The notes beneath the pieces were generated by a model. That model was given only the letters and a program-made list of their open reading frames with translations, was not told the DNA's origin and searched no databases. Both the position numbers and the translations under genes were made by a program. Source: Candidatus Woesearchaeota archaeon (GTDB taxonomy: Archaea > Nanobdellota > Nanobdellia > SCGC-AAA011-G17 > PNOQ01). Taken from it: a stretch of 64,000 nt of DNA. Below, one piece after another: positions 1 through 64,000 of this stretch. How positions within the stretch are numbered: the stretch's first letter is position 1; each line of letters opens with the position of its first letter. The stretch is from NCBI GenBank assembly GCA_964603065.1, contig CAZRTL010000006.1, forward strand, positions 84-64,083, given 5' to 3'.

Positions 1-2
1 AT

Positions 3-1007
3 TATGACCAAAAGGGCCAGATTATTCAAATTGAAGAGATTATGGATTATGGAATTTTTGAAACTATTTATGATTATGATTTAACTGGAAATGTTATTTC
101 TATTATCAATAGCGTGACTGGGGACATTACATTATATGATTATAATATGGTTGGACAATTAGAGAATGTTTCTTTTAATGGAAATAAGGTTGAATATAGT
201 TATTATGATGATGGGTTAATAGACCAAATAAATTATCCAAACGGAGTATCAACTAATTATATTTATGATACTAGAAATTTTGTTGAAGAAATAAGAATTG
301 ACAATACAGTCGGTAATATATTTGATGAACAGTACTATTATGACAACGTTGGTAACTTGTTAAGAACAGAAGATTGGGAGCCAATAAATAATAATCCTGG
401 AACGGAGGGAAAATGTGCAGAATTTAATTATGATGATTTATACAGGTTAACTGATGTTACCGATAGAGGACAGGGCTGTGATGATAGTCAAGAATGGACT
501 GATTATTACAACCCAAATCCCGATCAAGGAATTGGAGTTAACTTAGATTATACTTATGATGCTGTAGGGAACAGGTTGACTAGGGCTGTTGGAGGATATA
601 TAACTGACCCTTGGGATGAAACTTATATTTATGGCTATGAAGGGGGACAGCCTAGTGGCGCTTCTCAGAACAATAAATTAGCTTTTACCGAATCTGATGT
701 TGTTGGGGATTGTAATTATCATTATGATGCTGCGGGAAATTTAAGAAGTAAAAGATGTAATGATGGTCAGACGAAAGTAGATTATATTGTTGATTATAAA
801 AACATGATAACGGATATAATTTATTATGAATGGATAGATAATGATTATTTATTGACTGGAGAGTCTCTGAGTTTTGAGTATGATGCGTTGGGTAGAAGAG
901 TTAAGAAATTAGTTATAACTTCTGATTCAGAGTTAGAGACAATTTATAGTTATGGTCTTGGAATGAATCCTTTATTTGAAGATACTAGAGAGTTATTGGA
1001 TTCTTAG
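3..1007 (+). CDS. YD/RHS-repeat protein, C-terminal part (the N-terminus lies upstream of the window)
   Basis: Repeated YD motifs (YDYDLTGN, YYDDGLID, YIYDTRN, YYYDNVGN, YTYDAVGN, FEYDALGRR). The reading frame is open to the window edge. The protein ends just before where an RHS core would normally begin. Confidence 0.8.
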   Translation, partial: YDQKGQIIQIEEIMDYGIFETIYDYDLTGNVISIINSVTGDITLYDYNMVGQLENVSFNGNKVEYSYYDDGLIDQINYPNGVSTNYIYDTRNFVEEIRIDNTVGNIFDEQYYYDNVGNLLRTEDWEPINNNPGTEGKCAEFNYDDLYRLTDVTDRGQGCDDSQEWTDYYNPNPDQGIGVNLDYTYDAVGNRLTRAVGGYITDPWDETYIYGYEGGQPSGASQNNKLAFTESDVVGDCNYHYDAAGNLRSKRCNDGQTKVDYIVDYKNMITDIIYYEWIDNDYLLTGESLSFEYDALGRRVKKLVITSDSELETIYSYGLGMNPLFEDTRELLDS

Positions 1008-1043
1008 TAAGCTTTATTAATTCTTTATCTTTGTTTTTATTGT

Positions 1044-1118
1044 GGACTCGTAGCTCAGCTTGGATAGAGCACTTCCCTCCTAAGGAAGGGGTCGAGGGTT
1101 CAAATCCCTTCGGGTCCG
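1044..1118 (+). tRNA. tRNA-Arg(CCT)
   Basis: Manual cloverleaf: acceptor GGACTCG/CGGGTCC, D arm GCTC..GAGC, anticodon stem CTTCC/GGAAG with loop CTCCTAA, T arm GAGGG-TTCAAAT-CCCTC. Confidence 0.85.
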
Positions 1119-1159
1119 CTTGTAGTAATTTTTTTAAATAATGAGGAGTAAATAATGCT

Positions 1160-2428
1160 ATGGGAAAGAGTGTGATATTTGTAGTTTTGCTAATAATTAG
1201 TATTAGTTTAGTTTCTGCTAAAGTTATTGATATCCCCAAAGTTAAACAGGGAAAATTTTTACCAGAAAATATTCAAGAGGATTCTCCAATTGGAATAAAA
1301 AGGTATGTTTATGGTGGTAACTCTTTAGTTGCTTCTCAAGATAGTGAAGGAGTTAAATATTATCATCAAGATAGACTTTGGAGTAATAGAGTAATTACTG
1401 ATTCTTCTGGAAATAAAGATAGTGAGTTTTTGTCTTTGCCTTTTGGACAAGTAGTGATTGAAGGCATAGATTATAGTTTTACTGGAAAAGAGTTAGATTC
1501 TTCTGGATTATATTACTTTGGAGCTAGATATTATGATTCTAATTTGGGAAGGTTTTCTTCTAGGGATCCTGTTCCGAATGAATTACCTTATGCTTATGTT
1601 GGAAATAATCCTATGAATTTTATTGATCCTGATGGAATGGATAGATATTCTATGTTGGCAGGAGATAAATCTATTGTTGGGCATTATCTTACTCCAGTTC
1701 TTCCTTTTAATTATATCAAAGATGTTACTGGATCGACAACTCTTGGTGCTTTAGGAGGGATTGCTTTTATGTTGGGTCATGAATGGGGGGAATATACCAA
1801 TCCTGCGATGTATAATTTTCCTGGCACTATTCAAGGGGCAGGCTATAGTTTTGGTGAATACCTGAATAGTCCTGATACGAGAGAGGATTTAAGATTGGGG
1901 ATAATTGGTTTAGCTGTAGAAAGTTTGAATCTTCCGGTTTCAATTGAAACAGAATCTTTATTTTTATCTGGGCAAGATAATCCTTTGGCTGCTGCCCCTT
2001 ATAATGAAAGAGTTTTTTTCGGTTTAGAATCTGGGAGTATTGAGAATGAGGGTATGTCCTTGAGATTTGGTTTGGTTGCTGGGCATAATGAGCCTGTCGC
2101 TGATGATGCTTTGCCCCTTTCTCATGTTTATACAAATAGGGGAGTAGGATTTGGATTTAGTAGCTTGGGAAGCCATGGCCAGATTGGAGATGCTGGAGAC
2201 TTTTTAGGGTTAGGGATAAGAATAAAGAAAACTCTTTTTTCGATTGATAGTATTGGAGTGAGCTTTCCTGCTTATGGCTTGTTTAGTATTAATCAACCAA
2301 GAGAAGGTAGTTCTTATGGCCAGCTATCTGGAGGGGCCGGCATAGAATTTAATGATTGGGGTAGATTCCCTATACGCATGGTTTCTAGTGGTGATTCGAT
2401 AGGATTGGGTATTGGCGGAAGTTTTTAG
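1160..2428 (+). CDS. Secreted RHS-repeat-associated core domain protein with a Gly-rich C-terminal domain of unknown function (toxin-like cassette)
   Basis: N-terminal signal peptide. RHS core signature YYHQDRLWSNRVITDSSGN...PFGQ...FGARYYDSNLGRFSSRDPV..PYAYVGNNPMNFIDPDG. The RHS core is shared with 5139..6236; the C-terminal domain is different. Confidence 0.75.
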   Translation: MGKSVIFVVLLIISISLVSAKVIDIPKVKQGKFLPENIQEDSPIGIKRYVYGGNSLVASQDSEGVKYYHQDRLWSNRVITDSSGNKDSEFLSLPFGQVVIEGIDYSFTGKELDSSGLYYFGARYYDSNLGRFSSRDPVPNELPYAYVGNNPMNFIDPDGMDRYSMLAGDKSIVGHYLTPVLPFNYIKDVTGSTTLGALGGIAFMLGHEWGEYTNPAMYNFPGTIQGAGYSFGEYLNSPDTREDLRLGIIGLAVESLNLPVSIETESLFLSGQDNPLAAAPYNERVFFGLESGSIENEGMSLRFGLVAGHNEPVADDALPLSHVYTNRGVGFGFSSLGSHGQIGDAGDFLGLGIRIKKTLFSIDSIGVSFPAYGLFSINQPREGSSYGQLSGGAGIEFNDWGRFPIRMVSSGDSIGLGIGGSF

Positions 2429-2432
2429 AAAT

Positions 2433-3266
2433 TTAAATTTTTACAGCAATTCTACCATCTTTTAGAATTCTTACTTTGCCCCCCGATTCTGAAACGGTTA
2501 TTGCTATTGCATTTGTTTCTTTTGTTATAGCCGCACAAGCTCTGTGTTTAGTTCCAAATCCTCCCGGTAAATCTATATCAGAAATATTGATATCTAAATA
2601 TGTTCCTGCGCTTATTATGTGCCCTTCTTCATCTATTATGAAAGCTCCATCCAGTTGAGCAAATTCTTTTACGGTTTCTTTTACAGAAAGATCTGTGATT
2701 TTTATTTTTTCATCTAATCTTCCGAATGGGTTTATTATTAGTTGTTTTAAATATCTGTTTAGCTCCGATATTTCACCAATAATAAAAGCTGTGCCTATTT
2801 TTCTTCCTTCTCTTCCTTCTTGAGAGATTTCTCTTGCTATATCTAAAACAGCTTCAATTATCTCAGGACTTATTTTTTCAGAAATGTTTTGTTTTCCCAT
2901 TTTAAAGAAAACTTCATCAACATCAAATATGAAAAGAACACCTTTATACCCAGTCCCCATACTCCCATCCTCTATACAAACAATTTTCTCTCCTTTTTTT
3001 ATATAATCTTTTGTTATAGACTCCATGAGAATTTCTTTTACAGGAACTATGGAACCAGTCTCTAATCTTTTTATTTTTGTTTTATACTCTATTTTTTTAT
3101 ATACTTTTGGCTGGACTTTTTTAAAAATTGTTACTTTTATATCTAATTTTTCTTCTTCTTCATATTCTTCTTTTTGTATTTTCTCTATAGAAACTATTCC
3201 ATCTGCATTGATTTCTCGGGCTATTTTAGTAGCTGCTGCTCCAATAGACTGCTCAATAAGGTTCAT
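2433..3266 (-). CDS. dacZ: Diadenylate cyclase (DAC domain, DacZ-like)
   Basis: DAC motifs DGAFIID and GTKHRACAAIT followed by VSESGG. Confidence 0.75.
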   Translation of the reverse strand: MNLIEQSIGAAATKIAREINADGIVSIEKIQKEEYEEEEKLDIKVTIFKKVQPKVYKKIEYKTKIKRLETGSIVPVKEILMESITKDYIKKGEKIVCIEDGSMGTGYKGVLFIFDVDEVFFKMGKQNISEKISPEIIEAVLDIAREISQEGREGRKIGTAFIIGEISELNRYLKQLIINPFGRLDEKIKITDLSVKETVKEFAQLDGAFIIDEEGHIISAGTYLDINISDIDLPGGFGTKHRACAAITKETNAIAITVSESGGKVRILKDGRIAVKI

Positions 3267-3303
3267 TTCGTTAGTAGGAGTTAGAATTTATTAAAAAGCC
3301 TTT

Positions 3304-5088
3304 CTATAATTTAGCTTCTATGTTTTCGTTTTTGTCCAAAGATTCAATTAATGTTCTTCCTAATTGGGATTTTTTGTGGATTTGTATTTTTGATTTGTTT
3401 GAAGCTATTGCTGAGAATAAAAACTGTCCATTTAGTGTAAATTCTATTGATTTCTTTACTATGTTTTTTGGAAATTTGAAAACTATATATTTAGCTGTGT
3501 CTGCAACCTCATAAGTTAGAGATTCTTGTCTTTTTAACTTTGGTTTAACTGTTAATTTAATTCCTACTTTGTTTTCAATGTTTTCTATTCTTTTTCCTTT
3601 TGTTCCGATTATTTGGGCAATATCTTTTTCTGGAATGAATATGTTTGCTCTATTTTGTGAGATAATTTCAACTTCTGCATCTTTCGAATATTGTCTTATT
3701 TCTTTTAGTAATTGTTTCTCTGCTAATTTTTGAGATGGAGATTTATCATTTTGAACAGGAATTATTACCGTTTCTTCCCCATAGGAATATATTTCATATG
3801 CTAATGTATTTTCGTTAAAATCAAAAACTTCAATTACTGGACGTGCTAAATCTGCTTCTGTCATTCCTGATGGAACTTTAACTGACATTTTTAGAGTTAG
3901 AACTTTCTCGACTTTTCCCGAGTCCATGAAAATTATTGTATCAACTACTGAAGGAATTAATCCGGTGTCTGTTCGGCCTATAAATCTTTGAACTGCATCT
4001 ATTGCAGAAGCCGAGTGTAAAACTCCAAGGCATTCAGAACCTGCTAACCTTAGATCCATGAATAGTTTGAAATCAGGAGTGTCTCTTATTTCGTCGAAAA
4101 TTAAGTTATCTGGTCTTGAAAGGAATAAAATGTCGTGTATCTCTTCGGATGTTGAAAAGTTTTTTGAGTATTGAGTAATTCTATCATCTAGTTGTAGATC
4201 TCTTGGAGATTCAACTGTTTTTGTTATTTTGTTATTTTGAGCATAATATTCGGCTATTGCCTGAGCTAGAGTTGATTTTCCCGACCCAGTTTCTCCTGCT
4301 ATTAATACTCCTCTAGCTTGAGCCTTTACTCTTTCTAATAAAGATTCATCTAATTTATAATCATCTAAGTTTAACTTTTTAATTGGTCTTATTGCAGTTA
4401 TTTCAAGACCATCAGAAATTGGTTTTCTTACTATAACTATTCTGTAGTTTTTATATTGTATTACTGTTGAACCCGAACGTGAAATTTCTACAAAGGATTT
4501 TGGATCCATTCTAGCTTTTTCAATTATTTCTTTGGCTAATTCATTTATTTTTTTGTATTTTAATTTTTTTCCTGTTTTGACAAGTTGCCAGTTTCCTGGA
4601 GCGCCTCTTTTTGCTAGGGGTATGGAATCTTCTTTTAGATGAACTGACATAGTTGTTTTGTCGAAATATTTTTCTATGCTTAATTTTTGTTTTGGTCTAA
4701 CTTGTTCTATGAAATTTACTTCTAGACCATAAACTCTTGCAGACTCTGCTTGAACTATGTCTGCAGTTATTAATGTAGAAGACTCTTCGTATGCAATTTG
4801 CCTTATCATTGCATCTATTTCACCAGATTTTGCAAATTTAATTTGATCGGGAGTTGGCCTAGATCCAACAAACCTTAATTCTACTTTCCCTTGTTTCTTT
4901 AGTTCTTGAAGTTTTTTTAGTTCATCAAGTCCAAGAAATCCAGTTTCTTTTCTTCTATTTGCTTGAGCTTCAAGTTCTGAAACTGCTGCATTTGCTATGA
5001 TTATTGTTCCCTGTATCTCTTTTTTTTCTATTGATTCAGAAATAACTCCTTCAATTATTGCAGAAGTATCTGGTACATATGTTTTCAT
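3304..5088 (-). CDS. PIN-domain / PilT-like ATPase / KH-domain protein
   Basis: N-terminal PIN-like region. Walker A GETGSGKST. C-terminal KH motif IIGTKGKRI. Confidence 0.6.
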   Translation of the reverse strand: MKTYVPDTSAIIEGVISESIEKKEIQGTIIIANAAVSELEAQANRRKETGFLGLDELKKLQELKKQGKVELRFVGSRPTPDQIKFAKSGEIDAMIRQIAYEESSTLITADIVQAESARVYGLEVNFIEQVRPKQKLSIEKYFDKTTMSVHLKEDSIPLAKRGAPGNWQLVKTGKKLKYKKINELAKEIIEKARMDPKSFVEISRSGSTVIQYKNYRIVIVRKPISDGLEITAIRPIKKLNLDDYKLDESLLERVKAQARGVLIAGETGSGKSTLAQAIAEYYAQNNKITKTVESPRDLQLDDRITQYSKNFSTSEEIHDILFLSRPDNLIFDEIRDTPDFKLFMDLRLAGSECLGVLHSASAIDAVQRFIGRTDTGLIPSVVDTIIFMDSGKVEKVLTLKMSVKVPSGMTEADLARPVIEVFDFNENTLAYEIYSYGEETVIIPVQNDKSPSQKLAEKQLLKEIRQYSKDAEVEIISQNRANIFIPEKDIAQIIGTKGKRIENIENKVGIKLTVKPKLKRQESLTYEVADTAKYIVFKFPKNIVKKSIEFTLNGQFLFSAIASNKSKIQIHKKSQLGRTLIESLDKNENIEAKL

Positions 5089-5138
5089 AATTTTGTTATT
5101 AGGAAAGGTTTTTATATACTTTTTCTTTTTAATATAGT

Positions 5139-6236
5139 ATGAAGAAGAGTGTGATTTTGGTAGTGTTACTGTTATTATTTATTCCTATATCTAGTTCTAA
5201 AACTGTTGATATACCCGGAGTTGAAAGAGGAAGTTTAATTGGCGAGGATGTTCCTTCAGAGCCCTTACAAGAAATAGGAGTAACTAGATACGTTTATGCA
5301 GGAAATAACTTAGTGGCTTCTCAAGTTGGAAATGATATTAAGTATTATCATCAAGATAGACTAGGAAGTAATAGATTAATTACAGATTCTTCCGGAAATG
5401 AAGATGGAGAGTTTTTATCTTTACCTTTTGGACAGCCTGTTGTTGATGAAGTTGAGTATGGTTTTACAGGAAAAGAGCAAGATTCTTCAGGTTTACATTA
5501 TTTTGGAGCGAGATATTATGATTCAAATTTAGGAAGATTTACTTCTAGAGATCCAGTTCTTAGTGAACTTCCTTACGCTTACGTTTCTAACAATCCTATG
5601 AATTTCATTGATCCTAGTGGAGCTATTCGAGAGTACGCTATTCAGAAGGGAGACGATTTGACTAAAATCAGTGAGCGTTTTGATACTAGTGTAGATGAGC
5701 TTGTTAAATTGAATAACCTACAAGATCCAAATTTAATTAAGGTGGGCCAAATGATTAGACTGCCGGATTTTTCTTTATCTAAATCTTCTGAATCTAGACT
5801 AAGCACTGTTGATTCCGACTTAGCGAAAGTTATTAGAGAGGCCCAAAAAGACTCCCCATTTGAGTTCCAAATAGTCGAAGGAAAAAGAACTAGGACCAGG
5901 CAATCTGACCTTTATAAAAAAGCAAGAAAATGGGTTGGAAAAGGCCAGACTCAAGATCCCACTGCCAATAATGTTCATCTTTGGGTTCCTATAAAAACTA
6001 ATTCTAAAGGGAGATGCGTCGGATGTGTTACTTGGACTTTGAGTTCTAAACATTTTTCTGGAAAAGCCGTGGATTTGGTGGAAGTTGACTCTAAAGGAAA
6101 TTTTGATTGGAACTATCCTCACTATAAAGAGATCTCGGCTCACATAAAAGCTACTGCTAAGAGAATGGGAATAACTATTGAATGGGGTGGAGATTGGAAG
6201 GATGATCGCGACATCCCACATTGGCAAGTTAAATAA
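5139..6236 (+). CDS. Secreted RHS-core domain protein with LysM and peptidase-M15 (LAS metallopeptidase) C-terminal domains
   Basis: Signal peptide. The RHS core (YYHQDRLGSNRLITDSSGN...FGARYYDSNLGRFTSRDPV) is paralogous to 1160..2428. LysM: YAIQKGDDLTKISERF...VGQMIRLP. M15 motifs SKHFSGKAVDL and WGGDW..DIPHWQ. Confidence 0.75.
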   Translation: MKKSVILVVLLLLFIPISSSKTVDIPGVERGSLIGEDVPSEPLQEIGVTRYVYAGNNLVASQVGNDIKYYHQDRLGSNRLITDSSGNEDGEFLSLPFGQPVVDEVEYGFTGKEQDSSGLHYFGARYYDSNLGRFTSRDPVLSELPYAYVSNNPMNFIDPSGAIREYAIQKGDDLTKISERFDTSVDELVKLNNLQDPNLIKVGQMIRLPDFSLSKSSESRLSTVDSDLAKVIREAQKDSPFEFQIVEGKRTRTRQSDLYKKARKWVGKGQTQDPTANNVHLWVPIKTNSKGRCVGCVTWTLSSKHFSGKAVDLVEVDSKGNFDWNYPHYKEISAHIKATAKRMGITIEWGGDWKDDRDIPHWQVK

Positions 6237-6253
6237 ATGGCCCCCTAGAATGT

Positions 6254-6967
6254 TTAAATCTTTCTTAGAAATAATAAAAATCCGGTGTGGCCGAGCATTT
6301 GATTTTCTGGCCTTATAATTCCTTTTTCATATTTCCAGTTTCTTTCTAAAATTTCAATGAAATCAGTTACTTGTAAGTTTTCAGTTAAATTATCTAAAAC
6401 ATTTTGAATTTGAGGTATTGTTGGTACATAAATTACTAAGAATCCTCCAGAAGTTAAAGCTGATTCTGCATGTTTTAAAACTAAATGAGGCTTTTCTAAA
6501 TCTAAATTAATTAAATCTAGATCTTTTTCGTCGATTCCTTCGTAAATATCTTTATTTTTTATAGTTATATTTTTTAATCCTAAATCTTCAAAATTCTTTT
6601 CTGCTATTTTTATAAAATCTTTTCTTTTTTCATATGCTATTACTTTTTTTGCTATGTTTGCTAAGGAAGAAGTTAACATTCCGGAGCCAATTCCACAATC
6701 TAGAACTTTTGAATCTTTGTTTACTCCGGTTTCTATTATAATTCTTCCAATATCTTTTGAAGTCATTATTTGAGGACCTCTTTTTATTTTTTTTAGATTA
6801 TCTGGGAATTTTGCATCGTAAACTGAGAATTCTTTTTTTGTGTTTGATAAGACTTTTGATTTAGTTTTTATGTCTTTTTCTTTAATAACTCCAAAATTAG
6901 TATGAAGATCTCCTTCGCTCCAGTAAAACTTTTTGTTTTCTCTTTGAAGTATTTTTTTGTATTTCAT
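6254..6967 (-). CDS. trmI: tRNA (adenine-N1)-methyltransferase TrmI/Gcd14 family
   Basis: SAM-binding motif VLDCGIGSGMLTSSLA plus TrmI-like flanking regions. The start is moved to MKYKK because the upstream ORF extension is translation of tRNA-Leu. Confidence 0.6.
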   Translation of the reverse strand: MKYKKILQRENKKFYWSEGDLHTNFGVIKEKDIKTKSKVLSNTKKEFSVYDAKFPDNLKKIKRGPQIMTSKDIGRIIIETGVNKDSKVLDCGIGSGMLTSSLANIAKKVIAYEKRKDFIKIAEKNFEDLGLKNITIKNKDIYEGIDEKDLDLINLDLEKPHLVLKHAESALTSGGFLVIYVPTIPQIQNVLDNLTENLQVTDFIEILERNWKYEKGIIRPENQMLGHTGFLLFLRKI

Positions 6968-6975
6968 TTTAGAAA

Positions 6976-7059
6976 TGCAGGAGACAGGGTTCGAACCTGC
7001 GTAGGCACTAAGCCGAAGGATTTTGAGTCCTCCCCGTTTGACCACTCCGGCACTCCTGC
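6976..7059 (-). tRNA. tRNA-Leu(CAA), long variable arm
   Basis: Reverse complement GCAGGAG..GAGGA-CTCAAAA-TCCTT, long variable arm, T arm CAGG-TTCGAAC-CCTG, acceptor closes. Confidence 0.8.
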
Positions 7060-7133
7060 ATGTTTTTTGTGTAATTATTTTGATTTAAAAGTCTTATGGA
7101 AAGCTTTTTAATTTTGTATTTTTTCTTTTAGTT

Positions 7134-7985
7134 ATGCCAACTAATGTAACTCCAGAATATCAGAGAGCTGAAAAGGAATATTTTCAAGCTGAAGGAATAA
7201 AAGAGAAAGTAAAGTGTTTGCAGAGAATGCTATCTGTTGCTCCCAGCCATAAGGGAGGAGAGAAACTAAGAAAAGATATTAAACAAAGAATAGCTAGATA
7301 TAAATCTCTATTGGAGAAAGAGAAACAGGCTGGCAAGGGCAAGGGGGGAGGTCTAACTATTAAAAAAGAAGGATCTGCCCAAGTTGTTTTGATAGGTAAA
7401 ACTAATTCTGGAAAATCTTTTTTGTTGGGTAAAATTACTAATGCTAATCCTGAAATAGCCGAGTATGAACATACTACAAAAATTCCTGAAATTGGAACTA
7501 TGGAATATAATGGAGTGCCTATACAAATTGTTGAAATGCCCGCCATAACTGAAAATTATTTAGAAAAAGAAAAAGGGCCTATGTTTTTGGGTATTATTCG
7601 TGGAGCAGACTTAATAGTTATTTTAGCTGAAGATAAAGCTGAAGAGAAGTTTATTATAAAAGAATTGGAATTGGTTGGAATAAAAGGAGATAGGATTGTT
7701 GTTAGGAAGAAAGAGGATCCGTATCATATTAAAAATAAAATTTGGAGTTTTTTAAATTTAATTTATGTTTTTACCAAAACCCCGGGAAAGGAAAAAGATT
7801 ACCCTCCCCTTGCTTTAAAGAAAAGATCTACAGTAAGAGATTTAGCTTTGAATGTACATAAGGATTTTGTCAAAAAGTTTAGTTTTGCTAAAGTGTGGGG
7901 AAGATCTGCCAAACACGAAGGTATGAAATGTGGATTGAAACATGTTTTACAAAGTGGAGATATTATTGAGTTACACACAAAATGA
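7134..7985 (+). CDS. DRG/Obg-like GTP-binding protein with C-terminal TGS domain (G3/G4 motifs degenerate)
   Basis: P-loop GKTNSGKS. DRG-like N-terminal helix. TGS-like C-terminus. The DxxG and NKxD motifs are not conserved. Confidence 0.5.
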   Translation: MPTNVTPEYQRAEKEYFQAEGIKEKVKCLQRMLSVAPSHKGGEKLRKDIKQRIARYKSLLEKEKQAGKGKGGGLTIKKEGSAQVVLIGKTNSGKSFLLGKITNANPEIAEYEHTTKIPEIGTMEYNGVPIQIVEMPAITENYLEKEKGPMFLGIIRGADLIVILAEDKAEEKFIIKELELVGIKGDRIVVRKKEDPYHIKNKIWSFLNLIYVFTKTPGKEKDYPPLALKKRSTVRDLALNVHKDFVKKFSFAKVWGRSAKHEGMKCGLKHVLQSGDIIELHTK

Positions 7986-8530
7986 GAAGAGATAAATTTA
8001 CTTCAAGGGCAAAAAGTGAGGGATACAAGGCGAGAAGTGTCTTTAAACTGAAAAATTTAGATAATAAATTTAAGTTAATAAAAAAAGAAGATAAAATTTT
8101 GGATTTAGGAGCATGGCCAGGCAGTTGGAGTCAATACTCTTTGGAGAAAGGTGCGGAAGTTGATGCAGTTGATGTTGCCAAAATTAAGATAGATGGAATT
8201 AATTTTATTGAGGCAAATGTTTTTGATGAAGATCTAATTGAAAAATTAGATATGTATGACATTGTAATGAGCGATTTAGCTCCCAAAACAATTGGAGTTA
8301 GGAAAATAGATAATGAAGCAAGTTTTGAACTGAGTATGCGGGCATTAGAAATAGCAAAAGAAGTTTTAATTAAAAAGGGAAGTTTTATCTGTAAAATTTT
8401 CCAAAGTGAATTTTTTGATAAATTTTTAAAAGAAGTGAAAAAAGAATTTAGATCTGTTAAAGTAATAAAGCCAGAGGCTTCTAAAAAAAGAAGTAAGGAA
8501 ATTTATATCATCGGTATTAGAAAGATTTAA
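7982..8530 (+). CDS. rlmE: 23S rRNA 2'-O-ribose methyltransferase RlmE/FtsJ
   Basis: FtsJ motifs RSRAAFKL-like (YKARSVFKLKNL), DLGAWPGSWSQ, MSDLAPK. Overlaps the preceding gene in an ATGA junction. Confidence 0.8.
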   Translation: MRRDKFTSRAKSEGYKARSVFKLKNLDNKFKLIKKEDKILDLGAWPGSWSQYSLEKGAEVDAVDVAKIKIDGINFIEANVFDEDLIEKLDMYDIVMSDLAPKTIGVRKIDNEASFELSMRALEIAKEVLIKKGSFICKIFQSEFFDKFLKEVKKEFRSVKVIKPEASKKRSKEIYIIGIRKI

Positions 8531-8555
8531 ATAAATCTTTTTTCAATTTTATTTT

Positions 8556-10874
8556 ATGAAGAGATGGTGGTTATTAATTTTTGGATTGATTTTATTTAGT
8601 TTTAGTGTTAATGCTATTCCTTGTGATGGATATTGGAATGGTGAACTTTCTAATCCAGTTAGTTTTGTAGATTGTGATTTTGATTGTGATAATTATGATT
8701 ATCAAAATCTTTGCGAAGGACAAGATCCTAATAAAGTTGAATGTTTTGGTGAAGATAGTGTTGGTGTAGATGGTCCTCCTGATGGAGTGGGAGATGTCTT
8801 ACATAAATGTCAATGGAATAATAATCAGTGTATAAATTGGTTCCATGACGGAGATTCTAATGTAGTTTATAATAGTGGTTCAACGGATTCTTTTTCTTCG
8901 TACTCTTTTCTTGAATCTGTTTGTTATAATCCATTAAGTGTTCCTGACTCTTGCGATTGGTTAAAAGGAAGTTTTGTTATAGAGAGAGGATTTTGTCAGT
9001 ATCATGGAAATCCACCTCTTTTTGCAGAAATTAAAGGCCTTTCAGAATCTGACCCTTATCAAAATTGTGTTAATGATGTAAATAATCTTTTTGACTTGAA
9101 AGAAGCTTGGGGGCAGAATACACGGGCAGTTCAGTTACCCGGTTTTTCTGGAGGGAGTAGTAGTTATAGGTTGGGGGGATTTTGTTTAAATTATTGTAGA
9201 GAGTATTCTGGTTATGTTGATGATTTTGGATTATGTGGCAATGATGGTGGGGTGGTTAATGGATGGGCACATAATAACTGTCCTAACGTTAGATATGAAG
9301 ATTCTTGTGCTGGTTCTATTTTACGTGAATACTCTTGTGATGGAACCCAGACTAATCCATCTACCACTTGGGCAGATGGGGTTAATTATTTGTTGACTAC
9401 GACCGATTGCTATTCTCCTGGAGGACCTGCAACTTGCGACAATAGTTGTGGAACTTCTTCTAATTCTGGAACTGATACGTGCAGATTGGGAGATGGAGGA
9501 GGATATTGTACAGGTACGGGACTAAATGCTCGTTGTGAGAGTGGAGGATCTTCTCCTGATTTAGATGATGGGGAGAGTTATGTTACTGAGTTTAACAATG
9601 AATGTTCTTCAGGTGGTGGATGGACTGGAAGTGTTGATTGGGCCAATGGAGGAAGTATTGGGTATTATGGGGAGTATAATAATGAACTTTATTGGAAAGA
9701 GGCAATTATTTATGATGAGGGAGGGATTTTTATTTTTGGGCAGAATGATACCTCAGATAGAGGAGATTTTGAAACCGAAGCATGTGGAGACGATGAAAAT
9801 GAGTTTTTTATAGGGGGGTTATGTTGTGATGATTCTAATGATCAAATTTTGAGTAATGTAATAGATAATATTGATGATATTTTTGATATGAATGGAAGTT
9901 ATTGTATGGATGCCAATATAGGTAGTTGTGGTAATTTAGTGAAGGATTCCTGGGAACAATGTGATGGACTATATATAGATTATAATAGGACTATTCTGGC
10001 CGGTTCTAATATGGCAACTACTTCTGAACTTTATTTAGTTCTAGGTAATGATTCTGCCTGCGGAGGAGATATTTGTGATTTGAATACTTGTACTTGTTCG
10101 GGTAGTCCGCCAATAAATTGTCAGTTAGGGAATGCTCATTGGGGCCCTACTAAGTCTAATGATAATGTAGTAGAAGGAGAAACTATAGATTTAATTATTG
10201 ATGGTACTGACTGTGATGGATTAGGAGTTGAATTTTTTGTAAAAGAGAGCGATGGAGTTTTTGGAGTACAAGATTGGGATAGTGCGGATTGGGTTTTGAT
10301 TTATGGTAATTCTCCTATTGGTTCTGCAACTTTTGAGGGCAATAAAGCAAATTTTACCTGGACTTCAGTTTGGACTGACGATGATGATAGTTGGGATTCG
10401 GACCCAGAATATATTTTTAGAGCAATTTCGACAAGTGATTCGTCTTTATATAAAAATTCTTTTGATGAACTTAAAGTTAGTCAAAATCCTGCTGGAGATT
10501 GTGAAATTGATTTGGGTGAAGAATGTTGTATTGCGGGCGAGGTTTGTTCTGGCGGGAATTGGGATGGAAGCGGAGCCATTTGTTCTGCTGGAGAGAGTTG
10601 TTGTTTGACTGTATGTTCTAACCCTTTAGATTATCCTGGATCTATTGATGGAACTTATATGGGATGGGGTGAATGTATTGATGATGGAGATGGGGATAGT
10701 GTCGGAATAAGAAAAACTTACCTTTATAATTCAACTACAGGAATACTTATTAATGAAATAGGGTCGGAGGAATGTATATTTGGAGAAGAAGAGATTCCCT
10801 TCTTTAGTAATTTCGCAATGTTTTTGGTATTTTTTATATTGATAGGATTCTATTTTTGGAATCGAAAGAAATAA
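8556..10874 (+). CDS. Large cysteine-rich secreted surface protein with C-terminal transmembrane anchor
   Basis: Signal peptide. Very high Cys content with repeated C-x-C spacing. C-terminal hydrophobic helix followed by RKK. Confidence 0.5.
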   Translation: MKRWWLLIFGLILFSFSVNAIPCDGYWNGELSNPVSFVDCDFDCDNYDYQNLCEGQDPNKVECFGEDSVGVDGPPDGVGDVLHKCQWNNNQCINWFHDGDSNVVYNSGSTDSFSSYSFLESVCYNPLSVPDSCDWLKGSFVIERGFCQYHGNPPLFAEIKGLSESDPYQNCVNDVNNLFDLKEAWGQNTRAVQLPGFSGGSSSYRLGGFCLNYCREYSGYVDDFGLCGNDGGVVNGWAHNNCPNVRYEDSCAGSILREYSCDGTQTNPSTTWADGVNYLLTTTDCYSPGGPATCDNSCGTSSNSGTDTCRLGDGGGYCTGTGLNARCESGGSSPDLDDGESYVTEFNNECSSGGGWTGSVDWANGGSIGYYGEYNNELYWKEAIIYDEGGIFIFGQNDTSDRGDFETEACGDDENEFFIGGLCCDDSNDQILSNVIDNIDDIFDMNGSYCMDANIGSCGNLVKDSWEQCDGLYIDYNRTILAGSNMATTSELYLVLGNDSACGGDICDLNTCTCSGSPPINCQLGNAHWGPTKSNDNVVEGETIDLIIDGTDCDGLGVEFFVKESDGVFGVQDWDSADWVLIYGNSPIGSATFEGNKANFTWTSVWTDDDDSWDSDPEYIFRAISTSDSSLYKNSFDELKVSQNPAGDCEIDLGEECCIAGEVCSGGNWDGSGAICSAGESCCLTVCSNPLDYPGSIDGTYMGWGECIDDGDGDSVGIRKTYLYNSTTGILINEIGSEECIFGEEEIPFFSNFAMFLVFFILIGFYFWNRKK

Positions 10875-10899
10875 ATATATGTTAATTTAAGGTAAGTAT

Positions 10900-11208
10900 A
10901 TGGAAGAAAATATTCAAATTTTAGGATTGGATTCTTTTGAAAATAAGGAAAAAGATAAAATAATGAGCTATGTTGAGAGGTACAGCGATAAAATTTTTAG
11001 AAATATTGTGGGGGATATGATTATACATGCTAAAAAGCACGAAAAGGATGGTAATCGGGCTAATTATTCTTTTCATATTAAAATCCAAACTCCCGAAACT
11101 TTGATTAGTGTTAGAGATGATGATTGGATATTATCCACGGCTCTGCATAAAGTTTTGAAAAAAGTTGAAAATAATATTAAGCATAAATTTAAAGTTGAAG
11201 GAAAATAA
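10900..11208 (+). CDS. Small protein, possibly YfiA/HPF-like ribosome-associated factor
   Basis: About 100 aa with a beta-alpha-beta pattern and an HPF-like spacing of charged and hydrophobic residues. Weak call. Confidence 0.3.
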   Translation: MEENIQILGLDSFENKEKDKIMSYVERYSDKIFRNIVGDMIIHAKKHEKDGNRANYSFHIKIQTPETLISVRDDDWILSTALHKVLKKVENNIKHKFKVEGK

Positions 11209-11552
11209 TGGAATATAAGCAAGTTATTTTAGTTAGACAAGATTTGAAACTATCTAAAGGAAAAATGAGCTCCCAGGTGAGTCATGCTAGTGTCGAAGCT
11301 ACTTTAAAATCTGATCAGGATAAAGTTAGGTCATGGAGAGGCAAAGGCATGAAGAAAGTTGTTTTGAAAGTCAAAGATGAAAAAGAGTTACTAAAATATA
11401 AAAGATTAGCAGATGAATTAGGTTTAGTTAATTCTCTGGTTAAGGATGCGGGCAGAACGGAAATAAAACCTGGAACCTTGACTTGTTTGGCTATTGGCCC
11501 GGATTTACTTGAAAAAGTGGATAAGGTTTCTAAAGATTTGAAGATGGTTTGA
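11208..11552 (+). CDS. pth2: Peptidyl-tRNA hydrolase PTH2
   Basis: KQVILVRQDLKLSKGKMSSQVSHASV...TCLAIGP matches archaeal Pth2. Confidence 0.8.
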   Translation: MEYKQVILVRQDLKLSKGKMSSQVSHASVEATLKSDQDKVRSWRGKGMKKVVLKVKDEKELLKYKRLADELGLVNSLVKDAGRTEIKPGTLTCLAIGPDLLEKVDKVSKDLKMV

Positions 11553-11592
11553 TAAAAATAAAGTTTATAAATCAGGTGAGTTTCTCTTTTAT

Positions 11593-12078
11593 ATGAGAAA
11601 AGATGCCTATTACACAAATATGGACGATTTTAATATAAGTGCTGTTGATTTGGCTAGATCTAGGCAGGCTGGTGCGAAAATAGCATTAAGTGCTAAGGGA
11701 GTTACTGAAGAAGTTGATAGAGCAAAGAATTTCATGTTAAAGAATAGTGGGGTTTTTATTACTGGAGATTATGAACTAGTTGAAGAGAATGCTGTACAAA
11801 GAGTCTATCATATATTTTTTAGATTTGATGATAGATTGGGCAAGAGAAATCATAATATAACTCAAATTCCTCTTACTTTTGATAGAGATGACCCCGAAGA
11901 TATTGGAGACCTAGTGATGTTAGGATTGGAAAATCTTAGTAATAACTTTAATAGATATGACGAACTACAGGCCACTCACCCCTGTTGTTTAATTACTGAG
12001 GCTGAAGAGTTGAAAGGTAAATTAGGAATTTTGCTTCTTTATAAACCGGAAGAAATAATTAATTATGAGCCTTCTTGA
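11593..12078 (+). CDS. hypothetical protein
   Basis: ORF only. Confidence 0.3.
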   Translation: MRKDAYYTNMDDFNISAVDLARSRQAGAKIALSAKGVTEEVDRAKNFMLKNSGVFITGDYELVEENAVQRVYHIFFRFDDRLGKRNHNITQIPLTFDRDDPEDIGDLVMLGLENLSNNFNRYDELQATHPCCLITEAEELKGKLGILLLYKPEEIINYEPS

Positions 12079-12084
12079 GAAAAA

Positions 12085-12429
12085 TTAATTTGTCATTTTT
12101 TCTATTTGTTTTAAAAAATTATTTACATTAAAAGGTTTTTTGATAAATCCAATTACATTTTTATATAATGCTAGTTTTTCTTCTCTCTCCTCGTCTGTGA
12201 TTAGATAAATAATTTTTAATCCTTTTGTTTTTTTAACAGCTTCTAAAACTTCTTTTCTAGGATTATAGCACCCCATTAGAATAAAATTTGGCTTATGTTT
12301 TTTGATTTTTTCTAGGCAATTATTGCAATTGGCAGTGGAAATAACTTTGTATTGATTTTTTTTAAGAATTGTTTTGATTGTAAATCGGGTATCTCTATCA
12401 TTATCTACAATCATTATTGTTTTTTTCAT
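12085..12429 (-). CDS. Response regulator receiver domain protein
   Basis: CheY-like: IMIVDND..D..K..P. Confidence 0.65.
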   Translation of the reverse strand: MKKTIMIVDNDRDTRFTIKTILKKNQYKVISTANCNNCLEKIKKHKPNFILMGCYNPRKEVLEAVKKTKGLKIIYLITDEEREEKLALYKNVIGFIKKPFNVNNFLKQIEKMTN

Positions 12430-12443
12430 GTTCTACTTCTCGG

Positions 12444-12812
12444 TTAAGCCCCTAATATTTTTTTTATTTTCTTTTTGAAAACAATATTGTCAATTGGTTT
12501 TTCTATATATGCTACCGGATTTAATTTTTTAATGACTCCCTTACCATTTTTGCTTAGACTAACTACTGATAAAAAGGCGACTTTTTGTTTTTTTAACTTT
12601 GGACTTGCCCTAATCTTTTCTAATGTTTCTATTCCTGACATTTTTGGCATTAATATATCCAGTATCATCAAATCAAATTTCTCTTTTCCAAGAAGTTTAA
12701 TAGCCCCCTTCCCATTGTCGATAGTTTTTATTTCATGTCCCATGGTTTCAATCAACATTTTTACAGATTCCAGAACATCAAGCTCATCATCAACGACTAA
12801 AATTTTTGCCAT
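12444..12812 (-). CDS. Response regulator receiver domain protein
   Basis: KILVVDDE...DLMILDILMPKMSG..L.KIR. Confidence 0.75.
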   Translation of the reverse strand: MAKILVVDDELDVLESVKMLIETMGHEIKTIDNGKGAIKLLGKEKFDLMILDILMPKMSGIETLEKIRASPKLKKQKVAFLSVVSLSKNGKGVIKKLNPVAYIEKPIDNIVFKKKIKKILGA

Positions 12813-12836
12813 CTTTATGTTTTTTTGGATTTATTC

Positions 12837-14846
12837 CTATTTAAGCTTTTTTATTGGTAAAGTAAAATAAAATGTTGAACCCTTACCTAAAGTACTTTCA
12901 ACCCAAATTTTACCTCCATGTTGTTTTATTATTCCCCTACAAATACTTAAACCCAACCCAGTTCCCCCATATTTTCTAGTATAGCTAGATTCTAATTGAG
13001 TAAATGAATGAAATATTCTCTCACGATCTTTCTTAGATATTCCTATGCCCGTATCTTTTATTTTGACTAAAATATAATCTTTTTCTCTTTTAGCTTCAAT
13101 ATTTATTCCACCTTTATGTGTAAATTTAATGGCATTATCGATTAAATTAGTTAATATTTCTGTTATTCTTTTTTTGTCTGCCGTAATTAAGGGGAGGCTA
13201 TCTAATTTATAATCAAGTTCTAAACCTTTTTTCTCTGCTACTGGAGTCATACTTTTCACCACCAAGCCAACACAATCTCCCAATTGTATTTCACTAAGTT
13301 TTAGTTTAAACCCTTCTGCTTGTACCCTAGAGATTTCCAAAATATCTTCTATTAAGTCATTAAGACGGTTTATATTTCTAAGTATAATATCGAAACTCTT
13401 TTTTTGTTTTTCATTTAATTTTCCTAAATCTCCTTGTAATATCATTTGGGTTTGTATTTTTGCAGGAGTTAAAGGAGTTTTTAATTCATGGGAAGTTATA
13501 GTTAGAAATCTACTTTTTAGAACATCTAATTCTTTTAATTTTTTGTAAGATTCTTTTAATTTTTTTTCAGATTCCTTTTCTTTACTTATATCTCTCACTG
13601 TAGCTTGCAGTACTCCCTTGCCCAAGAGGTTCATTCTGGTTAATAAGACCGTTGCAGGGAAAACTTGTCCATCTAATCTTTTGTGATCCCATTCAAAAAG
13701 GTGTTTTCCTTTTTTCATTGCAGTATTTATCATTTCCATGGCTTTAGTGGAAGATAATTTTCCATCAGGTTGATTTTTTGGGGAATACTGCCAAGGAGCT
13801 TTAGATGTAAAATCTTTTTCATTTTTGGCTTTAAACATTTTTATTGTTGATGGATTTCCTGCGGTGAATTTCCATGTAGGGGGTTCTAAAATCATTATTG
13901 CATCGCTCGATGATTCGTACATTGTATTTGCTTTTTCATAAACTTCTTTTAATTTTCCTCGAGCTTGTCTTATTTCGGTAATATCCCTATCAATCCCCCT
14001 ATAACCTAGTAGTTTGCCTTTTGAATCTATAATAGGTACACCATTTGTTTCAAGTACAACAATTTTTCCATTTTTATGTTTATTTTTATTAATTAAACCA
14101 GAAAATGATTTTTTTAATTTTACAATGTTTGCAAATTCGGGGCCAAGCTTTTTAGCATCTTCCTTTGTCATTAAGTCGAAAGGAGTTTTCCCTATAATCT
14201 CTTTGGGGGAATACCCAAGTATATCTTTAATTTTTGGACTAGCGTATGTATAAGTGCCTTTCGCATTAACTTCCCAAATCCAATCAGAAGTAGATTCTAC
14301 TAGCCCCCTAAATTTTTCCTCACCTTCTCGTAATTTTATAGTTCTTTTCTTAATTTTGATTTCTAATTCTTCATGGGATTTTTTTAATTTTTTTTCTGCT
14401 TTTATTCTATCAGTAATGTCTGTATTAATTCCAACATATCCAGTAATTTCACCTTTGACATTTTTCAATGCTGCAGCAGTTCCATAAACCCAAGTTACTC
14501 TTTTTTTTCTATCTATTAGTCGGTACTCTGTCCCCCATTTACCTCCGGCCTTAACTGTTTTATACCAATTTTTCTCCACTTTTTTTCGATCATCTGGATG
14601 AATCCCATTTATCCACCCCTTTCCAAGAGTTTCTTTTATTGTTAATCCAGTCATATTACGCCAAAAAGTATTCACAAAAGTACAATTTCCTTTTTTATCA
14701 GTCATATAAATTGCTGAAGGAGAAGAAGAGATAAGTGTTTTGAATTTTTCTTCGCTTTCAATCAATTTTGCTTTTTCTTCTTCTAAATCTTCTAAAATAT
14801 TAAGCAGGGCCTCAGGTTTCAATAATAGATTTTTCTTGGATTTCAT
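12837..14846 (-). CDS. PAS-domain sensor histidine kinase
   Basis: Multiple PAS-like repeats. HisKA H-box ITSHELKTPLT. HATPase motifs DTGIGI and GGTGLGLSI. Confidence 0.85.
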   Translation of the reverse strand: MKSKKNLLLKPEALLNILEDLEEEKAKLIESEEKFKTLISSSPSAIYMTDKKGNCTFVNTFWRNMTGLTIKETLGKGWINGIHPDDRKKVEKNWYKTVKAGGKWGTEYRLIDRKKRVTWVYGTAAALKNVKGEITGYVGINTDITDRIKAEKKLKKSHEELEIKIKKRTIKLREGEEKFRGLVESTSDWIWEVNAKGTYTYASPKIKDILGYSPKEIIGKTPFDLMTKEDAKKLGPEFANIVKLKKSFSGLINKNKHKNGKIVVLETNGVPIIDSKGKLLGYRGIDRDITEIRQARGKLKEVYEKANTMYESSSDAIMILEPPTWKFTAGNPSTIKMFKAKNEKDFTSKAPWQYSPKNQPDGKLSSTKAMEMINTAMKKGKHLFEWDHKRLDGQVFPATVLLTRMNLLGKGVLQATVRDISKEKESEKKLKESYKKLKELDVLKSRFLTITSHELKTPLTPAKIQTQMILQGDLGKLNEKQKKSFDIILRNINRLNDLIEDILEISRVQAEGFKLKLSEIQLGDCVGLVVKSMTPVAEKKGLELDYKLDSLPLITADKKRITEILTNLIDNAIKFTHKGGINIEAKREKDYILVKIKDTGIGISKKDRERIFHSFTQLESSYTRKYGGTGLGLSICRGIIKQHGGKIWVESTLGKGSTFYFTLPIKKLK

Positions 14847-16225
14847 TTTTTGTTTTTTGTAAGCTTCTTTTTTAATTCTATCATTTTTTCTTCTCTTTTA
14901 ATTGCAACTTTTGTAAATCTTTCAAGATCTAGAGATTTTTTCTTTATACCCATTTCTGCCTTTTTACGTATTTTAATTTCAGATTGAAGTTGTTTATTAT
15001 GTGTTTCTAATTCTTTTCTTTTTTTCCTTAATTCAAATGCCATCTTATTGATAGAATCTCCGAGTTCTCCTATTTCATCTTTTGATTTTATTTTTACCCT
15101 AGGTCTTAGGTTTCCCTTTCCGATTTGAATTGCAGTATTTTTGAGTTTTATTATGGGTTTTGAAATATTGTGTGCAATGAAAATACTTATTAAAACTGAA
15201 ATTGCTAGAAAAATAAATAATATGAGAAAAATACTGTTTCTTAATTCCTCCACTGGTTTAAGTATCTCTTCTGTTTCATGTTCTATCATTAATATCCAAT
15301 CCAATCCTTTGTAATTTTTGTGGCCGTGAGAGTGAGTATGGGCAAATAATATTTTTCCTTCTTCCGGTTCAAGTTCATCTGAAATGAAAGAATTATTTTC
15401 TTCTTTTTCAAGTCTGGATAGTAACTTTTCTGACACTCGATCTAGGATCCCGTAATCATAATATTCTTCAGACGCATAAATTATTTTTCCATCAGAAGTT
15501 AATAGTTTGAGGTGCATTGTTTCATGTTTTTCAGTCAGTTCTATTTCTTTGAGCATGCTGATTAATTCTTCTATATTCAAAACGACTTTCATTACTCCCA
15601 AAAAATTTCCAGATTCATCGCTTATTTTTATTCCTGCAGAGATAGAATAAATACTTGTGCTTTCGTCATATTCAATATTTTCTATATATAGTTCTTCTTC
15701 ACTCGCCTTTTGCCACCATACTTCATCATCTTGCTTGTAATCTGTGGTTTTTCCAGTTTGAGCGATATTTGCCCCATATTTGTTAGTCACAAAAACTTCT
15801 CCATATACTTTATATCCTTCTTCCTTCTCATGGAAATCTGATTTTTTTCTTAGCTGCTGCGATATTTTATTGTTGATTAAGTTTTGCATAAATGGAGTAA
15901 TTTCTTCTTTTGAAGTGGATATCCAATCTTCATTTTTTTCATTGATATATGATTCGATATCTTCAAAATTGTCGAATTCTTGGTTGGATTCAATGATAAA
16001 ATTATGTAATTCTCTACTGGCATAGGCATATGAATGCCACGCTTCGAATCTATTTTGTATATTTCTATCAATTTTATCCATAGTTTCTTTAACTAAAACT
16101 ATGGAGGATTCCTCTATTGATTTTTCTAGTGTTTGTTGACTAATATCAACAGAAATATAACCCATCAATCCCATGAGTAGAGCGATTACCAAAAATCCCG
16201 ATATTAATTTTTGGTTTAATTTCAT
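14843..16225 (-). CDS. Membrane sensor protein with extracellular (Cache-like) domain, HAMP domain and coiled coil
   Basis: N-terminal TM, about 300-aa periplasmic-type domain, second TM, then a HAMP-like segment (IKLKNTAIQIGKGNL...DEIGELGDSINKMAFEL). Overlaps the kinase gene. Confidence 0.6.
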   Translation of the reverse strand: MKLNQKLISGFLVIALLMGLMGYISVDISQQTLEKSIEESSIVLVKETMDKIDRNIQNRFEAWHSYAYASRELHNFIIESNQEFDNFEDIESYINEKNEDWISTSKEEITPFMQNLINNKISQQLRKKSDFHEKEEGYKVYGEVFVTNKYGANIAQTGKTTDYKQDDEVWWQKASEEELYIENIEYDESTSIYSISAGIKISDESGNFLGVMKVVLNIEELISMLKEIELTEKHETMHLKLLTSDGKIIYASEEYYDYGILDRVSEKLLSRLEKEENNSFISDELEPEEGKILFAHTHSHGHKNYKGLDWILMIEHETEEILKPVEELRNSIFLILFIFLAISVLISIFIAHNISKPIIKLKNTAIQIGKGNLRPRVKIKSKDEIGELGDSINKMAFELRKKRKELETHNKQLQSEIKIRKKAEMGIKKKSLDLERFTKVAIKREEKMIELKKKLTKNKK

Positions 16226-16303
16226 CTTTACCTCTTTTATTTAATATTTTATTTAAAAAGTATAAAAGCCTTACTATTCACCTAAAAAATCTAAATCGGA
16301 AAG

Positions 16304-16313
16304 TTTTTAAATA
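16304..16313 (+). promoter_or_regulatory. TATA-box-like element upstream of 5S rRNA
   Basis: tttttaaata lies about 25-30 nt upstream of the 5S 5' end. Confidence 0.35.
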
Positions 16314-16334
16314 GTGATTTATCTTGTTTTTCTA

Positions 16335-16446
16335 GGACGATCATAGTGGACTGGTCATACCCGAACTCATTTCGAACTCGGTAGTCAAGCAGTCTTACGT
16401 TCCTGATTGTACTGCATTGTTGTGCGGGAACTCAGGAAAGTTGTCC
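16335..16446 (+). rRNA. rrf: 5S rRNA
   Basis: GGACGATCATAGTGG...CATACCCGAACTCATTTCGAACTCGG.AGTCAAGC... matches archaeal 5S conserved blocks. The terminal helix GGACGA/TTGTCC closes. GC-rich island in AT-rich DNA. Confidence 0.85.
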
Positions 16447-16488
16447 TTTTTTCATTAATTTTATAAATTCTCATTTTAGTTTAGTTTT

Positions 16489-16785
16489 ATGGATAACAAA
16501 GAAATAGCCAGGGAGAGAATTAAGAAATTATTTTCGGAGGCGGATGAGGTTTTTTCTAAGGATAAGAAGTTAGCTAATAGGTATGTTAATTTGGCTAGAA
16601 AAATAGCTATGAAGTTTAATTTAAGAATGCCTCGAGGTTTTAAAAGAAGATTTTGTAAGCATTGTTATTCATATTTAGTGCCTGGAAAAAACTTAAGGGT
16701 TAGAACTAAAGATAAGAAAGTTGTTTATTATTGTTTAGAATGTAAAAAATTTACGAGATTTCCTCTTTTAGTGAAGGGTAAGTAG
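16489..16785 (+). CDS. rnp4: RNase P protein subunit Rpp21/Rpr2
   Basis: Rpr2-like N-terminus and zinc ribbon CKHC...CLEC. Confidence 0.75.
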   Translation: MDNKEIARERIKKLFSEADEVFSKDKKLANRYVNLARKIAMKFNLRMPRGFKRRFCKHCYSYLVPGKNLRVRTKDKKVVYYCLECKKFTRFPLLVKGK

Positions 16786-17164
16786 TCCACCATTTGTTTT
16801 TTATCCAATCTTTTTCCAGTTTTAAGAGGAAAGCAAAACCTCTATTTTTTAGCTCTTTATCTACGACCCCTCCTAAATGAGGGTGAGTAAATTGCTTTGG
16901 TAAGGGGGAGTGGAATCCGTGCATATAATGAATTAATTCGTGAGCTATTGTCGTATCTATTATAAATTCTGGAACTTGTTCGTCTCTAAATAAGTTATTT
17001 ACTGCTATTTCCGTTGATCCATCTTTTAATCTTTTTATATGGCCAAATTTAGTTTTCCAGTTACCTTTAAATCTTATTCTTATTTCGTTTAATCTGTTTA
17101 CTTCTGGCATTAGAACATTCCAAATTCTTTCTAATCTACATTGAAGCCACAAATCCGATCTCAT
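16751..17164 (-). CDS. SprT/Wss1-like zinc metalloprotease domain protein
   Basis: HELIHYMHGFH (HExxH). Confidence 0.45.
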   Translation of the reverse strand: MRSDLWLQCRLERIWNVLMPEVNRLNEIRIRFKGNWKTKFGHIKRLKDGSTEIAVNNLFRDEQVPEFIIDTTIAHELIHYMHGFHSPLPKQFTHPHLGGVVDKELKNRGFAFLLKLEKDWIKNKWWTTYPSLKEEIS

Positions 17165-17216
17165 AAAAATTCGTTATTTTGGAGTTTTAAAAGAATTGTT
17201 AAGAATAAAAGTATAT

Positions 17217-17414
17217 TTAGAATTTCTTAAATTGCGATACTTTTTCTAATAAATCAATATGTCCTAAGAATAAAGCTCTGCAACAGTATCTATCCAGTTT
17301 TAGGTCATTTAGAACTTTTTTAGGTTCTTCGCCTTCATCTACTCTCTTATTATATTCTTCCCAGAGGTGACCTACTGGTTTTCCACAACTGAAACATCTT
17401 ATTGGTATTATCAT
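17217..17414 (-). CDS. rpoN: DNA-directed RNA polymerase subunit N (Rpo10)
   Basis: MIIPIRCFSCGK...YCCRALF. Confidence 0.85.
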   Translation of the reverse strand: MIIPIRCFSCGKPVGHLWEEYNKRVDEGEEPKKVLNDLKLDRYCCRALFLGHIDLLEKVSQFKKF

Positions 17415-17415
17415 T

Positions 17416-17808
17416 TTATCTGTAAGATTTTTGTCTTTTTGCTCTAGCTTTAGAGTCGTTTGGTTTACACATTTCTTTTCTTCTAGTATCTGCTACTAAT
17501 AAATGTCTGTCGTAATCTAAAAACTTTTTCTTTAATGTTTTATTTGCTTCTGCTAGGCATCTAGCAATTGCTAATCTTGAAGCATCTGCTTGTGAAGACC
17601 ATCCTCCCCCATTTACATTTACACTAATGTTGAATTTTTTTACTTGATCTCCAGCAAGTACCAAAGGTTCCATTATCTTCATTTTTGCTATTTCTGGACT
17701 ATGATTTTCTAATAGTGTCGAATTTATTCTAACTACTCCTTTTCCATCTGAAAGGGTAGCTTTTGCTATCGAAGTTTTTCTTTTTCCGTTTTTATGTATA
17801 GCTTTCAT
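17416..17808 (-). CDS. rps9: 30S ribosomal protein S9 (uS9)
   Basis: Sequence pattern and operon context. Confidence 0.85.
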   Translation of the reverse strand: MKAIHKNGKRKTSIAKATLSDGKGVVRINSTLLENHSPEIAKMKIMEPLVLAGDQVKKFNISVNVNGGGWSSQADASRLAIARCLAEANKTLKKKFLDYDRHLLVADTRRKEMCKPNDSKARAKRQKSYR

Positions 17809-18218
17809 CTTTTAAGTTGTTGACATAATTCTTCGACTGTAATGTATTTAAAAGTTTTACTTTTTGTTATATTTGAAGATTCAATTTTCTCAATTTTCTC
17901 TTTTGAGAACTTCTCTGGGACTCCCATGTGACACATTATGTTTTCGAATGCTTTTTTACCTTTTTCCTGTTTATAAGGTAGCATACCTCTAATTGCCCTT
18001 CTTACAAATCTATCTGGCATTTTTGGTAAATAAGGTCCTTTTAATGGGGTTCCTCTTTTGTCTTGTTCTTTGTATTTTCTATGAATAGTAACTTTATCTC
18101 CAGTTATGATAGCCTTTTCACAATTAACCAATTCAATTTTTTCTCCAAGCAATGCTCTTTTAGCAACTACTGTTGAAAACCTTCCTAATATTGAATCTTT
18201 AACATCTATTACTACCAT
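17805..18218 (-). CDS. rpl13: 50S ribosomal protein L13 (uL13)
   Basis: Sequence pattern and operon context. Confidence 0.85.
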   Translation of the reverse strand: MVVIDVKDSILGRFSTVVAKRALLGEKIELVNCEKAIITGDKVTIHRKYKEQDKRGTPLKGPYLPKMPDRFVRRAIRGMLPYKQEKGKKAFENIMCHMGVPEKFSKEKIEKIESSNITKSKTFKYITVEELCQQLKR

Positions 18219-18219
18219 T

Positions 18220-18561
18220 TTATCCGATTATTTTAATGTTTTTCCCCTTTGGATCTTTCTTTATTAATTCATGAATCGAAGTTAAATTTCCTTCTAACTT
18301 TTCTTTTGCTGATTCTGTTATTGAAAATGATGCAACTGTTATTTTATGATCTAGTTTTCCTGAACCAAGTATTTTACCTGGGACCAATACTATTTCATTA
18401 TCTTTGGTATATTTGTTTAATTTTTCTAAATTTACTTCCCTTATAGATCTGGTTGGTTTTTGTAGTTCTTTTGATATCCTTTTCCAGAAACTAGAGTTCT
18501 CTTTAGTAGAATGTTCTTTTAGTTCTTGTATTAAATTTTCTCTATGGGAATTTGTTTTCAT
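18220..18561 (-). CDS. rpl18e: 50S ribosomal protein L18e
   Basis: Sequence pattern and conserved position between rpoD and rpl13. Confidence 0.75.
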   Translation of the reverse strand: MKTNSHRENLIQELKEHSTKENSSFWKRISKELQKPTRSIREVNLEKLNKYTKDNEIVLVPGKILGSGKLDHKITVASFSITESAKEKLEGNLTSIHELIKKDPKGKNIKIIG

Positions 18562-19367
18562 TTTTTGAGTATTTTTTTAATTGTTTTTTTCTTTGAACTT
18601 CCTATTTTTTTAGAAAAATCATCTAATTTAAAATCTAACTCCTTTATTGCATTTGTTAGCATGTCTTTTGGATCTAATTGTCCAAAAGGTTCAATTGTAA
18701 ATATAAATTCTCCTTCTGTGTATTCCACCTGAATTAAATCCTGTGAAAGAGATTCAATTGCTTCATATAAATTATTTTCGAGAATTGCAGATTCATCTAA
18801 TTTATTGTCTTTTAATGCACTATCTGGAATTAAGTCCTTATACTTTGCGATTAATTTAGGATCATTTGTTATTTTTAATTTGGGTTTATGTTTGTATACA
18901 ACAACTCCTGGAGAAAATTTCATATGATCTTTTCCTTTTCCTAATTCTGCTGTTGCAACCAATTTGATTTCTTGGTCTTCTGTTAATGTTACTATTGGAA
19001 TATTATCCAGAACAGATTTTGTTTCTGGATCTTTTAATGTTAAATCTTTAGAATATACCACCTTTGGACCTTTTTCTTCTAAGGATAATGTAGTTTGACA
19101 TTTTGCACATCCTTTTCCTTTACAGGTACATCTTTCTTTTAGGTTATATGATTTTGAATCTGTTTTTATAGGGATTAGTCCCAATCTATGAGAAAGAAGT
19201 TCATCGTATAAAGCCGAGTCATTTTTTACTATTTCTACTTCTGATATTGCCATTACGGGAGTTTCAGATATTATTGTTCTTCTAAGTGTATTTGCTTCTG
19301 TTTCATTTATTCCGGAAATCTCAAGAATCAACTTTTGATCGTCTTGTTTTATTTTTTTTATTTCCAT
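18558..19367 (-). CDS. rpoD: DNA-directed RNA polymerase subunit D (Rpo3)
   Basis: Rpb3-like, Cys cluster CTCKGKGCAKCQ. Confidence 0.8.
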   Translation of the reverse strand: MEIKKIKQDDQKLILEISGINETEANTLRRTIISETPVMAISEVEIVKNDSALYDELLSHRLGLIPIKTDSKSYNLKERCTCKGKGCAKCQTTLSLEEKGPKVVYSKDLTLKDPETKSVLDNIPIVTLTEDQEIKLVATAELGKGKDHMKFSPGVVVYKHKPKLKITNDPKLIAKYKDLIPDSALKDNKLDESAILENNLYEAIESLSQDLIQVEYTEGEFIFTIEPFGQLDPKDMLTNAIKELDFKLDDFSKKIGSSKKKTIKKILKK

Positions 19368-19369
19368 TT

Positions 19370-19786
19370 TTATACACGCCTACCCCTTTTACCGCCCTTC
19401 TTTCTACAACCGTCATGTGCTGCAGGTGTAACTTCTTCTATGTTTCCTATTTTCAATCCTGCTCTTGTTAAAGTTCTTATTGCTGCTTGTGCTCCTGGTC
19501 CTGGTGACATTGGTCCATTGTGTCCGCCCGGTGCACGTACTTTTATATGTACAGCATTAATTCCTTTTTCAATTGCAGTTTCTGCTGCCATTTTTGCTGC
19601 AGACATAGCTACAGTCGGACTTGATTCTAATCTGTGAACTTTTGTGATCATTCCACCGGAACTTTTTGTTATCGTCTCTGATCCAGTTATGTCAGTAATG
19701 TGAATTATTGTATTATTATATGAAGAGTATATATGGGCTATTCCCCATCTTAATTTTCTTTGATCCTTTCTAAAATCTCTAACCAT
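19370..19786 (-). CDS. rps11: 30S ribosomal protein S11 (uS11)
   Basis: [20 protein letters not shown]... Confidence 0.85.
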
Positions 19787-20468
19787 TTTCTGCTACCTCT
19801 TCTACTTTTGGAGTTTCTTCAGCAACTACGGGGGTTTCTTCAACCTTTGGAACTTCTTTAATTTTAGGTTCCTCTTTCTTTTTAGTAGGTGCTTCAACTT
19901 TGGGTTCTTCCTTTTTGATTATTTTTTCTTTCTTTTCTTTCTCTAATTTTTCTTTTATAGTTCTTTCTGGATGATCTGCTTTTGAAACGGAAGAAGTTGG
20001 GTTGAAAGTTAATTTTGATTCGTCGTCTTTTGAAACGAAGAAAGAAGGAGCAGTGACTTTTTTGCCATTAATTAAAATGTGGCCATGTGTAATGAATTGT
20101 CTGGCTTGTTTCACGGACCTTGCAAGGCCTTTTCTTAAAACAACGGTCTGTAATCTTCTTTCTAAGTAATCCTTAACTTTTAAGTCTAGAATATCTTCTA
20201 GTTTTGAATCTTTAGAAATTATCCCATATTTCAATAATTTAGTTAGTAATTGTTCTCTTTCTTTTGCACTTTGTTCTGAACGAATATTAGCAATAATTTT
20301 TTTTACTTGATTCCTTGCTGATCTTAATCTAGACGCATATCTCCAGACTTCTTTTTTATTTTTTAGGCCATATTCTCTAACAATATCCTTTTCTTCTAAA
20401 ATTCTTTCTCTTTGCCATGGATGAAATGGCGTTTGATATGTTTTTCTTAATCTTTTTGTTTGACCCAT
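19779..20468 (-). CDS. rps4: 30S ribosomal protein S4 (uS4) with K/E/P-rich C-terminal extension
   Basis: S4 N-terminal and S4-domain pattern. C-terminal PKVE-type low-complexity tail. Confidence 0.8.
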
Positions 20469-20469
20469 T

Positions 20470-20919
20470 TTATTTTTTCTTTCTCTTTACTCCAAGAGAT
20501 TTTCCTTTTCTGAAATTAGCTTTAGTTCTTTGGCCTCTTACAGGCAATCCAACACCATGTCTGAATCCTCTATAAGATTTTATTTTTCTTAATCTTTTAA
20601 TATCAAATTCTTTTCTTAATTTTAAGTCGGAAACTACTAGATGTTTATCTTCTCCAGTATCATAATCTTTTTGTCTATTTACCATCCAAGAAGGAATACT
20701 ATGTTTTACAGGCTCTTTTATTGTTTCCTCTATTTTTTTTATTTCTGAATCTTGAAGAGAACCTGTTTTTTTATTTTTGTCCATATTGGTAACTACACAA
20801 ACGGCATTTGCCATAGAGAAACTAACTCCTTTAATTTTTGTTAGGGTTTGTACAATAGGCTTACTACCATCTAAATCTGTAGCCGCTACTCTCACAATAT
20901 ATTTTAATTTTTCTTCCAT
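20470..20919 (-). CDS. rps13: 30S ribosomal protein S13 (uS13)
   Basis: Sequence pattern and operon context. Confidence 0.8.
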
Positions 20920-20960
20920 TCTTTGTTTTTGTTGTTAGTGCGCCCTTTTTAAAGCTTTTG

Positions 20961-21524
20961 CTAGGTTTGTACAAATAATTTACGTTTGTCTTCGTCGTTT
21001 AACTCTACGAAAATTCTCCTTATGATTACTTGGATTGGATCTGGTATTAATTTGACTCTTTCTTTTATGTCATCAAAGTTTTCGAACTCCTTTTCGTCTC
21101 TTTGTTCCAAAATTTCAGTTGTGTGTTTCTTTCCAATCCCTGGTAATAATTCTAGTTGGTGCATTCTTGTGTTTATCGGACCTGCTTTATTGAAGAAATC
21201 TATGAATTTCTTTTCATTTTTACTTATTAATTCTTTTATTACAAAGTCTAGTTCCATTCTAGCTGTTTGTGTTAATTTTGAAATAGGAATTTTTCCAACT
21301 ATGTGGTGTATTTTTTCCCTTTCCTCTCCACCTATATAAGCTTCTTCGTAGGGCTGTAGAAATTTTCCTTTTTTTGGAACTAATTCTAGAAGTGTAAAGT
21401 GATCACGACCTATTGCTTGCGCTATGGGAGTCTTTTGGTGTAAAGGCCTCCTGTCTGATGAATATCCGTTGGGTAGGAAATCCAAAATAACTGCATAATC
21501 TTCTTTTGTTATTGGCCGCATCAT
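20961..21524 (-). CDS. DUF655-family protein with helix-hairpin-helix motif
   Basis: HhH LELLPGIGKKHTTEILEQR. Conserved archaeal neighbour of rpoF and rpl21e. Confidence 0.5.
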   Translation of the reverse strand: MMRPITKEDYAVILDFLPNGYSSDRRPLHQKTPIAQAIGRDHFTLLELVPKKGKFLQPYEEAYIGGEEREKIHHIVGKIPISKLTQTARMELDFVIKELISKNEKKFIDFFNKAGPINTRMHQLELLPGIGKKHTTEILEQRDEKEFENFDDIKERVKLIPDPIQVIIRRIFVELNDEDKRKLFVQT

Positions 21525-21532
21525 TTTGTTCG

Positions 21533-21862
21533 TTAAGCATGTTTTTTCACTATGTTTAGTATTTTGTCTAAATCCTCTTGTTTCAAGGTGAGATTTTCAC
21601 CAGAAAGGATTGTTCTTAAGCTGTCAATGTCTGTTGGCAATATATTGATTATTAGTGTAATATGTTTATTCCTTAATCTTGTTACTCCTGCTGATTCTAA
21701 TTCTTTCTTTAATTCTTTATAAGTTTTTGTTTTTGGAGCATTATTTAGATATTCTTCTACTTTTTTGGCCCTGAAATTTAGTTCTTTATCTCTCTTTTTC
21801 ATTTCATCTATTCTTTCCTTCATTTCAGGTACACTTATTGGAGTTTGTTCTGTTATTTCCAT
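21533..21862 (-). CDS. rpoF: DNA-directed RNA polymerase subunit F (Rpo4)
   Basis: Size, HRDC-like C-terminus, position directly downstream of rpl21e. Confidence 0.55.
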   Translation of the reverse strand: MEITEQTPISVPEMKERIDEMKKRDKELNFRAKKVEEYLNNAPKTKTYKELKKELESAGVTRLRNKHITLIINILPTDIDSLRTILSGENLTLKQEDLDKILNIVKKHA

Positions 21863-21864
21863 TT

Positions 21865-22152
21865 TTATCTTCTTTTCAAATGTACTGGGTGAGTTAAGAT
21901 GGTTTTAATTTTATTTCCATCTTTTATTTGAACATAATAATTTGAACCTTGTTTTTCTTTTATTGTTCCAGCCTTTCCATGAAATCTTGGGTTGTATAAT
22001 CCCTTTTGAATTGCTGGTTCGGCAGCTAGGTAAACCCTATCTCCTTCCTTGAATTTTTGGAAGAACCTTCTAAGGCTGATCTTTCCTTTTGTTCTGACAT
22101 TTTTTCTTAATTTATGCCTAGTTTTCCTTCTTAATCCACCGATTCGTTTCAT
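21865..22152 (-). CDS. rpl21e: 50S ribosomal protein L21e
   Basis: MKRIGGLRRKTRHKLRKNVRTKGKISLRRF... Confidence 0.85.
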   Translation of the reverse strand: MKRIGGLRRKTRHKLRKNVRTKGKISLRRFFQKFKEGDRVYLAAEPAIQKGLYNPRFHGKAGTIKEKQGSNYYVQIKDGNKIKTILTHPVHLKRR

Positions 22153-22196
22153 TTCAAAATAATGGGAATAAAGTTGATTTATAAAGGTTTTTGTTG

Positions 22197-22484
22197 TTAT
22201 AGAAGTTTAGCCAATGCTTGATCTAGTGCGAAAAATAAGTTCGGATTTTCTGCTTCAGATGTTTTGTTTTCTTCTGCCTCTAAATCAGTTTTTATCTTAT
22301 ATTTAGAATCTTTTGCTAGAATTATGGTTATTTTTTTGAAATCTTTGACTTTTTCCGAGATTTTTTTTGTATAGTTCCCAACTACTTTTTTTACCACTAT
22401 CAATTGACCTTTTTCTATTTCTTCAAAGTTATCTAAATTTATGTTACCACCTAGCTCTATCATGATTAACTCCTTAGAATTCAT
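22197..22484 (-). CDS. hypothetical protein
   Basis: ORF only. Confidence 0.3.
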   Translation of the reverse strand: MNSKELIMIELGGNINLDNFEEIEKGQLIVVKKVVGNYTKKISEKVKDFKKITIILAKDSKYKIKTDLEAEENKTSEAENPNLFFALDQALAKLL

Positions 22485-22755
22485 ATGATTTAAGCTTTTC
22501 TATCTAGTATATAAGGTGTAAATTAGCAGTTTGATGGGCTTTGAATAATATCCCGTATACAGCGCTATTTTTTCTAGGCTGGATCCCTCCACCCTATCAG
22601 TTATATTTGTAAATTCGGCTAAACTTTTGTCAGCTCTTTCCGAATAGCCCTGTTCATTTTCTATCCTGTTTGATTTGTTTTTCATATTTCTAGTCCATTG
22701 ATATAGAAATTCTGTAGATTCCCTTCCTGCTTTGAATATTTTACATAGAGACATT

Positions 22756-24438
22756 TTATTTTAATTTTTTAGTTACATATGGGCCTTCTTTTTTGTATCC
22801 CAACTTATAATAGTATTCTCTTACTCCTATTCCAGAAATAACTATCATTTTGTCTTTTTTGTGCCGTTTTGCTATCTCTTCTGCTTTCTGCATTAATTTT
22901 TTGCCCCAACCTTTATGTTGAACTTGGCCTTTTTCTTTTATTCCTGTTGAAGTCCCGTAAACATGAAGTTCTCTTATTAATGCTGAGTTCTTTGTTATTT
23001 CTTTTCTTAAGTTTTTGTGAGGAAAACGCATCCTTGCGAACCCAACTAACAGATCATTTTTTGTGTCTTCTGCCGATATAAAAAATTCTTTTCCGTTTGA
23101 TGCTCCATATTCTTGAACTTTGATTTTTACATCATTCCAACTTATTTCTTTTCCCATAGGTTCCCTGCATCTTATACAATTGCAAGTTACTTTATATTTT
23201 TGGAATAAGTGTTGTCTAAAATTTGTCATTTCTACGCCGGCGGACCATTGTTGTGTTGGAACGTCTCTTTGTATCCTCATTATCCTGCAATATCTTGGAA
23301 CATATTTTTTGAATTTTGCAATTAGTTCTGCTGCATCTTTCGAATTTAGAGGTTTGAATTTTCCTTGTTTATATTCTGCATATAGTGCGGTTCCTGGAGA
23401 AACCATGGTTGGATATACTTTTAGCATGTCTGGTTTGAAATTTTCATCTGAGAATAATTGTTTCATTCCTTCTAGATCCTTTTTTTTATTTGTTAAAGGT
23501 AATCCTGGCATGTAGTGCCCTGCAACTTTAAAACCTAAATCTTTTAAAATTCTTATGGAGTCTTTTGTGTCTTTTATTGTATGCCCTCGGTGGACTTTTT
23601 TTATTACATCTTCGTAGACAGATTGTATTCCTAATTCTACTCTTGTACATCCAAGTCTTAGCATTTGATTTCCATGTTTTAGTAGGCCCCAATCAGGTTT
23701 TGTTTCAATACATAAAGCTACACATCTTACTTTTGCAGTTTCATTTATTGTTTGTTCTTTAGTTAGTGTACATGTTTTTTTTAGTTTGAGTAGTTTGTCT
23801 TGAATTCTTTTTGTTCTTTCTTTATTTTCGAAATTTTCACTTGGAAGTTCGTAGAACTTTTTGAATTTTATATAATCAAACTCTCCTTTTTTGTTGAAAA
23901 ATAATTTTGAAAAGTCATTTAGAGCTTTGAATGAAAATTTTATGAATTCTTCTTGGTATTTTTTTGGAAATGATGGGAAAGTTCCTCCCATGATAATTAA
24001 TTCTATCTTTTCGAAGTTGTGCCCCAGTAAAACATATTGTTCTAATCTATTGAATATTTGTAAATAAGGATCATAATGATTTCTTATTGCACGCATTGTT
24101 GCTGGTTCTCCTCCAGTATATGATTGAGGTACATCTCCAAAAGATGAATTTAGACCTCCAGGACAATAAATGCATTTTCCATGAGGACAAGAAATAGGTT
24201 TTGTCATAATTGCTAAGGGTGCTACTCCTGAAATTGTTCTTACTGGCTTTGTTAATAATTTTGGTTTGAGAATTTTTATCTTATCTTCTGGAGCATTCAT
24301 TAAAATCTGAATTAGACTTGGAAGTTTTTTTGGTTTGTACTTTTTTGATAGTCTATCTCTTAGTTTTATAATCTCAGATCTAGTCTTAAGATCCTTTTCT
24401 AGGATTTCTTTTACTATTTCTTCATACAATTTTTCCAT
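22756..24438 (-). CDS. elp3: Elongator complex protein 3 homolog (radical SAM plus GNAT acetyltransferase), tRNA U34 modification
   Basis: Radical-SAM CxxxCxxC (CPHGKCIYC) and C-terminal GNAT domain. Confidence 0.85.
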   Translation of the reverse strand: MEKLYEEIVKEILEKDLKTRSEIIKLRDRLSKKYKPKKLPSLIQILMNAPEDKIKILKPKLLTKPVRTISGVAPLAIMTKPISCPHGKCIYCPGGLNSSFGDVPQSYTGGEPATMRAIRNHYDPYLQIFNRLEQYVLLGHNFEKIELIIMGGTFPSFPKKYQEEFIKFSFKALNDFSKLFFNKKGEFDYIKFKKFYELPSENFENKERTKRIQDKLLKLKKTCTLTKEQTINETAKVRCVALCIETKPDWGLLKHGNQMLRLGCTRVELGIQSVYEDVIKKVHRGHTIKDTKDSIRILKDLGFKVAGHYMPGLPLTNKKKDLEGMKQLFSDENFKPDMLKVYPTMVSPGTALYAEYKQGKFKPLNSKDAAELIAKFKKYVPRYCRIMRIQRDVPTQQWSAGVEMTNFRQHLFQKYKVTCNCIRCREPMGKEISWNDVKIKVQEYGASNGKEFFISAEDTKNDLLVGFARMRFPHKNLRKEITKNSALIRELHVYGTSTGIKEKGQVQHKGWGKKLMQKAEEIAKRHKKDKMIVISGIGVREYYYKLGYKKEGPYVTKKLK

Positions 24439-24459
24439 GATTTTTGTAAAAGAGAAACG

Positions 24460-24466
24460 TTTAAAA
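24460..24466 (+). promoter_or_regulatory. TATA-like element upstream of SRP RNA
   Basis: TTTAAAA lies about 25-30 nt upstream of the predicted RNA start. Confidence 0.3.
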
Positions 24467-24490
24467 GGACTTCTTTTTTTAGAAAATAGT

Positions 24491-24754
24491 AGGCTAGCTG
24501 GGTAGTCAGCCCTTACCTGTACCGCAAATGGGCTACATGGCGGAGTGAAGCTTAGGCGAGGCTGAGAAGTTGATTATCGGTCTCAATTTGGACGTTGATC
24601 CTTTGTCTTACAGGGTTGATGTTTTAGAGAACCAGGTCAGACCGGGAACGGAGCAGCCTTAACCTTTAATATTGGCGCTTGTAAGTAGCAGAGGGGAGAA
24701 AGAATTGGGGTTAAGCTGATGGTTGATTTCTTTGTCGAACTTAAGTGGCCTACA
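24491..24754 (+). ncRNA. ffs: Signal recognition particle RNA (7S RNA)
   Basis: GC-rich island. Helix-8 core ACCAGGTCAGACCGGGAACGGAGCAGCC closely matches the universal SRP RNA motif (CCAGGUCAGGUCCGGAAGGAAGCAGCC). Followed by an oligo-T run. The ends are approximate. Confidence 0.75.
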
Positions 24755-25077
24755 TTTTTTTAGAAACATTTTTAAAATACTTTTATACTCTATTTTTATG
24801 TCGGATAGAAATTTTTTGATGGGGATAATGCTCGATCATGAGGAACATGCGCTTTTAAGAGATTTTGAGAGATCTTTACCTGGACTTGAAACGTTGAATG
24901 GCAGATATCTGGTAGATGTTGCAAATTGTGGCTCTTATACTTTAGATGGATATAGGCAAGATTCTGAATGTTTTTAATTAAGTATATATTTTTATTATTT
25001 CTTAGTGGGGGGTAATAGAATTAATATTTTTGATACACTTAAAGATCCAAAAGAAATAAGGTTTGATAGGAAATAAT

Positions 25078-25527
25078 TTATAATTTTGCTATTATGTCAC
25101 TTAAACTTTGAGCTAGAATGTTATACATTTTTTGTATTGTTAATTCATATATAGCTTCTTTTAAAGGCCCAGTACAATAAGGAAGAATTTCAGTGTTAAA
25201 TGTTGTACCTTTATCTACTTTACAATCCATTGATTTTCCTTCAAATAAACTCGCTACTTCTAATTCTGTTTCCGAAGGCATATCTAAAATCGTTACTCTA
25301 ACTTTACATTGATCATTATCTTGTCCTTTTATTTGGTATGTAAAAGTTGAACCCTCGTCTAAAACTGTTAATTTTGTTTTTTTACAATTTTCTAAATGTC
25401 TATTATAACATGATTTATCGTCTGCACAATCAAACTCATAAGAGAAATAAAAAACACCTATTATGACCAATATTATTATTATAATCGGAATAATAAGAAC
25501 TTTTGGATCCCTTTTCTTCTTTTTCAT
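25078..25527 (-). CDS. Small membrane-anchored Cys-containing protein, unknown function
   Basis: N-terminal TM helix. Confidence 0.35.
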   Translation of the reverse strand: MKKKKRDPKVLIIPIIIIILVIIGVFYFSYEFDCADDKSCYNRHLENCKKTKLTVLDEGSTFTYQIKGQDNDQCKVRVTILDMPSETELEVASLFEGKSMDCKVDKGTTFNTEILPYCTGPLKEAIYELTIQKMYNILAQSLSDIIAKL

Positions 25528-25565
25528 AAAGAAAAAATGAAATTAAGATTTTATTAAGTTTTCGT

Positions 25566-26852
25566 TTATAGATCATCCTTAGTTATTATCTTAACCTTTG
25601 GAGATCTTTGAATTTTCGAAGACATTGCAATTAAATTTTTAATTCCAACTCTTTCTGATAGCTTAACTAGATCTAATTCAATCATTCCATCAAAGATAAC
25701 TGTAGTTATTCCAGATTTCAAAGATTTTATTGTTGTTGCTAGTTCCGATGTAGGAACTTTTCCTAGAATATTGGTATCTTCATCTAGTAAGTAGGCCCCT
25801 CGTGTTCCAACAAGATCGTCTAGCATTTCTTTATACAATTTTGATTCTTGTGGAGTCACTCTAGTTCTTCTTACAGGTGGTGCCCTTGAAATTGTTTCTG
25901 TTTTTGCTGGCGCTCTTGAAGTTGTTGTTCTTGTTGTAGGAGCTCTTGAAACTGTTCTTTGTGGAGTTCTTCTTCCATTAGCTGGTTCTGTAATATCTAA
26001 TTTTGCTTGTTCAACTGCTACCTTACTTCTTAGAGCTTTGTTTATTTCTTTTTTTGTTAGCTCTTCAACTTCTTTGCCATCGGGTGCCTTAATAACATAA
26101 TCTATTTCAGCAACACTCATAAGTTCTTTTATAATTAAGACTCCTCCACGATCTCCATCTACAAAAACAGTTACATCCTTTCTTTTACTTAGATCTATAA
26201 CTGTTTGAGGTACTGAAGTTCCGTTTAGAGCTATTGCATTTTTTATGCCGTGTTTTAATAGAGTTAAGACATCTGCTCTCCCTTCGACTACAATTATTTC
26301 ATCAGATTCTTCTATAAATGGACCTGCTGCCAATCTATCCTTTCCATATTCAACAATTTCCATCATTCTTACAGAATGTGCAACCTCTTCTGTAATCTCT
26401 TGTGAATCAGGTAGTGCATTATCTGTAAAGTCCTTTAGAAGTTCTTTTGCTCTATCTACCACGAAAGCTCTTTTAGAAGTTCTTACATCTTCTATGTTTT
26501 TTGAATTTACTTTAGCATTACATGGGCCAATTCTTTGAATTGTTTCCAAAGCCGCTGCAATAATTGCTGTTTCTGCTTTGTCTAAGCTAGAAGGTATAAT
26601 TATTTCTCCGCTGGCTTTTCCAGCTTTTGTCGTTAAATTTACCTCAATTCTACCTATTTTTCCGTTTCTTTGTAATTCTCGTAATTCTAGATCTTCCCCT
26701 AGAAGACCCTCTGTTTGTCCAAATATTGCTCCAATTACGTCTGGTCTGTCTACAGTACCTTCAACCGTAATATGAGCATGAATAATATATTTAGCTGCTA
26801 CTAAGCCAATTTTTCCCATTTTACATTTCCTCCTATGTATACAATAAACCAA
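25566..26852 (-). CDS. dnaG: Archaeal DnaG-type primase (Toprim domain)
   Basis: Toprim motifs IVVEGRADVL...FVDGDRGG. Internal SRAP-type low-complexity insert. Confidence 0.8.
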   Translation of the reverse strand: MVYCIHRRKCKMGKIGLVAAKYIIHAHITVEGTVDRPDVIGAIFGQTEGLLGEDLELRELQRNGKIGRIEVNLTTKAGKASGEIIIPSSLDKAETAIIAAALETIQRIGPCNAKVNSKNIEDVRTSKRAFVVDRAKELLKDFTDNALPDSQEITEEVAHSVRMMEIVEYGKDRLAAGPFIEESDEIIVVEGRADVLTLLKHGIKNAIALNGTSVPQTVIDLSKRKDVTVFVDGDRGGVLIIKELMSVAEIDYVIKAPDGKEVEELTKKEINKALRSKVAVEQAKLDITEPANGRRTPQRTVSRAPTTRTTTSRAPAKTETISRAPPVRRTRVTPQESKLYKEMLDDLVGTRGAYLLDEDTNILGKVPTSELATTIKSLKSGITTVIFDGMIELDLVKLSERVGIKNLIAMSSKIQRSPKVKIITKDDL

Positions 26853-27067
26853 TAAAGAACAAGTTTTCCCCCATTTTTGGGTTGTTTACGTCAAATATGA
26901 CAAATGAATATGATATTTTTTGTGAATATGATATTTTTTCGTTCTTTAAAGGTTTGTAGCCCGATACTAACCCCAAAGCTCATAGCTTGATGTTGCATCG
27001 TTAGCTCCGTTTGGTAAATTCTCTTACCGGGCTTGATATTTGGTTTTGATTTTGGTTTATAAATGTT

Positions 27068-27514
27068 GTGATTTATCACTATTATTACGATATGGTGGTA
27101 ACACCTAGAAAAGCTTATAAAGGGAAGAAATTCAAAAAATGTATGTTATCTTTAGTAATAAATTCGGTTGTTAGGGGAGAGAATCCAACTTCGGAGCAAT
27201 TTAAAGATCTTGTTTCTAATATAGAATCTGAAGGAATATTTGATAGAGAACCTAGAAGATTTATTGTTAGTGAAGAGAAAGTTGGAAAATTTACTGTTTA
27301 TAGAACTAAGTCGATAGGAAAAGGCAATATTGTTTATACTGTTTTTGAGCATAGAGATATTTCCGATAAAGATTTTGATCTTTCAAATAAAAGAATAGGA
27401 TATGAAATTCATATGTCTCCAGAAGGAGAGCTAGTTAGAGTTAATAAAAAGGAAAACCCTGTTCTTTTTGATGGTTGCGTTGAAGTGTTGACTACTCAGA
27501 AAAGATATCTTTAA
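27068..27514 (+). CDS. hypothetical protein
   Basis: ORF only. Confidence 0.3.
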   Translation: MIYHYYYDMVVTPRKAYKGKKFKKCMLSLVINSVVRGENPTSEQFKDLVSNIESEGIFDREPRRFIVSEEKVGKFTVYRTKSIGKGNIVYTVFEHRDISDKDFDLSNKRIGYEIHMSPEGELVRVNKKENPVLFDGCVEVLTTQKRYL

Positions 27515-27515
27515 T

Positions 27516-28013
27516 TTATTTGAATTTCTGTAAATTTAGATAAGATTTAGTCCTATTAAAGATATCATGTGCATCTTCTTTTATCTCTTTTTCATATCTT
27601 TCTCTTCTTCCGGTTGCTAGGAATTTATCAAATACTCCTCTTACAAACTTGTAAATTGGGCTATTAGACCATCTTTCTTCATAATCTGTCTCAATATAGG
27701 CTTCATATTTGATTTTTAATGCGCCTTCTACGGTTTTTCCTTGTTTTGTTTCAATTATTTCATAATCTTTTAAAGAAATAGATAGTTCTAGTATAAGTCT
27801 TGTATAATTGTCTAAGTATTTTTGTCCAGCCCATTTTATAGTTACAGATTTTTTGTCTCCACGTACTACATCATCATATTCTTTTTCGTGAAAAACATAA
27901 CCATGTAAATCAAACCAAGCTTTTAATGTTCTGTATAAGTCAATCATACTAAATTGAGCTTTTTTCTGTATTACTAAATTATCTCCCCTAATTATCCAGT
28001 CAGCCTCAACCAT
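27516..28013 (-). CDS. Uncharacterised family protein, paralog 3 of a tandem triplet
   Basis: Shares the (Q/G)vFsM.dLY..lkaW...gY.f.EK...W backbone with the two upstream ORFs. Confidence 0.5.
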   Translation of the reverse strand: MVEADWIIRGDNLVIQKKAQFSMIDLYRTLKAWFDLHGYVFHEKEYDDVVRGDKKSVTIKWAGQKYLDNYTRLILELSISLKDYEIIETKQGKTVEGALKIKYEAYIETDYEERWSNSPIYKFVRGVFDKFLATGRRERYEKEIKEDAHDIFNRTKSYLNLQKFK

Positions 28014-28051
28014 GTTTAAATTTTGGAAACTGAGATATATAAAGTTTTTCT

Positions 28052-28561
28052 TTAGTATTGATGCATTGTTAAGAAGTTTTTTATTTCGTCCTGCAATGCA
28101 TAAGTTTTTGAATATAAATTTGTTTTGTAATCATCAAGTCTGTTGCTTATTATGAATTTTTCGTATATAGTTTGGAAGGCACCTTTTTTTTCTCCCCATT
28201 TTTTTTGCCTATCTGTTAAAACATGAGAGCTTATTCTTATTTCTACTTCTCCCGCCTGAGTTTTTATTTTTTTACCGTCTTGTTCTAATTCAACATCTTT
28301 TAATCCTAAAACAAAGAAACCCATTTTTATGACAAAAGCAAAATAATCACTAATATCTTTTTGAGCATACCACCTTATTTCTAATTGTTGAGTATCTCCT
28401 TTCATTCTTTGAACAAACTTTTCTTCTTGGAATGTTTTATCTTCGTTGCCATAACCTTGATAATCTAGCCACATCTTGATATGTTTGTATAAATCAGACA
28501 TACTAAAAACTCCTTTCCACTTTACTTTTATTCCGGGAACAATGGTAAGTTTTTCTTGCAT
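28052..28561 (-). CDS. Uncharacterised family protein, paralog 2 of a tandem triplet
   Basis: Same backbone as neighbours. Confidence 0.5.
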   Translation of the reverse strand: MQEKLTIVPGIKVKWKGVFSMSDLYKHIKMWLDYQGYGNEDKTFQEEKFVQRMKGDTQQLEIRWYAQKDISDYFAFVIKMGFFVLGLKDVELEQDGKKIKTQAGEVEIRISSHVLTDRQKKWGEKKGAFQTIYEKFIISNRLDDYKTNLYSKTYALQDEIKNFLTMHQY

Positions 28562-28596
28562 TTTTTTATTTTTGTAAATATATTTTATAAACTTTT

Positions 28597-29079
28597 TTAT
28601 CGGTAAAAATCTAATATTTCTTTTGTTGTTTTATGGAAATCTGCAACTTCATCCCTTAATTTCTTTGCGTTTTTACTTATTGTATCTTTGAAAAAAACTT
28701 TTGTGTATAAATTTAGTAAGAAATTTTTAAATCTTGATGAAACCCATTGATCTTTGTAATCAACAACTATTTTTGTTGTGAAGGTTATTTTTGCGAAACC
28801 GGCAACTAGATTTTCTGAAACTGGATTTATGTCCATTAGTAAAACGTGAACATCTATATCATATTTTATGAAATCTGTTACTTCTCTTTCTGCTTCCCAC
28901 TTGAACTCTATTTCTTTTCCACGGTCTGAAGTTTTATGTTGATGTAATTTTTCATTAAAATCATATTTATTATCGGCTAACCAGGCGTACATATCTTTGT
29001 ATAATTTGTCCAGATTAAAAACTCCTCTTTCTCTAATTTGGTATCCTTGACTTAGGTGTACCTTCATATCTTTGCTCAT
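28597..29079 (-). CDS. Uncharacterised family protein, paralog 1 of a tandem triplet
   Basis: Same backbone as neighbours. Confidence 0.5.
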   Translation of the reverse strand: MSKDMKVHLSQGYQIRERGVFNLDKLYKDMYAWLADNKYDFNEKLHQHKTSDRGKEIEFKWEAEREVTDFIKYDIDVHVLLMDINPVSENLVAGFAKITFTTKIVVDYKDQWVSSRFKNFLLNLYTKVFFKDTISKNAKKLRDEVADFHKTTKEILDFYR

Positions 29080-29115
29080 TATTTGAGGAATAGAATTATT
29101 AGTTAATAAATGTTT

Positions 29116-29541
29116 TTATCTTTCTTTTAATCTGAATTTCTCCATGAAAATATCATATAAATCAGGCTGTATTTTTAGAACGTCTTTGTAGGTTAGTAAT
29201 CCGATTAATTTATCCCCTTCTGTAACTGGAAGTCTTCTTACATTTTCTCTGGACATGAAGTAAATCGCATCATATAAGTCTAAATCTGGAGAAATTTTTA
29301 GCATCTTAGTTGACATAATATCTTTTGCTTTCGATTTTTTCATATCTAAATTATTTGCAACCGCTTTATTTACGAAATCTTTTTCCGTTATGATTCCTAA
29401 TAAAACCCCTTCTTCTTCTACAATTAAGCTTCCAACTTCTCCTTCAATCATTTTTTGAGCACAGTTTAGGAGATTTTCTTCTGGAGTAACTCTTATCGGA
29501 ATCTTAGTCATTGCATCTGCAACTCTTACACCTGTTTTCAT
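29116..29541 (-). CDS. CBS-domain pair protein
   Basis: Two CBS-like repeats. Confidence 0.6.
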   Translation of the reverse strand: MKTGVRVADAMTKIPIRVTPEENLLNCAQKMIEGEVGSLIVEEEGVLLGIITEKDFVNKAVANNLDMKKSKAKDIMSTKMLKISPDLDLYDAIYFMSRENVRRLPVTEGDKLIGLLTYKDVLKIQPDLYDIFMEKFRLKER

Positions 29542-29616
29542 GATATTTTGATGTAGGGGTTAAAATTAATAAAGATATTGGTGCTACTTTTGTATGGGAA
29601 TTTATTATTCAAAACA

Positions 29617-29624
29617 TTTATAAA
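29617..29624 (+). promoter_or_regulatory. TATA box (TTTATAAA) for the thermosome gene
   Basis: About 25 nt upstream of the ATG, consistent with a leaderless archaeal transcript. Confidence 0.4.
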
Positions 29625-29648
29625 TGAACTAGGATTTGCTGGGTTATT

Positions 29649-31253
29649 ATGGCAGAAGAAAAACAACCAGTTTATATCCTTTCTGAAGGAAATCAAAGGA
29701 CTTATGGAAAAGAAGCTCAGAGAAACAATATTATGGCTGCTAAATTAGTAGCTGAGACTGTTAGAAGTACTTTAGGTCCTAAAGGAATGGACAAAATGCT
29801 GGTTGATTCTATGGGTGATGTTGTTATTACCAATGATGGCGTTACAATTTTAGAAGAAATGCAGATTGAACATCCGGCTGCTAAGATGATAGTTGAGATT
29901 GCGAAGACTCAAGAAGATGAAGTTGGAGATGGTACTACTTCGGCCGTAGTTTTTGCAGGGGAATTATTAAAAAATGCTGAAGCTTTATTAGAAAAAAACA
30001 TTCATCCTACAATTGTTGCTAAAGGTTTTAGAATGGCAGAGGCTAAAGCTCAAGAAATTTTAAATGAAATTGCTGAGAGTATCTCTTTAGATGATAATAA
30101 TGCTTTGGAGAAGATAGCCATGACTGCTATGACTGGAAAAGGAGCTGAAGCTTCTAAGGAAAAATTAGCCAGATTAGCTGTTACGGCAGTTAAACAAGTT
30201 TTAGATCATGATATAGATTTGGATAATATTAAAGTTGAGAAGAAAGTTGGCGGTGGTGTTGAGAATTCAGAATTGATCCAGGGCGTTGTTTTGGATAAGG
30301 AAAAATTACATTCAAGTATGCCTTCAAAAATTAATGAAGCTAAGGTTGCTTTGATTAGTGTCCCTTTAGAGATTAAAGATACTGAGATTGATGCTAAGAT
30401 TCAAATTAGTAGCCCAGAGCAGATGCAATCTTTTATTGAGCAAGAAGAAATGATGTTAAAAAATATGGCTGACAAGATTATAAACTCTGGGGCCAATGTT
30501 TTAATTTCGCAAAAAGGAATTGATGATTTAGCACAACATTATTTAGCAAAAAGTGGAATTTATGCTGTTAGAAGAGTTAAGCAATCAGATATGGAAAAAT
30601 TAGTCCGAGCTACTGGTGGAAAAATTGTAAGTAATTTGAAAGATTTAAATGAAAATGATTTAGGAAAAGCTGGAATAGTTGAAGAGGTTAAAATTGGCGA
30701 TGAAGAATTTACTTATGTTACTAATTGTGAAAATCCAAAAGCTGTTACATTATTAGTTCGTGGTGGAACTGAACATGTTGTTGATGAAGTTGAAAGAGCT
30801 GTTCAGGATGCCTTGGGAGATTTGGCAGCAGCTTTGAAGAGTGGAAAAGTTGTTGGGGGCGCAGGTGCTCCTGAAGTTGAACTAGCAAGAAGACTTCGTG
30901 AGTTTGCAAATGGTTTAAGCGGTCGTGAACAATTAGCTGTTTTGGCTTTTGCAGATTCTATGGAAGTTATTCCAGTTACCTTGGCCGAGAATGCCGGAAT
31001 AGATCCCATTGATATTCTAACTGAATTGAAAGCTAGACATGATGCTGGAGATAAATGGTCAGGTATAGATGTTTTTTCCGGTAAGGTTGTTGACTCTTGG
31101 AGTTCAGGTGTGATTGAACCCTTGAAGATTAAAACTCAAGCTGTTAAGAGTGCTGCTGAAGTTTCGGAAATGATTTTGAGAATTGATGATGTGATTGCTT
31201 CTGGTAAAGCTTCTGGAAATGCTCCGATGCAACCTCCAATGGGTTATGAGTAA
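29649..31253 (+). CDS. ths: Thermosome subunit (group II chaperonin)
   Basis: [15 protein letters not shown], and C-terminal GGM-like tail. Confidence 0.9.
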
Positions 31254-31284
31254 GGTTTATAAAATTCTATTTTTAATTTAAAGT

Positions 31285-31971
31285 ATGTTTTTTTGGAAAA
31301 AAGAGAAATTTGTGAAATATGCTGAGAGGATAAGGAAATTTTTAGATAAAGGAGATTATGATTCCGCTATAGCTAGATATAATAAACTTGAGGGTTTCTA
31401 TAATTTATTAGATGGAGAGAAGAAATTAAAATATAGAGAAGAATATGAATCTTTGTTAAATCAATTGTTAATCTATATGAAAATCCAGCAGTTAGATGTT
31501 GTTATTGAAGGAGATAATTTAGATTTGATAAAAGACAATCTGAATTATTTGGAAGACATGAGTAAAAGTGTTGGAAAAATTTCTGTAAACTATGAGAAGT
31601 TTGTACAGATGAAGTATAAAAAATTCTATAATGAATATGGCCATAAATTAGTTTTGGTAGAACTGAATGAAATCTTGGAGAAAATTTACAAGTTGAGAGA
31701 TGAGCAGAATTATGATTTGGCCTTAGTTCTATTTCCGGATTTAATGAAAAAATATAAAGAATTGAAAGAGTATGTTCCGGAGAAATCTAGGAAGTTGTTA
31801 GAGGGTATTCATCTTTTGAGGGAAGATTTGAAAGAAAGATTATTGGAGTTTCGGGCTTATGCAGATGTTGCTGAAACTAATGTTAAAACCTTGAAGAGGT
31901 CTTTGAGGAAGAGAAAAGTTGAGGAAGCTAAAGAATTACATAAGAAAGTTTTCCCTAAAGAGAAAATATAG
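31285..31971 (+). CDS. hypothetical coiled-coil protein
   Basis: K/E-rich. Confidence 0.3.
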   Translation: MFFWKKEKFVKYAERIRKFLDKGDYDSAIARYNKLEGFYNLLDGEKKLKYREEYESLLNQLLIYMKIQQLDVVIEGDNLDLIKDNLNYLEDMSKSVGKISVNYEKFVQMKYKKFYNEYGHKLVLVELNEILEKIYKLRDEQNYDLALVLFPDLMKKYKELKEYVPEKSRKLLEGIHLLREDLKERLLEFRAYADVAETNVKTLKRSLRKRKVEEAKELHKKVFPKEKI

Positions 31972-32003
31972 GAAGTTATATTAATTAGTTCTTAATTCTA
32001 GTT

Positions 32004-33092
32004 TTGATGGGTATAACTATGTCTAAGCCGGAAGTTTATATTCCTGAAACAGTTATTACAAATCAGGATTTAGAGAATTTAGTTGATACTAGCGATGAAT
32101 GGATTGTTGAAAGAACTGGAATTAGAGAGAGAAGAATTTCTTTAGATAAGGGCGTTAAGGAAATGGGTGCTATTGCTGCCAGAAAAGTTTTGGATGCGAA
32201 TATTGTTGTTGGGGAAGAAATTGATGAGGTGACTTTCGCTATTAATTGGCACGATAGTAATCAAGAGTTCCCGTGCCATGCTGGTCATGTTGCTAAAGAA
32301 AATAATATTGAAAGTGCTGCTATCTTTGATGTTGGAGCTGGTTGTACTGGCTTAGTGTATGCTTTAACTCTTGCACATAATCGTATGGTGGCAGATCATA
32401 GGTTAAATAAAATTTTAGTTGTTGGTGGAGAGAGGCTTACTGATATGACTGATTATTCGGATAGAAATACTTGTGTCTTGTTTGGGGATGCAGTCGGTGC
32501 ATATTTGTTGGAAAGATCAGAAAGTGAAGAGGGAATTATTAATAATTTTCTTGGTGGGGAACCTGATGTTGGTGATAAAGATTGGCCTTCTGGATTTTTA
32601 TCTTTGAAAAGAAAAGCGGGACTTAAATTGAGAGCCTCTGAGGGGGATTATAAATTTTTTCCAGAGGAAGCCGATCAAAACTATCTTATTATGAATGGAA
32701 AACCAGTTTTTAAATTTGCTTCTAGAGTTATGAGGCATGCAGTTCATGAAGTTTTGGAAGGAACTAAATATTCTTTAGAAGATGTTGATGTAATTGTTCC
32801 ACATGGTGCTAATATGAGAATTATTGATTCGGCCGATAAGGGATTGAGGAATAAAGGATTTAAAGGTAGGATTTATACCAATTTAGAAAGGTTTGGTAAT
32901 ACTTCTACAGGTTCTATTCCCTTGGCTGCTAATGAAGCTTATGAAAATGGTTTAATAAAAAGAGGAAGCTTAGTTGTTAATGTTGCTTTTGGTGCAGGGT
33001 TTACTTATGGTGCTAATTTGTATAGGGCTAGTTGTACTGGTATGTCTACTGGAGTCGGTTTAAACGAAATTCTTAAAAATGCTAGTTCTTAG
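32004..33092 (+). CDS. 3-oxoacyl-ACP synthase III (FabH)-like condensing enzyme
   Basis: FabH signatures TSDEWIVERTGIRER, FDVGAGCTGLVYAL, and C-terminal H..N motifs. Confidence 0.65.
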   Translation: MMGITMSKPEVYIPETVITNQDLENLVDTSDEWIVERTGIRERRISLDKGVKEMGAIAARKVLDANIVVGEEIDEVTFAINWHDSNQEFPCHAGHVAKENNIESAAIFDVGAGCTGLVYALTLAHNRMVADHRLNKILVVGGERLTDMTDYSDRNTCVLFGDAVGAYLLERSESEEGIINNFLGGEPDVGDKDWPSGFLSLKRKAGLKLRASEGDYKFFPEEADQNYLIMNGKPVFKFASRVMRHAVHEVLEGTKYSLEDVDVIVPHGANMRIIDSADKGLRNKGFKGRIYTNLERFGNTSTGSIPLAANEAYENGLIKRGSLVVNVAFGAGFTYGANLYRASCTGMSTGVGLNEILKNASS

Positions 33093-33100
33093 TTGTTTTT

Positions 33101-34189
33101 ATGTTTAAATTTTTAAAAGATAAGTTGAAGGATGCTGCAGGTAAGTTTAGTAAAGAGGCAGAGGAAGTTAATGAGGAAGAGGAAAAAGTAGAAGATAAAG
33201 TTGAGGAAGAGATTAAAGAAGAGTTAGAAGAAACTTTAGAAGAGGAAACTGCTGAGAAGGTTGCTGAAGAGGTAGTTGAAGAGTCTAAGGAAGAAATTGT
33301 TGAGGATATTCCTAAAGAAAAATTAAGTTTTAAAGAAAAGATAAAAAAAGCTGTTTCTAAGAAAATTTCAGATAAAAAGTTTGAAGAGTTATTTGAAGAA
33401 TTAGAATTTTCATTGTTAGAAGCTAATGTTGCTGTTGAAGTTATAGATAAATTAAAAGAAGGCTTGAAGATGGAGATCGTTGATGTCCCCATTAAAGGGA
33501 AGGTTGATGAGTTCATTTTAGAGAAGTTAAAAGAGAATATTATGGAGTTGTTTAAAGAGGAAATTGATTTAGTCGAGGTTATTAAAAAAAGTGAGAAACC
33601 CTATGTTATTGTGTTTTTAGGGGTGAATGGTTCAGGTAAGACTACTTCTATTGCTAAATTTGCTAAAACTTTACAAAGTAATGGTTTAAGTGTTGTTTTG
33701 GCTGCTGCTGATACTTTTAGAGCTGCTGCGATAGATCAGTTGCAATTGCATGCAGATAAGTTAGGAGTTAAGATGATTAAGCATGATTATGGTTCGGATG
33801 CGGCTGCAGTAGGTTTTGATGCTATAAAACATGCTAAAACCAAGGAAGTGGATGTGGTTTTGATTGATACTGCAGGTAGGATGCATTCTAATGCGAATCT
33901 AATGGATGAGTTGAAGAAAGTTATTAGAGTTGTTGAACCTAATTTTAAGATATTTGTTGGAGAGTCAATAGTTGGTAATGATTGTATAGAGCAGAGTAGG
34001 AAGTTTAATGATTCTGTAGGTGTGGATGGTATAATATTAAGTAAATCAGATGTTGATGAGAAGGGTGGAACTGCAATTTCTATTTCGTATGTTGTTGATA
34101 AGCCTGTTATTTATTTGGGTACTGGGCAAGAGTATGGTGATATTGAGAAGTTTTCTGTTAGTAAGTTGATGGATAGTCTGGGGCTGTGA
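33101..34189 (+). CDS. ftsY: Signal recognition particle receptor FtsY
   Basis: Acidic N-domain. NG domain motifs GVNGSGKTT, DTAGR, SKSD. Confidence 0.9.
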   Translation: MFKFLKDKLKDAAGKFSKEAEEVNEEEEKVEDKVEEEIKEELEETLEEETAEKVAEEVVEESKEEIVEDIPKEKLSFKEKIKKAVSKKISDKKFEELFEELEFSLLEANVAVEVIDKLKEGLKMEIVDVPIKGKVDEFILEKLKENIMELFKEEIDLVEVIKKSEKPYVIVFLGVNGSGKTTSIAKFAKTLQSNGLSVVLAAADTFRAAAIDQLQLHADKLGVKMIKHDYGSDAAAVGFDAIKHAKTKEVDVVLIDTAGRMHSNANLMDELKKVIRVVEPNFKIFVGESIVGNDCIEQSRKFNDSVGVDGIILSKSDVDEKGGTAISISYVVDKPVIYLGTGQEYGDIEKFSVSKLMDSLGL

Positions 34190-34190
34190 G

Positions 34191-34460
34191 ATGATGAAAA
34201 GGAATGACGATTTTCCGGATAATATTCAAGAGGAAAAATCTATCAATATAGCACTAATTACAGGAGTATTTATTGTCGTATTTTTAACTTTTCTCGATAT
34301 GATGTATGATATACTAGAAACTTATACCAGCATAACTCCTTTTCTTTGGAAGTTTGCAGTACTGGTGATTTTGGTTCTAATTATCAGACGTATTTCGAGA
34401 AGTCATAGTAGGCTGGAAAAACTTGAATTGAAATTGAAGAAAATGATAAGGGGAAAATAG
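34191..34460 (+). CDS. Small membrane protein
   Basis: Two predicted TM helices. Confidence 0.3.
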   Translation: MMKRNDDFPDNIQEEKSINIALITGVFIVVFLTFLDMMYDILETYTSITPFLWKFAVLVILVLIIRRISRSHSRLEKLELKLKKMIRGK

Positions 34461-34516
34461 ATAGTGTCCTAGTTCTTTTAATTACATTTATAAATCATAA
34501 TTCTCTCTAAAATTCT

Positions 34517-35860
34517 ATGGTTATGGACAAATTGAGTTCAACATTAAAGAATACTCTTAGTAAAATAACTGGAGCTACTTTTGTAGATGAGAATCTAGTT
34601 AATGAAATTGTTAAAGATATTCAAAGAGCTTTACTTCAAGCAGATGTTAATGTTAAATTAGTTTTTGAACTGTCCAAATCAATTAAAAGTAGAGCTTTAG
34701 AAGAAAAAGCTCCAAAAGCAGTAGGACAAAAAGAGTTCTTAGTTAAAATAGTATACGACGAACTAGTTAAATTTCTAGGAAAAGAAAAAAAAGGAATTAA
34801 AATTACAAAAAAACAACCGTTCAAAATTATGCTTGTAGGTCTTTTCGGAACTGGAAAAACTACGATAGCAGCAAAATTAGGAAATTATTATACAAAAAGA
34901 GGACATAAGGTAGCTTTAGTGGGGTTGGATGTTTATAGGCCGGCTGCAATGGACCAGTTAGAACAGTTAGCAAAATCAATTAATATTCCATATTACATAA
35001 ATAGAGAAGAAAAAAACCCAAAGAAAATTTGGAAGTCATTAAAGGATGAAGTAAAGAAGTATGATATTGTAATTGTAGATACTGCAGGTAGAGATGCATT
35101 GTCAGAAGATTTAGTTAAGGAAATTGAAGAATTAAATAAAGAAATCAAACCCGAAGAAAAACTTTTAGTAATAAATGCAGATATAGGTCAGACTGCAGAG
35201 AAGCAAGCAAGCCAGTTCCATGAGTCTTGTGGAATAACTGGAGTTGCAATTACTAAGATGGATGGAACTGCAAAAGCAGGGGGCGCCCTATCAGCAGCAG
35301 CAGTTACCGGAGCTCCTGTTAAGTTTTTAGGTATTGGAGAAAAAGTAGATGATATTGAAGAGTTTAATCCTGAAGGTTTTGTTTCTAGATTATTAGGAAT
35401 GGGAGATTTAGAAGCTTTATTAGAAAAAGTTAGAGTTGAAATTTCTGAAGAAACTGCTGAAGATTTAGGTAAAAAATTCTTAAAAGGAGATTTTAATTTT
35501 TTAGATTTATATGAACAGATTCAGGGAATGAAAAAATTAGGACCTATGAATAAGATTATGGAGATGATTCCGGGTTTGAGTGGAATGAAAGTTCCTAAAG
35601 ATATGTTAGAAGTTCAGGATGAGAAATTAAAAAAATGGAAATTTATAATGCAATCCATGACTAAGAAAGAGTTAGAAGAACCTGATTTAGTTTTTAATAG
35701 GAAAAGAATTGATAGGATTGCGAAAGGTTCTGGAACTACTGCTACGGAAGTTAGAGAGTTGTTGAAACAATATAGGCAGAGTAAGAAGATGATGAAGATG
35801 ATGAAGGGTGATCCTAATAAGTTAATGAAGAAATTTAAGGGCAAGTTGCCTGGTATGTAA
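34517..35860 (+). CDS. srp54: Signal recognition particle protein SRP54
   Basis: NG domain (GLFGTGKTT, DTAGR) plus Met-rich M domain. Confidence 0.9.
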   Translation: MVMDKLSSTLKNTLSKITGATFVDENLVNEIVKDIQRALLQADVNVKLVFELSKSIKSRALEEKAPKAVGQKEFLVKIVYDELVKFLGKEKKGIKITKKQPFKIMLVGLFGTGKTTIAAKLGNYYTKRGHKVALVGLDVYRPAAMDQLEQLAKSINIPYYINREEKNPKKIWKSLKDEVKKYDIVIVDTAGRDALSEDLVKEIEELNKEIKPEEKLLVINADIGQTAEKQASQFHESCGITGVAITKMDGTAKAGGALSAAAVTGAPVKFLGIGEKVDDIEEFNPEGFVSRLLGMGDLEALLEKVRVEISEETAEDLGKKFLKGDFNFLDLYEQIQGMKKLGPMNKIMEMIPGLSGMKVPKDMLEVQDEKLKKWKFIMQSMTKKELEEPDLVFNRKRIDRIAKGSGTTATEVRELLKQYRQSKKMMKMMKGDPNKLMKKFKGKLPGM

Positions 35861-35883
35861 AGATTTATATAGTTAGATTCCTC

Positions 35884-36231
35884 TTGTGCAGTTACAATGC
35901 GAAGGAGGTGTTTTATTTGAAAAAATTAATTTTTGTGTTATTTCTTGTTAGTATTTTATTAATTTCTGGTTGTCAAACACAAGAGGAGACCCAACAGAGT
36001 CCTAATAAAATAGACTATGAGCAGATTGGTGCAGATTGCTCTGCAATGATGGATCTTACAGCAAAATGCCCAGGAATTATAAATGCTGAGAGTGAAGAAG
36101 AAATTCAAACTGAGCTTGAGAAATGTGGTATACAACCTGATAAAGGATTCAGCTTATTTAGATTGCTTAATTGTGCTTGTTGCGTAAGTAGTGGGAATCC
36201 TGCTTGTTGTGTAAGTTGTATAAAAGGATAA
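35884..36231 (+). CDS. Small Cys-rich lipoprotein-like protein
   Basis: Signal peptide ending LISGC. Confidence 0.3.
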   Translation: MCSYNAKEVFYLKKLIFVLFLVSILLISGCQTQEETQQSPNKIDYEQIGADCSAMMDLTAKCPGIINAESEEEIQTELEKCGIQPDKGFSLFRLLNCACCVSSGNPACCVSCIKG

Positions 36232-36282
36232 TTTTTATTTTTTTATTTTTTATAAAGCTTTAAATAGTTTGGATTATTTGAT

Positions 36283-37008
36283 ATGGTAATGGGATTTAAT
36301 TGGAGGGATGAACTGAAGAAATTTTTTTATACTTTAATCCTTTCGGTTTTTATTGGATACATTGTTTTCGAAATTGCCGCCTCGGCTGCAAATAGCATAG
36401 ACACCCTTGGTTCAGGATTTATTGCTGCAGGTTATTTTATTATAGGGTTCGTGTCTACATTTTTAGTTCTTAGAACTTTTTTGGGCATAGCTTGTCATGA
36501 AGGTATTTTCAAGGCTGTCATTAGGTCAATAGCCCACTTATTATTAATAATGGGGTTACTGTATGTTGGATTCTATGGTTCCCATTTTGTTAGTAATTTT
36601 GAGGAGTATAGATCTAACAGGTTAACTGAAAGCTCCATTAATTCTGCTAAAAATAAATACGCTGAAGCTGTAAATAAAGATAGTCTTTCTATTTGCGAAG
36701 AAATATCTGATGAAAAATTTAAGAATTTATGTGTTATTTCTTTGGAAAAATCTTATCAACGTTGTGAAGAGGAAACGCGTGTAGCGGGACGGCATGAAGA
36801 TATACCTTATTGGCATATTGATTTTTTTAGTAATTGTATCACTTCTGTTTTATACTCTACTGGAGATTTGGAGGGTTGTTACCTCCAATATGATAATCGT
36901 TTTTGTATAAGACAAGATGATTTAGGCAATTGTATTTATGATAATGCACATTTTTGTGATAGAATGGATCATTATATGGCTAGAGGAACTTTTAAGTATA
37001 TTGGATAA
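36283..37008 (+). CDS. Membrane protein with Cys-rich extracytoplasmic domain
   Basis: Three N-terminal TM helices. Confidence 0.3.
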   Translation: MVMGFNWRDELKKFFYTLILSVFIGYIVFEIAASAANSIDTLGSGFIAAGYFIIGFVSTFLVLRTFLGIACHEGIFKAVIRSIAHLLLIMGLLYVGFYGSHFVSNFEEYRSNRLTESSINSAKNKYAEAVNKDSLSICEEISDEKFKNLCVISLEKSYQRCEEETRVAGRHEDIPYWHIDFFSNCITSVLYSTGDLEGCYLQYDNRFCIRQDDLGNCIYDNAHFCDRMDHYMARGTFKYIG

Positions 37009-37049
37009 TCTTTAATTAATTTTATAAATTCTTTTTCTTTCTTTTTATT

Positions 37050-37661
37050 ATGAAAAAAATACTTTATTCTGGAGCTGAAGCTCATTTATATTTAGAAAAT
37101 GATAAGCTAGTCAAAGAAAGAGTTCCTAAAGGATATAGACATAAGTTTATTGATAATATGAAAAGGAAGTATCCTACTAGGAGAGAGTTTAAAATTTTAA
37201 TGAGAGCAAGAAATCTGGGAATGAATGTTCCTGAAGTTTTTGAAGTTGATGAAAATGAAATGAAAGTAATTATGGAATTTGTTAAAGGTGATTTGTTAAA
37301 AGAAACATTAGATAATTATAAAAAAAATAAGAGAGAAGAAGTTTGTAAGTTAATCGGGGAGCAAGTAGCAAAGATGCATGATGATAATATTATTCACGGA
37401 GACTTAACTACGAGTAATATGATTTTGAAAGAAGGAAAAGTTTTTTTCATAGATTTTGGGTTAGGTTGCATTTCTCATAAAATTGAAGATAAAGCCGTCG
37501 ATTTACATTTACTTAGACAGGCGATGGAAAGTAAACATTTTAAGCATGGAGATAATTTTGATTTAGTTTTGAAGGGCTATAATAAATCAAATAATTATGA
37601 AGAGACTTTAGAAAGGTTAGAAAAAGTTGAGAAAAGAGGAAGATACAAGAGAAAAGTTTAA
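37050..37661 (+). CDS. bud32: KEOPS complex kinase Bud32 (RIO-type small kinase)
   Basis: Catalytic HGDLTTSNMI and DFGL motifs. About 200 aa. Confidence 0.75.
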   Translation: MKKILYSGAEAHLYLENDKLVKERVPKGYRHKFIDNMKRKYPTRREFKILMRARNLGMNVPEVFEVDENEMKVIMEFVKGDLLKETLDNYKKNKREEVCKLIGEQVAKMHDDNIIHGDLTTSNMILKEGKVFFIDFGLGCISHKIEDKAVDLHLLRQAMESKHFKHGDNFDLVLKGYNKSNNYEETLERLEKVEKRGRYKRKV

Positions 37662-38788
37662 TTAATTACTTTTTCATACTGTTCGAAATATCTATCTACT
37701 AAACTATTTAATTCGCACCTGGCAGTTACGAGTTCTCTACCTGCTTTTCCAAATTCTTTTGCCTTTTTTGGATTTACTACTAGCTCTGTCATCCCGGCTG
37801 CAATTGATTCAGGATTCTTTGGAATTACAATAAGTCCAGTTTCTCCAGATTTTATATACTCAGGAACTCCTCCAACCTCTGTTGCTACAACTCCTCTTTC
37901 CATAGCCAATCCTTCTATCATTATTCTTGGAACTCCCTCGGTATGGCTTGAAAGAACTACTGTGGAACACCCATACCCATTTCTTAAGTTTTCATGATCC
38001 ATTGCTCTAAATATACGAACTTTTCCTTCCAATCCTTGTACAGAAATTTCTCTTTGAACTTGAGAGACATATTCTGGATCTTGAAATGGTCCTACAATTG
38101 CGGTTGTGAAATCCATGCCAGACTCCTGTAATATTTTTGATGCTTGAACTAAGTCTAATTGGCCCTTTCTTGGTTCAATCCTAGCCGGGTACAAAAATAC
38201 ATTTTCATCAAATATACTTAACCTTTGTCTGAATTTCTCAGGATTTGATTTTTTTGGATTGAAAAAATCTGCGTCAACATAAGTCCCTATGTTTATAGAA
38301 TCTAATCCAAGAGTTTTTGCTGCAGATTCACAAATTCCCATTTTTAAATCTACTTTGGGGAGTATTTTTTCTAAAGGACTTCTATCCTTTACACTTTCAG
38401 GATTTAGGTTTAATCCTCCCCCATGAAATGCGAAAATTATAGGTAACTTCTGTTCTAATGCTTTTTCCATAACTAGATAGGCTCCTTCATAATATCCATA
38501 ATGAACGTGCATTAAATCAAAATCATTTTCTCTAGTAATTTCGTCAAATTTGTCTCCAAATTTTTTCAAAACTTTTTTTGAAGCCTTTGAACCTCTTTGG
38601 GGGTTATAAACTGGGTGGCAATTTATGCCGGTATTATCAGTAAAACTCATTGCATTATTATCTTGGGAGTAATATAGTACATGAACTTCTGCTAGCTCCC
38701 GATTTATTATGTTTCTATGGAGTGCTTTCATGTGAATTTGTAAGCCACCCATATTTTCGTATGTATGTACTAATTTTAATATTTTCAT
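37658..38788 (-). CDS. Glycosyltransferase, GT4 (group 1) family
   Basis: C-terminal EGVPRIMIEGLAMERGVVATEVGG..E. Confidence 0.7.
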   Translation of the reverse strand: MKILKLVHTYENMGGLQIHMKALHRNIINRELAEVHVLYYSQDNNAMSFTDNTGINCHPVYNPQRGSKASKKVLKKFGDKFDEITRENDFDLMHVHYGYYEGAYLVMEKALEQKLPIIFAFHGGGLNLNPESVKDRSPLEKILPKVDLKMGICESAAKTLGLDSINIGTYVDADFFNPKKSNPEKFRQRLSIFDENVFLYPARIEPRKGQLDLVQASKILQESGMDFTTAIVGPFQDPEYVSQVQREISVQGLEGKVRIFRAMDHENLRNGYGCSTVVLSSHTEGVPRIMIEGLAMERGVVATEVGGVPEYIKSGETGLIVIPKNPESIAAGMTELVVNPKKAKEFGKAGRELVTARCELNSLVDRYFEQYEKVIN

Positions 38789-38880
38789 TTAAATCGATTT
38801 TTTAATTAATATACCACTTAAAAGTCTTTGTATTTACAAAGAGAAACTTTTAAAAGTGAAATATTTTCCTTTATTCTTAT

Positions 38881-38953
38881 AGCCCTGTAGTGTAGTGGCC
38901 AAGCATCTATGGTTTTGGTCCATAGGACCCAGGTTCGAATCCTGGCGGGGCTA
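38881..38953 (+). tRNA. tRNA-Gln(TTG)
   Basis: Cloverleaf with anticodon stem TATGG/CCATA, loop TTTTGGT. Close paralog of the tRNA-Glu at 62836. Confidence 0.7.
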
Positions 38954-38960
38954 TTTTTTT
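38954..38960 (+). terminator. oligo-T terminator after tRNA-Gln
   Basis: T7 run immediately 3' of the tRNA. Confidence 0.4.
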
Positions 38961-38963
38961 AAA

Positions 38964-39911
38964 ATGAAAAAAGTGATATTAATTTTAATTTTGGTCCTTG
39001 CTGCCATTTTAGTTTTTAATCGGGGTCTCTCTATTAATTATCCAATTTATGATATTCATGAACATTTAGAAGAGGGAAATTTAGATACCTTGCTTTATGC
39101 GATGGAAGAGAATGATATTTCTTATATAGGTGTTGTAGCCAGTTCAAAGTTTACTTTTACTTTGAAAAATCCAGGTTTTGAAGATTTTGAAAATAATAAT
39201 GATTATTTATTAACTGCTTCTGAGAAAATAATTCCTTTTGTAACTATTGATCCAAGGGACGAAAATTCTTTAGAGTATTTGAAAAGTCTGGAAGGCGTTA
39301 GAGGTTTGAAATTATATTCTGGACATCAAAGTTCTTTTCATAGATATTTGGGACCTTTAGATAGAGAAGAGGTTTTGCCAGTTTATGAATATGTTGAGGA
39401 GAATAAAATCCCGGTTATTTTCCATGTTAACCCGTATAATGAAACTATTAGAGAAGAGTTTGAATTTGTTTTGAGTGAATATCCTGGAATGGTTGTAGAC
39501 TGCCCACATTTTTGTTTGTCGTCGATAAATGATGGAAGATTTAGAGAGTTGTATAATAAATATCCTAATTTGTATACAGACATTTCTTTTGGCTCAATGT
39601 TTGCTCAAGTAGGATTTGAAAGATTTAGTGAGAATTCGGAAAAGTATAGAAACTTGATCATTGAATATCAAGATAGGATTATGTTTGCTTCAGATATGGT
39701 TTTAACTAAAGCTAAAAGTAAAGAATTTGCTGCTGAAATGATTGGGTGTTATAGGGATATGTTAGAATCGGAAGAGTATGAATGTAATGTTGAAGGCTTT
39801 TCTGATGATTTTTCAGTTCATGGGAATTTTACTGGTTTGAATTTACCTGATGAAGTTTTGAAGAAAATTTATTATGAGAACCCAATTCGATTTTTAGAAG
39901 CTAATTATTAG
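38964..39911 (+). CDS. Amidohydrolase-family (TIM-barrel metal-dependent hydrolase) protein, membrane-anchored
   Basis: N-terminal TM. Amidohydrolase-2-like motifs. The start is moved to MKKVIL because the upstream ORF extension is tRNA sequence. Confidence 0.45.
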   Translation: MKKVILILILVLAAILVFNRGLSINYPIYDIHEHLEEGNLDTLLYAMEENDISYIGVVASSKFTFTLKNPGFEDFENNNDYLLTASEKIIPFVTIDPRDENSLEYLKSLEGVRGLKLYSGHQSSFHRYLGPLDREEVLPVYEYVEENKIPVIFHVNPYNETIREEFEFVLSEYPGMVVDCPHFCLSSINDGRFRELYNKYPNLYTDISFGSMFAQVGFERFSENSEKYRNLIIEYQDRIMFASDMVLTKAKSKEFAAEMIGCYRDMLESEEYECNVEGFSDDFSVHGNFTGLNLPDEVLKKIYYENPIRFLEANY

Positions 39912-39949
39912 TTATAATAAAGCTTATATATTTTGAATTCTTTAATGAT

Positions 39950-40216
39950 TTGATTAAAATGGCAGAAGAAAAACAAATCGGAAAGGTATTTAGTTTTTTC
40001 AGTAAGATCGGTGTTGCAGCTATAGAGTTGACAGATGATTCATTGATATTGGGGAACAAGATTCGCTTTAAAGGGAATACTACAGATTTTGAACAAGAAG
40101 TAGAATCTATGCAGATTGAAGGAGAAGATGTTCAAGAAGTAGGGCCTGGAAAATCGGTTGGTCTTAAAGTTAAGGACAAAGTAAGACCCGGTGATTTGGT
40201 TTTTAAGATTCTTTAA
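39950..40216 (+). CDS. Small EF-Tu-domain-2-like beta-barrel protein
   Basis: Weak pattern similarity only. Confidence 0.3.
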   Translation: MIKMAEEKQIGKVFSFFSKIGVAAIELTDDSLILGNKIRFKGNTTDFEQEVESMQIEGEDVQEVGPGKSVGLKVKDKVRPGDLVFKIL

Positions 40217-40277
40217 TTTTCTTTTTTTGTTATTCTAGAGTAGTAAGATTTATAAGTGTAATATCGATTTTGGTTTT

Positions 40278-40874
40278 ATGGTAAAATTCAAAGAATTTGA
40301 GTTTGAATATGAAAGATCGTCTGGTTTTGAGGTTAATTATGTATTGCCAGAAAAGTTCATTAATACCCTTATAGGAGAAATTGGTAGACAAATTGGTCAT
40401 CCTATTGGACAGGGTGTGGGACAGGGTTCTGCCTTTGGTCTGTTATATAGGGGGCGTTATGTTGAACAGTATTTGGATTGTTACGAGAGAGCTTTAATTG
40501 GAGACTTGGAGAATTATTCAAAAAATAAAATAAAGGAAAAACGAGAGGAGGATTCAAAATTATCTGGAAGATTAGCTTACCAAGCTATTGATGATATTTT
40601 AAAGAGTCATAAGTTTTTCTGGTTACCAACTTTTAGGCTCCAGTTTAATCAAGAAGAAGAAAATTTTGATATTACTAGGCGCTTTCGAAAAAGTTTTATT
40701 TACGGTAATACGAATTGTGGACTTTATATTGACACAAGAGATGATGATCTTTTACCTATTTGCTTAAAAATTGGAGAAAGATATGAGAAACTTACTTCAG
40801 GTAGGGAGTTTAATTTTTCTGAAGAAACTAGAAAAAGTGCTACCATAGTTTACGTAAAAACAGTTTGGAAATAA
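40278..40874 (+). CDS. hypothetical protein
   Basis: ORF only. Confidence 0.3.
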   Translation: MVKFKEFEFEYERSSGFEVNYVLPEKFINTLIGEIGRQIGHPIGQGVGQGSAFGLLYRGRYVEQYLDCYERALIGDLENYSKNKIKEKREEDSKLSGRLAYQAIDDILKSHKFFWLPTFRLQFNQEEENFDITRRFRKSFIYGNTNCGLYIDTRDDDLLPICLKIGERYEKLTSGREFNFSEETRKSATIVYVKTVWK

Positions 40875-40971
40875 AAACATTTATAAATAGCTAATTTTCT
40901 CTCTTTTCTAAGGATAAGTCGGTTGTGGCTTACTTATGCCTGGAATGAATTAATTCTAGGTTAACTAAAAA

Positions 40972-41427
40972 ATGGCACGTATGTATTCAAGAAGAAAAGG
41001 AAAGAGTGGAAGTACTAAACCTGTAGAGAAAAAGAAGCAAAGTTGGGTCAAGTATGATGCTAAAGAAGTAGAAAGTTTAATTTTAAAATTAAATAAATCT
41101 GGATTCACTAAAAGTCAGATTGGTCTAACTTTAAGAGATTCTTATGGAGTTGCTTCTGTAAAAAATGCAACTAAGAAAACTATCAATCAAATTTTAACTA
41201 AAAATAAAGTTGAAGCTGAACTTCCTGAAGATTTGAATGCATTAATCAAAAAAGATATTCAATTAATTAAACATTTTGAGGCGAATAAACAAGATATGTC
41301 CGCTAAAAGAGGAATTAGATTAACAGAAAGTAAGATTAACAGACTTGTTAAATATTATAAGAAAAATGGTAAACTACCTAAAGATTGGGTTTTTGATAAA
41401 GATAGAGCAAAACTATTGGTTGGTTAA
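40972..41427 (+). CDS. rps15: 30S ribosomal protein S15 (uS15/S13e)
   Basis: MARMYSRRKGKSGSTKP... Confidence 0.8.
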   Translation: MARMYSRRKGKSGSTKPVEKKKQSWVKYDAKEVESLILKLNKSGFTKSQIGLTLRDSYGVASVKNATKKTINQILTKNKVEAELPEDLNALIKKDIQLIKHFEANKQDMSAKRGIRLTESKINRLVKYYKKNGKLPKDWVFDKDRAKLLVG

Positions 41428-41429
41428 AG

Positions 41430-42038
41430 ATGGCAAATAAAGAAAAAGGAAAGAAGAAAGAAAAAAAGAAAATAGTTAGAAAGACCAATGTTGTTCTAAA
41501 GAAAAAGAAAAAGAGATGGGTAAGTATACTTGCTCCTAAAAGTTTTGGTAGTGGAGAGATGGGAGAAAGTCTCGTTGTTGATGCTCAGGATTTAATTGGA
41601 AGAAAAATAATTTCAAGTTTATCTAATTTTAATAGAGGTAGGAATACTAGTATTAAGGCAATTTTTGAATGTAAGGAAGTTATTGAAGGAAATTGTGTTT
41701 GTGAACCGATTGGTTATTATATTTTGAATAGTTTTGCTAGAAGAATTGTTAAAAAAGGTAAAACTAAGATTGCTATGTCTTTGAAATTAAAAACTAAAGA
41801 TAATGTTGATGTTATTTTGAAAGTAATTTTGTCTACTAGAAAGAAAATTTCTGGCGGGGTTTCTAAATCTATGAGATTGGAATTAAGTAAATTTCTAGCG
41901 GAGACTGTTAAGAAAAATAGTTTTGAAGGAAATTTAGACTCAGTTATAAACTATAGTTTCCAGAAAAAAATAAAAGAATTCATTAAGAAAGTTTATCCAG
42001 TAGGTTCTTTAGAAGTTGTTATGTTTAAGAAGGCTTAA
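41430..42038 (+). CDS. rps3ae: 30S ribosomal protein S3Ae (eS1)
   Basis: KRWVSILAPKSFG...KAIFECKEVIEG pattern. Confidence 0.75.
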   Translation: MANKEKGKKKEKKKIVRKTNVVLKKKKKRWVSILAPKSFGSGEMGESLVVDAQDLIGRKIISSLSNFNRGRNTSIKAIFECKEVIEGNCVCEPIGYYILNSFARRIVKKGKTKIAMSLKLKTKDNVDVILKVILSTRKKISGGVSKSMRLELSKFLAETVKKNSFEGNLDSVINYSFQKKIKEFIKKVYPVGSLEVVMFKKA

Positions 42039-42098
42039 TGTTGCCATCTTGTCACGCACGGACGAAAGTGATTTATAAGTTAAATTCTATTTTGTTTT

Positions 42099-43079
42099 AT
42101 GAGAGTTAAGTTTAAGTGTGATACGGAAAGAGAATTATTTTTCGATTCTCTTAGGAAAGGTTTTAATAATTGGTTGGAACTTTGTAATTTTCTTGAAATA
42201 AATAGAAACACTTTATTGAGATATAAAAAAGGAGAGAGTTTAATCCCCGTTGAGACTTTTGAGATTCTTAAAAAATATAGTAATTTGAAGAACTTGGATA
42301 GGAAGGTGGTATTTTTTGAATCTAATTGGGGGCAGAAACTTGGAGGGATTAATAATTATAAAAAAAATAAATGGGTCTATGAACTTGGTAGAAAGAAAAC
42401 AATTGAATTACATAAGCAAAAGGATAATGAAATTTTAAATTTGGATTTGAGTTCTCCTAGGTTGGCCGAGTTTGTTGGTATTCTTATAGGAGATGGATTC
42501 ATTGGAAAATATGGGAGACATAGAATTATTCAAATAACTGGCAATAAAACTAGTGAGAAAGAGTACTATAAGGAATATCTTATTCCTTTAGTTAAAGAAA
42601 TATTTGGTGCTAATGTTTATTTTTATGAAAGAGAATCTTGTATAAGGCTGAGTGTTTATTCTAAGATTGTTTTTAATACTTTGAAGAAATTATTTGAATT
42701 TCCAGTCGGGAAGAAAGAGGATATAACTATTTCTGAAAACTTATTGTTGACTGATGATTGTAAAGTAGGTTTAATTCGTGGTTTGTTTGATACAGATGGA
42801 TGTATAAGTTTACAAAGAGGAAAATATCCTGTTATTGATATTTGTACTACCAGTAAAAAGCTGTCCAAACAAATTCAAAATATTTTAAATGAATTTGGCT
42901 TTGGTGCCTATATTTGTAGATGTTTTGGAAAGGGAAACCACAAAACTTCTTACAGAGTTACTATATTTGGAAAGCGAAAAGTTTTAAAATGGAAAGATTT
43001 AATAGGTTCATCAAATCCTTCCAAAATGAAAAGGATTAATGCCTCAGTAGCTCAGTTGGTCAGAGCGCGGGTTTTGTAA
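42099..43079 (+). CDS. LAGLIDADG homing endonuclease-like protein with N-terminal HTH. The 3' end of the ORF runs into tRNA-Thr.
   Basis: Two LAGLIDADG motifs (FVGILIGDGFI and GLIRGLFDTDGCI). Confidence 0.7.
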   Translation: MRVKFKCDTERELFFDSLRKGFNNWLELCNFLEINRNTLLRYKKGESLIPVETFEILKKYSNLKNLDRKVVFFESNWGQKLGGINNYKKNKWVYELGRKKTIELHKQKDNEILNLDLSSPRLAEFVGILIGDGFIGKYGRHRIIQITGNKTSEKEYYKEYLIPLVKEIFGANVYFYERESCIRLSVYSKIVFNTLKKLFEFPVGKKEDITISENLLLTDDCKVGLIRGLFDTDGCISLQRGKYPVIDICTTSKKLSKQIQNILNEFGFGAYICRCFGKGNHKTSYRVTIFGKRKVLKWKDLIGSSNPSKMKRINASVAQLVRARVL

Positions 43080-43114
43080 ACCTGAGGTCGGGGGTTCGAC
43101 TCCCTCCTGAGGCT
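43041..43114 (+). tRNA. tRNA-Thr(TGT)
   Basis: Acceptor GCCTCAG/CTGAGGC, anticodon stem CGGGT/ACCTG with loop TTTGTAA, T arm GGGGG-TTCGACT-CCCTC. Confidence 0.85.
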
Positions 43115-43158
43115 TATTTAATAGTAAATTTTTTATACTTCTAAATTAATTTTATTTT

Positions 43159-43536
43159 ATGGCAAACTGGAAAAAAGAAGGTGCTAGAGATTTGCTTGCT
43201 TTAGGAAGTATTCCTTTTTACATTATCATTATGGCTAGATCTTTGGTTGGAGAGTATTACCTATTTGTTTTTCAAACTTTGATTGCTCTGGTTTTTATTC
43301 ATCTGGTTGGTTTAAAACTTAAATTCAATAGACATTTAGCTAGAATGTTAGTTTTGATTGTTTTTACTATTTTGTTTTATAACCAATCAATTTTTACTAA
43401 TTTTGCCGTTATTATTGGGTTGATTACCTTAGGAAGTTTGTTTTATTTGAAAGAATCAATTAAAAAAATTGGGTTTGGTTTAATTTTTGGAACTTTAGCT
43501 AGTTTGTTAGGTTATTATTTGGCTCCGTTAATTTAA
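43159..43536 (+). CDS. Membrane protein, unknown function
   Basis: Four predicted TM helices. Confidence 0.35.
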   Translation: MANWKKEGARDLLALGSIPFYIIIMARSLVGEYYLFVFQTLIALVFIHLVGLKLKFNRHLARMLVLIVFTILFYNQSIFTNFAVIIGLITLGSLFYLKESIKKIGFGLIFGTLASLLGYYLAPLI

Positions 43537-43567
43537 TAAATTGATTCTAACTTTATTTTTGTATTCT

Positions 43568-43641
43568 GAGCCTGTGGCGTAGTCTGGTAGCGCATCACGT
43601 TGACTTCGTGAGGGTCGGGAGTTCGAATCTCCCCGGGCTCA
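43568..43641 (+). tRNA. tRNA-Val(GAC)
   Basis: Acceptor GAGCCTG/CGGGCTC, anticodon stem TCACG/CGTGA with loop TTGACTT, T arm GGGAG-TTCGAAT-CTCCC. T6 follows. Confidence 0.85.
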
Positions 43642-43685
43642 TTTTTTGCATAACATTTATAAAGATAAAAAGGGATTTTTTATAC

Positions 43686-45656
43686 ATGCAAAAAAGAGGT
43701 CAAGTAACGATTTTTATTATTCTGGGGATTGTCATTTTACTAGTATTTGGAATCTTGTTTTTTTTCAGAAGTGAGTTTGTAAAATCTGATTTTCAGAGCC
43801 AATTAGCTAAAGTGAAAGTTCCTGAACAAATTCAACCCGTGAAGAATTATATTGATGATTGTTTGGAGGAAACTGTTATGTCTGGAACTAGAATTATTGC
43901 TTCTAATGGGGGTTACTTGAGTGTCCCAAGTGAAGGAGTTCCTAGATCTCTCTTAAATCCATTTTCGAACTCTTTAGAAATTGGAAGTGGAGAGGTTGCT
44001 TATTGGTATTATAAATCGTCTAATAATTTAGATAATACTCAAGTTCCTACAATTGAGAGTATGGAAGAAGATTTGGAGAGGTATGTTGATGATAATTTTG
44101 ATTTTTGTTTGAAAGGATTAGATAATTTTTATGAAGAAGGATTTGAAATTCATTATGAAGGAAAAATTGAAACTGAAGTGAACGTTGAAGGTTCGCACAT
44201 TGAGGTTACTATGGATGCTCCTACTGATATTAGGAAAGATGATGTTGGTAAATATTTTAGCCAACACCTATTGGACGTAGATGTTAATTTAGGTAAATTG
44301 TATAATTTGGCTTTGGATGTTTTTGAAGAAGAAAATGAGAATAAATTTTTAGAACATAAAACGATTGATATGATGGTTGTTTATGATGAGATTCCTTATT
44401 CAAACACCGAATTTACTTGTAATAGATTAATTTGGCAAAAATCCGAGATTGTTGAAGATTTTAAGGATATTGCTCATGTGAATATGGGGGCTCTTAGGTT
44501 AAAAGGTTCGGATTATGAAAAAGTAAGAGAAGATAATGATTATTTTGAAATTGATGTGTATTCGGATAATACTGTATCAACTAATTTCCAATACTTAGAT
44601 AGTTGGCCTTTTGAAGTTGAGGTATTTCCGAGTAAAGGAGATTTGCTATCAGGAGATGCTGTTTCTCAAGCTAATTCGGATATTTACAAATATTTGAACC
44701 TATTTTTTTGTATGAATAATTATCATTTTATTTATGATGTTAAGTATCCAGTTTTAGTTAGCTTGGAGGATGATGAAGGTTTTTCATTCCAGTATGCAAC
44801 TATGGTCATTGTGGATAATAATAACCCTGGAACTTATCAAGGAGAAATTTTAAACTATGAAGACACCAGTGTTTTAGGAGAAGAGTTTTGTGACAATGGA
44901 TTTAATCAAGTAGATGTTGTTGTAATCGATTCTAGTAGCTTAATGTCTTTAGAGAATACTGATGTAAGTTATAATTGCTTTAGTTCAAGTTGTTATATTG
45001 GAAAAACAAATGCTAATGGTGAATTGTCTAGAAATTTCCCGGCTTGCATTAATGGAAGAGTTTATGCTGATAAAGAAGGATACTATTCAGATAGTCAGAT
45101 GTTAAGTACAAATGAGGATTCGAGGGTTTCATTATTACTGGAGCCATATTATGATTTAGATTTAGAAATTAAAGTTGTTGACTTAGATACGGGAAGTGTT
45201 AGAGAATTAAGAAGTGATGAGAATGCAATATTCCAGTTTGAGAATACAGATAATGATTACAAAACTATGGTTACTAATGGCTTAGAAGATATTACTTTAG
45301 TGGCTGGAGAGTATAAGGTTTTAACTTATTTGATGAGTGAGGGAGAGAGTGTTAAAATTGAGGCGGAGACACATGTTGAGTGTGTAGATGTTCCTAGATC
45401 AGGTTTATTCAGATTCTTGACAAAGGAAGAATGTTTTGAGGTTTCAAATGAAGCCAGTGAAATTGATCAGTTTGTTTCAGGAGGAGCAGCATTTGAATTC
45501 GTTTTGACACATTCTGAACTAGATAGTTCAATTAAAGTTACTTTGTATGCGGTCCAAGATTTCGTTCCTGACACGCATAATGAAATGTTACAAATTTTGA
45601 ATAATATCCCAACTAATGGTTTGAGAGATTACTTTACATATCCGGAGCTAGAATGA
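43686..45656 (+). CDS. 656-aa exported protein with a possible class III (type IV pilin-like) signal peptide
   Basis: MQKRG|QVTIFIILGIVILLVFGILFF resembles an archaeal prepilin signal. The start is moved downstream of tRNA-Val. The stop overlaps the giant gene in an ATGA junction. Confidence 0.5.
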   Translation: MQKRGQVTIFIILGIVILLVFGILFFFRSEFVKSDFQSQLAKVKVPEQIQPVKNYIDDCLEETVMSGTRIIASNGGYLSVPSEGVPRSLLNPFSNSLEIGSGEVAYWYYKSSNNLDNTQVPTIESMEEDLERYVDDNFDFCLKGLDNFYEEGFEIHYEGKIETEVNVEGSHIEVTMDAPTDIRKDDVGKYFSQHLLDVDVNLGKLYNLALDVFEEENENKFLEHKTIDMMVVYDEIPYSNTEFTCNRLIWQKSEIVEDFKDIAHVNMGALRLKGSDYEKVREDNDYFEIDVYSDNTVSTNFQYLDSWPFEVEVFPSKGDLLSGDAVSQANSDIYKYLNLFFCMNNYHFIYDVKYPVLVSLEDDEGFSFQYATMVIVDNNNPGTYQGEILNYEDTSVLGEEFCDNGFNQVDVVVIDSSSLMSLENTDVSYNCFSSSCYIGKTNANGELSRNFPACINGRVYADKEGYYSDSQMLSTNEDSRVSLLLEPYYDLDLEIKVVDLDTGSVRELRSDENAIFQFENTDNDYKTMVTNGLEDITLVAGEYKVLTYLMSEGESVKIEAETHVECVDVPRSGLFRFLTKEECFEVSNEASEIDQFVSGGAAFEFVLTHSELDSSIKVTLYAVQDFVPDTHNEMLQILNNIPTNGLRDYFTYPELE

Positions 45657-48600
45657 AAGAAAAAGTATTGATGGCAGTATTTTGTATCTTTTTGATAGTT
45701 TTTAGTAGTGTGCAGGTTAGTGCTTATAGTTTAAATGAGGAAGATGATAGAGATTTAGGAGAGGTTGTTTTAATTAATGTTGATAAATATGAACCTGCAA
45801 CAGTTAGTGCCGATTATTTGAGAAATAAAAAGTTCCCGGTGTATGTTCATTTGACTGGAACTACTTTAGAGAGTTTTTTGTGGGGTGGTAGTAATCCTGA
45901 AGAGCTAGATACTTTGTTCGGTGGTTTGAAAATAGATAGGATACATATTGTAAGGGATTCTATTTCTAGGTATGTTGCCGGAATAACTGAAAGGCCTCCA
46001 AAAGAAGATGGATATTTTGTTGATGCTAATGGAGAAGTTGATTTAGGTTACTTAAAGATTGACTTGAGGAGGATTCCTAAAGAGGAAGATTTACCGGATA
46101 GGATTGATTTGAATTTTACAGCTAGAGTTTATTTTGATACCGAATCTAGTTTTAGCGTTTTTGGAAAGCAAGATTTGTTTTTGGAGTTAGGTAGTGGAAT
46201 TAATAATTTGGAAATTGCTGGAGATGAGGATAGTAATAAAAAAAGTAGAGTTAAAGTTTGGGATGGAAGAGCAGAATTAGAATTTTTACAATTAAGGGGA
46301 GATAGGGCTACGTTTCAGTTGTATGATGGTAGTGGTCGTAAGTTAGGTGGACCATTTACTTTGAGAACTGGGCAGATTCAGACATTAAGATTAAATGATG
46401 GCCCGGCCTTTTTAGATAATCAAGTCAGATTTAAATTAAAAGGGATTTATGGTGCTGGAGAGAGAGCCGTGATTAATATGTATAGGCATGGTTCCTCTAA
46501 TGATGTTGAATTGGTTGAGGATATGAATCTTTACGCAGGTAGTGATTGGGTTTTGGAGGAAATTGGAAGGGATAAGGTCCAGTTAAGAAACTTAAAAACT
46601 AGACAAACTATGATTTTAAATGTGGGCCAAGGAGATTTTGATACAGATATTTGTGAGAGAATAGATCCTATTCAAATAGATAGTGATGAATTATTTTTGA
46701 GAGGAGTTGGTTTCCTTGAGGGAGATCATTTTGAAGATGATACTTTGTTGGGAAGATCAAGTAGTTTTTATTGTAGCGCTATTGACCAGTATGAAAGAGC
46801 TTTAACTTATGCCATTGGAGAAGAGGCAAGTGAAATAAAATATAGTATTGGTACTCTTTATGAAAAAGTTGGAGACATGTATAATGCTTTAGAAATGTAT
46901 GATACTATTTTACCAGAAACTGATTTTTATAGAACTAAAAATGTTCAAAAGAAAATAGATGATTTGAATTTTTTAATAGCAAATGAAATTACTAATTCTA
47001 AGATTTTGGAAGATGATGTAAGAGTCTATTTGAAAGAGGTAATTGATGTTGAAGAGGAAGAATCTTATTTTATGTTTAGAACAATAACTAATGGAATTAA
47101 GGGACAGGAGTTTACAAGAACTATTGGTATGGAAAGCCAGGATTTGATTGTTGAATCTGTTGATGGGGGAAAAACTTACGAATGGTATGCTAGAGATATA
47201 GATGCAGATGAAATTACTGTTATTAAAGTGGATGAAGACGGTAGAACTATCGGAAGTCCTAGGAAATTAGATATTGGTGAACACATTTTAGATAATACAG
47301 TTGTTGAAATTACAGATATTACTACTCCTTATAGTGTTATAATGACGGCTATTCCTGGAGATGGAAGAAGTTATGGAGTTAGTAATTTTCAAGTACATAT
47401 TCCAATTGAGAAGAGTATGATTCAGTGGACTCCTGAGCAAATTGATAATATGATTGATAAAAGCCATAAAGCTGTTGAAGATATTGAAAAGATTATGGAC
47501 AAGCTTGGTAATTTTATTAAGGGAATGAAGGTAGCTTGTTTTGGAATTTATGGAGTTTTAGCAATTAAGAATGCTTTCTTTAGGGATAATAATGTTAGAA
47601 AAGAAGTTGTTGATGAAAAAAGTAGATGGTGTAATGATGGAATTAGAACTGGCGAATTAGATTATAAAAAATTAGATGAGTGTTTGGAAGCTGAAAGTTC
47701 TAAAATAGAACAAGAAATTACTGAAAGAAAAGGATTGAAGAATACTAATGATAATTTCTTTAAGAATAATAAATTGATGAAACAAGATGCTAGTGGAATT
47801 AATGTTGCTGATCCTAGTTCTGCAAGCGCATTGGCCAATAAATTAAAAACTGATAGTGGAATAAATATTAAAGGGGAAGATATTGAAAATTTACTTAATT
47901 ATGATTCTTATACTGGTTTTACTACAGCAGAAGCTCAAAGATTATCTTATTTGGCTTCACATGATCCTGAAGCGTTTGAAGTTGAGTGGAGAGATTACCA
48001 AGAGAGTTCTTTGAAAGCTAAGACTCTTCATACTAGTTTGGGGGGAGTAACTGATCCTGTTCAAATTCAAACTTTAGCTACTCCTATTTTTACTCCTGGA
48101 AAAACTACAACTGATTTTAGTTCGGGTCCGAGTGGAATTGAAACTCAAGTTAAGGCAATAGATCCAAGTGCTCAAATATTTGAAGCTAGATCTATTCAGA
48201 GTGATGGAGGGGAATTTTATGTTTCTAGTAAAACTGGAACTGAAGCTGTTAAGGTAGAAATCCATAGAGATGCAAATTTGAATCCGGTTGAGTTTGGAGA
48301 TTATTATCTTTACAAAGGAAGTGGAAATAGGTATTTCTTACATAAAGGAGATGTTACTCAGTTATACAGACAGAATTATAATTCTAATTCTCATAAAGTT
48401 TTACAAATAAATGATGATGGAAAATTATGGATGTTCCCATTTAGTAGCTCTTTGGGAAAAAGAGATGATCCATTATATGATAAAGTTGATTATGCTAATT
48501 ATGTTGTTGTAGATTATGATGATTCGGGTAAGATAAAATCTTATAATCTTATGAATGTTGGTGCTGATGGCGAAATTAATTATCCAGGTACGGGAGATGA

Positions 48601-51600
48601 TGTCCCTGTTCCGAGAGCTCCTTACTTATTATGGCCTCCTGCTGAAAATAGAAATGCTCAATATGTTGCTTTAGCTAATCAAGTAGATTCTGAATATAAG
48701 AAATTCGCTACAAGAAGTTTGATTCCTGGAAAGACTGTTTCATTCGGAGGAGATTTAGTTTATAGTGTTAGTGAGTCTGCATCTAGATCATTACAACAGC
48801 CGACCACACAGTGCGAATATTATATGAGTGCAAGTGATTGTAAATTATTGTATAACTTTTGTGATCCTGTAATGTGCCCAGCTTCTAGATTTGATTTGGG
48901 TAACAGGTGGAATGTTGATAATGTTGTTCAGACTGGAATAATTGGAAGTTTAGTTTTGGGAATGCCAAATAGTATTGCTCTTGGTGGAAATAATATTGTA
49001 CCGCCAATTTGTTTGACAGGAGTTCATGCAGGTTTAGATAATTTAAGAAGTAAGTTCCAAGGTTTTGAAGATTGTTTACAAAAGGCTAAGGTTGAAGGAG
49101 AGGATGTTGGAATTTGTAATACTATTAGAAGTGTATATATGTGTGAGATTATGTGGAGAGAAGGATTGTCTATTTTTGGAAGTTTAGGCAAATTAGCTGA
49201 TGTTGTTTCTGAAAAAGTATTTGGAATATTTGGTGGAGATGGTTGGGAATATTCAAGATGGCAAGAGTCTTGGGGCGAATTAAGAGATAATGTTAATTTC
49301 TTTACTACAGAATATTCAAGAAGTGCGTTTGTCTCATATCAATCTAGAAGTTTAGGAGAGTTTGGAAGTGAGATTTGTAAAGCTGCTATTTATGGAAAGA
49401 CTCCAGGTGCAGGAGATTTCATTGGAGAATTGTTAGAGCCGGATAGTCCGTATCAATTTACTGGATGGTTCGATGAGTTAGAGTATTCTTCTGTTGAGGA
49501 AGGTAGATCTATCTATAGAGTTTATTATCATATTTATGCTGGAAGAGATGAAGATATTGAGTATGTTGCTTATTTGAAAGGTCCTGGTTTGAATAATTTA
49601 TATGTAACTAATCCTGAAAGGGGATTAAGAAGAGAGTATTTGAGAACTGGAGAGTATGCAGATAGAAGTTATACTATCACTGGAGATACTGGATATAATA
49701 CTATGTGTATTTTTATTAATGGAAACGAGCAGTGTGGATTTGGAAAGGTAAGTAGTTCTTATGCGTCCCAACAATTGCAAGATTGGATGCTAGAAGATGA
49801 ATTGTTAAGAAATGATATAGAAACTGCTGAAGAGTGTATGCCGGATACGCCTCATTTGAATCCTTATTTGCCAGGTGTTGTAACTCCTTCATTACCAGGG
49901 GCAGGAGCAATTAGTGAGCAAGGAGTTATTAGAATTTGTTCTGCGGATGATCCTGATGGGACTGGAACTAGATGGTTACAGGTTGGAACGTGTGGAGAGA
50001 ATGAGTTAGGAATTAGTTTAGGTAATTGTTATATTGATTATGAGAATAGTGCAAATTTCAATGACTTAAAGAAAAAGGATGAAGTTGCTGATGAGTATAT
50101 TAATGAAACAGTAAAGAAAGAAATTGATGAGCATATTGAAGAGTTTAATTTAGAATTAGATAAAGTGGATGTTAAAGTAAACAAAATAATAGAACAAGTG
50201 AAAGATAAAGGAGTTAAGGTAAAAGAAATTGATGAGTTGATGACTTATCCTGCTTTATATTTAGATGCTAAGGATCAGTTAGATGATTCTAGTGTTCATA
50301 TTAGAACTCATAAGAAAGTTGCTGAAATATTCAATGCTTTAGGAAATACTCAGCTAAAGATCGCTGGAGTTGGACCTCTTCCTATTACTGCAACACCTCT
50401 TATTAGAAGTCTGGCAGAGCTTAATCTCCAGTTTAATATTAAAGCGATTGGAATGTTTTCAACGCGTAACGATATAAATTTGAACTGGATGATGTCTACA
50501 TTACCAAGTGGAGTTACTCTTAGCCCAAGTAATAATGAAGAAGAAGGGTTTGTTGGAAGATGGAGTAATAATGTCGGAACTTATAATAATAGAATTGCTA
50601 CGGATGAAAATACGTTTAAAGATTTTGATAAAGGATTGGAAGATATCTATCATGATTTTTTGAACTCTTATGCTGTTGGTACCTCGGATGATGGAGGATA
50701 TTTACATGAGTTAAATGTAAGAAAGAGACATTTTGACAATACTATCGATAGGCATAGTTTGACTCCTATGCAATTGAGTCAAGTTAGGAACTATGAAGAA
50801 TTTAGAGATTTGATTTTGACTGGAGAATTTGAAGGAAGTTATGATTATGACTATACTGTAGGTTTATTAGATAAGGATAAAGAGATTGAAATTATTTTTG
50901 CAATTCCTACATTTGATTGGGACCAGAAGTATAAATGGGATGGCAGTGAGTGGGATGATATGAAAATTGGAGTTTTTGGAGATAGTAATGTCGGATTAGA
51001 TTTTCTTCCAGGATTGGTGGAAATAAAAGATCAATTGAATAAATATCATGGTAGAACTGAAAGAGTAGTTATTTCTGTTTCTGATGGAATCAGCATGATT
51101 GCTTTAACTAAAGAAGAATTCAATGCGTTGGTTTTTACAATTGAAGGTGATCCGGATGCTGTAGGAGATAGTGGGGTTGTTAATTCTGCTTTACAAGATC
51201 AAGTTAGTCCAATGGTTGTTAATCAGGTCGAGAATGCTGAAGTTATGATAGATCTTTTTTTAGAAAGGGCAGGGAATGATGCCGATAATTTGGAAGAATT
51301 GGAAAGGTTGACTGTTTTGGCCGAACAATCAGAATTTGTAGCTAGAGAAAATGCATATGCTGGTTTAATTAGTGATGATGATTCTGATGAGATAGTTGAT
51401 AGTTTAAGAGATATAAGTAATAAAATGGATGAAGCGATTTTAATCGTTGAAGATGTAGCTTTAAAAAATAGAATGGAACAAGTTCAAGAAAACATTATGA
51501 TTTTAGAAAACAATCCTGTTCTTTTTGTTCCTCAAGAAGGAGATTTGCCAGGTACGGAGAGTTGTCTTTTGCCTAGTACTCCTGAAAGAAATCCTTATAC

Positions 51601-52672
51601 AAATACGCAATCAAACATTAATTCATTTTTAGAAATTTATGGAAGTACTTTGGATAACATAGAAGAAGAAAGAAGTCAAGATATTCCCGGAGATGATTGT
51701 TTTGGTTATACTGAAGATGCTGCTGTTGATAGTTTAGTTTCTTCTGGTGTGGCCCAGTTAGATAATATAGTTGAATTAAGTGATTCCGAGGAAGATTCTC
51801 TTTTGTATACAGAAGTTGAGTTATTTCTTGGACAGAATGCTGCCATGTTGCGAATGTTGGGATGTGAAGAGGACGCTGGTTTAGTTGGGGCAGTGATAGA
51901 TTCTGCTGTGACCCGAACTGGAGTTGAGGTTGATTCTTGTAGTGTTTCTGAGGAAACGGTGGAGGAGGCAGATTGTTCTAGTTTTAATGATAATTTAGCA
52001 CAATGTGGAAATGAGAATTTTTGTTTTGTAAAAGAAAATGATAGAGATTGGTGGGATTTTTTTGGAGAAGATTATATTTGTGTTGATTGTTCTGAAATTG
52101 AGTCCTGTGAAGATATTCAAAATGAAGGTAAATGTGATGGAATGTGTGGAAATGTTAATGGTTGTAAGTGGGATTATGGTTTGTGTGTAGAACAAACTAT
52201 CGAAGAGGAAGAATGTTTGCTTACAAAAATTAATCCTTCAAATTTTGTTGGAGATGATCTCGTAGTGGATAAAGGTTTTGTTGAAAAAATTAATAGAATT
52301 AATGATTATGCTACTAACAATAATGTTAAGGTATTTATTACTGATTCATTTAGAGCTACAAACGATGTTAGTGGTGCAATCGTGACTCCTTCTGAAAGAT
52401 CCAATCATTTAGTGGGCCATGCAATAGATATGAATTTGATGTATGGGGCAAATTATGGAGATTATTGTAACTCTGGGTGTTTATCCCAAGATACACTTCC
52501 ACAAGATATTCAAGTGTTTATAGAAGATATTAGAAGTGATAGTGGTTTAAGATGGGGGGGAGACTTTAGTACCCCCGATGTTGTTCATATAGATGATGGT
52601 TTAAATTTAAGGAGCCCCGACCAATGGGAAGCACTGCTTAGAAAAATACAAGAGAATCCAGATTGTTATTAA
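45653..52672 (+). CDS. Giant (2339 aa) secreted protein with C-terminal peptidase M15 (LAS/D-Ala-D-Ala carboxypeptidase-like) domain
   Basis: Sec signal peptide. Uninterrupted 7-kb ORF. C-terminal motifs SNHLVGHAIDMN and GLRWGGDF...VVHIDDG. Cys-rich module just upstream of the peptidase. Confidence 0.7.
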   Translation: MKEKVLMAVFCIFLIVFSSVQVSAYSLNEEDDRDLGEVVLINVDKYEPATVSADYLRNKKFPVYVHLTGTTLESFLWGGSNPEELDTLFGGLKIDRIHIVRDSISRYVAGITERPPKEDGYFVDANGEVDLGYLKIDLRRIPKEEDLPDRIDLNFTARVYFDTESSFSVFGKQDLFLELGSGINNLEIAGDEDSNKKSRVKVWDGRAELEFLQLRGDRATFQLYDGSGRKLGGPFTLRTGQIQTLRLNDGPAFLDNQVRFKLKGIYGAGERAVINMYRHGSSNDVELVEDMNLYAGSDWVLEEIGRDKVQLRNLKTRQTMILNVGQGDFDTDICERIDPIQIDSDELFLRGVGFLEGDHFEDDTLLGRSSSFYCSAIDQYERALTYAIGEEASEIKYSIGTLYEKVGDMYNALEMYDTILPETDFYRTKNVQKKIDDLNFLIANEITNSKILEDDVRVYLKEVIDVEEEESYFMFRTITNGIKGQEFTRTIGMESQDLIVESVDGGKTYEWYARDIDADEITVIKVDEDGRTIGSPRKLDIGEHILDNTVVEITDITTPYSVIMTAIPGDGRSYGVSNFQVHIPIEKSMIQWTPEQIDNMIDKSHKAVEDIEKIMDKLGNFIKGMKVACFGIYGVLAIKNAFFRDNNVRKEVVDEKSRWCNDGIRTGELDYKKLDECLEAESSKIEQEITERKGLKNTNDNFFKNNKLMKQDASGINVADPSSASALANKLKTDSGINIKGEDIENLLNYDSYTGFTTAEAQRLSYLASHDPEAFEVEWRDYQESSLKAKTLHTSLGGVTDPVQIQTLATPIFTPGKTTTDFSSGPSGIETQVKAIDPSAQIFEARSIQSDGGEFYVSSKTGTEAVKVEIHRDANLNPVEFGDYYLYKGSGNRYFLHKGDVTQLYRQNYNSNSHKVLQINDDGKLWMFPFSSSLGKRDDPLYDKVDYANYVVVDYDDSGKIKSYNLMNVGADGEINYPGTGDDVPVPRAPYLLWPPAENRNAQYVALANQVDSEYKKFATRSLIPGKTVSFGGDLVYSVSESASRSLQQPTTQCEYYMSASDCKLLYNFCDPVMCPASRFDLGNRWNVDNVVQTGIIGSLVLGMPNSIALGGNNIVPPICLTGVHAGLDNLRSKFQGFEDCLQKAKVEGEDVGICNTIRSVYMCEIMWREGLSIFGSLGKLADVVSEKVFGIFGGDGWEYSRWQESWGELRDNVNFFTTEYSRSAFVSYQSRSLGEFGSEICKAAIYGKTPGAGDFIGELLEPDSPYQFTGWFDELEYSSVEEGRSIYRVYYHIYAGRDEDIEYVAYLKGPGLNNLYVTNPERGLRREYLRTGEYADRSYTITGDTGYNTMCIFINGNEQCGFGKVSSSYASQQLQDWMLEDELLRNDIETAEECMPDTPHLNPYLPGVVTPSLPGAGAISEQGVIRICSADDPDGTGTRWLQVGTCGENELGISLGNCYIDYENSANFNDLKKKDEVADEYINETVKKEIDEHIEEFNLELDKVDVKVNKIIEQVKDKGVKVKEIDELMTYPALYLDAKDQLDDSSVHIRTHKKVAEIFNALGNTQLKIAGVGPLPITATPLIRSLAELNLQFNIKAIGMFSTRNDINLNWMMSTLPSGVTLSPSNNEEEGFVGRWSNNVGTYNNRIATDENTFKDFDKGLEDIYHDFLNSYAVGTSDDGGYLHELNVRKRHFDNTIDRHSLTPMQLSQVRNYEEFRDLILTGEFEGSYDYDYTVGLLDKDKEIEIIFAIPTFDWDQKYKWDGSEWDDMKIGVFGDSNVGLDFLPGLVEIKDQLNKYHGRTERVVISVSDGISMIALTKEEFNALVFTIEGDPDAVGDSGVVNSALQDQVSPMVVNQVENAEVMIDLFLERAGNDADNLEELERLTVLAEQSEFVARENAYAGLISDDDSDEIVDSLRDISNKMDEAILIVEDVALKNRMEQVQENIMILENNPVLFVPQEGDLPGTESCLLPSTPERNPYTNTQSNINSFLEIYGSTLDNIEEERSQDIPGDDCFGYTEDAAVDSLVSSGVAQLDNIVELSDSEEDSLLYTEVELFLGQNAAMLRMLGCEEDAGLVGAVIDSAVTRTGVEVDSCSVSEETVEEADCSSFNDNLAQCGNENFCFVKENDRDWWDFFGEDYICVDCSEIESCEDIQNEGKCDGMCGNVNGCKWDYGLCVEQTIEEEECLLTKINPSNFVGDDLVVDKGFVEKINRINDYATNNNVKVFITDSFRATNDVSGAIVTPSERSNHLVGHAIDMNLMYGANYGDYCNSGCLSQDTLPQDIQVFIEDIRSDSGLRWGGDFSTPDVVHIDDGLNLRSPDQWEALLRKIQENPDCY

Positions 52673-53379
52673 TTCTTAAGAAAATAAAATGCAGGGAACA
52701 GGACTCGAACCTGCGTAGGCACTAAGCCATCAGGTTTCTTATATGGAAATATCCTAAGCCTGACCCGTTTGACCACTCCGGCATCCCTGCATATTTTTTC
52801 TAACTTTTTAATATTTTTTAAAGGTATCGTTTTGAGAAAATTATTTACTGATGATTTTTTTATTCGAATACCATAATATTCTTTTTGATATTTTTTATTT
52901 ATCCAAGAATCTATTGTATTTTCTATTTTTATTGAATTCAAATATTGATTTATTTCAGTAATGATTTGCTTACTTGCACTACAATATCCTATACTATTTC
53001 TCCTAATTCCTCCATCTGTGTCAAACAACCCTCCTAAGAAATATTTTGTTTGTTCTTTGGTTAAATTTTTTGGAATAATTATTTTGTCTGATTTTTTGCC
53101 TAATGGAATTTTAAATTCTTTATTGAAGAAAGTATATAATTTTTTGTTTCTTATTGAAATATAATAGGCTCTCTTTCCTTGTTTAATTGATGTTTTTGTA
53201 TTTACTTTTTCTTTTATTAATTTGAGAATTAATTCTAAATATTTTTTATTATTTGAATGAATAAATATTCCATAATCAGGAGAATTATCTTTATCTTTCC
53301 ATTTAACGCCCCCTTTTAGATGACCATCTCCAGCTATTACGCCTGCCAAATATATTAAATCATTATCAAGTTTGAACAT
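52669..53379 (-). CDS. LAGLIDADG homing endonuclease-like protein. The ORF reads through the whole co-oriented tRNA-Leu(TAG) gene.
   Basis: LAGVIAGDGHL and FLGGLFDTDGGI. The last 40 or so codons are translation of the tRNA sequence. Confidence 0.7.
   Translation of the reverse strand: MFKLDNDLIYLAGVIAGDGHLKGGVKWKDKDNSPDYGIFIHSNNKKYLELILKLIKEKVNTKTSIKQGKRAYYISIRNKKLYTFFNKEFKIPLGKKSDKIIIPKNLTKEQTKYFLGGLFDTDGGIRRNSIGYCSASKQIITEINQYLNSIKIENTIDSWINKKYQKEYYGIRIKKSSVNNFLKTIPLKNIKKLEKICRDAGVVKRVRLRIFPYKKPDGLVPTQVRVLFPAFYFLKN
52689..52789 (-). tRNA. tRNA-Leu(TAG) with 17-nt bulge-helix-bulge intron at 37/38
   Basis: Acceptor GCAGGGA/TCCCTGC, anticodon stem TCAGG/CCTGA, loop CTTAGG|intron ATATTTCCATATAAGAA|A. 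The bulge-helix-bulge geometry is canonical (CTTA/TAAG helix, 3-nt bulges). Confidence 0.75.
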
Positions 53380-53438
53380 ATACTAAATTTTGAAGAAATT
53401 AGGTTTATAAATTATATTTATATACTTGACAACATACT

Positions 53439-53609
53439 TTATTTCTTTTTGTTTTGCCATGAAAAACTTCTTAATTTTGATGTTTCTCCGTATCCACAAC
53501 TAGCACATTTATGTTTTATTTTATGGTAGGAAAGTTTACCACAACGTCTACATCGCATTGTAGTTCTCTTTCCAGACTTCTTACCCATAGAGGGTGTTCC
53601 TTTAACCAT
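53439..53609 (-). CDS. rpl37e: 50S ribosomal protein L37e
   Basis: [35 protein letters not shown]. Not in the supplied ORF track (below size cut-off). Conserved LSm-L37e operon. Confidence 0.8.
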
Positions 53610-53832
53610 TTTCAGGCGATATTAATATAATTGTATCTCCTCTTATGAACACATTTCCAAGTTTTCTTGTTACTTGCCCGTCTACTCTTTCTTCAGCTTC
53701 TTCTAATACTGTGTTTATATGTATGTCAAAAGCTTTTAATTTTCCTAGTAATTGTCTTCCGTTTTTTAGTTCAACTAATACTCTCAAACCTCTTGCTCTG
53801 TTTAATGCATCTAATGGTCTATCTGCTTCCAT
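53602..53832 (-). CDS. Sm-like archaeal protein (SmAP/LSm)
   Basis: Sm1/Sm2 motifs: [25 protein letters not shown]...[10 protein letters not shown]. Confidence 0.8.
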
Positions 53833-53943
53833 ATTTTTAAACCCCCGTTAGGTATTGTTTATTATTGCCTATGGCTTATTTAAAAAGTTATCGGAAATTC
53901 AAAAACAAAAAGTATTTAAAGGGAATATTTTCACTAAATTGAT

Positions 53944-54321
53944 ATGGCAAGATCACAAGATAGACCAAGGAGAAAAGTTTCTGGATCTAGATATGTAGAT
54001 TTGAGAAAAAAGAAATTTGCACAATTAGGTAGAGATCCTACTCTAACTAAAGTTGGAGAAAAGAAAGTTAAAACTTTAAGAGTTAAAGGTGGTCATGATA
54101 AGAAGATATTATATTCCGATAAGATGTTAAATGTTTTTGATCCTAAAACTAAGAAGTATAAAAAAGTTGAAATAAAAACTGTTGTTGAGAATCCAGCAAA
54201 TAGACATTATGTGAGAAGAAACATTTTGACTAAAGGTACTATTGTGGACACAGAATTGGGAAAAGCAAAGATTATTTCTAGGCCCGGACAAGAGGCTGTT
54301 TTGAATGCTGTTTTAGTTTAA
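53944..54321 (+). CDS. rps8e: 30S ribosomal protein S8e
   Basis: RKVSGSRY..LRKKKF.QLGR.PT.TKVGE...RVKGGH.K...ENPANR...RRNI.TKG.. Confidence 0.8.
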   Translation: MARSQDRPRRKVSGSRYVDLRKKKFAQLGRDPTLTKVGEKKVKTLRVKGGHDKKILYSDKMLNVFDPKTKKYKKVEIKTVVENPANRHYVRRNILTKGTIVDTELGKAKIISRPGQEAVLNAVLV

Positions 54322-54407
54322 AATTTTTATTAACCGAAAGCTTTATAAATGGTTTTGGAGACTTCTATATAAACCTTATTACACCTACCGATGGTGGTGA
54401 AAATAAA

Positions 54408-55337
54408 ATGGCTAATTATGTTAAAAAATGTCCTGAATGTGGCAGTATAAATTTAATTTTTAAAGATGAAAGAGGAGAAATTATTTGTAAAGATTGTGGC
54501 CTTGTTATAGAGGAGAAAATGATCGATTTTGGTCATGAATGGAGAGAATTTGACTCTGATCAGGCCGCTAAAAGAAGAAGAACTGGTGCTCCTTTGACAT
54601 CTACTAAGTTTGACCAAGGTTTAGGTACTTCTATTGGGAGTGGTTCGGATATATTCAAATTAAGTGGAAAATCAAAACAAAGATTTTCTAGATTACAGAA
54701 ATGGCAACATAGAATTAGTACAGCTATCGAGAGAAACTTAAAATTGGCCTTGGCTGAACTAAAGAGAGTTTCTTCATATTTAAAATTACCAAATTCAGTT
54801 GTAGAGGATGCTTCTACTATTTATAGAAATGCAGTTCAGAGAGGATTAGTTAGAGGAAGATCAATGGAGTCGGTCGTGGCCGGGGCATTATATGCTGCTT
54901 GTAGAAGGCACGAAATTCCTAGAACTTTAGATGAGTTGGCTGATGCATCAGGAATTGATAAAAAAGATATTGGTAGAACTTATAGATTTATTACAAGAGA
55001 ATTGGGGATTAGAATACTTCCAAGCAATCCTATCGATTATATTCCAAGATTTTCAAGTGCTTTGAAATTATCGGCAGAAACTCAGAGTAAGGCTGTTGAA
55101 ATATTAGAAATGGCTCAGGCTGCTGAATTGACTTCCGGAAGGGGGCCAACAGGAATTGCAGCTGCTTCGTTATATGTTGCTGCCTTAATGAATAATGAAA
55201 AAAGAACTCAGAGGGAAGTTGCAGATGTTGCAGGAGTTACGGAAGTTACCATTAGAAATAGATACAAGGAATTATTGAAAGAGTTAGGTTTAGAAGAAGA
55301 AGTTAAGAAAAAGATTAAGTTAGAAGAAGTAGAGTAA
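54408..55337 (+). CDS. tfb: Transcription initiation factor TFB (TFIIB)
   Basis: N-terminal Zn ribbon CPECGS...CKDCG, two cyclin-fold repeats. Confidence 0.9.
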   Translation: MANYVKKCPECGSINLIFKDERGEIICKDCGLVIEEKMIDFGHEWREFDSDQAAKRRRTGAPLTSTKFDQGLGTSIGSGSDIFKLSGKSKQRFSRLQKWQHRISTAIERNLKLALAELKRVSSYLKLPNSVVEDASTIYRNAVQRGLVRGRSMESVVAGALYAACRRHEIPRTLDELADASGIDKKDIGRTYRFITRELGIRILPSNPIDYIPRFSSALKLSAETQSKAVEILEMAQAAELTSGRGPTGIAAASLYVAALMNNEKRTQREVADVAGVTEVTIRNRYKELLKELGLEEEVKKKIKLEEVE

Positions 55338-55378
55338 AGTTTTTATAGTAATAAAACAAAATCAATAGAGGTGATATA

Positions 55379-55678
55379 ATGGTCGATTCTAATATGGATA
55401 AGTTGGTTGAGAGTAGCTTAGAGCTGCAAAAAATATCTCTTCGGTTAGTTGAATCTAATAATAATTTAACAAAAAAAATAGATAGTCTTGTTTCTCTGTT
55501 TGAAGAAGCTGCTAGAAATATGTCTACAGGCGGTTCTGAGCAAATTCATGCTTTAAATAGAAAGATAAATGAATTGGTTACCCAGAATAAACAGTTGGCT
55601 AGAGGATTAGTTTTGATGGAAGAGAAAATTAGAAAAAACCCGCCAAGTATTAGTGCAAGACCCATTCCTAAATTATAA
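55379..55678 (+). CDS. hypothetical coiled-coil protein
   Basis: ORF only. Confidence 0.3.
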   Translation: MVDSNMDKLVESSLELQKISLRLVESNNNLTKKIDSLVSLFEEAARNMSTGGSEQIHALNRKINELVTQNKQLARGLVLMEEKIRKNPPSISARPIPKL

Positions 55679-56397
55679 TGAAAACAAAGAAAACTTATTT
55701 TATGCATGAAGATTATGTGGAGGATATTAGGCCTGTTAGTCATGTTAGTATAGATGAAAAGAAAATTAGTTTTTTAAAAAGTTTTATTAATGAAATTGGA
55801 ATTATTTCTTCAAAAGAAAGCCCCTCTGTAAAAGTTCCTATTCAATCTGTTTTAAGAGAAAAAATTAAAAATGGTTTTGATTTTTCTGATGTTGTTCCGA
55901 AACAGGAATCTAGTTTTTATGAGTCAAAAGCTCTTCCGGAATTACCTAATAAAACTTTGCCTACTTTGGAGAATAAAAGGCCTAGAAGAACTGTTGATTT
56001 AGTTCCACAAAAAGAAATTGAGGAGAAGATTGAGAAAAAACCTTCTGGTAGAGTGTATTCTAAAGAAGGAGTTTTATATTATAAACCCGGAAAAACTTCT
56101 TTTAAAAAGTATGGGATTATAGATCCTCTGATTGCTGATAAGGAGGTTACTAGAATTAGATGTGTTGATTTAATTATTAGAGTTGATTATAGGGAACATA
56201 AAAATTTGCATACTGGTTTGAGTTTTAAAAAAGCAAATGATATTAATAAACTGTTGAAGAAAATTGCTAAAGAAGCTGGATATGATGTTAGTGAAGAAGA
56301 ATCCCTTTTAGATTTTGATATGCCTGAGGGGTTTAGTTTACATGGAAATTATGGTACTGATTTTATTGATCCAAATTTTGTTCTAGAGAGGATTTAG
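55678..56397 (+). CDS. hypothetical protein
   Basis: ORF only. Confidence 0.3.
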   Translation: MKTKKTYFMHEDYVEDIRPVSHVSIDEKKISFLKSFINEIGIISSKESPSVKVPIQSVLREKIKNGFDFSDVVPKQESSFYESKALPELPNKTLPTLENKRPRRTVDLVPQKEIEEKIEKKPSGRVYSKEGVLYYKPGKTSFKKYGIIDPLIADKEVTRIRCVDLIIRVDYREHKNLHTGLSFKKANDINKLLKKIAKEAGYDVSEEESLLDFDMPEGFSLHGNYGTDFIDPNFVLERI

Positions 56398-56446
56398 TGA
56401 TTTTTAGGAAAAGATTTTTAAAGAGTAATACTATATTTCAATTAAA

Positions 56447-56824
56447 ATGGTAGAGCAGCTATTAAATTTAATTGAAAGAGGAGAGCATTTAAATATTTTA
56501 AGGAGCCAAGGTAGAAAGGCAATACTTAGAGAAGAAATTGCTAAGAGGGTGGCTAGATTGAAAAACCAAAGTAGTATTTTGGAAGGCCGTTTGGAGTTAG
56601 TTTCTGCAGATATGAATCCTATTAATAGTTTCAGAGAGAGAATGTATACTGTAACATTTAAATCTGAAGGGAATAAAGAACATATATTCAATATTCCTTT
56701 GGTAGATTGGGAAGATTCCTATAGGAGTAAATTACTTAACGGTGCTGCCGATGTGAAAATTGTTTACAGGGGACAAGAAGGAAAACATTATTGGCCTCTG
56801 ATAGAAAGAATTGATTTTCTTTAA
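56447..56824 (+). CDS. hypothetical protein
   Basis: ORF only. Confidence 0.3.
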   Translation: MVEQLLNLIERGEHLNILRSQGRKAILREEIAKRVARLKNQSSILEGRLELVSADMNPINSFRERMYTVTFKSEGNKEHIFNIPLVDWEDSYRSKLLNGAADVKIVYRGQEGKHYWPLIERIDFL

Positions 56825-57822
56825 TTCCAATCTACTTCCACTTGGTCAGTTCTTTGATAGGGATATATTTGAGGATTAGTTTTTTTAAGTTTATTTCTTC
56901 CTTTATACATCAAATATCCAGTTAAAGCAATCATTGCTGCATTGTCTACTAAGTATGGTATTTCTGGAATGAAGCATTTGGCTCCTCTTTCTTTTGCCAT
57001 TATTTTTGACATTTCTTGAAGTCTAGAATTACATGCAACTCCTCCGCCTAGTGCGAGCTCTTTTTTATTACAGTGTGCCATTGCCCTTTCCGATACTTCT
57101 AATAGCATAGCAAAAGTGGTTTCCTGTAAAGAATAAGCTAACTCTTCTGTCTTGTATTTTTTTGAATCGTACAAATGTTTTAGTTTTGTTAACATTCCAG
57201 TAAATGAAATATCCATTCCTTTAACGGAGTAAGGCAATTCTATATAATTGTGAGATTTTTCAGCTAGTTTTGAGATTTTTGGTCCACCGGGAAAACCAAG
57301 CCCCATATATCTTGCAAATGAATCCAGAAAATTTCCAACTCCTTGATCCAGAGTTTCTCCAAATATTCTATACTTTCCTTCATCAAAAGCTATAATTTGA
57401 GTATTTGCTCCTGAAGTGTATAGAAGAACTGGATCTTTCGCCTTTGTTACTATTTTGGTAATTTCTAAGTGTGCTATACAATGATTTACTTCTATAAAAG
57501 GAAGTTTAAGTTCTTCAACTAATTCTTTTCCAACTCTTAGGCAAGGTCCTAATCCAGGTCCTGCAGAATATGCTATAAAATCGATATCCTCTAGTTTTAT
57601 TTTTGCTGTTTCTAATGCTTCTTTTAGTAATTTATCTTTATGTTTTTCGTGATGTTTGGCGGCCTTTATTGGAATGATTCCGCCTTTTTCTGTTGTGAAA
57701 GTTCTTTTTAGATTGCACAATACTTTAGGGCCTTTTGTTATTGCGATTCCGAAAGTATCTCAGCAGAATTAATCTAGAGCTGTACTTTCGATACCAAGGA
57801 TTATTGGATTTTCTTTTTCCAT
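56821..57822 (-). CDS. kae1: tRNA N6-adenosine threonylcarbamoyltransferase Kae1 (KEOPS), coding sequence interrupted by a predicted 18-nt bulge-helix-bulge intron (exons 57777..57822 and 56821..57758)
   Basis: Exon 1 (MEKENPIILGIESTA) sits at the end of the upstream ORF. Exon 2 (…TFGIAITKGPKVLCNLKRTFTTEKGGIIPIKAAKHH…GPGLGPCLRVG…VNHCIAHLEI) is the supplied 299-aa ORF. They are in the same frame, separated by TAA..TGA. The predicted splice gives a 327-aa Kae1. Confidence 0.7.
57759..57776 (-). other. Predicted bulge-helix-bulge intron inside kae1 mRNA (UAGAUUAAUUCUGCUGAG)
   Basis: Exon-exon helix GAAAGUA/UACUUUC. Central 4-bp helix CAGC/GCUG. 3-nt bulges UC|U (5' site) and AG|A (3' site). Intronic mini-hairpin AGA-UUAAU-UCU. 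Removal restores the frame and yields …ESTAHTFGIAI…. Confidence 0.6.
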
Positions 57823-59007
57823 CTTTGATTTTTGCATTCTTTTGTATATCCCGCCTTGCCTTATTATTATGTTATGTTCATCTAATATCCTTTTTATAAT
57901 TTTTGTTGAGGATAAATTTTGTTCTAAACAACTATTGACCTTAGTTCCTAACCATTTTGGCCAGTGATGCGGCAGTTTCTCTGCGTTGATTATTTTTTCC
58001 ATTAATTGATATCGATAAGACTGTACCATTGGATTAAACAATGGGAGAGAATATGCATCTTCTAATCTTATTTTTACTTGTTGCATAGTTTTTTTATGTA
58101 AATTTCCTATATTAGATTGTATGTTTAATGAGTCAAATATTTTTTGGATAAATTCTGCATTTGGTTTTGTGACTATCCCCGCCCTATATTGAGTTATATC
58201 TATATATCCATCACTATCTGCAATCCCCTGTAAGAAACTTATTTTGAATTGTTTTGGAGCTTTTAATATCCAATCTGATTTTATTTTATCATAGCTTGTA
58301 AGTTCAGTATTTTTTAGCCCTAAACAAACCTTGAATGCCCAATCGATTAACGGAGAGCATTGGGAATGCCATGCATAAAAATCATGTGGGTTTCTTTTTC
58401 CTTTTGGGCAGTTTTTTGTTCTGTTTATTTTAATTCCTAAGGATTTCAAACAATGAGATGCATACTTTCCGAAATTTAAGTTGGTTTTGAATTTGGTAGT
58501 CAATCTTAACTGGATTCTCCTTGTAACCTTATTTTTTCTTTTTATTCCATGTTTTGATGCGTCCCCAACCATTATCCCAAGGATGTACCCTAATTCTTTT
58601 TCAATATTTTTTGAATTTAGTTGGGACAAAACATTAGTTATATCAGAATATTTATTGATTTTCTCAGGAACATTAATCCATGGTCCAGTTTGTATTCCCC
58701 CTCTTGTTGAATTAATTGATAATATTTTTTTATTTGGTTTTAGTTGATTGTAGTAGTTCAGGTAGTGTGCAATACATGGGATAGATTCTTCTCGAAACCA
58801 TTTAGTTATTGTGAATTTGGAAACATTTATGATTTTTGAGATTTTATTGACCGGCATTTTTCTATTTCTTAATCTATACGCTTTTAAGAATAATTTTAAT
58901 GTTTCTTTTTCTTTATTTGAAAAACTTGTCCCCCAGAAAATATTTAAAAATGTTAAATCTTTTACTTTTTTATCGTTTGATAACTTTATTATCTCTTCTG
59001 TTTTCAT
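57823..59007 (-). CDS. LAGLIDADG homing endonuclease-like protein with N-terminal HTH, in frame with and not separated by a stop from kae1 exon 1
   Basis: LAGLIDADG motifs LGYILGIMVGDASK and FLQGIADSDGYIDI. HTH ISKIINVSKFTITKWF. Confidence 0.65.
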
Positions 59008-59016
59008 ATCTACTTA

Positions 59017-59460
59017 TTGAATTTTATCTTTATAAACTCTTTTTGTGTACTTGACAACATAGTTTTACATTCTTTAATTCCAAGAATTATTGGATTTTTC
59101 ATATATTTTTATTTTTTAATAAGACTTATAAATTGTTTTGTTTTCCCTATTTTTATGGAAACAAAAAGAAAAAATATATTATTTGAAAATATGAGGAAAG
59201 AACTTGAGTCTTCGGGTTTAGTCCAAGTTGTGGCCTCTCAAAGTTTTTTAAGAGGAGTTCATAATTGCAATGCCGAAGGAGTTATTTGTATAAATTATAA
59301 AAATCCTGAAACTACCCTTGGAGATGTTAGAAGTTTTTTAGATAGGGAAGGAGATTTAGAAAGTAAAGGGAATGGAGAGTTGGTTTATCAAGTAAATTAT
59401 GTAGAGAGACACTCTTCTGGATATGATAAAGTTGTAGTTAGAGAAATATTTCCCAAATAA
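59017..59460 (+). CDS. hypothetical protein
   Basis: ORF only. The real start may be the internal METKRK. Confidence 0.3.
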   Translation: MNFIFINSFCVLDNIVLHSLIPRIIGFFIYFYFLIRLINCFVFPIFMETKRKNILFENMRKELESSGLVQVVASQSFLRGVHNCNAEGVICINYKNPETTLGDVRSFLDREGDLESKGNGELVYQVNYVERHSSGYDKVVVREIFPK

Positions 59461-59727
59461 AAATCCTTAAAAATAATCTTTTACTCTTTCATTTTATGAG
59501 AAACGTTAATCTAGAGATAGGAAGGCCTTTATTTCATATACTTATGGATAGATTGATGAGTGTTGGAGATGTTGAAGTTAAATCGAGAAAAGAAGAGTAT
59601 TTTGTTGGAGACTTTTATGAAACTCGACGAGGAGTTATATTGATTAATTTTGATTTTGTTAATTTTAGCTTATATGCAATTATTCTCTAAGAGGAAGCCT
59701 CTAAACAAATTCAAGAAAGTTTAGAAA

Positions 59728-60912
59728 TTATTTTCCTAGAATTAACTCTATTATATCTAAATGTTTTAAGGTATGATCTTTGCCAATAGTTCTTTTTGTT
59801 TTTACATCTATGGCTCTAATGAAATTCTTTCCGAAATCTGTATGTAATCTGAATGCAAAGTCCAAAGATGTTGTTCCCTCTTTCATTAAGAAGCAATCTG
59901 GTAGAACTCTTCCTTCGGAATCTTCTAATTTAGAAACCCCTCCGGGATGTATAGCAATCCTTTTTAGTAAATCAAAAACTGCTGTGTCTAATATTTTTTG
60001 AACCCCAGTAAAATTAAATTTGGATAAAACATTATTTTTTATTAAGTCTAAGCCTTCTTTTTGTTTTTCATTTAAATCCCCTTTAAGTTCAAAATTGTTT
60101 TCTCCAGGAATATATGAAATTAGATTGTGTTTTGTAGCTTCTTTTAATGCTAATTCAGATTCTGCTGAGCAAGATATTAGGATATGATCTGGAAATTCTT
60201 TTTTTAGAGCTTCATAATTTTTTTCTGAACCAGGAATATCTATTTTGTTGCATGCTATTATCATAGGTTTTGTTTGTTTTCTTAATTCTGAAGCTAGCTT
60301 TAGCATTTGTTCTTCACTCCATTCCATAGGATTTTCTGGAAGTTCTTTTACTTCTTTTGATACCATGTCTACAGTTACTCTCAATCCAGATAGCTGTTTA
60401 GCTAGAGCTTTTGAAATATCTAAATGTTCTTGATGTACCTGTCTAGCAAACTTTTCCCAGCCTTTTTTTAATATTTGGAAGTACCACATGTCCAATTCGA
60501 ATTCTAGGAATCTTATGTCGTTACTTGGACTATATGATAAGGTTGGAACTGGTTCTCCTTTTTCGTTTGTTGAACCTGAAATATCTATTACATGAATTAA
60601 AGCATCTGCTTGGTTTAAATCTCCCAAAAACTGATTCCCCATGCCCTTTCCTTCATGTGCTCCAGGAACTAATCCTGCTACGTCTAAAAGTTCAACGGGT
60701 ACAAATCTATATTTATCTAGGACAAAACCTTCTCTAGGATTGGCTGTTTTATCAAATTCTCTTGCTATGTCTAGAATTTTTGCATGTCCTGCTCCATGAT
60801 TTGGTTTTATTGTTGTGAAGGGATAATTAGCTATATCTATGTCTGCTAAGGTCATAGCTTTGAAAAATGTTGATTTCCCGCTGCTGGGTTTGCCTACTAT
60901 TCCAATTAACAT
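59728..60912 (-). CDS. ychF: YchF/OLA1-type Obg-family GTPase with C-terminal TGS domain
   Basis: G1 GKPSSGKST, NYPFTTIKPNHG, G3 DVAGL, G4 NKID, C-terminal TGS-like region. Confidence 0.7.
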   Translation of the reverse strand: MLIGIVGKPSSGKSTFFKAMTLADIDIANYPFTTIKPNHGAGHAKILDIAREFDKTANPREGFVLDKYRFVPVELLDVAGLVPGAHEGKGMGNQFLGDLNQADALIHVIDISGSTNEKGEPVPTLSYSPSNDIRFLEFELDMWYFQILKKGWEKFARQVHQEHLDISKALAKQLSGLRVTVDMVSKEVKELPENPMEWSEEQMLKLASELRKQTKPMIIACNKIDIPGSEKNYEALKKEFPDHILISCSAESELALKEATKHNLISYIPGENNFELKGDLNEKQKEGLDLIKNNVLSKFNFTGVQKILDTAVFDLLKRIAIHPGGVSKLEDSEGRVLPDCFLMKEGTTSLDFAFRLHTDFGKNFIRAIDVKTKRTIGKDHTLKHLDIIELILGK

Positions 60913-60962
60913 AGTTTTGATAGAATAGAAGTTTATTTAAATAATTTTGTTTTCCCTTTTTT

Positions 60963-61457
60963 ATGTTACCATTTGGTCATTTGATATTTGCTTGGGTGAT
61001 AGGGTTAATTATCCAGAAATTAGCAAGAGTTAAGATATCCAGATTAGCTTGGGCATTATTATTATTTGGAGCTATTTTACCCGATGTTGATTATTTATTT
61101 TCTTTATTTTTGGGAGTGCCCTTACATAGAGGAATTACCCATTCTTTAATTTTTGTAGTTTTTAGTTTTTTTACAGTTTTTGTTATTTTAAACCATTATA
61201 AATTGGGAAAGGAGACCATGTTTTTTTCATTTGGACTTTTGACTCACTTATTTGCAGATATATTTTTTCCAACAGGAATTTTATTGTTCTGGCCGATTGG
61301 AACTTGGTTTAGTATATATGGAATTAGTAATTTAGCTAATTTGCCTTTAGTTGATGCTAGTTTATTTAAAAATTATATACTCAAATTTAGTATTGATACT
61401 TTTTTAGGATTGGTTTGGTTTGTATATTTATATTTTAAAGGAAAAATTAATTTTTAA
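60963..61457 (+). CDS. Membrane-bound metal-dependent hydrolase (YdjM/DUF457-like)
   Basis: His/Asp-containing TM helices (FGHL.., LPDVDY, ITHS, THLFAD). Confidence 0.45.
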   Translation: MLPFGHLIFAWVIGLIIQKLARVKISRLAWALLLFGAILPDVDYLFSLFLGVPLHRGITHSLIFVVFSFFTVFVILNHYKLGKETMFFSFGLLTHLFADIFFPTGILLFWPIGTWFSIYGISNLANLPLVDASLFKNYILKFSIDTFLGLVWFVYLYFKGKINF

Positions 61458-62253
61458 AACCCATTATATGATAAACTAATTGGGCTGCTCCCCTTTCTGT
61501 TAAATTATTATTTTTTATTGGAGAAACTTCGACTATGTCTGATCCAATTACATTCTTTTTTTCAAAGATTTTTTTTAGCAACTCTATTGTAAAATACCAG
61601 TCTAGACCGCCCTGAACAGGAGTTCCTGTTGCAGGCATAAAAGAAGGATCAATTCCATCTACATCAATTGTTATATAAACATTATCCGTTTTTATTTTTT
61701 TTATTATTTCATCTATATCTACTTTTATTGGGCATGTAAAAATAGTGTCTTTGAAATCTTCTACGTATTTTGTTTCATCACTGTCAAAAACTCTTATTCC
61801 TACTTGAACTGTTTTAAGTCCAAACTCCCTTATTCTTCTCATGACACAAGAATGATCAAATTTTGTTGGAGAACTGTTAAATCTTGGACTTTCGTTTCGC
61901 ATATCTAAATGTGCATCTATTTGTAATACTGTTATATCTTTGTGCTTTTCTTTTAATGAATCTAAAATTCCAATTGTTATTGAATGTTCTCCGCCTATAG
62001 AAATTGGAAAAGAGTCTGTTTCATTTAGAGTAGATTTTACTTTTTCTATCATTTCTTCAGGCTTTAAGTTTTCTACGTTAGCTTCTTTTTCTTCTATATC
62101 TATTTTATCAAAAGTTGTATCTTTTATGTAAGGATCATAATCTTCTATTTGTTCGAAGAGCATTTTTTTTATTGCTTCGGGTCCTTTTGAAGTTCCTTTT
62201 TTTCCAGATGCTGTTCCTTCGTATGGAATTGAAATTAGTGTTATTTTTTTCAT
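61447..62253 (-). CDS. Agmatinase/arginase-family (ureohydrolase) protein
   Basis: Mn-binding motifs GGEHSIT, DAHLD, ITIDVDGIDP. Probably agmatinase. Confidence 0.7.
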   Translation of the reverse strand: MKKITLISIPYEGTASGKKGTSKGPEAIKKMLFEQIEDYDPYIKDTTFDKIDIEEKEANVENLKPEEMIEKVKSTLNETDSFPISIGGEHSITIGILDSLKEKHKDITVLQIDAHLDMRNESPRFNSSPTKFDHSCVMRRIREFGLKTVQVGIRVFDSDETKYVEDFKDTIFTCPIKVDIDEIIKKIKTDNVYITIDVDGIDPSFMPATGTPVQGGLDWYFTIELLKKIFEKKNVIGSDIVEVSPIKNNNLTERGAAQLVYHIMGFKN

Positions 62254-62346
62254 TTTTTAATAATTTTGTTTAAGAATTTGCATTTTAAGCCTTTCTATTT
62301 TGATATTAGAAACTTTTATATATCAAATTTTAGTCTTCTTTATTGT

Positions 62347-62462
62347 GAGCCCGTAGCTTAGCCTGGTTTATAGCACTGGTCTTATATGACGGTTGCTGAT
62401 TTAGGTCAGTAGCTTGCTAAGAACACCAGAGGTCGGGGGTTCAAATCCCCTCGGGCTCACCA
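62347..62462 (+). tRNA. tRNA-Ile(TAT) with 37-nt bulge-helix-bulge intron at 37/38 and encoded CCA
   Basis: Acceptor GAGCCCG/CGGGCTC, anticodon stem CTGGT/ACCAG, loop CTTATA|intron|C. The bulge-helix-bulge is canonical (CTTA/TAAG helix, bulges TA|T and AA|C, intronic helix GAC/GTC). T arm GGGGG-TTCAAAT-CCCCT. CCA lies at 62460..62462. Confidence 0.7.
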
Positions 62463-62487
62463 TTAATTTTATAAGGTTTTATTTTTA

Positions 62488-62796
62488 TTGGGAATTATGG
62501 TTCATTCGAATTTTGGTTTGAGACATTTACATAGAAGAAAGAGAAAGAATTTTATTGATAGATTTATTTATATTTTTGCTATTGGTGGGCCTTTGATGAA
62601 TATCCCCCAATTACTAAAAATTTGGATTGAAAAAAGTGCTTCCGGTGTTTCTATAATCTCTTGGGTTGGTTTTTCTTTGACTGCGTTGATTTGGTTAATA
62701 TACGGAGTTATCCATAAAGAAAAACCAATTGTTGTAGCTAATGTTTTGTATTTTGTTCTACAAATTGGAATTATTGTTGGAGCCTTGTTGTACTAG
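62488..62796 (+). CDS. SemiSWEET/PQ-loop-like small membrane protein (3 TM)
   Basis: Three TM helices with the PQ-like motif PLMNIPQLLKIW. Confidence 0.4.
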   Translation: MGIMVHSNFGLRHLHRRKRKNFIDRFIYIFAIGGPLMNIPQLLKIWIEKSASGVSIISWVGFSLTALIWLIYGVIHKEKPIVVANVLYFVLQIGIIVGALLY

Positions 62797-62835
62797 AGAA
62801 ACATTTAAAAACTCTTAACTTTCTCAGTTCGTTAT

Positions 62836-62910
62836 GCTCCTGTAGTGTAGTCCGGCCAAGCATCCATGGTTTTCGTCCATGGGACCCGGGTTCAAATCCC
62901 GGCGGGAGCA
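62836..62910 (+). tRNA. tRNA-Glu(TTC)
   Basis: Acceptor GCTCCTG/CGGGAGC, anticodon stem CATGG/CCATG, loop TTTTCGT, T arm CCGGG-TTCAAAT-CCCGG. Confidence 0.75.
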
Positions 62911-62956
62911 TACTTTTATTTTTAGAAAAAATTAAAGAAATGTTGGGGAACCTGAC

Positions 62957-63742
62957 ATGGATGTTAGTGATCCTTTTGGAAAGGATGAGCGTGCTTTGAC
63001 TGAATCATTGCCTCTGAGAGTTCAAAAAATGATTGAGGATAGATTTGAGAAAGGAGAATCTTTAGATATAGATTATAGAAATTATTTTTCTCCGGGTCAA
63101 GAAAGGAAAATTAGAGCTGAAGCATACATAGCCACTTTTGATCAACTTAATGATTTAACTACACGAATTTTAGATTCGGAATCTATTATTTTAAAAAATG
63201 CTGCCACCATAGTAAGGGATACTATTTTGGATATGTACATGAAAGAATCTGCAAAGAAAAAAACTACTCCGATAACTACTCCTTCATTATTTTCACCCAA
63301 TGCCAAATGTGGAGAAAGAGATTTTTCTGGTGCGGCAAATTCTTTTGTTGGAGATTTGACTGAGATTGTAGACGAGTTAGATAAAGTTTTTGTTAAATGT
63401 TCTAGGTTAGCTACGTTTAGTGGAGATCCCACTTTGAAAGATATAGCTAGCGAATTTGGCCAAGTTTTGGAGAGCAAAGTTATGCCCGGTTTGTTAGTTG
63501 AAGGAAAATATTTAACTGACGATTGGGAAATTGATAAGGGAGCAGTTGCTGAAGAAGTGGTACCTAATTTTATGAACCTAGCCGATTATATTCATAATGC
63601 ATTGGATGATTTCAATGTAAAATCTGCACTAGAAGCTAGAGAATTGATTAAAAAAGTTGTTAGAGTTACTAATAAAATAAAATCTTCTGAGGTATCTAAA
63701 CAATTTTTAGAGGCTGTTTTATTACCTGGCTCGTCAGAATAA
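62957..63742 (+). CDS. hypothetical protein
   Basis: ORF only. Confidence 0.3.
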   Translation: MDVSDPFGKDERALTESLPLRVQKMIEDRFEKGESLDIDYRNYFSPGQERKIRAEAYIATFDQLNDLTTRILDSESIILKNAATIVRDTILDMYMKESAKKKTTPITTPSLFSPNAKCGERDFSGAANSFVGDLTEIVDELDKVFVKCSRLATFSGDPTLKDIASEFGQVLESKVMPGLLVEGKYLTDDWEIDKGAVAEEVVPNFMNLADYIHNALDDFNVKSALEARELIKKVVRVTNKIKSSEVSKQFLEAVLLPGSSE

Positions 63743-63833
63743 TTTTTTATTTATCTGATTTTATTTGTTGTTGAGGTTAAATTTATCAAGTAGAAAGTTT
63801 TATAAAAGAGAGTTGAACTTTGAAATTTATAAG

Positions 63834-63935
63834 ATGAAGCGAAGCAGTAACCGTTGGAAGAAAAAAGGTCAGATGCGTTGGAAGTGGCAACGTAAGAAGA
63901 TGAAGAAAGAAAAAAGAAAAAGAAAGAATAAATAA
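63834..63935 (+). CDS. rpl41e: 50S ribosomal protein L41e
   Basis: MKRSSNRWKKKGQMRWKWQRKKMKKEKRKRKNK has the typical eL41 R/K-rich 33-mer with the RWK..G.MRWKW core. Not in the supplied ORF track. Confidence 0.65.
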   Translation: MKRSSNRWKKKGQMRWKWQRKKMKKEKRKRKNK

Positions 63936-64000
63936 TTAGGACTTCATTTACTACTTTTACATCAGAAAACTTTATAAACACCACACGTTCTCATTTCAAT

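Follow-up and report, generated by a model that had tools for sequence, protein, structure and literature searches.

We analyzed a 64,000-nt stretch of contig CAZRTL010000006.1 from a Woesearchaeota archaeon (the window). Its first 6,236 nt hold the end of a YD-repeat (RHS) gene, here called the shell gene, and two small genes, cassettes 1 and 2, each encoding a signal peptide, an RHS core and a C-terminal domain. The features of this locus are as follows.

1-1007, plus strand, 3' end of the shell gene (last 334 codons and stop; PF05593 at 1.6e-9, TIGR01643), with the open reading frame continuing past the left edge
1044-1119, plus strand, tRNA-Arg(CCT), between the shell gene and cassette 1 (ARAGORN)
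1130-1139, plus strand, TATA-box-like TTTTTAAATA, 21-30 nt upstream of the cassette 1 start codon
1160-2428, plus strand, cassette 1 gene, 422 aa (TIGR03696 Rhs_assc_core, 73 bits over aa 94-160)
1160-1219, plus strand, cassette 1 signal peptide, aa 1-20, MGKSVIFVVLLIISISLVSA then K (sequence; AF2 helix at residues 3-18)
1220-1636, plus strand, cassette 1 constant region: linker KVIDIPKV..., two YD hairpins and core/plug (TIGR03696)
1637-2428, plus strand, cassette 1 variable C-terminal domain, 263 aa and stop, Gly-rich (16% Gly), ending ...GLGIGGSF
2433-3266, minus strand, DacZ, diadenylate cyclase (PF02457 and NF041371)
3304-5088, minus strand, PINA-type PIN/KH ATPase (NF010335 at 743 bits, and NF053733)
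5110-5117, plus strand, TATA-box-like TTTATATA, 22-29 nt upstream of the cassette 2 start, a pattern-level match only
5139-6236, plus strand, cassette 2 gene, 365 aa (TIGR03696, 76.9 bits over aa 96-161)
5139-5621, plus strand, cassette 2 signal peptide (aa 1-20) and constant region through DPSG (TIGR03696)
5622-6236, plus strand, cassette 2 variable C-terminal domain, LysM and M15C/VanY-type Zn peptidase
5634-5765, plus strand, LysM of cassette 2, aa 166-209 (PF01476, 1.2e-13)
aa ~226-364 of cassette 2, plus strand, M15C/VanY-type Zn peptidase (Peptidase_M15_4, PF13539, 4.5e-7)

Every element named in the original prediction was located where it had been placed, including the tRNA-Arg directly after the YD gene, confirmed by ARAGORN, and the DacZ and PIN-ATPase genes on the other strand between the cassettes, confirmed by Pfam and NCBIfam matches. 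The latter two (2433-5088; dN/dS 0.08 for DacZ and 0.05 for the ATPase) are interleaved archaeal housekeeping genes outside the RHS system. The tRNA is kept at the same position in the syntenic relative L005, and TTTTTAAATA is, at the level of sequence pattern only, a candidate archaeal promoter for cassette 1.

Both cassettes scored above the TIGR03696 cut-off of 32.5 bits, bearing out the RHS core that had been read from their motifs. They share 65% aa identity over aa 1-170 and about 80% nt identity up to the DPxG motif (DPDG at 1625-1636 in cassette 1; DPSG, aa 158-161, at 5610-5621 in cassette 2), and the similarity ends directly after it. Both leaders are of the typical Sec type (that of cassette 2 reads MKKSVILVVLLLLFIPISSS then K), and the leader of cassette 1 recurs throughout the family; we identified signal peptides by visual inspection, guided by the sequence and by the helix that AF2 places at residues 3-18. 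The two YD hairpins of cassette 1 are RYVYGGNSLVAS and VKYYHQDRLWS, and its core aligns with the C-terminal plug residues of TccC3 and YenC2. R123, D136-P137 and D156-P157-x-G159 are invariant in 125-143 family members. Two DP motifs are the signature of the Rhs aspartyl autoprotease (PMC8636562), and D136-P137 and D156-P157 match both of them. The cassettes evolve at a dN/dS of 0.25-0.33. We inspected the open reading frames downstream of each cassette for an immunity-like gene and found none after either, as the original prediction had noted.

The C-terminal domains have nothing in common. The Gly-rich domain that had been described behind the core of cassette 1 is an orphan: it has no Pfam, NCBIfam or PDB match and no relative beyond its own cluster among 1.84 billion representatives, and AF2 models it at a pLDDT of ~35. 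Its dN/dS is 0.25 and it is therefore under purifying selection. For cassette 2, Pfam and PDB matches agree with the predicted LysM and M15 peptidase. In the PDB the C-terminus matches ChiX and phage L-Ala-D-Glu endopeptidases (4e-16 to 2e-14), among them ChiX 5opz (4e-16), a 'peptidoglycan L-alanyl-D-glutamate endopeptidase' (8q2g, 2e-14) and the T5 endolysin (2mxz), and when aligned with ChiX its peptidase retains the SxHxxGxAxD and DxPH motifs. By homology, the cassette 2 cargo is predicted to be a LysM-targeted M15C L-Ala-D-Glu endopeptidase.

Other assemblies of the same contig (L001/L002) yielded the complete shell gene. It spans ~2,061-2,095 codons (~2,090 aa), starts ~5.3 kb upstream of the window and encodes a protein with its own Sec-type leader, as judged by eye; a search for the RHS core motif along the full gene found none. 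An SpvB-like N-terminus was detected in shell orthologues only and falls below threshold in this lineage's own protein. The YD protein had been expected to stop where a core would begin. The core is indeed absent, but the stop lies two YD hairpins before it, the last hairpin being ...ETIYSYGLGMNPLFEDTRELLDS and then the stop codon. The tail has a dN/dS of 0.12 against the L005 orthologue, so the coreless shell is under purifying selection.

Against archaeal RHS proteins that are not split (Bathyarchaeota, Theionarchaea, Thermoplasmatota), the shell tail aligns to the hairpin just before the one that opens the cassettes. The last shell hairpin is ...IYSYGLGMNPLFED, and the first cassette hairpin, RYVYGGNSLVAS, comes immediately after it in this alignment, with no overlap and no missing repeat. 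Since the two end and begin at adjacent hairpins, the shell plus one cassette makes up one canonical RHS. An artificial fusion of the shell tail and a cassette was modelled by AF2 as a continuous beta-hairpin wall (pLDDT 74, pTM 0.77) that superposes best on TcC subunits (YenC2, TMq 0.68; TccC3, 0.65-0.72), with the plug region at low confidence (pLDDT 47-63). The model suggests only that the joined pieces resemble a canonical RHS.

Clusters of coreless shell genes with signal-peptide-bearing core genes recur in five or more archaeal lineages, and the shells stay coreless at only 33-49% identity to each other:

this lineage and L005/L006
L010, with a 4-nt gap and three modules
L013, with two modules
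CP060219, a complete Woesearchaeota genome, with four modules flanking two shell genes
the P0128 locus

An Acidobacteriota MAG carries an independent, analogous bacterial split, one hairpin later.

Cassette-type proteins form a family of hundreds with a uniform architecture of signal peptide, core and C-terminus, and NCBI automatic annotation labels Woesearchaeota proteins 'RHS repeat-associated core domain-containing'. DPxG is present in 158 of the 191 family matches at a median position of 156, and the C-terminus has a median length of 243 aa (5-95%: 196-282). The C-termini of these matches sort into 108 clusters by BLAST or 89 by phmmer, giving at least 89 unrelated types. The original prediction called for checking whether related genomes carry different C-terminal cassettes at this locus, and two do: L088 and L089 encode LysM and Peptidase_C39_2 at the cassette 2 slot. 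Between cassette 2 and the syntenic L088, DNA homology stops exactly at 5621, after DPSG.

HMM, alignment and comparative tests thus agree with the predicted split RHS/YD toxin-like locus, made up of a coreless shell and secreted core-C-terminus genes. We consider it probable, though far from certain, that this Woesearchaeota-type DPANN archaeon encodes here an RHS polymorphic toxin system in two components ('split'), with interchangeable plug-toxin modules. The first component (~2,090 aa, Sec-exported), with its SpvB/TcB-like N-terminus, middle region and ~650 aa of YD repeats, would build the wall of an RHS cocoon that has no C-terminal plug. The second would be the small Sec-exported proteins, two of them in the window, each adding the last two YD hairpins, the aspartyl-autoprotease core/plug and a cargo of ~200-280 aa after the DPxG cleavage motif. 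After export, the plug-cargo module would complete and close the shell in trans with the cargo enclosed or tethered, the core would cleave after DPxG, and a neighbouring cell would receive the cargo from the loaded cocoon. Against this reading, the two chains are exported unfolded and apart from one another, so that any co-folding would have to be extracellular, and we identified neither a TcA-like translocator nor any other device for delivery. One shell might serve several paralogous modules with near-identical constant regions and unrelated cargoes, so that payload diversity would arise at the level of protein assembly, and strains might exchange cargoes by homologous recombination inside the ~480-nt constant region.

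The closest parallel is the BC part of the Tc (ABC) toxins (Photorhabdus TcdB2-TccC3, Yersinia YenB-YenC1/2/3), where the cocoon is likewise made from two separately encoded polypeptides and the second holds the core/plug, the aspartyl autoprotease and a hypervariable cargo of ~250-300 aa. The SpvB-type N-terminus of the shell orthologues recalls TcB. One TcB packages TcC proteins from distinct loci (PMC11067744), and the use of one shell partner by multiple cargo-bearing paralogues is proposed here from the genes. The systems differ in that TcC gives ~680 aa, about half of the shell, whereas the second component here would give only ~115 aa (two hairpins and the plug). Both components here have Sec leaders, which Tc subunits lack; the producer is archaeal, with no TcA-like partner found; and one cargo is a putative peptidoglycan hydrolase rather than a eukaryote-directed enzyme.

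WapA-type proteins are Sec-exported. Classical Rhs/WapA proteins (E. coli/Enterobacter Rhs, B. subtilis WapA) share with this locus the YD repeats, a TIGR03696 core ending in DPxG, and unrelated C-terminal toxins replaced from strain to strain with the breakpoint at DPxG. However, they are single polypeptides with an immunity gene after each toxin, whereas here the shell and core-toxin genes are separate, each with a leader, and no immunity gene follows. Bacterial teneurin-like proteins (Raoelijaona et al. 2026, PMC13018210) consist of a plug, propeller and YD shell, and are similarly Sec-exported with a polymorphic C-terminal toxin, but they are single polypeptides with FN-plug and NHL domains and are accompanied by immunity genes; a split is not described. 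RHS polymorphic toxins, described at the outset as essentially bacterial, are not confined to bacteria, since classical ones occur in Methanosarcina (Zhang et al. 2012, PMC3482391), and Bathyarchaeia, Theionarchaea and Thermoplasmatota MAGs contain full-length RHS genes and classical orphan cassettes.

It is possible, though we think it rather unlikely, that the small proteins are stand-alone secreted pro-toxins. Their truncated RHS end would be a self-cleaving pro-domain or intramolecular inhibitor, the C-terminal enzyme would be freed after Sec export, as with PT-HINT and other pre-toxin domains, and the coreless YD protein next to them would act independently, as an adhesin-like protein of the cell surface. 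Each cassette does come with a start codon, a leader and a TATA-like element of its own, the residues of the autoprotease do not vary, a LysM-peptidoglycan peptidase could attack exposed cell walls from outside, and many paralogues are isolated among housekeeping genes with no shell gene inside 10 kb. Against it stand a break placed exactly on a hairpin boundary, the purifying selection on coreless shells, and the recurrence of shells beside cassettes (down to 4 nt) in five or more lineages of archaea and one of bacteria. In addition, AF2 gave no confident fold for the plug alone (pLDDT ~50), and the narrow range of C-terminus lengths fits the limit imposed by a volume-limited container.

We regard as improbable a classical rhs locus in decay or in waiting, with the shell as a truncated main gene and the cassettes as unexpressed orphan modules for recombination. 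A large YD gene followed by core-C-terminus units does resemble main-gene plus orphan arrays, the comparison drawn in the original prediction, and Bathyarchaeia MAGs (L037, L047) do contain genuine orphan cassettes that have neither start codon nor leader. Classical Rhs orphans likewise lack both and stay silent until recombined. The cassettes here are instead complete, selected genes with signal peptides conserved in hundreds of relatives, so the orphan comparison fails. Moreover, the shell shares no core sequence with the cassettes through which the two could recombine, it is maintained without a core in widely diverged lineages, and opposite-strand housekeeping genes lie between the cassettes.

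An assembly or binning artefact joining a bacterial RHS fragment onto an archaeal contig is very improbable: bacteria are far commoner hosts of RHS systems and two family members carry the NCBI label 'Cryomorphaceae bacterium', but GC is even along the whole window (0.28-0.38), the locus was recovered independently from at least four metagenome assemblies, related species are syntenic here, with archaeal DacZ, PINA, tRNA and methyltransferase genes separating and flanking the cassettes, and the top-ranked matches over the whole leader and core are almost all Woesearchaeota-type or 'archaeon' MAGs. The 'Cryomorphaceae' label is probably a mis-binning because the cluster also holds a member labelled Woesearchaeota. 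We saw no sign of a chimeric contig, and the archaeal housekeeping genes DacZ and PINA between the cassettes mark the locus as native to the archaeon.

Returning to the two-component system, its make-up suggests a mix-and-match weapon at least partly directed against bacteria. The inter-domain antagonism raised at the outset is plausible for cassette 2, a putative peptidoglycan hydrolase, because the archaeon has no substrate for such a peptidase. For the same reason, cassette 2 would need no immunity gene, as only bacteria possess the substrate. On the other hand, a peptidoglycan hydrolase can work outside the cell and would not obviously need encapsulation. Strock et al. 2025 (PMC12352652) cover archaeal peptidoglycan hydrolases for which the killing of bacteria is proposed or shown, and Vigneron et al. 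2022 (PMC9723730) describe murein hydrolases of 'predatory' Woesearchaeota. These enzymes similarly combine secreted peptidoglycan-binding and -cleaving domains with no substrate in the producer. The term 'RHS' occurs in neither paper (0 occurrences), nor is a core domain mentioned; unlike the enzymes they describe, the hydrolase here is a variable cargo on an RHS-core module.

The original prediction described a split RHS/YD locus in this archaeal genome, with a repeat shell gene and separate genes for an RHS core plus C-terminal domain (cassettes), and ORF listing, a tRNA scan and HMM searches bore out this arrangement. The features of the locus are listed below in window coordinates.

Left edge (ORF open) to stop at 1007, plus strand: 3' end of the shell gene, RHS/YD repeats (PF05593, 1.6e-9; TIGR01643, 6e-6)
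1044-1119: tRNA-Arg(CCT), from the tRNA scan
1160-2428, plus strand: cassette 1, 422 aa (TIGR03696, 73 bits)
2433-3266, minus strand: DacZ
3304-5088, minus strand: PINA-type PIN-ATPase
5139-6236, plus strand: cassette 2, 365 aa (TIGR03696, 76.9 bits)

Each cassette starts with a predicted Sec-type leader of its own and contains a complete RHS core ending in DPxG, both cores scoring above the 32.5-bit cut-off of TIGR03696 (RHS repeat-associated core). Between the start codon and DPxG (to aa 170) the cassettes share 65% of amino acids and ~80% of nucleotides; similarity ends there and the C-termini are unrelated, as had been proposed. Domain searches confirmed DacZ and the PINA-type ATPase on the opposite strand between the cassettes. 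Cassette 1 is followed 5 nt on by the convergent DacZ gene and cassette 2 by a convergent methyltransferase gene and tRNA-Leu, and the ORF listing revealed nothing immunity-like after either cassette, in agreement with the original prediction. TATA-like elements lie 21-30 nt 5' of both start codons (pattern only), and the output of a scan for sigma-70 promoters and terminators was at chance level. A tblastn search of the window with the shell tail and both cassettes returned just the two cassettes and no further RHS copies. A chimeric contig, which had been expected to betray itself by discordant GC over 1-6236, was rejected: GC content is flat over the whole window, the identical locus is present in four independently assembled metagenome assemblies, and synteny is kept in related species. 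Archaeal genes (thermosome, ELP3, SRP54, DacZ, PINA) occur throughout the window.

A search upstream for the N-terminal part of the YD protein recovered the full shell gene (L001:3561-9848) from the same contig in other assemblies (L001 and L002); L001-L004 come from waters of the Saanich Inlet type. The gene is 2,061-2,095 codons long, encodes its own Sec-type leader (...LSLVFVLMLLVFSNASFSLA|EDE) and has an archaeal type IV pilin-like gene (TIGR02537) as its upstream neighbour. RHS repeats fill the last third of the shell (full-length PF05593, 3.7e-16), its PDB matches are the shells of RhsA and Tse5, and tblastn with the RHS core matched the two cassettes only, so that no core was found in the shell gene. 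The N-terminal motif of the shell, GD.TFS.PL..LPGR.G....L.L.YSS.GV...GLGWSL, is one that we take to be SpvB/TcB-like. The shell of this lineage gave no SpvB match at E<=0.1, and its N-terminus gave no PDB match in single-sequence and 4-sequence-profile searches; on the aligned motif, the orthologue at L013, a locus in another genome, matched Pfam SpvB (PF03534) with 24.9 bits (cut-off 22), and a shell of the Woesearchaeota genome CP060219 has a weak precomputed SpvB match. A homologue search with the shell tail returned short bacterial RHS fragments only and no full-length archaeal shells.

To locate the split, we compared the shell tail and the N-terminal part of the cassettes, by alignment, with archaeal RHS proteins that are not split (L027 of Bathyarchaeota, L022 of Theionarchaea and L061 of Thermoplasmatota). 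The final hairpin of the shell (...FEYDALGRRVKK...ETIYSYGLGMNPLFED) is equivalent to ...YTYDAGGRRV...TDYVYSGLIVIDEI of L027, and cassette homology begins at the next hairpin, where RYVYGGNSLVAS...KYYHQDRLGS is equivalent to KYIYAGSMHLAS...EYYHVDHLGS of L027. Since these hairpins are adjacent, shell and cassette together make up one canonical RHS. The proposal that the YD protein stops exactly where a core would begin was correct insofar as the protein is coreless, but the cut falls between two hairpins, with two repeats still to come before the core. Shell, plug and toxin are thus not on one polypeptide; the shell stops at 1007, and the plug and toxin are in separate genes. Purely as a consistency check, and not as proof of trans-assembly, we used AF2 to predict the structure of an artificial chain that joins the shell tail of the window to the constant region of cassette 2. 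The model has an uninterrupted hairpin wall across the junction (mean pLDDT 74, pTM 0.77) and superposes best on TcC subunits (YenC2, TMq 0.68; TccC3, 0.65-0.72). When cassette 1 was modelled alone with AF2, the hairpins (residues 45-95) were confident, the plug was poorly resolved (pLDDT ~50) and the C-terminus was left without a usable model (pLDDT ~35). The best-supported reading of the locus is a two-component RHS cocoon, consisting of a shell and interchangeable plug-cargo modules.

Two homologue searches placed the cassettes in a family of ~190 distinct clusters, whose source names are 'archaeon', Woesearchaeota or Pacearchaeota. Nearly all members start with MKKxVI...A|K, and in 158 of the clusters the DPxG end could be placed, at median residue 156, leaving a C-terminal part with a median of 243 aa (5-95%: 196-282; n=158). 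We infer from this narrow range of cargo lengths a fit to a volume-limited container. Grouping of the 158 C-termini gave 108 clusters with BLAST or 89 with phmmer; ~10% carry Pfam domains and ~90% are without a Pfam match. The cargo domains include LysM (five members), M15_4, Peptidase_C39_2, Pesticin and others, and recognised toxin or pre-toxin domains (Ntox47, PT-HINT, PT-TG, Pesticin) occur in some members. The family thus has hypervariable C-termini behind a conserved front, as do polymorphic toxin systems sensu Zhang et al. 2012. No variation was seen among 125-143 members at R123 (the Arg of ARYYD), D136-P137 or D156-P157-x-G159, and by sequence these residues correspond to the two DP motifs of the Rhs aspartyl autoprotease, in which the second Asp is catalytic (PMC8636562). 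When one genome per GTDB species was scanned, matches to the full leader and core (query residues 1-161) were almost all from Woesearchaeota or 'archaeon' MAGs, among the matches listed. One exception was an Acidobacteriota locus (L075; residues 2-161, within a long ORF); other bacterial matches covered the core alone, within long RHS genes. Bathyarchaeia MAGs have the classical layout of a full-length RHS with leaderless orphan cassettes. In NCBI, one 90%-identity cluster (P0060/P0199) has members named 'Cryomorphaceae bacterium' as well as 'Candidatus Woesearchaeota archaeon'; a mis-binned contig is probably the source of the bacterial name.

The main rival explanation is that the cassettes act alone and that their RHS end is a mere self-cleaving pro-domain. 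Dispersed cassettes that sit alone among housekeeping genes, with no shell gene within 10 kb, speak for this explanation, but the exact complementarity of shell and cassette and the repeated clustering of the two argue against it. In L005/L006, a relative at ~80% nucleotide identity, the order is pilin, shell (1,793-1,814 aa), tRNA-Arg, cassette 1 orthologue, DacZ, PINA, cassette 2 (with LysM and a C-terminus unlike that of the window) and a second large YD protein. In the Woesearchaeota MAG locus L010, a coreless shell of 1,804 aa precedes a cassette with a leader by 4 nt; another two cassettes come next, whose constant regions are nearly the same and whose C-termini differ. L013 has a shell and then two cassettes, and a large YD gene lies 5.5 kb downstream in the locus of family member P0128. 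Four cassettes flank two adjacent leader-bearing shells, one an SpvB-RHS protein (1,898 aa) and the other a YD-shell with CBM_4_9 (1,144 aa), in the complete genome CP060219 (L090/L091, ~471.9-495.1 kb of CP060219.1), where cores are found in the cassettes only and even the shell seems to be divided between two genes. An independent bacterial case of split RHS is present in the Acidobacteriota MAG L083 (4897-11280, CAVTIA010000012): a 1,671-aa leader-bearing coreless RHS with C-terminal repeated domains is followed after 20 nt by a 327-aa gene encoding a Tat/Sec-leader, core and C-terminus, whose stop codon is overlapped by a 122-aa multi-TM ORF, a candidate immunity gene. The split in L083 falls one hairpin later than the archaeal split.

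A check suggested in the original prediction showed that related genomes carry different C-termini at this locus. The syntenic relatives L088 and L089 have LysM and Peptidase_C39_2 in place of LysM and M15. DNA homology between the window and L088 is unbroken over 3305-5621, from PINA through the cassette 2 constant region, stops directly after DPSG (5610-5621) and returns at 6248 in the downstream methyltransferase gene. The window genes compared with L005 are under selection, as the following ratios indicate.

dN/dS of window genes compared with L005
Shell tail: 0.12
Cassette 1, constant region: 0.33
Cassette 1, C-terminus: 0.25
Cassette 2, constant region: 0.25
DacZ: 0.08
PINA: 0.05

The LysM and peptidase M15 domains proposed for the second cassette were recovered by Pfam and PDB matches. 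LysM is followed by Peptidase_M15_4 (PF13539, 30.8 bits; cut-off 25), and PDB matches (ChiX 5opz, 4e-16; 23ri, 4.5e-15; 8q2g, 2e-14) identified ChiX and phage/bacterial L-alanyl-D-glutamate endopeptidases as the closest solved relatives. SSKHFSGKAVD and DIPHW align to the Zn-binding/catalytic motifs of ChiX (SxHxxGxAxD ... DxxH), placing the predicted peptidase among the M15C/LAS metallopeptidases of the L-Ala-D-Glu endopeptidase type. The C-terminus of cassette 1 is the Gly-rich domain described before (263 aa); Pfam, NCBIfam and PDB sequence searches gave no match to it, and an exhaustive phmmer search against 1.84e9 representatives recovered relatives in its own cluster alone.

In the two-component reading, any one of several exported plug-cargo modules would complete and plug the exported shell; cleavage by the core after DPxG would follow, and the container would deliver the cargo. 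By analogy, the closest precedent would be the BC complex of Tc toxins, in which the cocoon is built by TcB together with TcC, and a single TcB serves TcC paralogues encoded at separate loci (PMC11067744). The present system differs in that the shell and plug share of the second component is ~115 aa, compared to ~680 aa in TcC, in the Sec leaders on both parts, and in its archaeal producer; no TcA-like Pfam match was obtained among the large ORFs scanned in the window. Replacement of the C-terminus at the same locus is shared with the polymorphic toxins of Zhang et al. 2012; those have a cognate immunity gene directly downstream, whereas both cassettes here lack one. For cassette 2 alone, the missing immunity gene is explained by the absence of its peptidoglycan substrate from the producer. 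RHS toxin systems had been called essentially bacterial but are not exclusively so, since RHS polymorphic toxins are known in Methanosarcina (PMC3482391); archaeal peptidoglycan hydrolases that target bacteria are also known (PMC12352652; PMC9723730). We only tentatively propose, and consider it rather unlikely as a whole, that DPANN archaea (Woesearchaeota) assemble an RHS container extracellularly, in which one plug-less shell is closed by interchangeable plug-cargo proteins, as a combinatorial and immunity-free arsenal against bacteria with peptidoglycan hydrolases among its cargoes. In the literature we found no account of minimal RHS-core proteins with leaders, or of a shell and a core divided between genes; an earlier description possibly exists in Makarova et al. 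2019, reportedly the main survey of archaeal polymorphic toxins.

If the two-part model were true, RHS/Tc encapsulation would extend to a minimal plug of ~115 aa carrying any ~250-aa cargo; this plug would be the smallest unit for loading an RHS cocoon and of use in engineering Tc-like delivery devices. Payload diversity would then arise by mix-and-match at the protein level, not by DNA rearrangement. Uncultivated DPANN archaea would have a concrete molecular weapon, at least part of whose cargo (LysM + M15, C39-like or pesticin-like hydrolases) would act on bacteria only, with a bearing on the debated role of Woesearchaeota as parasites or predators of bacteria. The Pfam-less cargo domains (~90%) represent a reservoir of unknown toxins or enzymes.

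We noted several further features of shells and cassettes. All coreless archaeal shells examined stop shortly after a common Y-x-[YF]-G-x-G-x-[SN]-P-L motif, and unsplit RHS proteins are without this terminal motif. The cassette family has a motif of its own after the predicted leader cleavage site, A|K-[VT]-[IV]-D-[IV]-P-x-V (window 1220-1250 and 5199-5230), and it is possible that the two motifs are docking elements. The L010 shell has a C-terminal extension after the terminal hairpin with two dockerin-like repeats (DLNFDGDVDIADFGIF..., DLDGNGHVGIADLGIF...; L010:5136-5477), identified by eye. Core-cargo proteins of CP060219 have at their N-termini a hydrophobic anchor and an acidic Val-rich linker of ~90-120 aa, not a short leader. 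A secreted 284-aa protein is encoded two genes upstream of the shell (L001:2315-3169), ~7 kb before the window start, and is homologous to the cargo of the cassette directly 3' of the L010 shell (L010:5487-6704; 34% identity over 220 aa, E=4e-30). L005, L006 and the P0128 locus have a gene of comparable length (272-288 aa) at this place, matched by size and position. As the domain shared by the 284-aa protein and the L010 cargo is found beside shells, either on its own or fused to a core, in two lineages or more, it could act as an accessory factor and not as a toxin.

Among the family C-termini, 31 of 158 (20%, from many unrelated clusters) end in Phe, including those of cassette 1, P0033, P0039, P0043, P0063, P0064, P0067, P0130, P0168 and others. 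The tails (...GLGIGGSF in cassette 1, ...NFGISYDF, ...VGVKYGF) resemble the beta-signals of bacterial outer-membrane proteins, and the Gly fraction is higher in Phe-ended C-termini (0.115 vs 0.095, p=0.001). A Pfam search of ten Phe-ended C-termini at E<=5 returned no outer-membrane-protein families. The Phe-ended cargoes might be beta-barrel pore-formers that exploit insertion into the outer membrane of a Gram-negative target, an idea that stays speculative given the lack of a fold match or an outer-membrane-protein family and the AF2 pLDDT of ~35.

The remaining observations concern the surroundings of the cassettes. In a small sample, tRNA genes often lie tens to hundreds of nt from core-cargo genes: tRNA-Arg is 41 nt upstream of cassette 1 and has a counterpart in L005 (L005:9884-9959), tRNA-Gly of L012 (9874-9947) is 54 nt upstream of a core-cargo gene, and further sites are at window 6975-7060 and L011:11504-11580. 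These tRNA genes may be insertion hot-spots or provide shared promoters. An extra core-cargo gene (L088:8403-9650, 415 aa) is flanked by genes for an MscS-type channel and a NAGPA-domain protein; neither this cassette nor the channel gene has a window counterpart, suggesting that cassettes come and go at various chromosomal slots. Directly after the cassette 1 orthologue, L005 has a leader-bearing 143-aa ORF on the minus strand (L005:11263-11694; end ...RLTFGAEANF) without a counterpart in the window, where DacZ follows cassette 1 after 5 nt; its product may be an immunity protein, an accessory protein or neither. A 2,339-aa ORF (window 45653-52672, plus strand) has Peptidase_M15_4 at its extreme C-terminus (aa 2247-2314) as its sole Pfam match, so that, counting cassette 2, M15 peptidoglycan-peptidase domains occur at least twice in the genome on proteins that are large or secreted; close kinship of the two domains was rejected (BLASTP E=0.2). 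Upstream of this ORF, with a 4-nt overlap, is a 682-aa ORF without a Pfam match (43608-45656, plus strand). The window also encodes a 772-aa Cys-rich protein (8556-10874, plus strand) that has a leader and a TM segment at its C-terminus and matched no Pfam family, and a PAS/HisKA/HATPase histidine kinase adjoining a dCache/HAMP protein (12837-16225, minus strand).

Follow-up and report, generated by a model that had tools for sequence, protein, structure and literature searches.

The window analysed here, a 64,000-nucleotide stretch of a Woesearchaeota contig, contains at 5139..6236 (+) an open reading frame (ORF) for a 365-aa protein, hereafter the target, of this small-genome archaeon. Read from the N-terminus, the domain order of the product is a Sec-type signal peptide, approximately three YD-like hairpins, the TIGR03696 core, a LysM domain, and an M15C/Peptidase_M15_4 domain; LysM, Peptidase_M15_4 and TIGR03696 each scored above the relevant curated cut-off. 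That the DNA is archaeal, as the initial annotation had assumed, was borne out by an archaeal SRP RNA (112 bits), DacZ, TFB, Rpb3, thermosome, Kae1 and ELP3, all located in the window together with two tRNAs of 101 and 113 nt that were found by Rfam, missed by ARAGORN, and are likely to bear introns. The closest relatives of the contig are Woesearchaeota MAGs, the PIN-KH ATPase being 87% identical to that of the nearest. Housekeeping genes flank the target, the downstream one being a convergent tRNA methyltransferase (GCD14/TrmI) at 6254..7045 (-), no phage genes were found nearby, and the status of the target gene as native to an archaeal chromosome is supported. The identical protein in an identical gene order was recorded on JGI and ENA metagenome contigs, a short Logan contig carries the target protein and its downstream neighbour, and the protein is also held in an NCBI record, so that the target is not an assembly chimera.

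Table 1. Coordinates, strand and basis of assignment for the principal features of the window.
Feature	Position	Strand	Basis
3' end of 2061-aa secreted YD-repeat (RHS shell) protein without RHS core	3..1007	+	Frame open from nt 3
Paralogous mini-RHS, 422 aa, with a different Gly-rich tip without assigned domain	1160..2428	+	TIGR03696, E 2.2e-20
TATA-like element, A/T-rich, TTTTATATA	5110..5118	+	Read directly in the sequence, ~25 nt 5' of ATG
Sec-type signal peptide, aa 1-20, MKKSVILVVLLLLFIPISSS, followed by KTVD	5139..5198	+	Translation plus family alignments A1/A3
YD-like beta-hairpins (aa 49-103) and RHS-associated core (aa 96-161)	5283..5624	+	TIGR03696, PDB matches, alignment
LysM peptidoglycan/GlcNAc-binding domain, aa 166-209	5634..5765	+	PF01476, E 1.2e-13
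M15C-type zinc peptidase, L-Ala-D-Glu endopeptidase-like, aa 211-365	5769..6233	+	PF13539, PDB, Foldseek, PHROG
~37-aa insertion within M15, aa 262-298, containing CVGC	5922..6032	+	Two-stretch matches to ChiX, RB49
Stop codon and 17-nt spacer	6234..6253	.	ORF list; Pfam GCD14/TrmI for convergent gene
Second Peptidase_M15_4 of the window, C-terminus of 2339-aa secreted giant protein (45653..52672)	52391..52594	+	PF13539

The target belongs to a family of Woesearchaeota polymorphic toxins of about 400 aa (~350-450 aa), here termed mini-RHS. Its first 161 residues are held in common by 205 relatives, which then diverge, the homology ending at the PxxxxDPxG motif; more than 100 proteins of ~350-450 aa show this complete architecture, and the target has an N-terminal half typical of paralogues in Woesearchaeota. 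The core occupies aa ~1-163 of such ~350-450-aa proteins in the Woesearchaeota loci, and in most of the fetched bacterial and other archaeal loci it closes a protein of more than 1300 aa. The description of the target as the second RHS-core protein was accurate, since the 422-aa paralogue is the only other ORF in the window with a TIGR03696 match. This paralogue (P0008) is 78.5% identical to the target at the nucleotide level over nt 129-477, a similarity that stops at the DPxG codons with unrelated sequence beyond; the longest exact match between the two is 20 nt, the tip of the paralogue returned no PDB or Pfam matches, and the AF2 model of the paralogue had a pLDDT of 39.8. Judged by alignments A1 and A3 and by the window DNA, the hypervariable tip thus starts directly behind the core among paralogues. 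Many tips are interchanged on this scaffold in the lineage, that of the target among them, and several others also combine LysM with a murein hydrolase. LysM is present in 6 of 120 mini-RHS members, where the domains behind it comprise M15_4 (two members), Pesticin/lysozyme and Peptidase_C39_2, plus NlpC/P60 and CHAP below Pfam cut-offs; elsewhere in the family, toxin domains of the Ntox47, PT-TG and pesticin types are among the tips.

The signal peptide was called by inspection, using the -3/-1 small-residue rule, and the mini-RHS N-terminus is conserved in alignments A1 and A3, with a family consensus that finishes ...xSxA|K. A class III (pilin-type) signal peptide was rejected because the residue before the hydrophobic stretch is variable in the family and the xSxA|K site behind it is conserved. 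The TATA-like element would give rise to a leaderless or short-leader archaeal transcript.

The TIGR03696 match of the target (aa 96-161; 76.9 bits against a cut-off of 32.5; E 1.3e-21, NCBIfam) was accompanied by PDB matches to the cores of TccC3, YenC2 and RhsA. For RhsA, a catalytic dyad and a PxxxxDPxG[W/L/F] cleavage motif have been defined (PMC8765631). In the target core, which aligns to TccC3 '...SSDP...NNPVTLLDPDGL|M', the self-cleavage motif reads P153-xxxx-D158-P-S-G161-A162 and the predicted catalytic residues are R125, D138 and D158; D138 and D158 align with the dyad positions of TccC3, and R125, D138, D158 and G161 are invariant in 120/120 mini-RHS members. The residue following DPxG is Ala in the target and varies across the family (M 60, R 20, T 12, E 8, K 6 and others), rather than being the canonical W, L or F, so that cleavage at the site of the target is uncertain. 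The AF2 model placed six strands across aa 49-103 and gave a pLDDT below 60 for the core segment aa 107-162. The autoprotease of solved RHS proteins folds within the shell, and this, taken with the low pLDDT, suggests that the core of the target may not fold or cut alone. The term RHS-core protein used in the initial annotation holds for the ~66-aa core and a few YD-like hairpins but not for an RHS shell: only ~110 aa precede the cleavage motif, no Pfam RHS_repeat match was found in the ORF, and a YD-repeat shell is absent from the polypeptide. Delivery on an RHS scaffold, as proposed there, accordingly overstates a product in which only the core (plug and self-cleavage motif) stands behind a Sec signal.

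The LysM and M15 domains placed by the same annotation at the C-terminus were both confirmed by Pfam (PF01476, 51.2 bits against a cut-off of 20.9, E 1.2e-13; PF13539 Peptidase_M15_4 at aa 300-363, nt 6036-6227, 30.8 bits against 25, E 4.5e-7), together with a weak VanY match (E 0.0056); the start assigned to this region, 5620, is off the reading frame by one base, and the codon in question begins at 5619. The first two elements of the proposed M15 signature, SxHxxGxAxDL and WGGDW, were present as SKHFSGKAVDL (aa 303-313) and WGGDW (aa 349-353), while the third, given as D..PHW, is actually D.PHW (DIPHW, aa 358-362). The zinc ligands H305, D312 and H361, the catalytic D358, and a conserved EGxR with R250 are all intact; in the T5 enzyme (EndoT5) the counterparts of H305 and D312 are H66 and D73, D358 and H361 align with the DxPH of ChiX and RB49, and residues S217, G248, R250, S303, H305, G308, A310, D312, G350, D358 and H361 are invariant in 15 M15C sequences (alignment A4). 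PDB sequence matches of the M15 domain to the ChiX, RB49 and LysECD7 peptidases (E 4e-16 to 2e-14) were far beyond chance, EndoT5 was also among the sequence matches, and PHROG 465 endolysin was matched with E 4.7e-38. For the LysM domain, the PDB sequence matches were the LysM of Ecp6 and LytE, and the predicted structure superimposed on the LysM of 4uz3 with an rmsd of 0.6 A over 46 columns (target TM 0.92), in keeping with the beta-alpha-alpha-beta fold of such domains.

The AF2 model had a pLDDT of ~80-90 in LysM as well as in the first two-thirds of M15, and one of 53-87 at aa 291-365, which includes the zinc-ligand strand. The comparison with LAS or Ply500-type enzymes proposed as a check of the fold gave a positive outcome: Foldseek searches of the PDB returned ChiX (E 8.6e-9, TM 0.73), LysECD7 (TM 0.75) and Ply500 (TM 0.60), as well as RB49 and EndoT5, and the best matches in BFVD were phage endolysins. 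As modelled, the M15 domain has the LAS fold, and there is support for reading the C-terminal half of the target as a peptidoglycan peptidase in which LysM is combined with an M15 domain of LAS fold whose active site is predicted to be intact.

The insertion within M15 separates the LYxxGR helix from the zinc-ligand strand VTWTLSSKH. A subset of stand-alone M15C proteins has a loop there that is comparable in length but not in sequence (A4), and CVGC is common only to the ortholog P0002. Identity between the target and P0002 is 59% across the whole protein and 68% within M15, with all catalytic residues and the reading frame kept in the ortholog. An exhaustive homologue search with the M15 domain alone yielded 1712 relatives, none of them close outside its own cluster; a word-indexed search gave four matches. 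GC3 was 0.17 for the scaffold part, 0.30-0.35 for the tip and 0.17-0.23 for neighbouring genes, and the tip may have been acquired from a bacterial or phage lysin. The second PF13539 match of the window, in the giant protein (E 3.4e-7/3.4e-8, aa 2247-2314), contains the motifs SNHLVGHAID, WGGDF and DVVHID; this protein had no PDB sequence match and no PHROG match.

Four kb upstream of the target lies the shell gene, the full form of which (L086:3663-9848) codes for its own signal peptide and RHS_repeat, with TIGR03696 absent. Few close homologues emerged when the shell C-terminus was used as query. What the metagenome scan retrieved was largely generic bacterial RHS proteins whose ORF also carries the core; a single locus, L089, was informative. 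In all five genomes in which a close shell relative was found (the window, L008, L022, L088 and L089), a mini-RHS gene follows 6 nt to 1.5 kb downstream of it. Most mini-RHS genes stand singly amid housekeeping genes with the shell not nearby; because what lies upstream of them is mostly a housekeeping gene (PheT, DRG, ParA, Dna2-like), the proposition that a YD shell gene always adjoins a mini-RHS gene was rejected. We infer from this context that the 2061-aa coreless shell may be involved with the target.

No immunity gene was found downstream of the target, where the convergent gene begins 18 nt past the stop codon; the 17-nt spacer leaves no space for one, and the same layout was recorded on the JGI and ENA contigs. 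By mechanical counting of ORFs, only ~7 of 44 related mini-RHS genes are followed within 100 nt by a small ORF on the same strand. Absence of an immunity gene fits a target polymer that the producer does not possess.

Taken together, sequence and structural models indicate that the target is probably a secreted pre-toxin of polymorphic-toxin build that releases a murein-binding peptidase against bacteria. The Sec-type signal peptide would direct export across the archaeal membrane, after which the ~140-aa hairpin and core module may self-cleave after A162 to give a ~23-kDa C-terminal fragment. The LysM of this fragment would then dock on the GlcNAc-containing glycan of bacterial murein, placing the M15C peptidase where it could cut the L-Ala-D-iGlu bond of the stem peptide; bacterial cells would thereby be weakened or lysed, or their wall opened for contact. 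Chitin is another ligand that LysM can bind (PMC12352652). Since the producer presumably lacks murein, it would not need an immunity gene. Whether the outcome is killing, predation, breaching of a bacterial host wall or scavenging is not separable on the basis of the sequence.

The closest counterparts of the tip are the M15C endopeptidases EndoT5 of phage T5 (2mxz), RB49 (23ri), LysECD7 (8q2g), Serratia ChiX (5opz) and Ply500 of a Listeria phage (2vo9), which have the same LAS-type fold as predicted for the target (TM 0.60-0.75) and share with it the H-x6-D...D-x-x-H set and EGxR at 24-30% identity over the domain. Whereas these are free-standing lysins of ~130 aa, cytoplasmic or dependent on a holin (Ply500 with a wall-binding domain of its own), the M15 domain of the target is the tip of a Sec-exported archaeal protein, located behind an RHS core and LysM and distinguished by the 37-aa CVGC-bearing insertion. 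Lysins of the ChiX/T5 type work from inside or on walls without an outer membrane. Applied externally and unaided, the enzyme would not reach Gram-negative murein.

[quoted passage not shown] By contrast, the target is predicted to be Sec-exported, has no immunity gene, and comes from a producer that presumably lacks the target polymer. Bacterial RHS toxins (P. protegens RhsA, the Tc toxin TccC3, YenC2, WapA) share with the target the core, the predicted autoprotease residues and PxxxxDPxG, as well as hypervariable tips right behind the motif and multiple paralogues per genome. They differ in having a ~700-1300-aa YD shell in the same polypeptide, which the target is without, and the target has no PAAR/VgrG, TcB or T6SS context, a plain Sec signal, no adjacent immunity, and Ala behind DPxG. 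A LysM-hydrolase tip on RHS is not unique to archaea, since bacterial RHS proteins with a core, LysM and an NlpC/P60-like tip exist (L044, L057).

The novelty implied by the initial annotation was overstated, since a catalogue of archaeal modular peptidoglycan hydrolases (Strock et al. 2025, PLoS Biol, PMC12352652) and an earlier discussion of Woesearchaeota (PMC9723730) are available. Of the 3,706 archaeal genomes covered by Strock et al., 175 were catalogued with such hydrolases, among which Sec-signal 'LysM+Peptidase_M15' proteins are tabulated for at least six Woesearchaeales genomes. Three archaeal peptidoglycan hydrolases kill bacteria, two of them tested in that study and one cited there from earlier work. 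With at least one murein-cleaving and at least one wall-binding Pfam domain on an archaeal contig, the target falls within their definition, and their domain list includes both Peptidase_M15_4 and LysM. Like the target, their proteins (e.g. Woldo and Danwoldo of Halogranum, and the Woesearchaeales LysM+Peptidase_M15 proteins) combine wall-binding, murein-cleaving and signal peptide; the Woesearchaeales members are from the same archaeal order, and the anti-bacterial role proposed for the catalogued proteins is the same. The differences are that the enzymes tested were M23 or glucosaminidase with PG_binding_1 whereas the target is M15C, that the catalogue label is Pfam Peptidase_M15 whereas the target domain matches Peptidase_M15_4, and that the RHS core and polymorphic-toxin context of the target is not mentioned ('RHS' has 0 occurrences in PMC12352652). 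Murein-degrading 'vampiristic' Woesearchaeota with predicted murein transglycosylases and pore-forming toxins were described by Vigneron et al. 2022 (PMC9723730), where the AR20 genome of Castelle et al. 2015 is also cited; the lineage and the idea of attacking bacterial walls are the same, but those enzymes are GH23 glycosidases, commonly LysM+SLT, whereas the target is predicted to cut the stem peptide and is carried by a polymorphic-toxin scaffold. With archaeal modular peptidoglycan hydrolases already published, what appears to be new in the target is the carrier only. Wall-cutting enzymes of such archaea were catalogued in 2025, which makes the target a fine example on an uncommon carrier rather than the first of its class.

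A main role in digesting free or dead-cell peptidoglycan, yielding amino acids and amino sugars for an auxotrophic archaeon, and not in attack or host entry, is unlikely, though less so than the other alternatives. It calls for domains and a secretion signal identical to those of the pre-toxin. Scavenging was explicitly left open by Strock et al., who found an Opp/MppA-type uptake set in 23% of archaeal genomes with such hydrolases versus 8% (PMC12352652), and DPANN archaea rely on external building blocks (PMC9723730). Against this stand a polymorphic-toxin scaffold whose other tips are Ntox47, PT-TG and pesticin-type domains, the small yield for uptake of an endopeptidase by itself, and the lack of any uptake genes seen in the 64-kb window.

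It is rather improbable that the LysM-M15 protein is a cartridge working only with the separately secreted 2061-aa coreless shell, its hairpins and core completing and plugging that shell and its tip being held in or on the cocoon until delivery. The shell has YD repeats and its own signal peptide without a TIGR03696 core, and seven shell ends from about six genomes all stop just past YSYGLGxSPL, the exact point where a canonical RHS protein would run into the mini-RHS start region; shell aa 1571-1677 resemble RhsA 600-705 and mini-RHS aa 66-169 resemble RhsA 1183-1297, an arrangement roughly colinear with full RhsA. The consistent proximity of the two genes (within 1.5 kb in 5/5 genomes) and the poor modelling of the core segment by itself point the same way. 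However, most mini-RHS genes are single with the shell absent nearby, close shell homologues are rare in comparison with the numerous mini-RHS proteins, the gene adjoining the shell is not the target, and closure of a cocoon by two separately exported chains round a folded 23-kDa LysM-M15 tip is without precedent. The corresponding generalisation, that in Woesearchaeota (DPANN) one coreless shell is completed extracellularly by any of several hairpin-core-tip cartridges, some of them anti-murein, with immunity unneeded, is likewise doubtful.

Action on another substrate, whether a peptide of the own envelope, the wall of an archaeal host (pseudomurein) or a soluble D-amino-acid peptide, is very unlikely. 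Members of M15 do include the VanX and VanY dipeptidases/carboxypeptidases, the weak VanY match (E 0.0056) being relevant here, and the 37-aa insertion is unusual; but the close sequence and fold relatives are all L-Ala-D-Glu murein endopeptidases or phage lysins, LysM is the partner of the M15 domain, and the sister tips on the scaffold are lysozyme and cysteine-peptidase murein hydrolases. Pseudomurein contains L-amino acids only. Its occurrence is confined to Methanobacteriales and Methanopyrales (PMC10117817).

There is still less reason to regard the target as a silent cassette or decaying gene, a leftover C-terminal RHS module kept as recombination material with no protein made. The target does resemble the 'orphan' pieces, consisting of core and tip, that follow a main rhs gene in bacteria (PMC2935791), and a shell gene lies upstream. 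Nevertheless, the target has its own ATG, signal peptide and TATA-like element, the complete architecture is repeated in more than 100 proteins, the 59%-identical ortholog retains frame and catalytic residues, and the longest exact match between the two window paralogues is 20 nt; moreover, blastn detected no similarity between shell and mini-RHS DNA, so that the shell gene has no core-coding DNA for recombination. An origin in contaminating DNA, bacterial or phage, or in chimeric assembly, as might be suggested by an M15 domain most like phage and bacterial lysins and a raised tip GC3, is refuted as far as sequence can show by the location between archaeal housekeeping genes on a contig with archaeal SRP RNA, TFB and thermosome, by repetition of the arrangement in the independent JGI and ENA assemblies and of gene plus downstream neighbour on the Logan contig, and by a Woesearchaeota-typical N-terminal half with no phage genes nearby.

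The pre-toxin reading carries several implications. If the tip is active, a stem-peptide endopeptidase would join the short list of archaeal anti-bacterial enzymes, and such enzymes would be tied to polymorphic toxins: one lineage would deploy on one exchangeable scaffold, apparently without immunity genes, the unrelated murein hydrolases M15C, lysozyme/pesticin, C39-like and possibly NlpC/P60. A small secreted LysM-targeted lysin is also a possible antibacterial to try. The stripped-down core and the recurrently adjacent coreless shell offer a natural test of an RHS core without a cocoon, and were the two to act together they would constitute a trans-assembled, exchangeable-warhead toxin of archaea against bacteria. 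An active tip would, in addition, be a genomic sign that small Woesearchaeota habitually meet bacteria as prey, host or competitor.

The target ORF combined a signal-like N-terminus and an RHS repeat-associated core with a LysM domain and an M15 peptidase, the layout of which is set out in the table. The LysM motif and M15 signature proposed in the initial annotation were confirmed by domain matches and by the presence of the quoted motifs. Two details needed correction: the quoted start is shifted by one base from the reading frame, and the final motif is D.PHW, not D..PHW.

Coordinates of the features considered (nucleotides of the window, or residues of the protein named)
Feature	Position	Strand	Detail
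Shell gene, open ORF at left edge	3-1007	+	End of 2061-aa protein (L086:3663-9848)
Paralogue, mini-RHS	1160-2428	+	422 aa
Mini-RHS landing zone	2433-8530		DacZ / PIN-KH / TrmI / DRG GTPase region
Target ORF	5139-6236	+	365 aa
Signal-like hydrophobic segment	target N-terminus		MKKSVILVVLLLLFIPISSS/K
Short acidic linker	after signal-like N-terminus		
YD-repeat-type beta-strands	target aa 49-103		~6; AlphaFold2 model
RHS repeat-associated core	target aa 96-161		TIGR03696, E 1.3e-21
LysM domain	target aa 166-209		Pfam, E 1.2e-13
Peptidase_M15_4	target aa 300-363		Pfam, E 4.5e-7; whole domain aa ~211-365
Insertion in M15	target aa 262-298		~37 aa, with CVGC motif
ORF without Pfam/NCBIfam match	8556-10874	+	772 aa
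Sensor kinase and adjacent protein	12837-16225	-	PAS-PAS-HisKA-HATPase; Cache/HAMP
LAGLIDADG_3 ORF	42099-43079	+	Overlaps tRNA-Thr (43041-43114)
ORF without Pfam/NCBIfam match	43608-45656	+	682 aa
Giant ORF	45653-52672	+	2339 aa
Second Peptidase_M15_4	giant-ORF aa 2247-2314		SNHLVGHAID ... WGGDF ... DVVHID
LAGLIDADG_3 ORF	52669-53379	-	Overlaps 101-nt tRNA, abuts giant gene's end
tRNA gene, 101 nt	52690-52790	-	Rfam, not ARAGORN
LAGLIDADG_3 ORF	57769-59007	-	
tRNA gene, 113 nt	62347-62459	+	Rfam, not ARAGORN

Sequence comparison of the M15 domain with solved L-Ala-D-Glu endopeptidases gave E-values of 4e-16 (ChiX), 5e-15 (RB49 enzyme) and 2e-14 (LysECD7), with 2e-9 for phage T5 EndoT5 and a weak match to Ply500. 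Residues H305 and D312 aligned with H66 and D73 of EndoT5, and D358 and H361 with the Asp and His of the D-x-P-H motif in ChiX and RB49; in the T5 enzyme H66, D73 and H133 are the zinc ligands and D130 the catalytic residue. S217, G248, R250, S303, H305, G308, A310, D312, G350, D358 and H361 were invariant in the target and 14 other M15C sequences. The AlphaFold2 model (mean pLDDT 73) reached ~80-90 over LysM and the first two-thirds of M15; for aa 291-365, where the zinc-ligand strand lies, pLDDT was 53-87. When it was compared with the PDB by Foldseek, the top matches were ChiX (E 8.6e-9, target TM 0.73), RB49, LysECD7 (TM 0.75), EndoT5, Ply500 (TM 0.60) and LysB4, so that the fold check proposed in the initial annotation gave a predicted fold consistent with the LAS peptidases; matches in a viral structure library were phage endolysins, and PHROG 465 'endolysin' matched the target at E 4.7e-38.

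In the alignment, some stand-alone M15C proteins had a loop about as long as the M15 insertion and unlike it in sequence, CVGC itself being common only to the target and P0002, its 59%-identical ortholog. Searched exhaustively, 1.84 billion cluster representatives yielded 1712 matching proteins at E<=1e-3, the target's own cluster alone falling below 1e-30 and the next best being stand-alone proteins of 120-250 aa with ~44% identity. GC3 was 0.30-0.35 in the LysM-M15 tip (5625-6233), clearly higher than in the RHS part of the gene (0.17) or in the genes around it (0.17-0.23). This excess hints that the tip is foreign; it may have been acquired from a phage or bacterial lysin and have adapted in large part afterwards.

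A search with the N-terminal 161 aa of the target defined a family of 205 proteins, here termed mini-RHS, the best 120 of which had a median length of 396 aa, a DPxG near aa 158 and a median C-terminal tip of 241 aa. Their alignment was good as far as DPxG and broke down completely beyond it, and R125, D138, D158 and G161 were invariant in 120/120 of these best members. These four residues aligned with the TccC3 segment '...GRWLSSDP...NNPVTLLDPDGL/M', and fitted the motif PxxxxDPxG[W/L/F], as far as its Gly, and the catalytic dyad D1324/D1346 of the Pseudomonas protegens toxin RhsA, which is cleaved after W1350 (PMC8765631). Within the window the target and its paralogue shared 78.5% DNA identity without a gap across nt 129-477, and this similarity ended at the DPxG codons, as is classic for displacement of a C-terminal tip. 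Proteins of ~350-450 aa whose core spans aa ~1-163 came, in the genome collection, almost only from Woesearchaeota MAGs, while most fetched relatives from bacteria, Bathyarchaeota and Theionarchaea carried it at the end of >1300-aa proteins; on this comparison the mini-RHS is the lineage-typical form. The target agreed with the RHS family in core and polymorphism, and differed from it in having neither shell nor immunity gene. The carrier, an 'RHS scaffold' in the initial annotation, is not a full RHS protein.

The Gly-rich tip of the paralogue recurred in P0006 and P0014, two other mini-RHS proteins, and had no Pfam or PDB match; its poor AlphaFold2 model (pLDDT 40) suggested long beta-hairpins. 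No immunity gene lay 3' of the paralogue, that place being taken by convergent DacZ.

Pfam placed LysM directly after the core in 6 of the best 120 mini-RHS members. The domain that followed was M15_4 in the target and P0002, Pesticin/phage-lysozyme in P0005, Peptidase_C39_2 in P0004 and NlpC/P60 or CHAP-like in P0003, the latter matches both being sub-cut-off (18.6 vs 23 and 17.1 vs 26 bits); in P0031 it had no assignment. Among the same 120, other tips matched Ntox47 or PT-TG and most had no Pfam match. The combination of core, LysM and NlpC/P60-like tip also occurs in bacterial RHS proteins (L044, L057), and LysM was noted in 2012 as an adhesion module of polymorphic toxins (PMC3482391). 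The giant ORF, with a signal-like N-terminus, a Cys-rich C-terminal region and no Pfam, PDB or PHROG match over the rest of its length, ended in a second M15_4 domain; the same archaeon would thus encode two M15 peptidases for export, each on a carrier quite unlike the other's.

The target was a single gene, preceded ~25 nt upstream of its ATG by a TATA-like TTTTATATA and flanked by a divergent PIN-KH ATPase gene and a convergent TrmI gene, which begins 18 nt past the target stop and leaves no room for an immunity gene. The surrounding region was a recurrent mini-RHS landing zone in Woesearchaeota (loci L003, L008, L011, L018, L025, L045, L058, L084 and L089), with intergenic slots and tips varying across genomes. 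By mechanical count, a small same-strand ORF lay just 3' in only ~7/44 related mini-RHS genes. Such lack of an immunity gene fits a target polymer absent from the producer. Pseudomurein is not known to contain D-Glu. According to PMC10117817, it occurs only in Methanobacteriales and Methanopyrales.

The shell protein ending at the left edge had a signal peptide and YD repeats, and no TIGR03696 core was found in it. Seven shell ends from ~6 genomes stopped 10-25 aa past YSYGLGxSPL or ran into a Cys-rich tail, none (0/7) continuing into a 'YYHxDRLGS...' core, which nearly all bacterial relatives in the same scan carried in the same ORF. All genomes in which a close relative of this shell was seen (5/5) had a mini-RHS gene 3' of it that encodes a separate signal peptide, at a distance of 152 nt in the window (with a tRNA-Arg gene between), 6 nt in L008, 11 nt in L089, ~1 kb in L088 and ~1.5 kb in L022. 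Shell aa 1571-1677 matched RhsA 600-705 and mini-RHS aa 66-169 matched RhsA 1183-1297, making the pair roughly colinear with one RhsA. An evolutionary fission of one RHS into shell and mini-RHS is supported by these comparisons. That the two products still work together as a split RHS, as these comparisons would allow, is improbable, most mini-RHS genes having no shell gene nearby and close shell relatives being rare.

Contamination or chimeric assembly was excluded as far as sequence can tell, the contig being archaeal and the arrangement the same in separate assemblies. JGI and ENA metagenome contigs contained an identical target protein in the same gene order, a short Logan contig held the target gene and its downstream neighbour, and an NCBI record also had the protein. 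The proposed archaeal host was borne out by an archaeal SRP RNA, accompanied by a 5S rRNA and by the two long tRNA genes of the table, and by protein genes (DacZ, PIN-KH ATPase, TrmI, TFB, RNA polymerase Rpb3, SRP54/FtsY, thermosome, Kae1 and ELP3). GC content was 32%. Detection of the long tRNAs by Rfam and not by ARAGORN is consistent with intron-bearing archaeal tRNAs. The nearest GTDB species representative, a 'Candidatus Woesearchaeota archaeon' MAG, shared 87% (PIN-KH), 78% (TrmI) and 76% (DacZ) aa identity. Three LAGLIDADG_3 ORFs were homing-endonuclease-like, and the sensor kinase and its Cache/HAMP neighbour were unexpected sensory equipment in so reduced a genome. In strain variant L085, gene calling splits the 772-aa ORF in two, with products of 123 and 592 aa.

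Modular peptidoglycan hydrolases were reported in 175/3,706 archaeal genomes, most prominently Nanoarchaeota, two haloarchaeal examples being shown to kill a bacterium, and the accompanying table lists Sec-signal 'LysM+Peptidase_M15' in at least six Woesearchaeales genomes as well as 'LysM+NLPC_P60' (Strock et al. 2025, PMC12352652); murein transglycosylases and pore-forming toxins were discussed for 'vampiristic' Woesearchaeota (Vigneron et al. 2022, PMC9723730). An archaeal LysM+M15 peptidase is therefore in itself a known type. The term 'RHS' is absent from both papers, relative to which the mini-RHS carrier, the alternative murein-hydrolase tips and the coreless shell gene are new; Makarova et al. 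2019 may treat short archaeal RHS toxins.

Signal features, a core with conserved autoprotease residues, LysM and an M15C fold that has its full catalytic set, in a polymorphic family without an immunity gene and in an archaeal chromosomal setting, suggest a protein that would be exported by Sec and cleave itself after A162, whereupon LysM would bind murein glycan and M15 cut the L-Ala-D-iGlu bond, damaging bacterial walls. Against this, the residue after DPxG is Ala in the target and variable across the family, the RHS core was poorly modelled alone by AlphaFold2, and in Gram-negative bacteria the outer membrane would keep an enzyme arriving from outside away from the murein. The purpose of such an enzyme may be killing, predation, opening of a host wall or scavenging, the same alternatives as those raised by Strock et al. 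2025 (PMC12352652).

Follow-up and report, generated by a model that had tools for sequence, protein, structure and literature searches.

A predicted 18-nt bulge-helix-bulge intron in the coding sequence of archaeal kae1 and its possible place in a homing cassette with an upstream LAGLIDADG endonuclease gene

The bulge-helix-bulge (BHB) motif consists of a 4-bp central helix lying between two 3-nt bulges on opposite strands (PMC7714728). Introns cut at this motif by the tRNA splicing endonuclease EndA have been documented inside protein-coding sequence for one gene, cbf5 of Crenarchaeota (PMC7714728, PMC2738675), where splicing of the pre-mRNA was shown experimentally (Watanabe 2002; Yokobori 2009, PMC2738675); one case of a BHB intron in a 5'-UTR is known from Haloferax (PMC7714728). 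At 16–44 bp, the cbf5 introns were described as too short for a nuclease gene, and none was linked to them (PMC2738675). How short BHB introns without an open reading frame (ORF) are gained has been an open question, as they are too small to hold a mobility gene. A way in which an ORF-less intron can move is provided by collaborative homing, described for the free-standing F-CphI gene beside the group I intron of cyanophage psbA (Zeng, Bonocora and Shub 2009, described in PMC6083498), with T4 mobE/I-TevIII as a further case (PMC2790892).

Here we analyze a 64,000-nt stretch of DNA (the window) from a Candidatus Woesearchaeota archaeon, for which a preliminary description had proposed an 18-nt BHB intron of the tRNA type within kae1, and had suggested that such an intron would be new for this gene and for a DPANN-like lineage. 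We found no report in the literature of a coding-sequence intron of this kind in kae1 or in DPANN archaea.

All described features of the insert are present, on the minus strand. The observed anatomy is that of a kae1 gene broken after codon 15: exon 1 (57822..57777; ATG at 57822..57820; MEKENPIILGIESTA) comprises 15 codons and a C, the first base of a histidine codon, and exon 2 (57758..56821) extends from the AU of that codon to the stop codon. Between them lies the putative intron (57776..57759; RNA 5'-UAGAUUAAUUCUGCUGAG-3'), identified by its fold and by inserts at the same site in 30 loci. Read in the frame of exon 1, the insert (CTA GAT TAA TTC TGC TGA G) contains two stops, while removal of the 18 nt joins the exons into a 327-aa Kae1 that includes ...ESTAHTFG.... 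This joined product matches Pfam TsaD (E = 1e-75) and aligns to Pyrococcus abyssi Kae1 (2ivn) from residue 3, across LGIEsTAHTfGI (E = 2e-109), in agreement with the earlier claim of a restored frame and a normal product. The predicted RNA junction is GCUC-AUACU (GTACAGCTC-ATACTTTCGG), corresponding to the DNA sequence ATCGAAAGTACAGCTCATACTTTCGGA and the junction peptide ESTAHTFGIAITK; by sequence inspection, moving both cuts by +1 or -1 would yield Ala-Leu-Thr or Ala-Asp-Thr instead of Ala-His-Thr. An exact look-up of the spliced protein in public assemblies returned none on record. Public gene calls shorten kae1 to 299 aa (P0001) and list the product of the gene directly upstream, a putative endonuclease, as hypothetical.

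The complete BHB motif (57749..57791, minus strand) is supported by minimum free energy (MFE) folding, per-allele folds and covariation. Its outer helix pairs 57791..57783 with 57757..57749 (9 bp, UCGAAAGUA/UACUUUCGG), and its 4-bp central helix pairs 57782..57779 (CAGC) with 57764..57761 (GCUG); the 5' bulge is UCU (57778..57776), the 3' bulge AGA (57760..57758), and the inner hairpin is formed by AGA (57775..57773) and UCU (57767..57765) around the loop UUAAU (57772..57768). The unconstrained MFE fold of 57815..57735 on the minus strand (dG -16.5 kcal/mol) reproduces exactly the structure that had been proposed. The fold z-score is modest (-2.24), with 3 of 200 shuffled sequences equally good, and the bare motif, counted as an 8-bp outer helix, a 4-bp helix and two 3-nt bulges, occurs six times in the window versus ~7.7 times in composition-matched simulations. 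With the bare motif at chance frequency in so AT-rich a window, the fold by itself carries no significance; the kae1 copy is, however, the only one located where a reading frame is broken. An Rfam search gave no intron match at the kae1 insert.

Comparison among alleles lifts the predicted kae1 motif far above this chance level. Orthologous kae1 genes, which had been suggested as a place to look for the same insertion, are interrupted at the same codon in 30 loci, representing 22 distinct junctions. The inserts range from 13 to 29 nt, and their observed lengths are independent of frame, leaving remainders of 0, 1 and 2 on division by three in 6, 8 and 8 alleles, respectively, with no bias toward multiples of three. 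Cuts at the bulge positions nevertheless restore (I/V)E(S/G)TAHT(F/L)(G/S) in 22/22 alleles, at any insert length, rebuilding the split histidine codon (C|AU) exactly each time. The central helix is fully paired (4/4) at all 22 junctions and present in the MFE fold of 20, and its variable pair 12-20 is U-A in 10 alleles, C-G in 5 and A-U in 4, but is never unpaired. Within the exon-exon helix, of which 8–9 of 9 positions pair in interrupted alleles compared with 4–7 of 9 in uninterrupted ones, double changes are observed at pair 3-32 (CG to UA) and at pair 6-29 (AU to GC), the latter at the cost of an F-to-L substitution. Paired cells amount to 98.4%, against 32–47% when the partners are slid, and the covariation score of 0.197 (0.103 in shuffled alignments) was reached by none of 500 shuffles. 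These covariation counts derive from 22 related alleles, in which events are not independent, and the trimmed alignment used (A2) was set in register by means of the proposed structure itself. The inner hairpin, 3 bp in the window allele, reaches 4–7 bp in L036, L037, L046, L048 and L055, but is weak or absent in about half of the alleles, which thus have relaxed bulge-helix-loop forms; cleavage in these would depend on an EndA of broad specificity (PMC5829648). In a separate locus, L015, what looked like a 500-nt insertion into kae1 was considered as an intron and rejected: the gene is intact, and a duplicate of its C-terminal part lies downstream of it.

The same comparisons weigh against two readings that dispense with an intron. 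Two in-frame stops and a shortened automated gene call would also be expected if kae1 were dead, or if the 18 nt were an assembly error. This explanation is effectively refuted: the interrupted structure recurs in independent JGI, ENA, NCBI and Logan assemblies, both exons are intact and conserved in 22 diverged alleles (exon 2 at full length in alleles with as little as 45% Kae1 identity), the helices carry compensatory changes, and kae1, as a gene of the t6A pathway, is universal. Alternatively, ribosomes might bypass or frameshift over the insert with no RNA splicing at all, as in the hopping of phage T4 gene 60, where a stop codon after the break and a hairpin are features of the bypass; both are also found here, and the archaeal cbf5 introns were themselves initially mistaken for frameshifting (PMC2738675). 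Recoding is nonetheless scarcely credible at kae1, since the flanks GCU C|... and ...|AU ACU offer no matched take-off and landing codons, a conserved histidine codon split as C|AU could not be rebuilt by hopping, and inserts of 13–29 nt falling into all three length classes could not be explained by one and the same recoding event, whereas conservation and covariation are seen in the BHB geometry, its exon-intron helix included. Comparative sequence data therefore lend strong support to reading the 18 nt as a tRNA-type (BHB) intron within the coding sequence of kae1, and we regard it as very probable that the RNA loses them through the BHB, although splicing is inferred, without evidence from transcripts, protein or enzymes.

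Two tRNA genes in the window, both noted in the preliminary description and both recovered here, contain introns of their own. The tRNA-Leu(UAG) gene (52690..52790, minus strand; Rfam, sequence and fold) carries a 17-nt intron at the canonical 37/38 position with a layout identical to that of the kae1 insert (outer helix, 4-bp helix, 3-nt bulges, 3-bp hairpin); since that position is canonical, the NN|N cleavage rule can be established without reference to kae1. A second tRNA gene, with anticodon UAU (62347..62459, plus strand; Rfam and sequence), contains a 37-nt intron, and its central helix (CUUA/UAAG) is the same as that of tRNA-Leu(UAG). The presence of two intron-containing tRNAs implies splicing machinery in the host; EndA and RtcB were searched for within the 64-kb window, and neither was found. 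The one motif-like match to the EndA probe (14508..14555) was rejected, as it belongs to a PAS histidine kinase.

While exon 1 is real, it is not the free-standing Kae1 N-terminus that had been envisaged: it forms the in-frame tail of a 412-aa ORF (57769..59007, minus strand) that starts 1.2 kb upstream, runs through the kae1 start and exon 1, and terminates at the UAA at 57771..57769 inside the intron, so that only its last three codons and stop lie within the 18 nt. Pfam, family and fold comparisons identify the product as an N-terminal helix-turn-helix (HTH)-like region followed by a two-domain LAGLIDADG homing endonuclease. The ORF matches Pfam LAGLIDADG_3 (E = 3e-7), and its family comprises 40 clusters, about half of which end in ...LGIESTA. 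Among 30 sequences, G144, G148, D149, Q260, G261, D264, S265, D266 and G267 are invariant, including both catalytic aspartates (D149 and D266) at the acidic ends of the two LAGLIDADG helices. An AF2 model (pLDDT 90.5, pTM 0.87) has the two-domain alpha-beta-beta-alpha-beta-beta-alpha fold, for which Foldseek ranks two endonucleases of archaeal introns highest, I-DmoI (TM 0.69–0.73, target-normalised) and I-Tsp061I; at the sequence level, a profile search gives no significant similarity to I-DmoI (E = 0.11). WhiA and bI3 maturase are also among the fold matches, and some family members have been named XRE-type regulators by JGI. A TTTATAAA box found by sequence inspection 22 nt upstream of the endonuclease ATG (59029..59036, minus strand), with an equivalent at the same distance in most related loci, is inferred to be the gene's own promoter. 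Distant relatives of the family were considered as rRNA-intron enzymes and rejected, as Rfam identified no rRNA in 18 such loci, and a search for viral carriers of the family found none.

The contiguous, co-oriented arrangement of the endonuclease gene and kae1 leaves room for a reading in which EndA cuts but no ligation follows, the cut merely separating the two cistrons or tuning mRNA stability and Kae1 being made without exon 1. There is precedent, in that BHB processing without exon joining takes place in rRNA precursors and the Haloferax 5'-UTR intron affects expression (PMC7714728). We hold this to be very improbable. Exon 1 encodes the LGIE(S/G)TAH segment that is conserved in alignment with solved Kae1 structures; the kae1 methionine is kept upstream of the intron in all alleles (10–17 codons before it, or 21 in L042); the histidine codon is rebuilt exactly in 22 alleles at any insert length; and exon 2 alone would have no start codon.

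The small endonuclease family is found almost exclusively directly 5' of kae1, and all relatives that are at least 36% identical and have downstream DNA occupy this position. Their co-occurrence with the intron is likewise observed: among loci retrieved with Kae1 as the probe, the endonuclease gene lies upstream in 5/5 interrupted and 0/15 uninterrupted alleles. It also precedes an uninterrupted kae1 in L051, L052 and L054, which shows that the gene can be carried without the intron, a point against homing. Empty sites exist in relatives with 87–91% identity; P0002 (Kae1 91% identical) and L025 share synteny with the window but have neither endonuclease nor intron, and the uninterrupted site of the L025 type reads ATAGAATCAACTGCACACACTTTCGGA. 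DNA comparisons with empty sites were made using L025 and L026, not the two closest empty-site alleles (P0002 and P0003).

Upstream of the endonuclease gene lies a segment (59069..59133, minus strand; a 30-aa ORF) that is collinear with the empty-site locus L025 over the intergenic region, the TATA box and the first 11 codons, consisting of a TATA-like box at 59133..59125 and ATG AAA AAT CCA ATA ATT CTT GGA ATT (AAA) GAA T at 59102..59069, and ending ~9 nt short of the intron insertion site. Judged from this alignment, the segment is a relic of the 5' end that kae1 originally had, promoter and first codons included, and has been moved to the upstream side of the endonuclease gene. The syntenic boundary of the insertion is marked by a divergent neighbor (59017..59460, plus strand) whose counterpart in L025, with 52% identity (E = 3e-31), directly precedes kae1. 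Also observed is a mosaic tract of ~240 nt, spanning the site, that is 100% identical between the window and L003, while the two are ~78% (75–80%) identical elsewhere; the endonuclease segment of this tract is only 75% identical between the window and L030. In L027/L028, the endonuclease has decayed while the intron is intact. Two other interpretations of this arrangement were rejected. A large intron reaching from the relic (exon at 59102..) as far as the 3' splice site fails because, by inspection, UCAAGUACAC of the relic can make no more than 5 + 2 of the required 9 + 4 base pairs with the sequence on the 3' side, and because L003 and L030 lack the relic ATG; an intein fails because the relic exon and the endonuclease ORF are in different frames with stops between them, and no Pfam Hint domain is present.

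The intron could be real without the LAGLIDADG protein being a mobility factor, if the protein has lost that role or never had it and gene and intron are co-inherited vertically. In such a domesticated form it would bind DNA or RNA while linked to kae1, either as a transcriptional regulator like WhiA or as a maturase-like helper of BHB folding or splicing. The HTH-like region, the regulator names given at JGI and the WhiA and bI3 matches all suit this, as do the operon-like layout, with an overlapping stop and start or an in-frame run into exon 1, and the three loci that have the endonuclease but no intron. Endonuclease ORFs are, moreover, intact where Kae1 is only 45–50% identical, and the divergences of the two proteins roughly track each other, which fits long vertical co-inheritance. 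WhiA-type regulators, however, have lost the catalytic acidic residues that are invariant here, the best fold matches are active intron endonucleases, the distribution among close relatives is patchy, and the relic, the mosaic identity tract and the decayed copy are predicted by a homing cycle and not by a fixed regulator. We therefore consider domestication unlikely, though not negligible, and regard the cassette as probably mobile, now or in the past, by means of its endonuclease, whose target has not been identified and whose cleavage of DNA is inferred. The original BHB-intron reading, strongly supported as far as it went, was incomplete in this respect, having missed the endonuclease ORF, the upstream kae1 relic and the apparently mobile cassette.

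Our best reading, which we judge likely overall in the absence of transcript or enzyme evidence, is that of an EndA-spliced mini-intron forming part of a homing cassette. In the RNA, codons 9–13 of exon 1 would pair with codons 17–19 of exon 2 to form the 9-bp helix, and the CAGC at the end of exon 1 with the GCUG at the 3' end of the intron, exposing two 3-nt bulges; EndA would cut after the second base of each (UC|U, AG|A), and an RtcB-type ligase would join the exons, rebuilding the histidine codon C|AU and hence the normal 327-aa Kae1. In the DNA, a 1.3-kb cassette would occupy the kae1 insertion site, with the intron as its right-hand end. Ahead of the mini-intron it would comprise the free-standing LAGLIDADG gene with its putative promoter, and then a kae1 start and exon 1 that replace the original ones; its arrival would have shifted the earlier promoter and first codons to their upstream position, where they persist as the relic. 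The endonuclease is inferred to cut uninterrupted kae1 at or near the site, upon which repair off a cassette-bearing allele would copy the cassette in; for cutting at the insertion site the evidence is merely indirect, resting on the end of the relic ~9 nt away. By splitting the recognition site, the mini-intron may protect the carrier, with RNA splicing keeping the essential kae1 gene working; that the intron serves as such a target-site breaker seems to us an evenly balanced proposition. In the clade of the window, splicing could possibly act as a switch, yielding free endonuclease from unspliced RNA through the stop in the intron, and an endonuclease-Kae1 fusion from spliced RNA.

If the proposed cycle is true, it offers a testable mechanism and a route for the gain of ORF-less BHB introns of the cbf5 type and, by extension, of tRNA mini-introns. 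Very short BHB introns could then be mobile, with a LAGLIDADG gene and a 13–29-nt EndA-spliced intron forming one homing cassette in these DPANN archaea, the target being broken by an intron in an essential gene and the cost borne by the tRNA-splicing machinery, a proposal that in our estimate may equally well prove right or wrong. Independently of mobility, kae1 adds a second gene with such an intron in its coding sequence, one for which the comparative support, from 22 covarying alleles, is unusually strong, and these alleles are a good substrate for studying how EndA recognizes mRNA. Since kae1 is called at 299 instead of 327 aa and the endonuclease as hypothetical, the t6A enzyme is mis-scored in genome completeness estimates and metabolic reconstructions of these lineages.

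Like the cbf5 introns, the kae1 inserts are short introns of the BHB type that interrupt the coding region of an enzyme for RNA modification. In both cases the tRNA splicing endonuclease is presumed to make the cuts, the occurrence among relatives is patchy, and the genes are mis-annotated as split or frameshifted. The kae1 inserts differ in the host gene, in the Woesearchaeota/Nanoarchaeota-type DPANN lineage, in their position at codon 16, and in having a dedicated LAGLIDADG gene 46 nt upstream of the 5' splice site; moreover, splicing has been shown experimentally for cbf5 and is inferred for kae1. With the LAGLIDADG enzymes of archaeal rRNA BHB introns (I-DmoI, I-Tsp061I, I-PorI), the kae1-linked protein shares a monomeric two-domain core, an archaeal host and the association with BHB introns, but its ORF lies outside the intron, ~1.2 kb upstream of a 13–29-nt insert in a protein-coding host gene, and it is about twice as long, having an HTH-like region at the N-terminus and a helical extension at the C-terminus. 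A mobile endonuclease ORF carrying a replacement gene end is known from the C-terminal duplication of mitochondrial atp6 in Allomyces, where, as at kae1, a displaced and decaying copy of the gene end is left behind and a substitute is supplied by the element; the atp6 case, however, is organellar and involves the 3' end with no intron, while the kae1 case involves the 5' end with a BHB mini-intron at the junction.

The layout of collaborative homing is met at kae1, with an endonuclease gene outside of and adjacent to an intron that has no ORF. In both, an ORF-less intron in a conserved gene adjoins a free-standing homing-endonuclease gene, the intron being proposed to break the target and the enzyme to mobilise the intron, and collaborative homing with a BHB intron is the most likely mechanism that we infer for this locus. 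In the known cases, the introns are phage group I introns that splice themselves and the enzymes are of the Endo VII/HNH type, whereas at kae1 the intron is proposed to be protein-spliced, the host is a cellular archaeon, the enzyme is of the LAGLIDADG type, and the cassette includes a replacement 5' exon. As 13–29 nt is far too short for a group I intron, the kae1 system would work like collaborative homing without being a member of the set described so far.

The 18-nt insert UAGAUUAAUUCUGCUGAG (57776..57759, minus strand) interrupts kae1 within a single codon: exon 1 starts at an ATG (57822..57820, minus) and closes with GCU C at 57777, exon 2 opens with AU ACU UUC GGA at 57758, and the kae1 body ends at 56821. 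Upstream on the same strand the locus comprises, read 5' to 3', a TATA-like box (59133..59125), a 30-codon ORF starting ATG AAA AAT CCA ATA ATT CTT GGA ATT (from 59102), a second box, TTTATAAA (59036..59029), and a 412-amino-acid ORF (59007..57769) whose final 17 residues are MEKENPIILGIESTALD. The Kae1 N-terminus recognized in the preliminary description is thus present, but it is also the in-frame tail of this much longer ORF. Public calls of the window's kae1 (56821..57720, minus; database entries P0001 and P0161) use an internal TTG start, giving 299 amino acids.

The bulge-helix-bulge (BHB) structure originally proposed for this junction is exactly the unconstrained minimum free energy fold of 57815..57735 (minus; dG -16.5, z = -2.24), with a 9-bp outer exon-exon helix, a 4-bp central CAGC/GCUG helix, 3-nt bulges UCU and AGA, and an AGA-UUAAU-UCU hairpin. 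As the bare motif occurs at chance frequency in the window (six copies vs. ∼7.7 in composition-matched simulations), the fold alone is no evidence; only the kae1 copy, however, coincides with a reading-frame break. A chance-level BHB-like motif at 16273..16315 (minus) adjoins the 5S rRNA gene (16333..16449, plus), on the opposite strand.

The window, which is archaeal and encodes an archaeal SRP RNA, also contains two over-long tRNA genes, found by Rfam and missed by ARAGORN: tRNA-Leu(UAG), with a 17-nt intron (52690..52790, minus), and a tRNA with anticodon UAU and a 37-nt intron (62347..62459, plus). This confirms the two intron-containing tRNAs of the preliminary description; in both, the central BHB helix is CUUA/UAAG, and the tRNA-Leu(UAG) intron (anticodon stem / CUUA-UAAG / bulges GGA and AAA / UAU-UUCC-AUA hairpin) matches the kae1 insert in layout and size. 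From the canonical 37/38 position of the tRNA-Leu(UAG) intron, the cut in each bulge is placed between the second and third base, and this NN|N rule, derived independently of kae1, is the sole register that rebuilds the kae1 His codon. Removal of the 18 nt yields the anticipated 327-amino-acid Kae1, which contains the complete TsaD/Kae1 domain (E = 1e-75) and aligns with P. abyssi Kae1 beginning at residue 3, LGIEsTAHTfGI included (E = 2e-109). An exact look-up found no record of this spliced protein; used as a probe, it retrieved the window's own truncated 299-residue call first, followed by full-length, uninterrupted ...ESTAHTFG... entries (91-77% identity).

An equivalent insertion was sought in orthologous kae1 genes, with further loci obtained by a metagenome scan using the endonuclease family encoded upstream (see below) as probe, and is present in 30 interrupted loci representing 22 distinct junctions. 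The identical 18 nt occur in L001-L003 (species-representative genomes, 83-87% identity), whereas in L006 (71%) another 18-nt sequence interrupts the same codon, with central helix CUGC/GCAG. Inserts of 17 nt (L027/L028) and 16 nt (L029) leave the exons out of frame unless removed. Lengths of 13, 14, 15, 16, 17, 18, 19, 20 and 29 nt were seen, falling into frame classes 0, 1 and 2 (length modulo 3) in 6, 8 and 8 alleles. Every interrupted allele pairs 4/4 positions of the central helix and 8-9/9 of the outer helix, and the spliced reading is (I/V)E(S/G)TAHT(F/L)(G/S); the same exon segments in 16 uninterrupted alleles are merely 4-7/9 complementary.

Covariation was counted over 19 distinct rows of an alignment that had been trimmed and set in register. 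Paired cells amount to 98.4%, vs. 32-47% with slid partners, three pairs show both-sided changes, and the score was reached by 0 of 500 shuffles. The variable central pair, formed by the wobble position of the Thr codon and an intron base, is U-A in 10 rows, C-G in 5 and A-U in 4, and is never unpaired; in the outer helix, a double change from A-U to G-C (L039/L040/L095) accompanies an F-to-L substitution. The alleles are related, so that the counts exceed the number of independent events, and the alignment was brought into register by means of the proposed structure.

On the comparative allele data, kae1 can be neither a pseudogene nor misassembled here, nor can the insert be a tolerated in-frame insertion; exon 2 remains an intact full-length ORF in alleles as low as ∼45% identity. 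Ribosomal bypass, in which the insert would stay in the mRNA, is argued against by the split His codon (C|AU) and by lengths in all frame classes, and the inserts are far too short for a self-splicing intron, for which Rfam gave no match. By every feature testable in silico, the kae1 insert is a genuine BHB intron, in the absence of RNA, protein or enzyme evidence.

The 412-residue ORF matches Pfam LAGLIDADG_3 and belongs to a tiny family (40 clusters among 5.8 billion proteins) whose members are unnamed in public records or, in some, called ‘XRE-type regulator’. Its AlphaFold model is confident (pLDDT 90.5, pTM 0.87), the sole disordered segment being the exon-1-encoded tail, and the best solved-structure matches are I-DmoI (TM 0.69-0.73 normalised to target) and I-Tsp061I, enzymes of archaeal rRNA BHB introns that share its fold without significant sequence similarity. 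The main rival to a homing enzyme is a domesticated regulator or splicing helper, vertically inherited; this sits poorly with the catalytic residues, as Gly-x-x-x-Gly-Asp (G144, G148, D149) in the first LAGLIDADG helix and Gln-Gly-x-x-Asp-Ser-Asp-Gly (Q260...D266, G267) in the second are invariant in a 30-sequence alignment.

About half of the family members end ...LGIESTA(L/Q/H), extending into kae1 exon 1. A kae1 Met is kept 10-17 codons 5' of the intron (21 in L042) in all alleles, and the exon-1 frame meets a stop 3-15 nt inside the intron in all 22 intron alleles, but the endonuclease ORF reads in frame into exon 1 only in the window's clade. There its frame continues past the kae1 start and across exon 1 to a stop in the intron (57769..57822, minus, in the window; also L001-3, L006, L029-32, L034-37 and L055), such that spliced RNA would encode an endonuclease-Kae1 fusion (∼722 amino acids) and unspliced RNA the free endonuclease.

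All family members with 36% identity or more for which sufficient downstream DNA was available (24 loci) lie directly 5' of kae1. Where the endonuclease served as probe, 22 of 25 loci with junction information are interrupted; in the Kae1-probed set, which is unbiased as to the endonuclease and counts uninterrupted alleles only with at least 1 kb upstream, it precedes kae1 in 5/5 interrupted vs. 0/15 uninterrupted alleles. The operon-like layout and the long co-divergence of endonuclease and kae1 would suit domestication, against which stands a decayed copy in L027/L028 (1..330): a frameshifted, stop-riddled remnant (...SSTKIINNALEKY...) beside a 17-nt intron that is intact, helices included, as would be expected late in a homing cycle. 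The three exceptions, L051 (2385..2534), L052 (1341..1490) and L054 (1444..1593), have uninterrupted kae1 directly 3' of endonucleases from a more distant clade (36-38% identity, catalytic Asp retained), with stop/start overlaps in L051 and L054 (ATGA / TAATG); they show that immunity can also arise by site divergence, and that the association is not strictly intron-dependent. More remote relatives (at most 32% identity; L056-L109), on higher-GC contigs, are neither beside kae1 nor within rRNA genes.

Uninterrupted alleles with 91% (P0002) and 87% (L025) identical Kae1 share the window's downstream synteny (TFIIB, S8e, LSM, L37e) and lack both endonuclease and intron, ∼50 nt separating kae1 from a divergent 104-residue gene; in L025 this gene is orthologous to the divergent gene upstream in the window (52% identity, E = 3e-31). 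At the DNA level, the alignment with L025 extends through the intergenic region, TATA box and start codons (ATG AAA AAT CCA ATA ATT CTT GGA ATT (AAA) GAA T vs. ATG AAA ACA CCA ACA ATT TTA GGA ATA GAA T in L025), and this collinearity indicates that the promoter and first ∼11 codons that kae1 originally had (MKNPIILGI...) are still present, displaced upstream (59069..59133, minus), the relic stopping ∼9 nt before the intron insertion site. In L003 and L030 the distal TATA-like box persists but the ATG...GGAATT part is gone. Compared with the empty allele, the window carries a 1.3-kb insertion made up of the endonuclease gene with its promoter, a substitute kae1 start with exon 1, and the mini-intron. 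Identity between the window and L003, 75-80% across kae1 and the endonuclease gene, rises to 100% for ∼240 nt (approximately 57958..57720) with exon 1 and the intron at the centre; universal constraint fails to explain this tract, as over that stretch of the endonuclease gene identity to L030 is only 75%. We infer that the relic is an invasion scar and the tract a conversion tract; both the displaced relic and the mosaic identity count against a vertically inherited, domesticated protein.

Immediately upstream of the endonuclease TATA box, the window (59043..59051, minus), L002, L003, L030 and L006 share a conserved CAAGTAC block similar to the end of kae1 exon 1 (GAAAGTAC); it could represent an older, second relic, or else have a function of its own. 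In L015 (1748..1804), the last ∼19 codons of kae1 (LRLTKPKIYPYQRTDQVEI) recur ∼450 nt downstream of the intact gene, and may be another displaced-gene-end relic, at the 3' end.

Anatomy, covariation and linkage are observed here; the splicing and homing steps are inferred. In the pre-mRNA, exon 1 would pair with exon 2, the CAGC/GCUG helix would form, the tRNA splicing endonuclease EndA would cleave both bulges, and an RtcB-type ligase would join the exons; EndA and RtcB were sought in the window and not found. Since DPANN EndAs with the L3 loop reportedly co-occur with disrupted tRNA genes (PMC5829648), cleavage of hairpin-less kae1 alleles is plausible. The LAGLIDADG enzyme, its target and activity being inferred, would recognise uninterrupted kae1 around ...GAAAGTAC.GC.CATACTTTC..., break repair would copy the cassette into that allele, and the intron would split the recognition site in the carrier; the inverted repeat behind the RNA helix also renders the site DNA pseudo-palindromic.

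In the literature searched, the documented mRNA BHB introns are those of crenarchaeal cbf5, at 16-44 bp "too short to encode such a nuclease" (PMC2738675), and one in the 5' UTR of Haloferax HVO_1309, for which cbf5 was stated to be the only other example (PMC7714728). Neither a kae1 intron nor a BHB intron coupled to a free-standing endonuclease was found described in that literature; on this basis gene and lineage are new, and the cassette architecture undescribed, for this intron class. The proposed kae1 cassette would work by the logic of collaborative homing, as known from F-CphI with the psbA group I intron (PMC6083498), except that its intron is protein-spliced.
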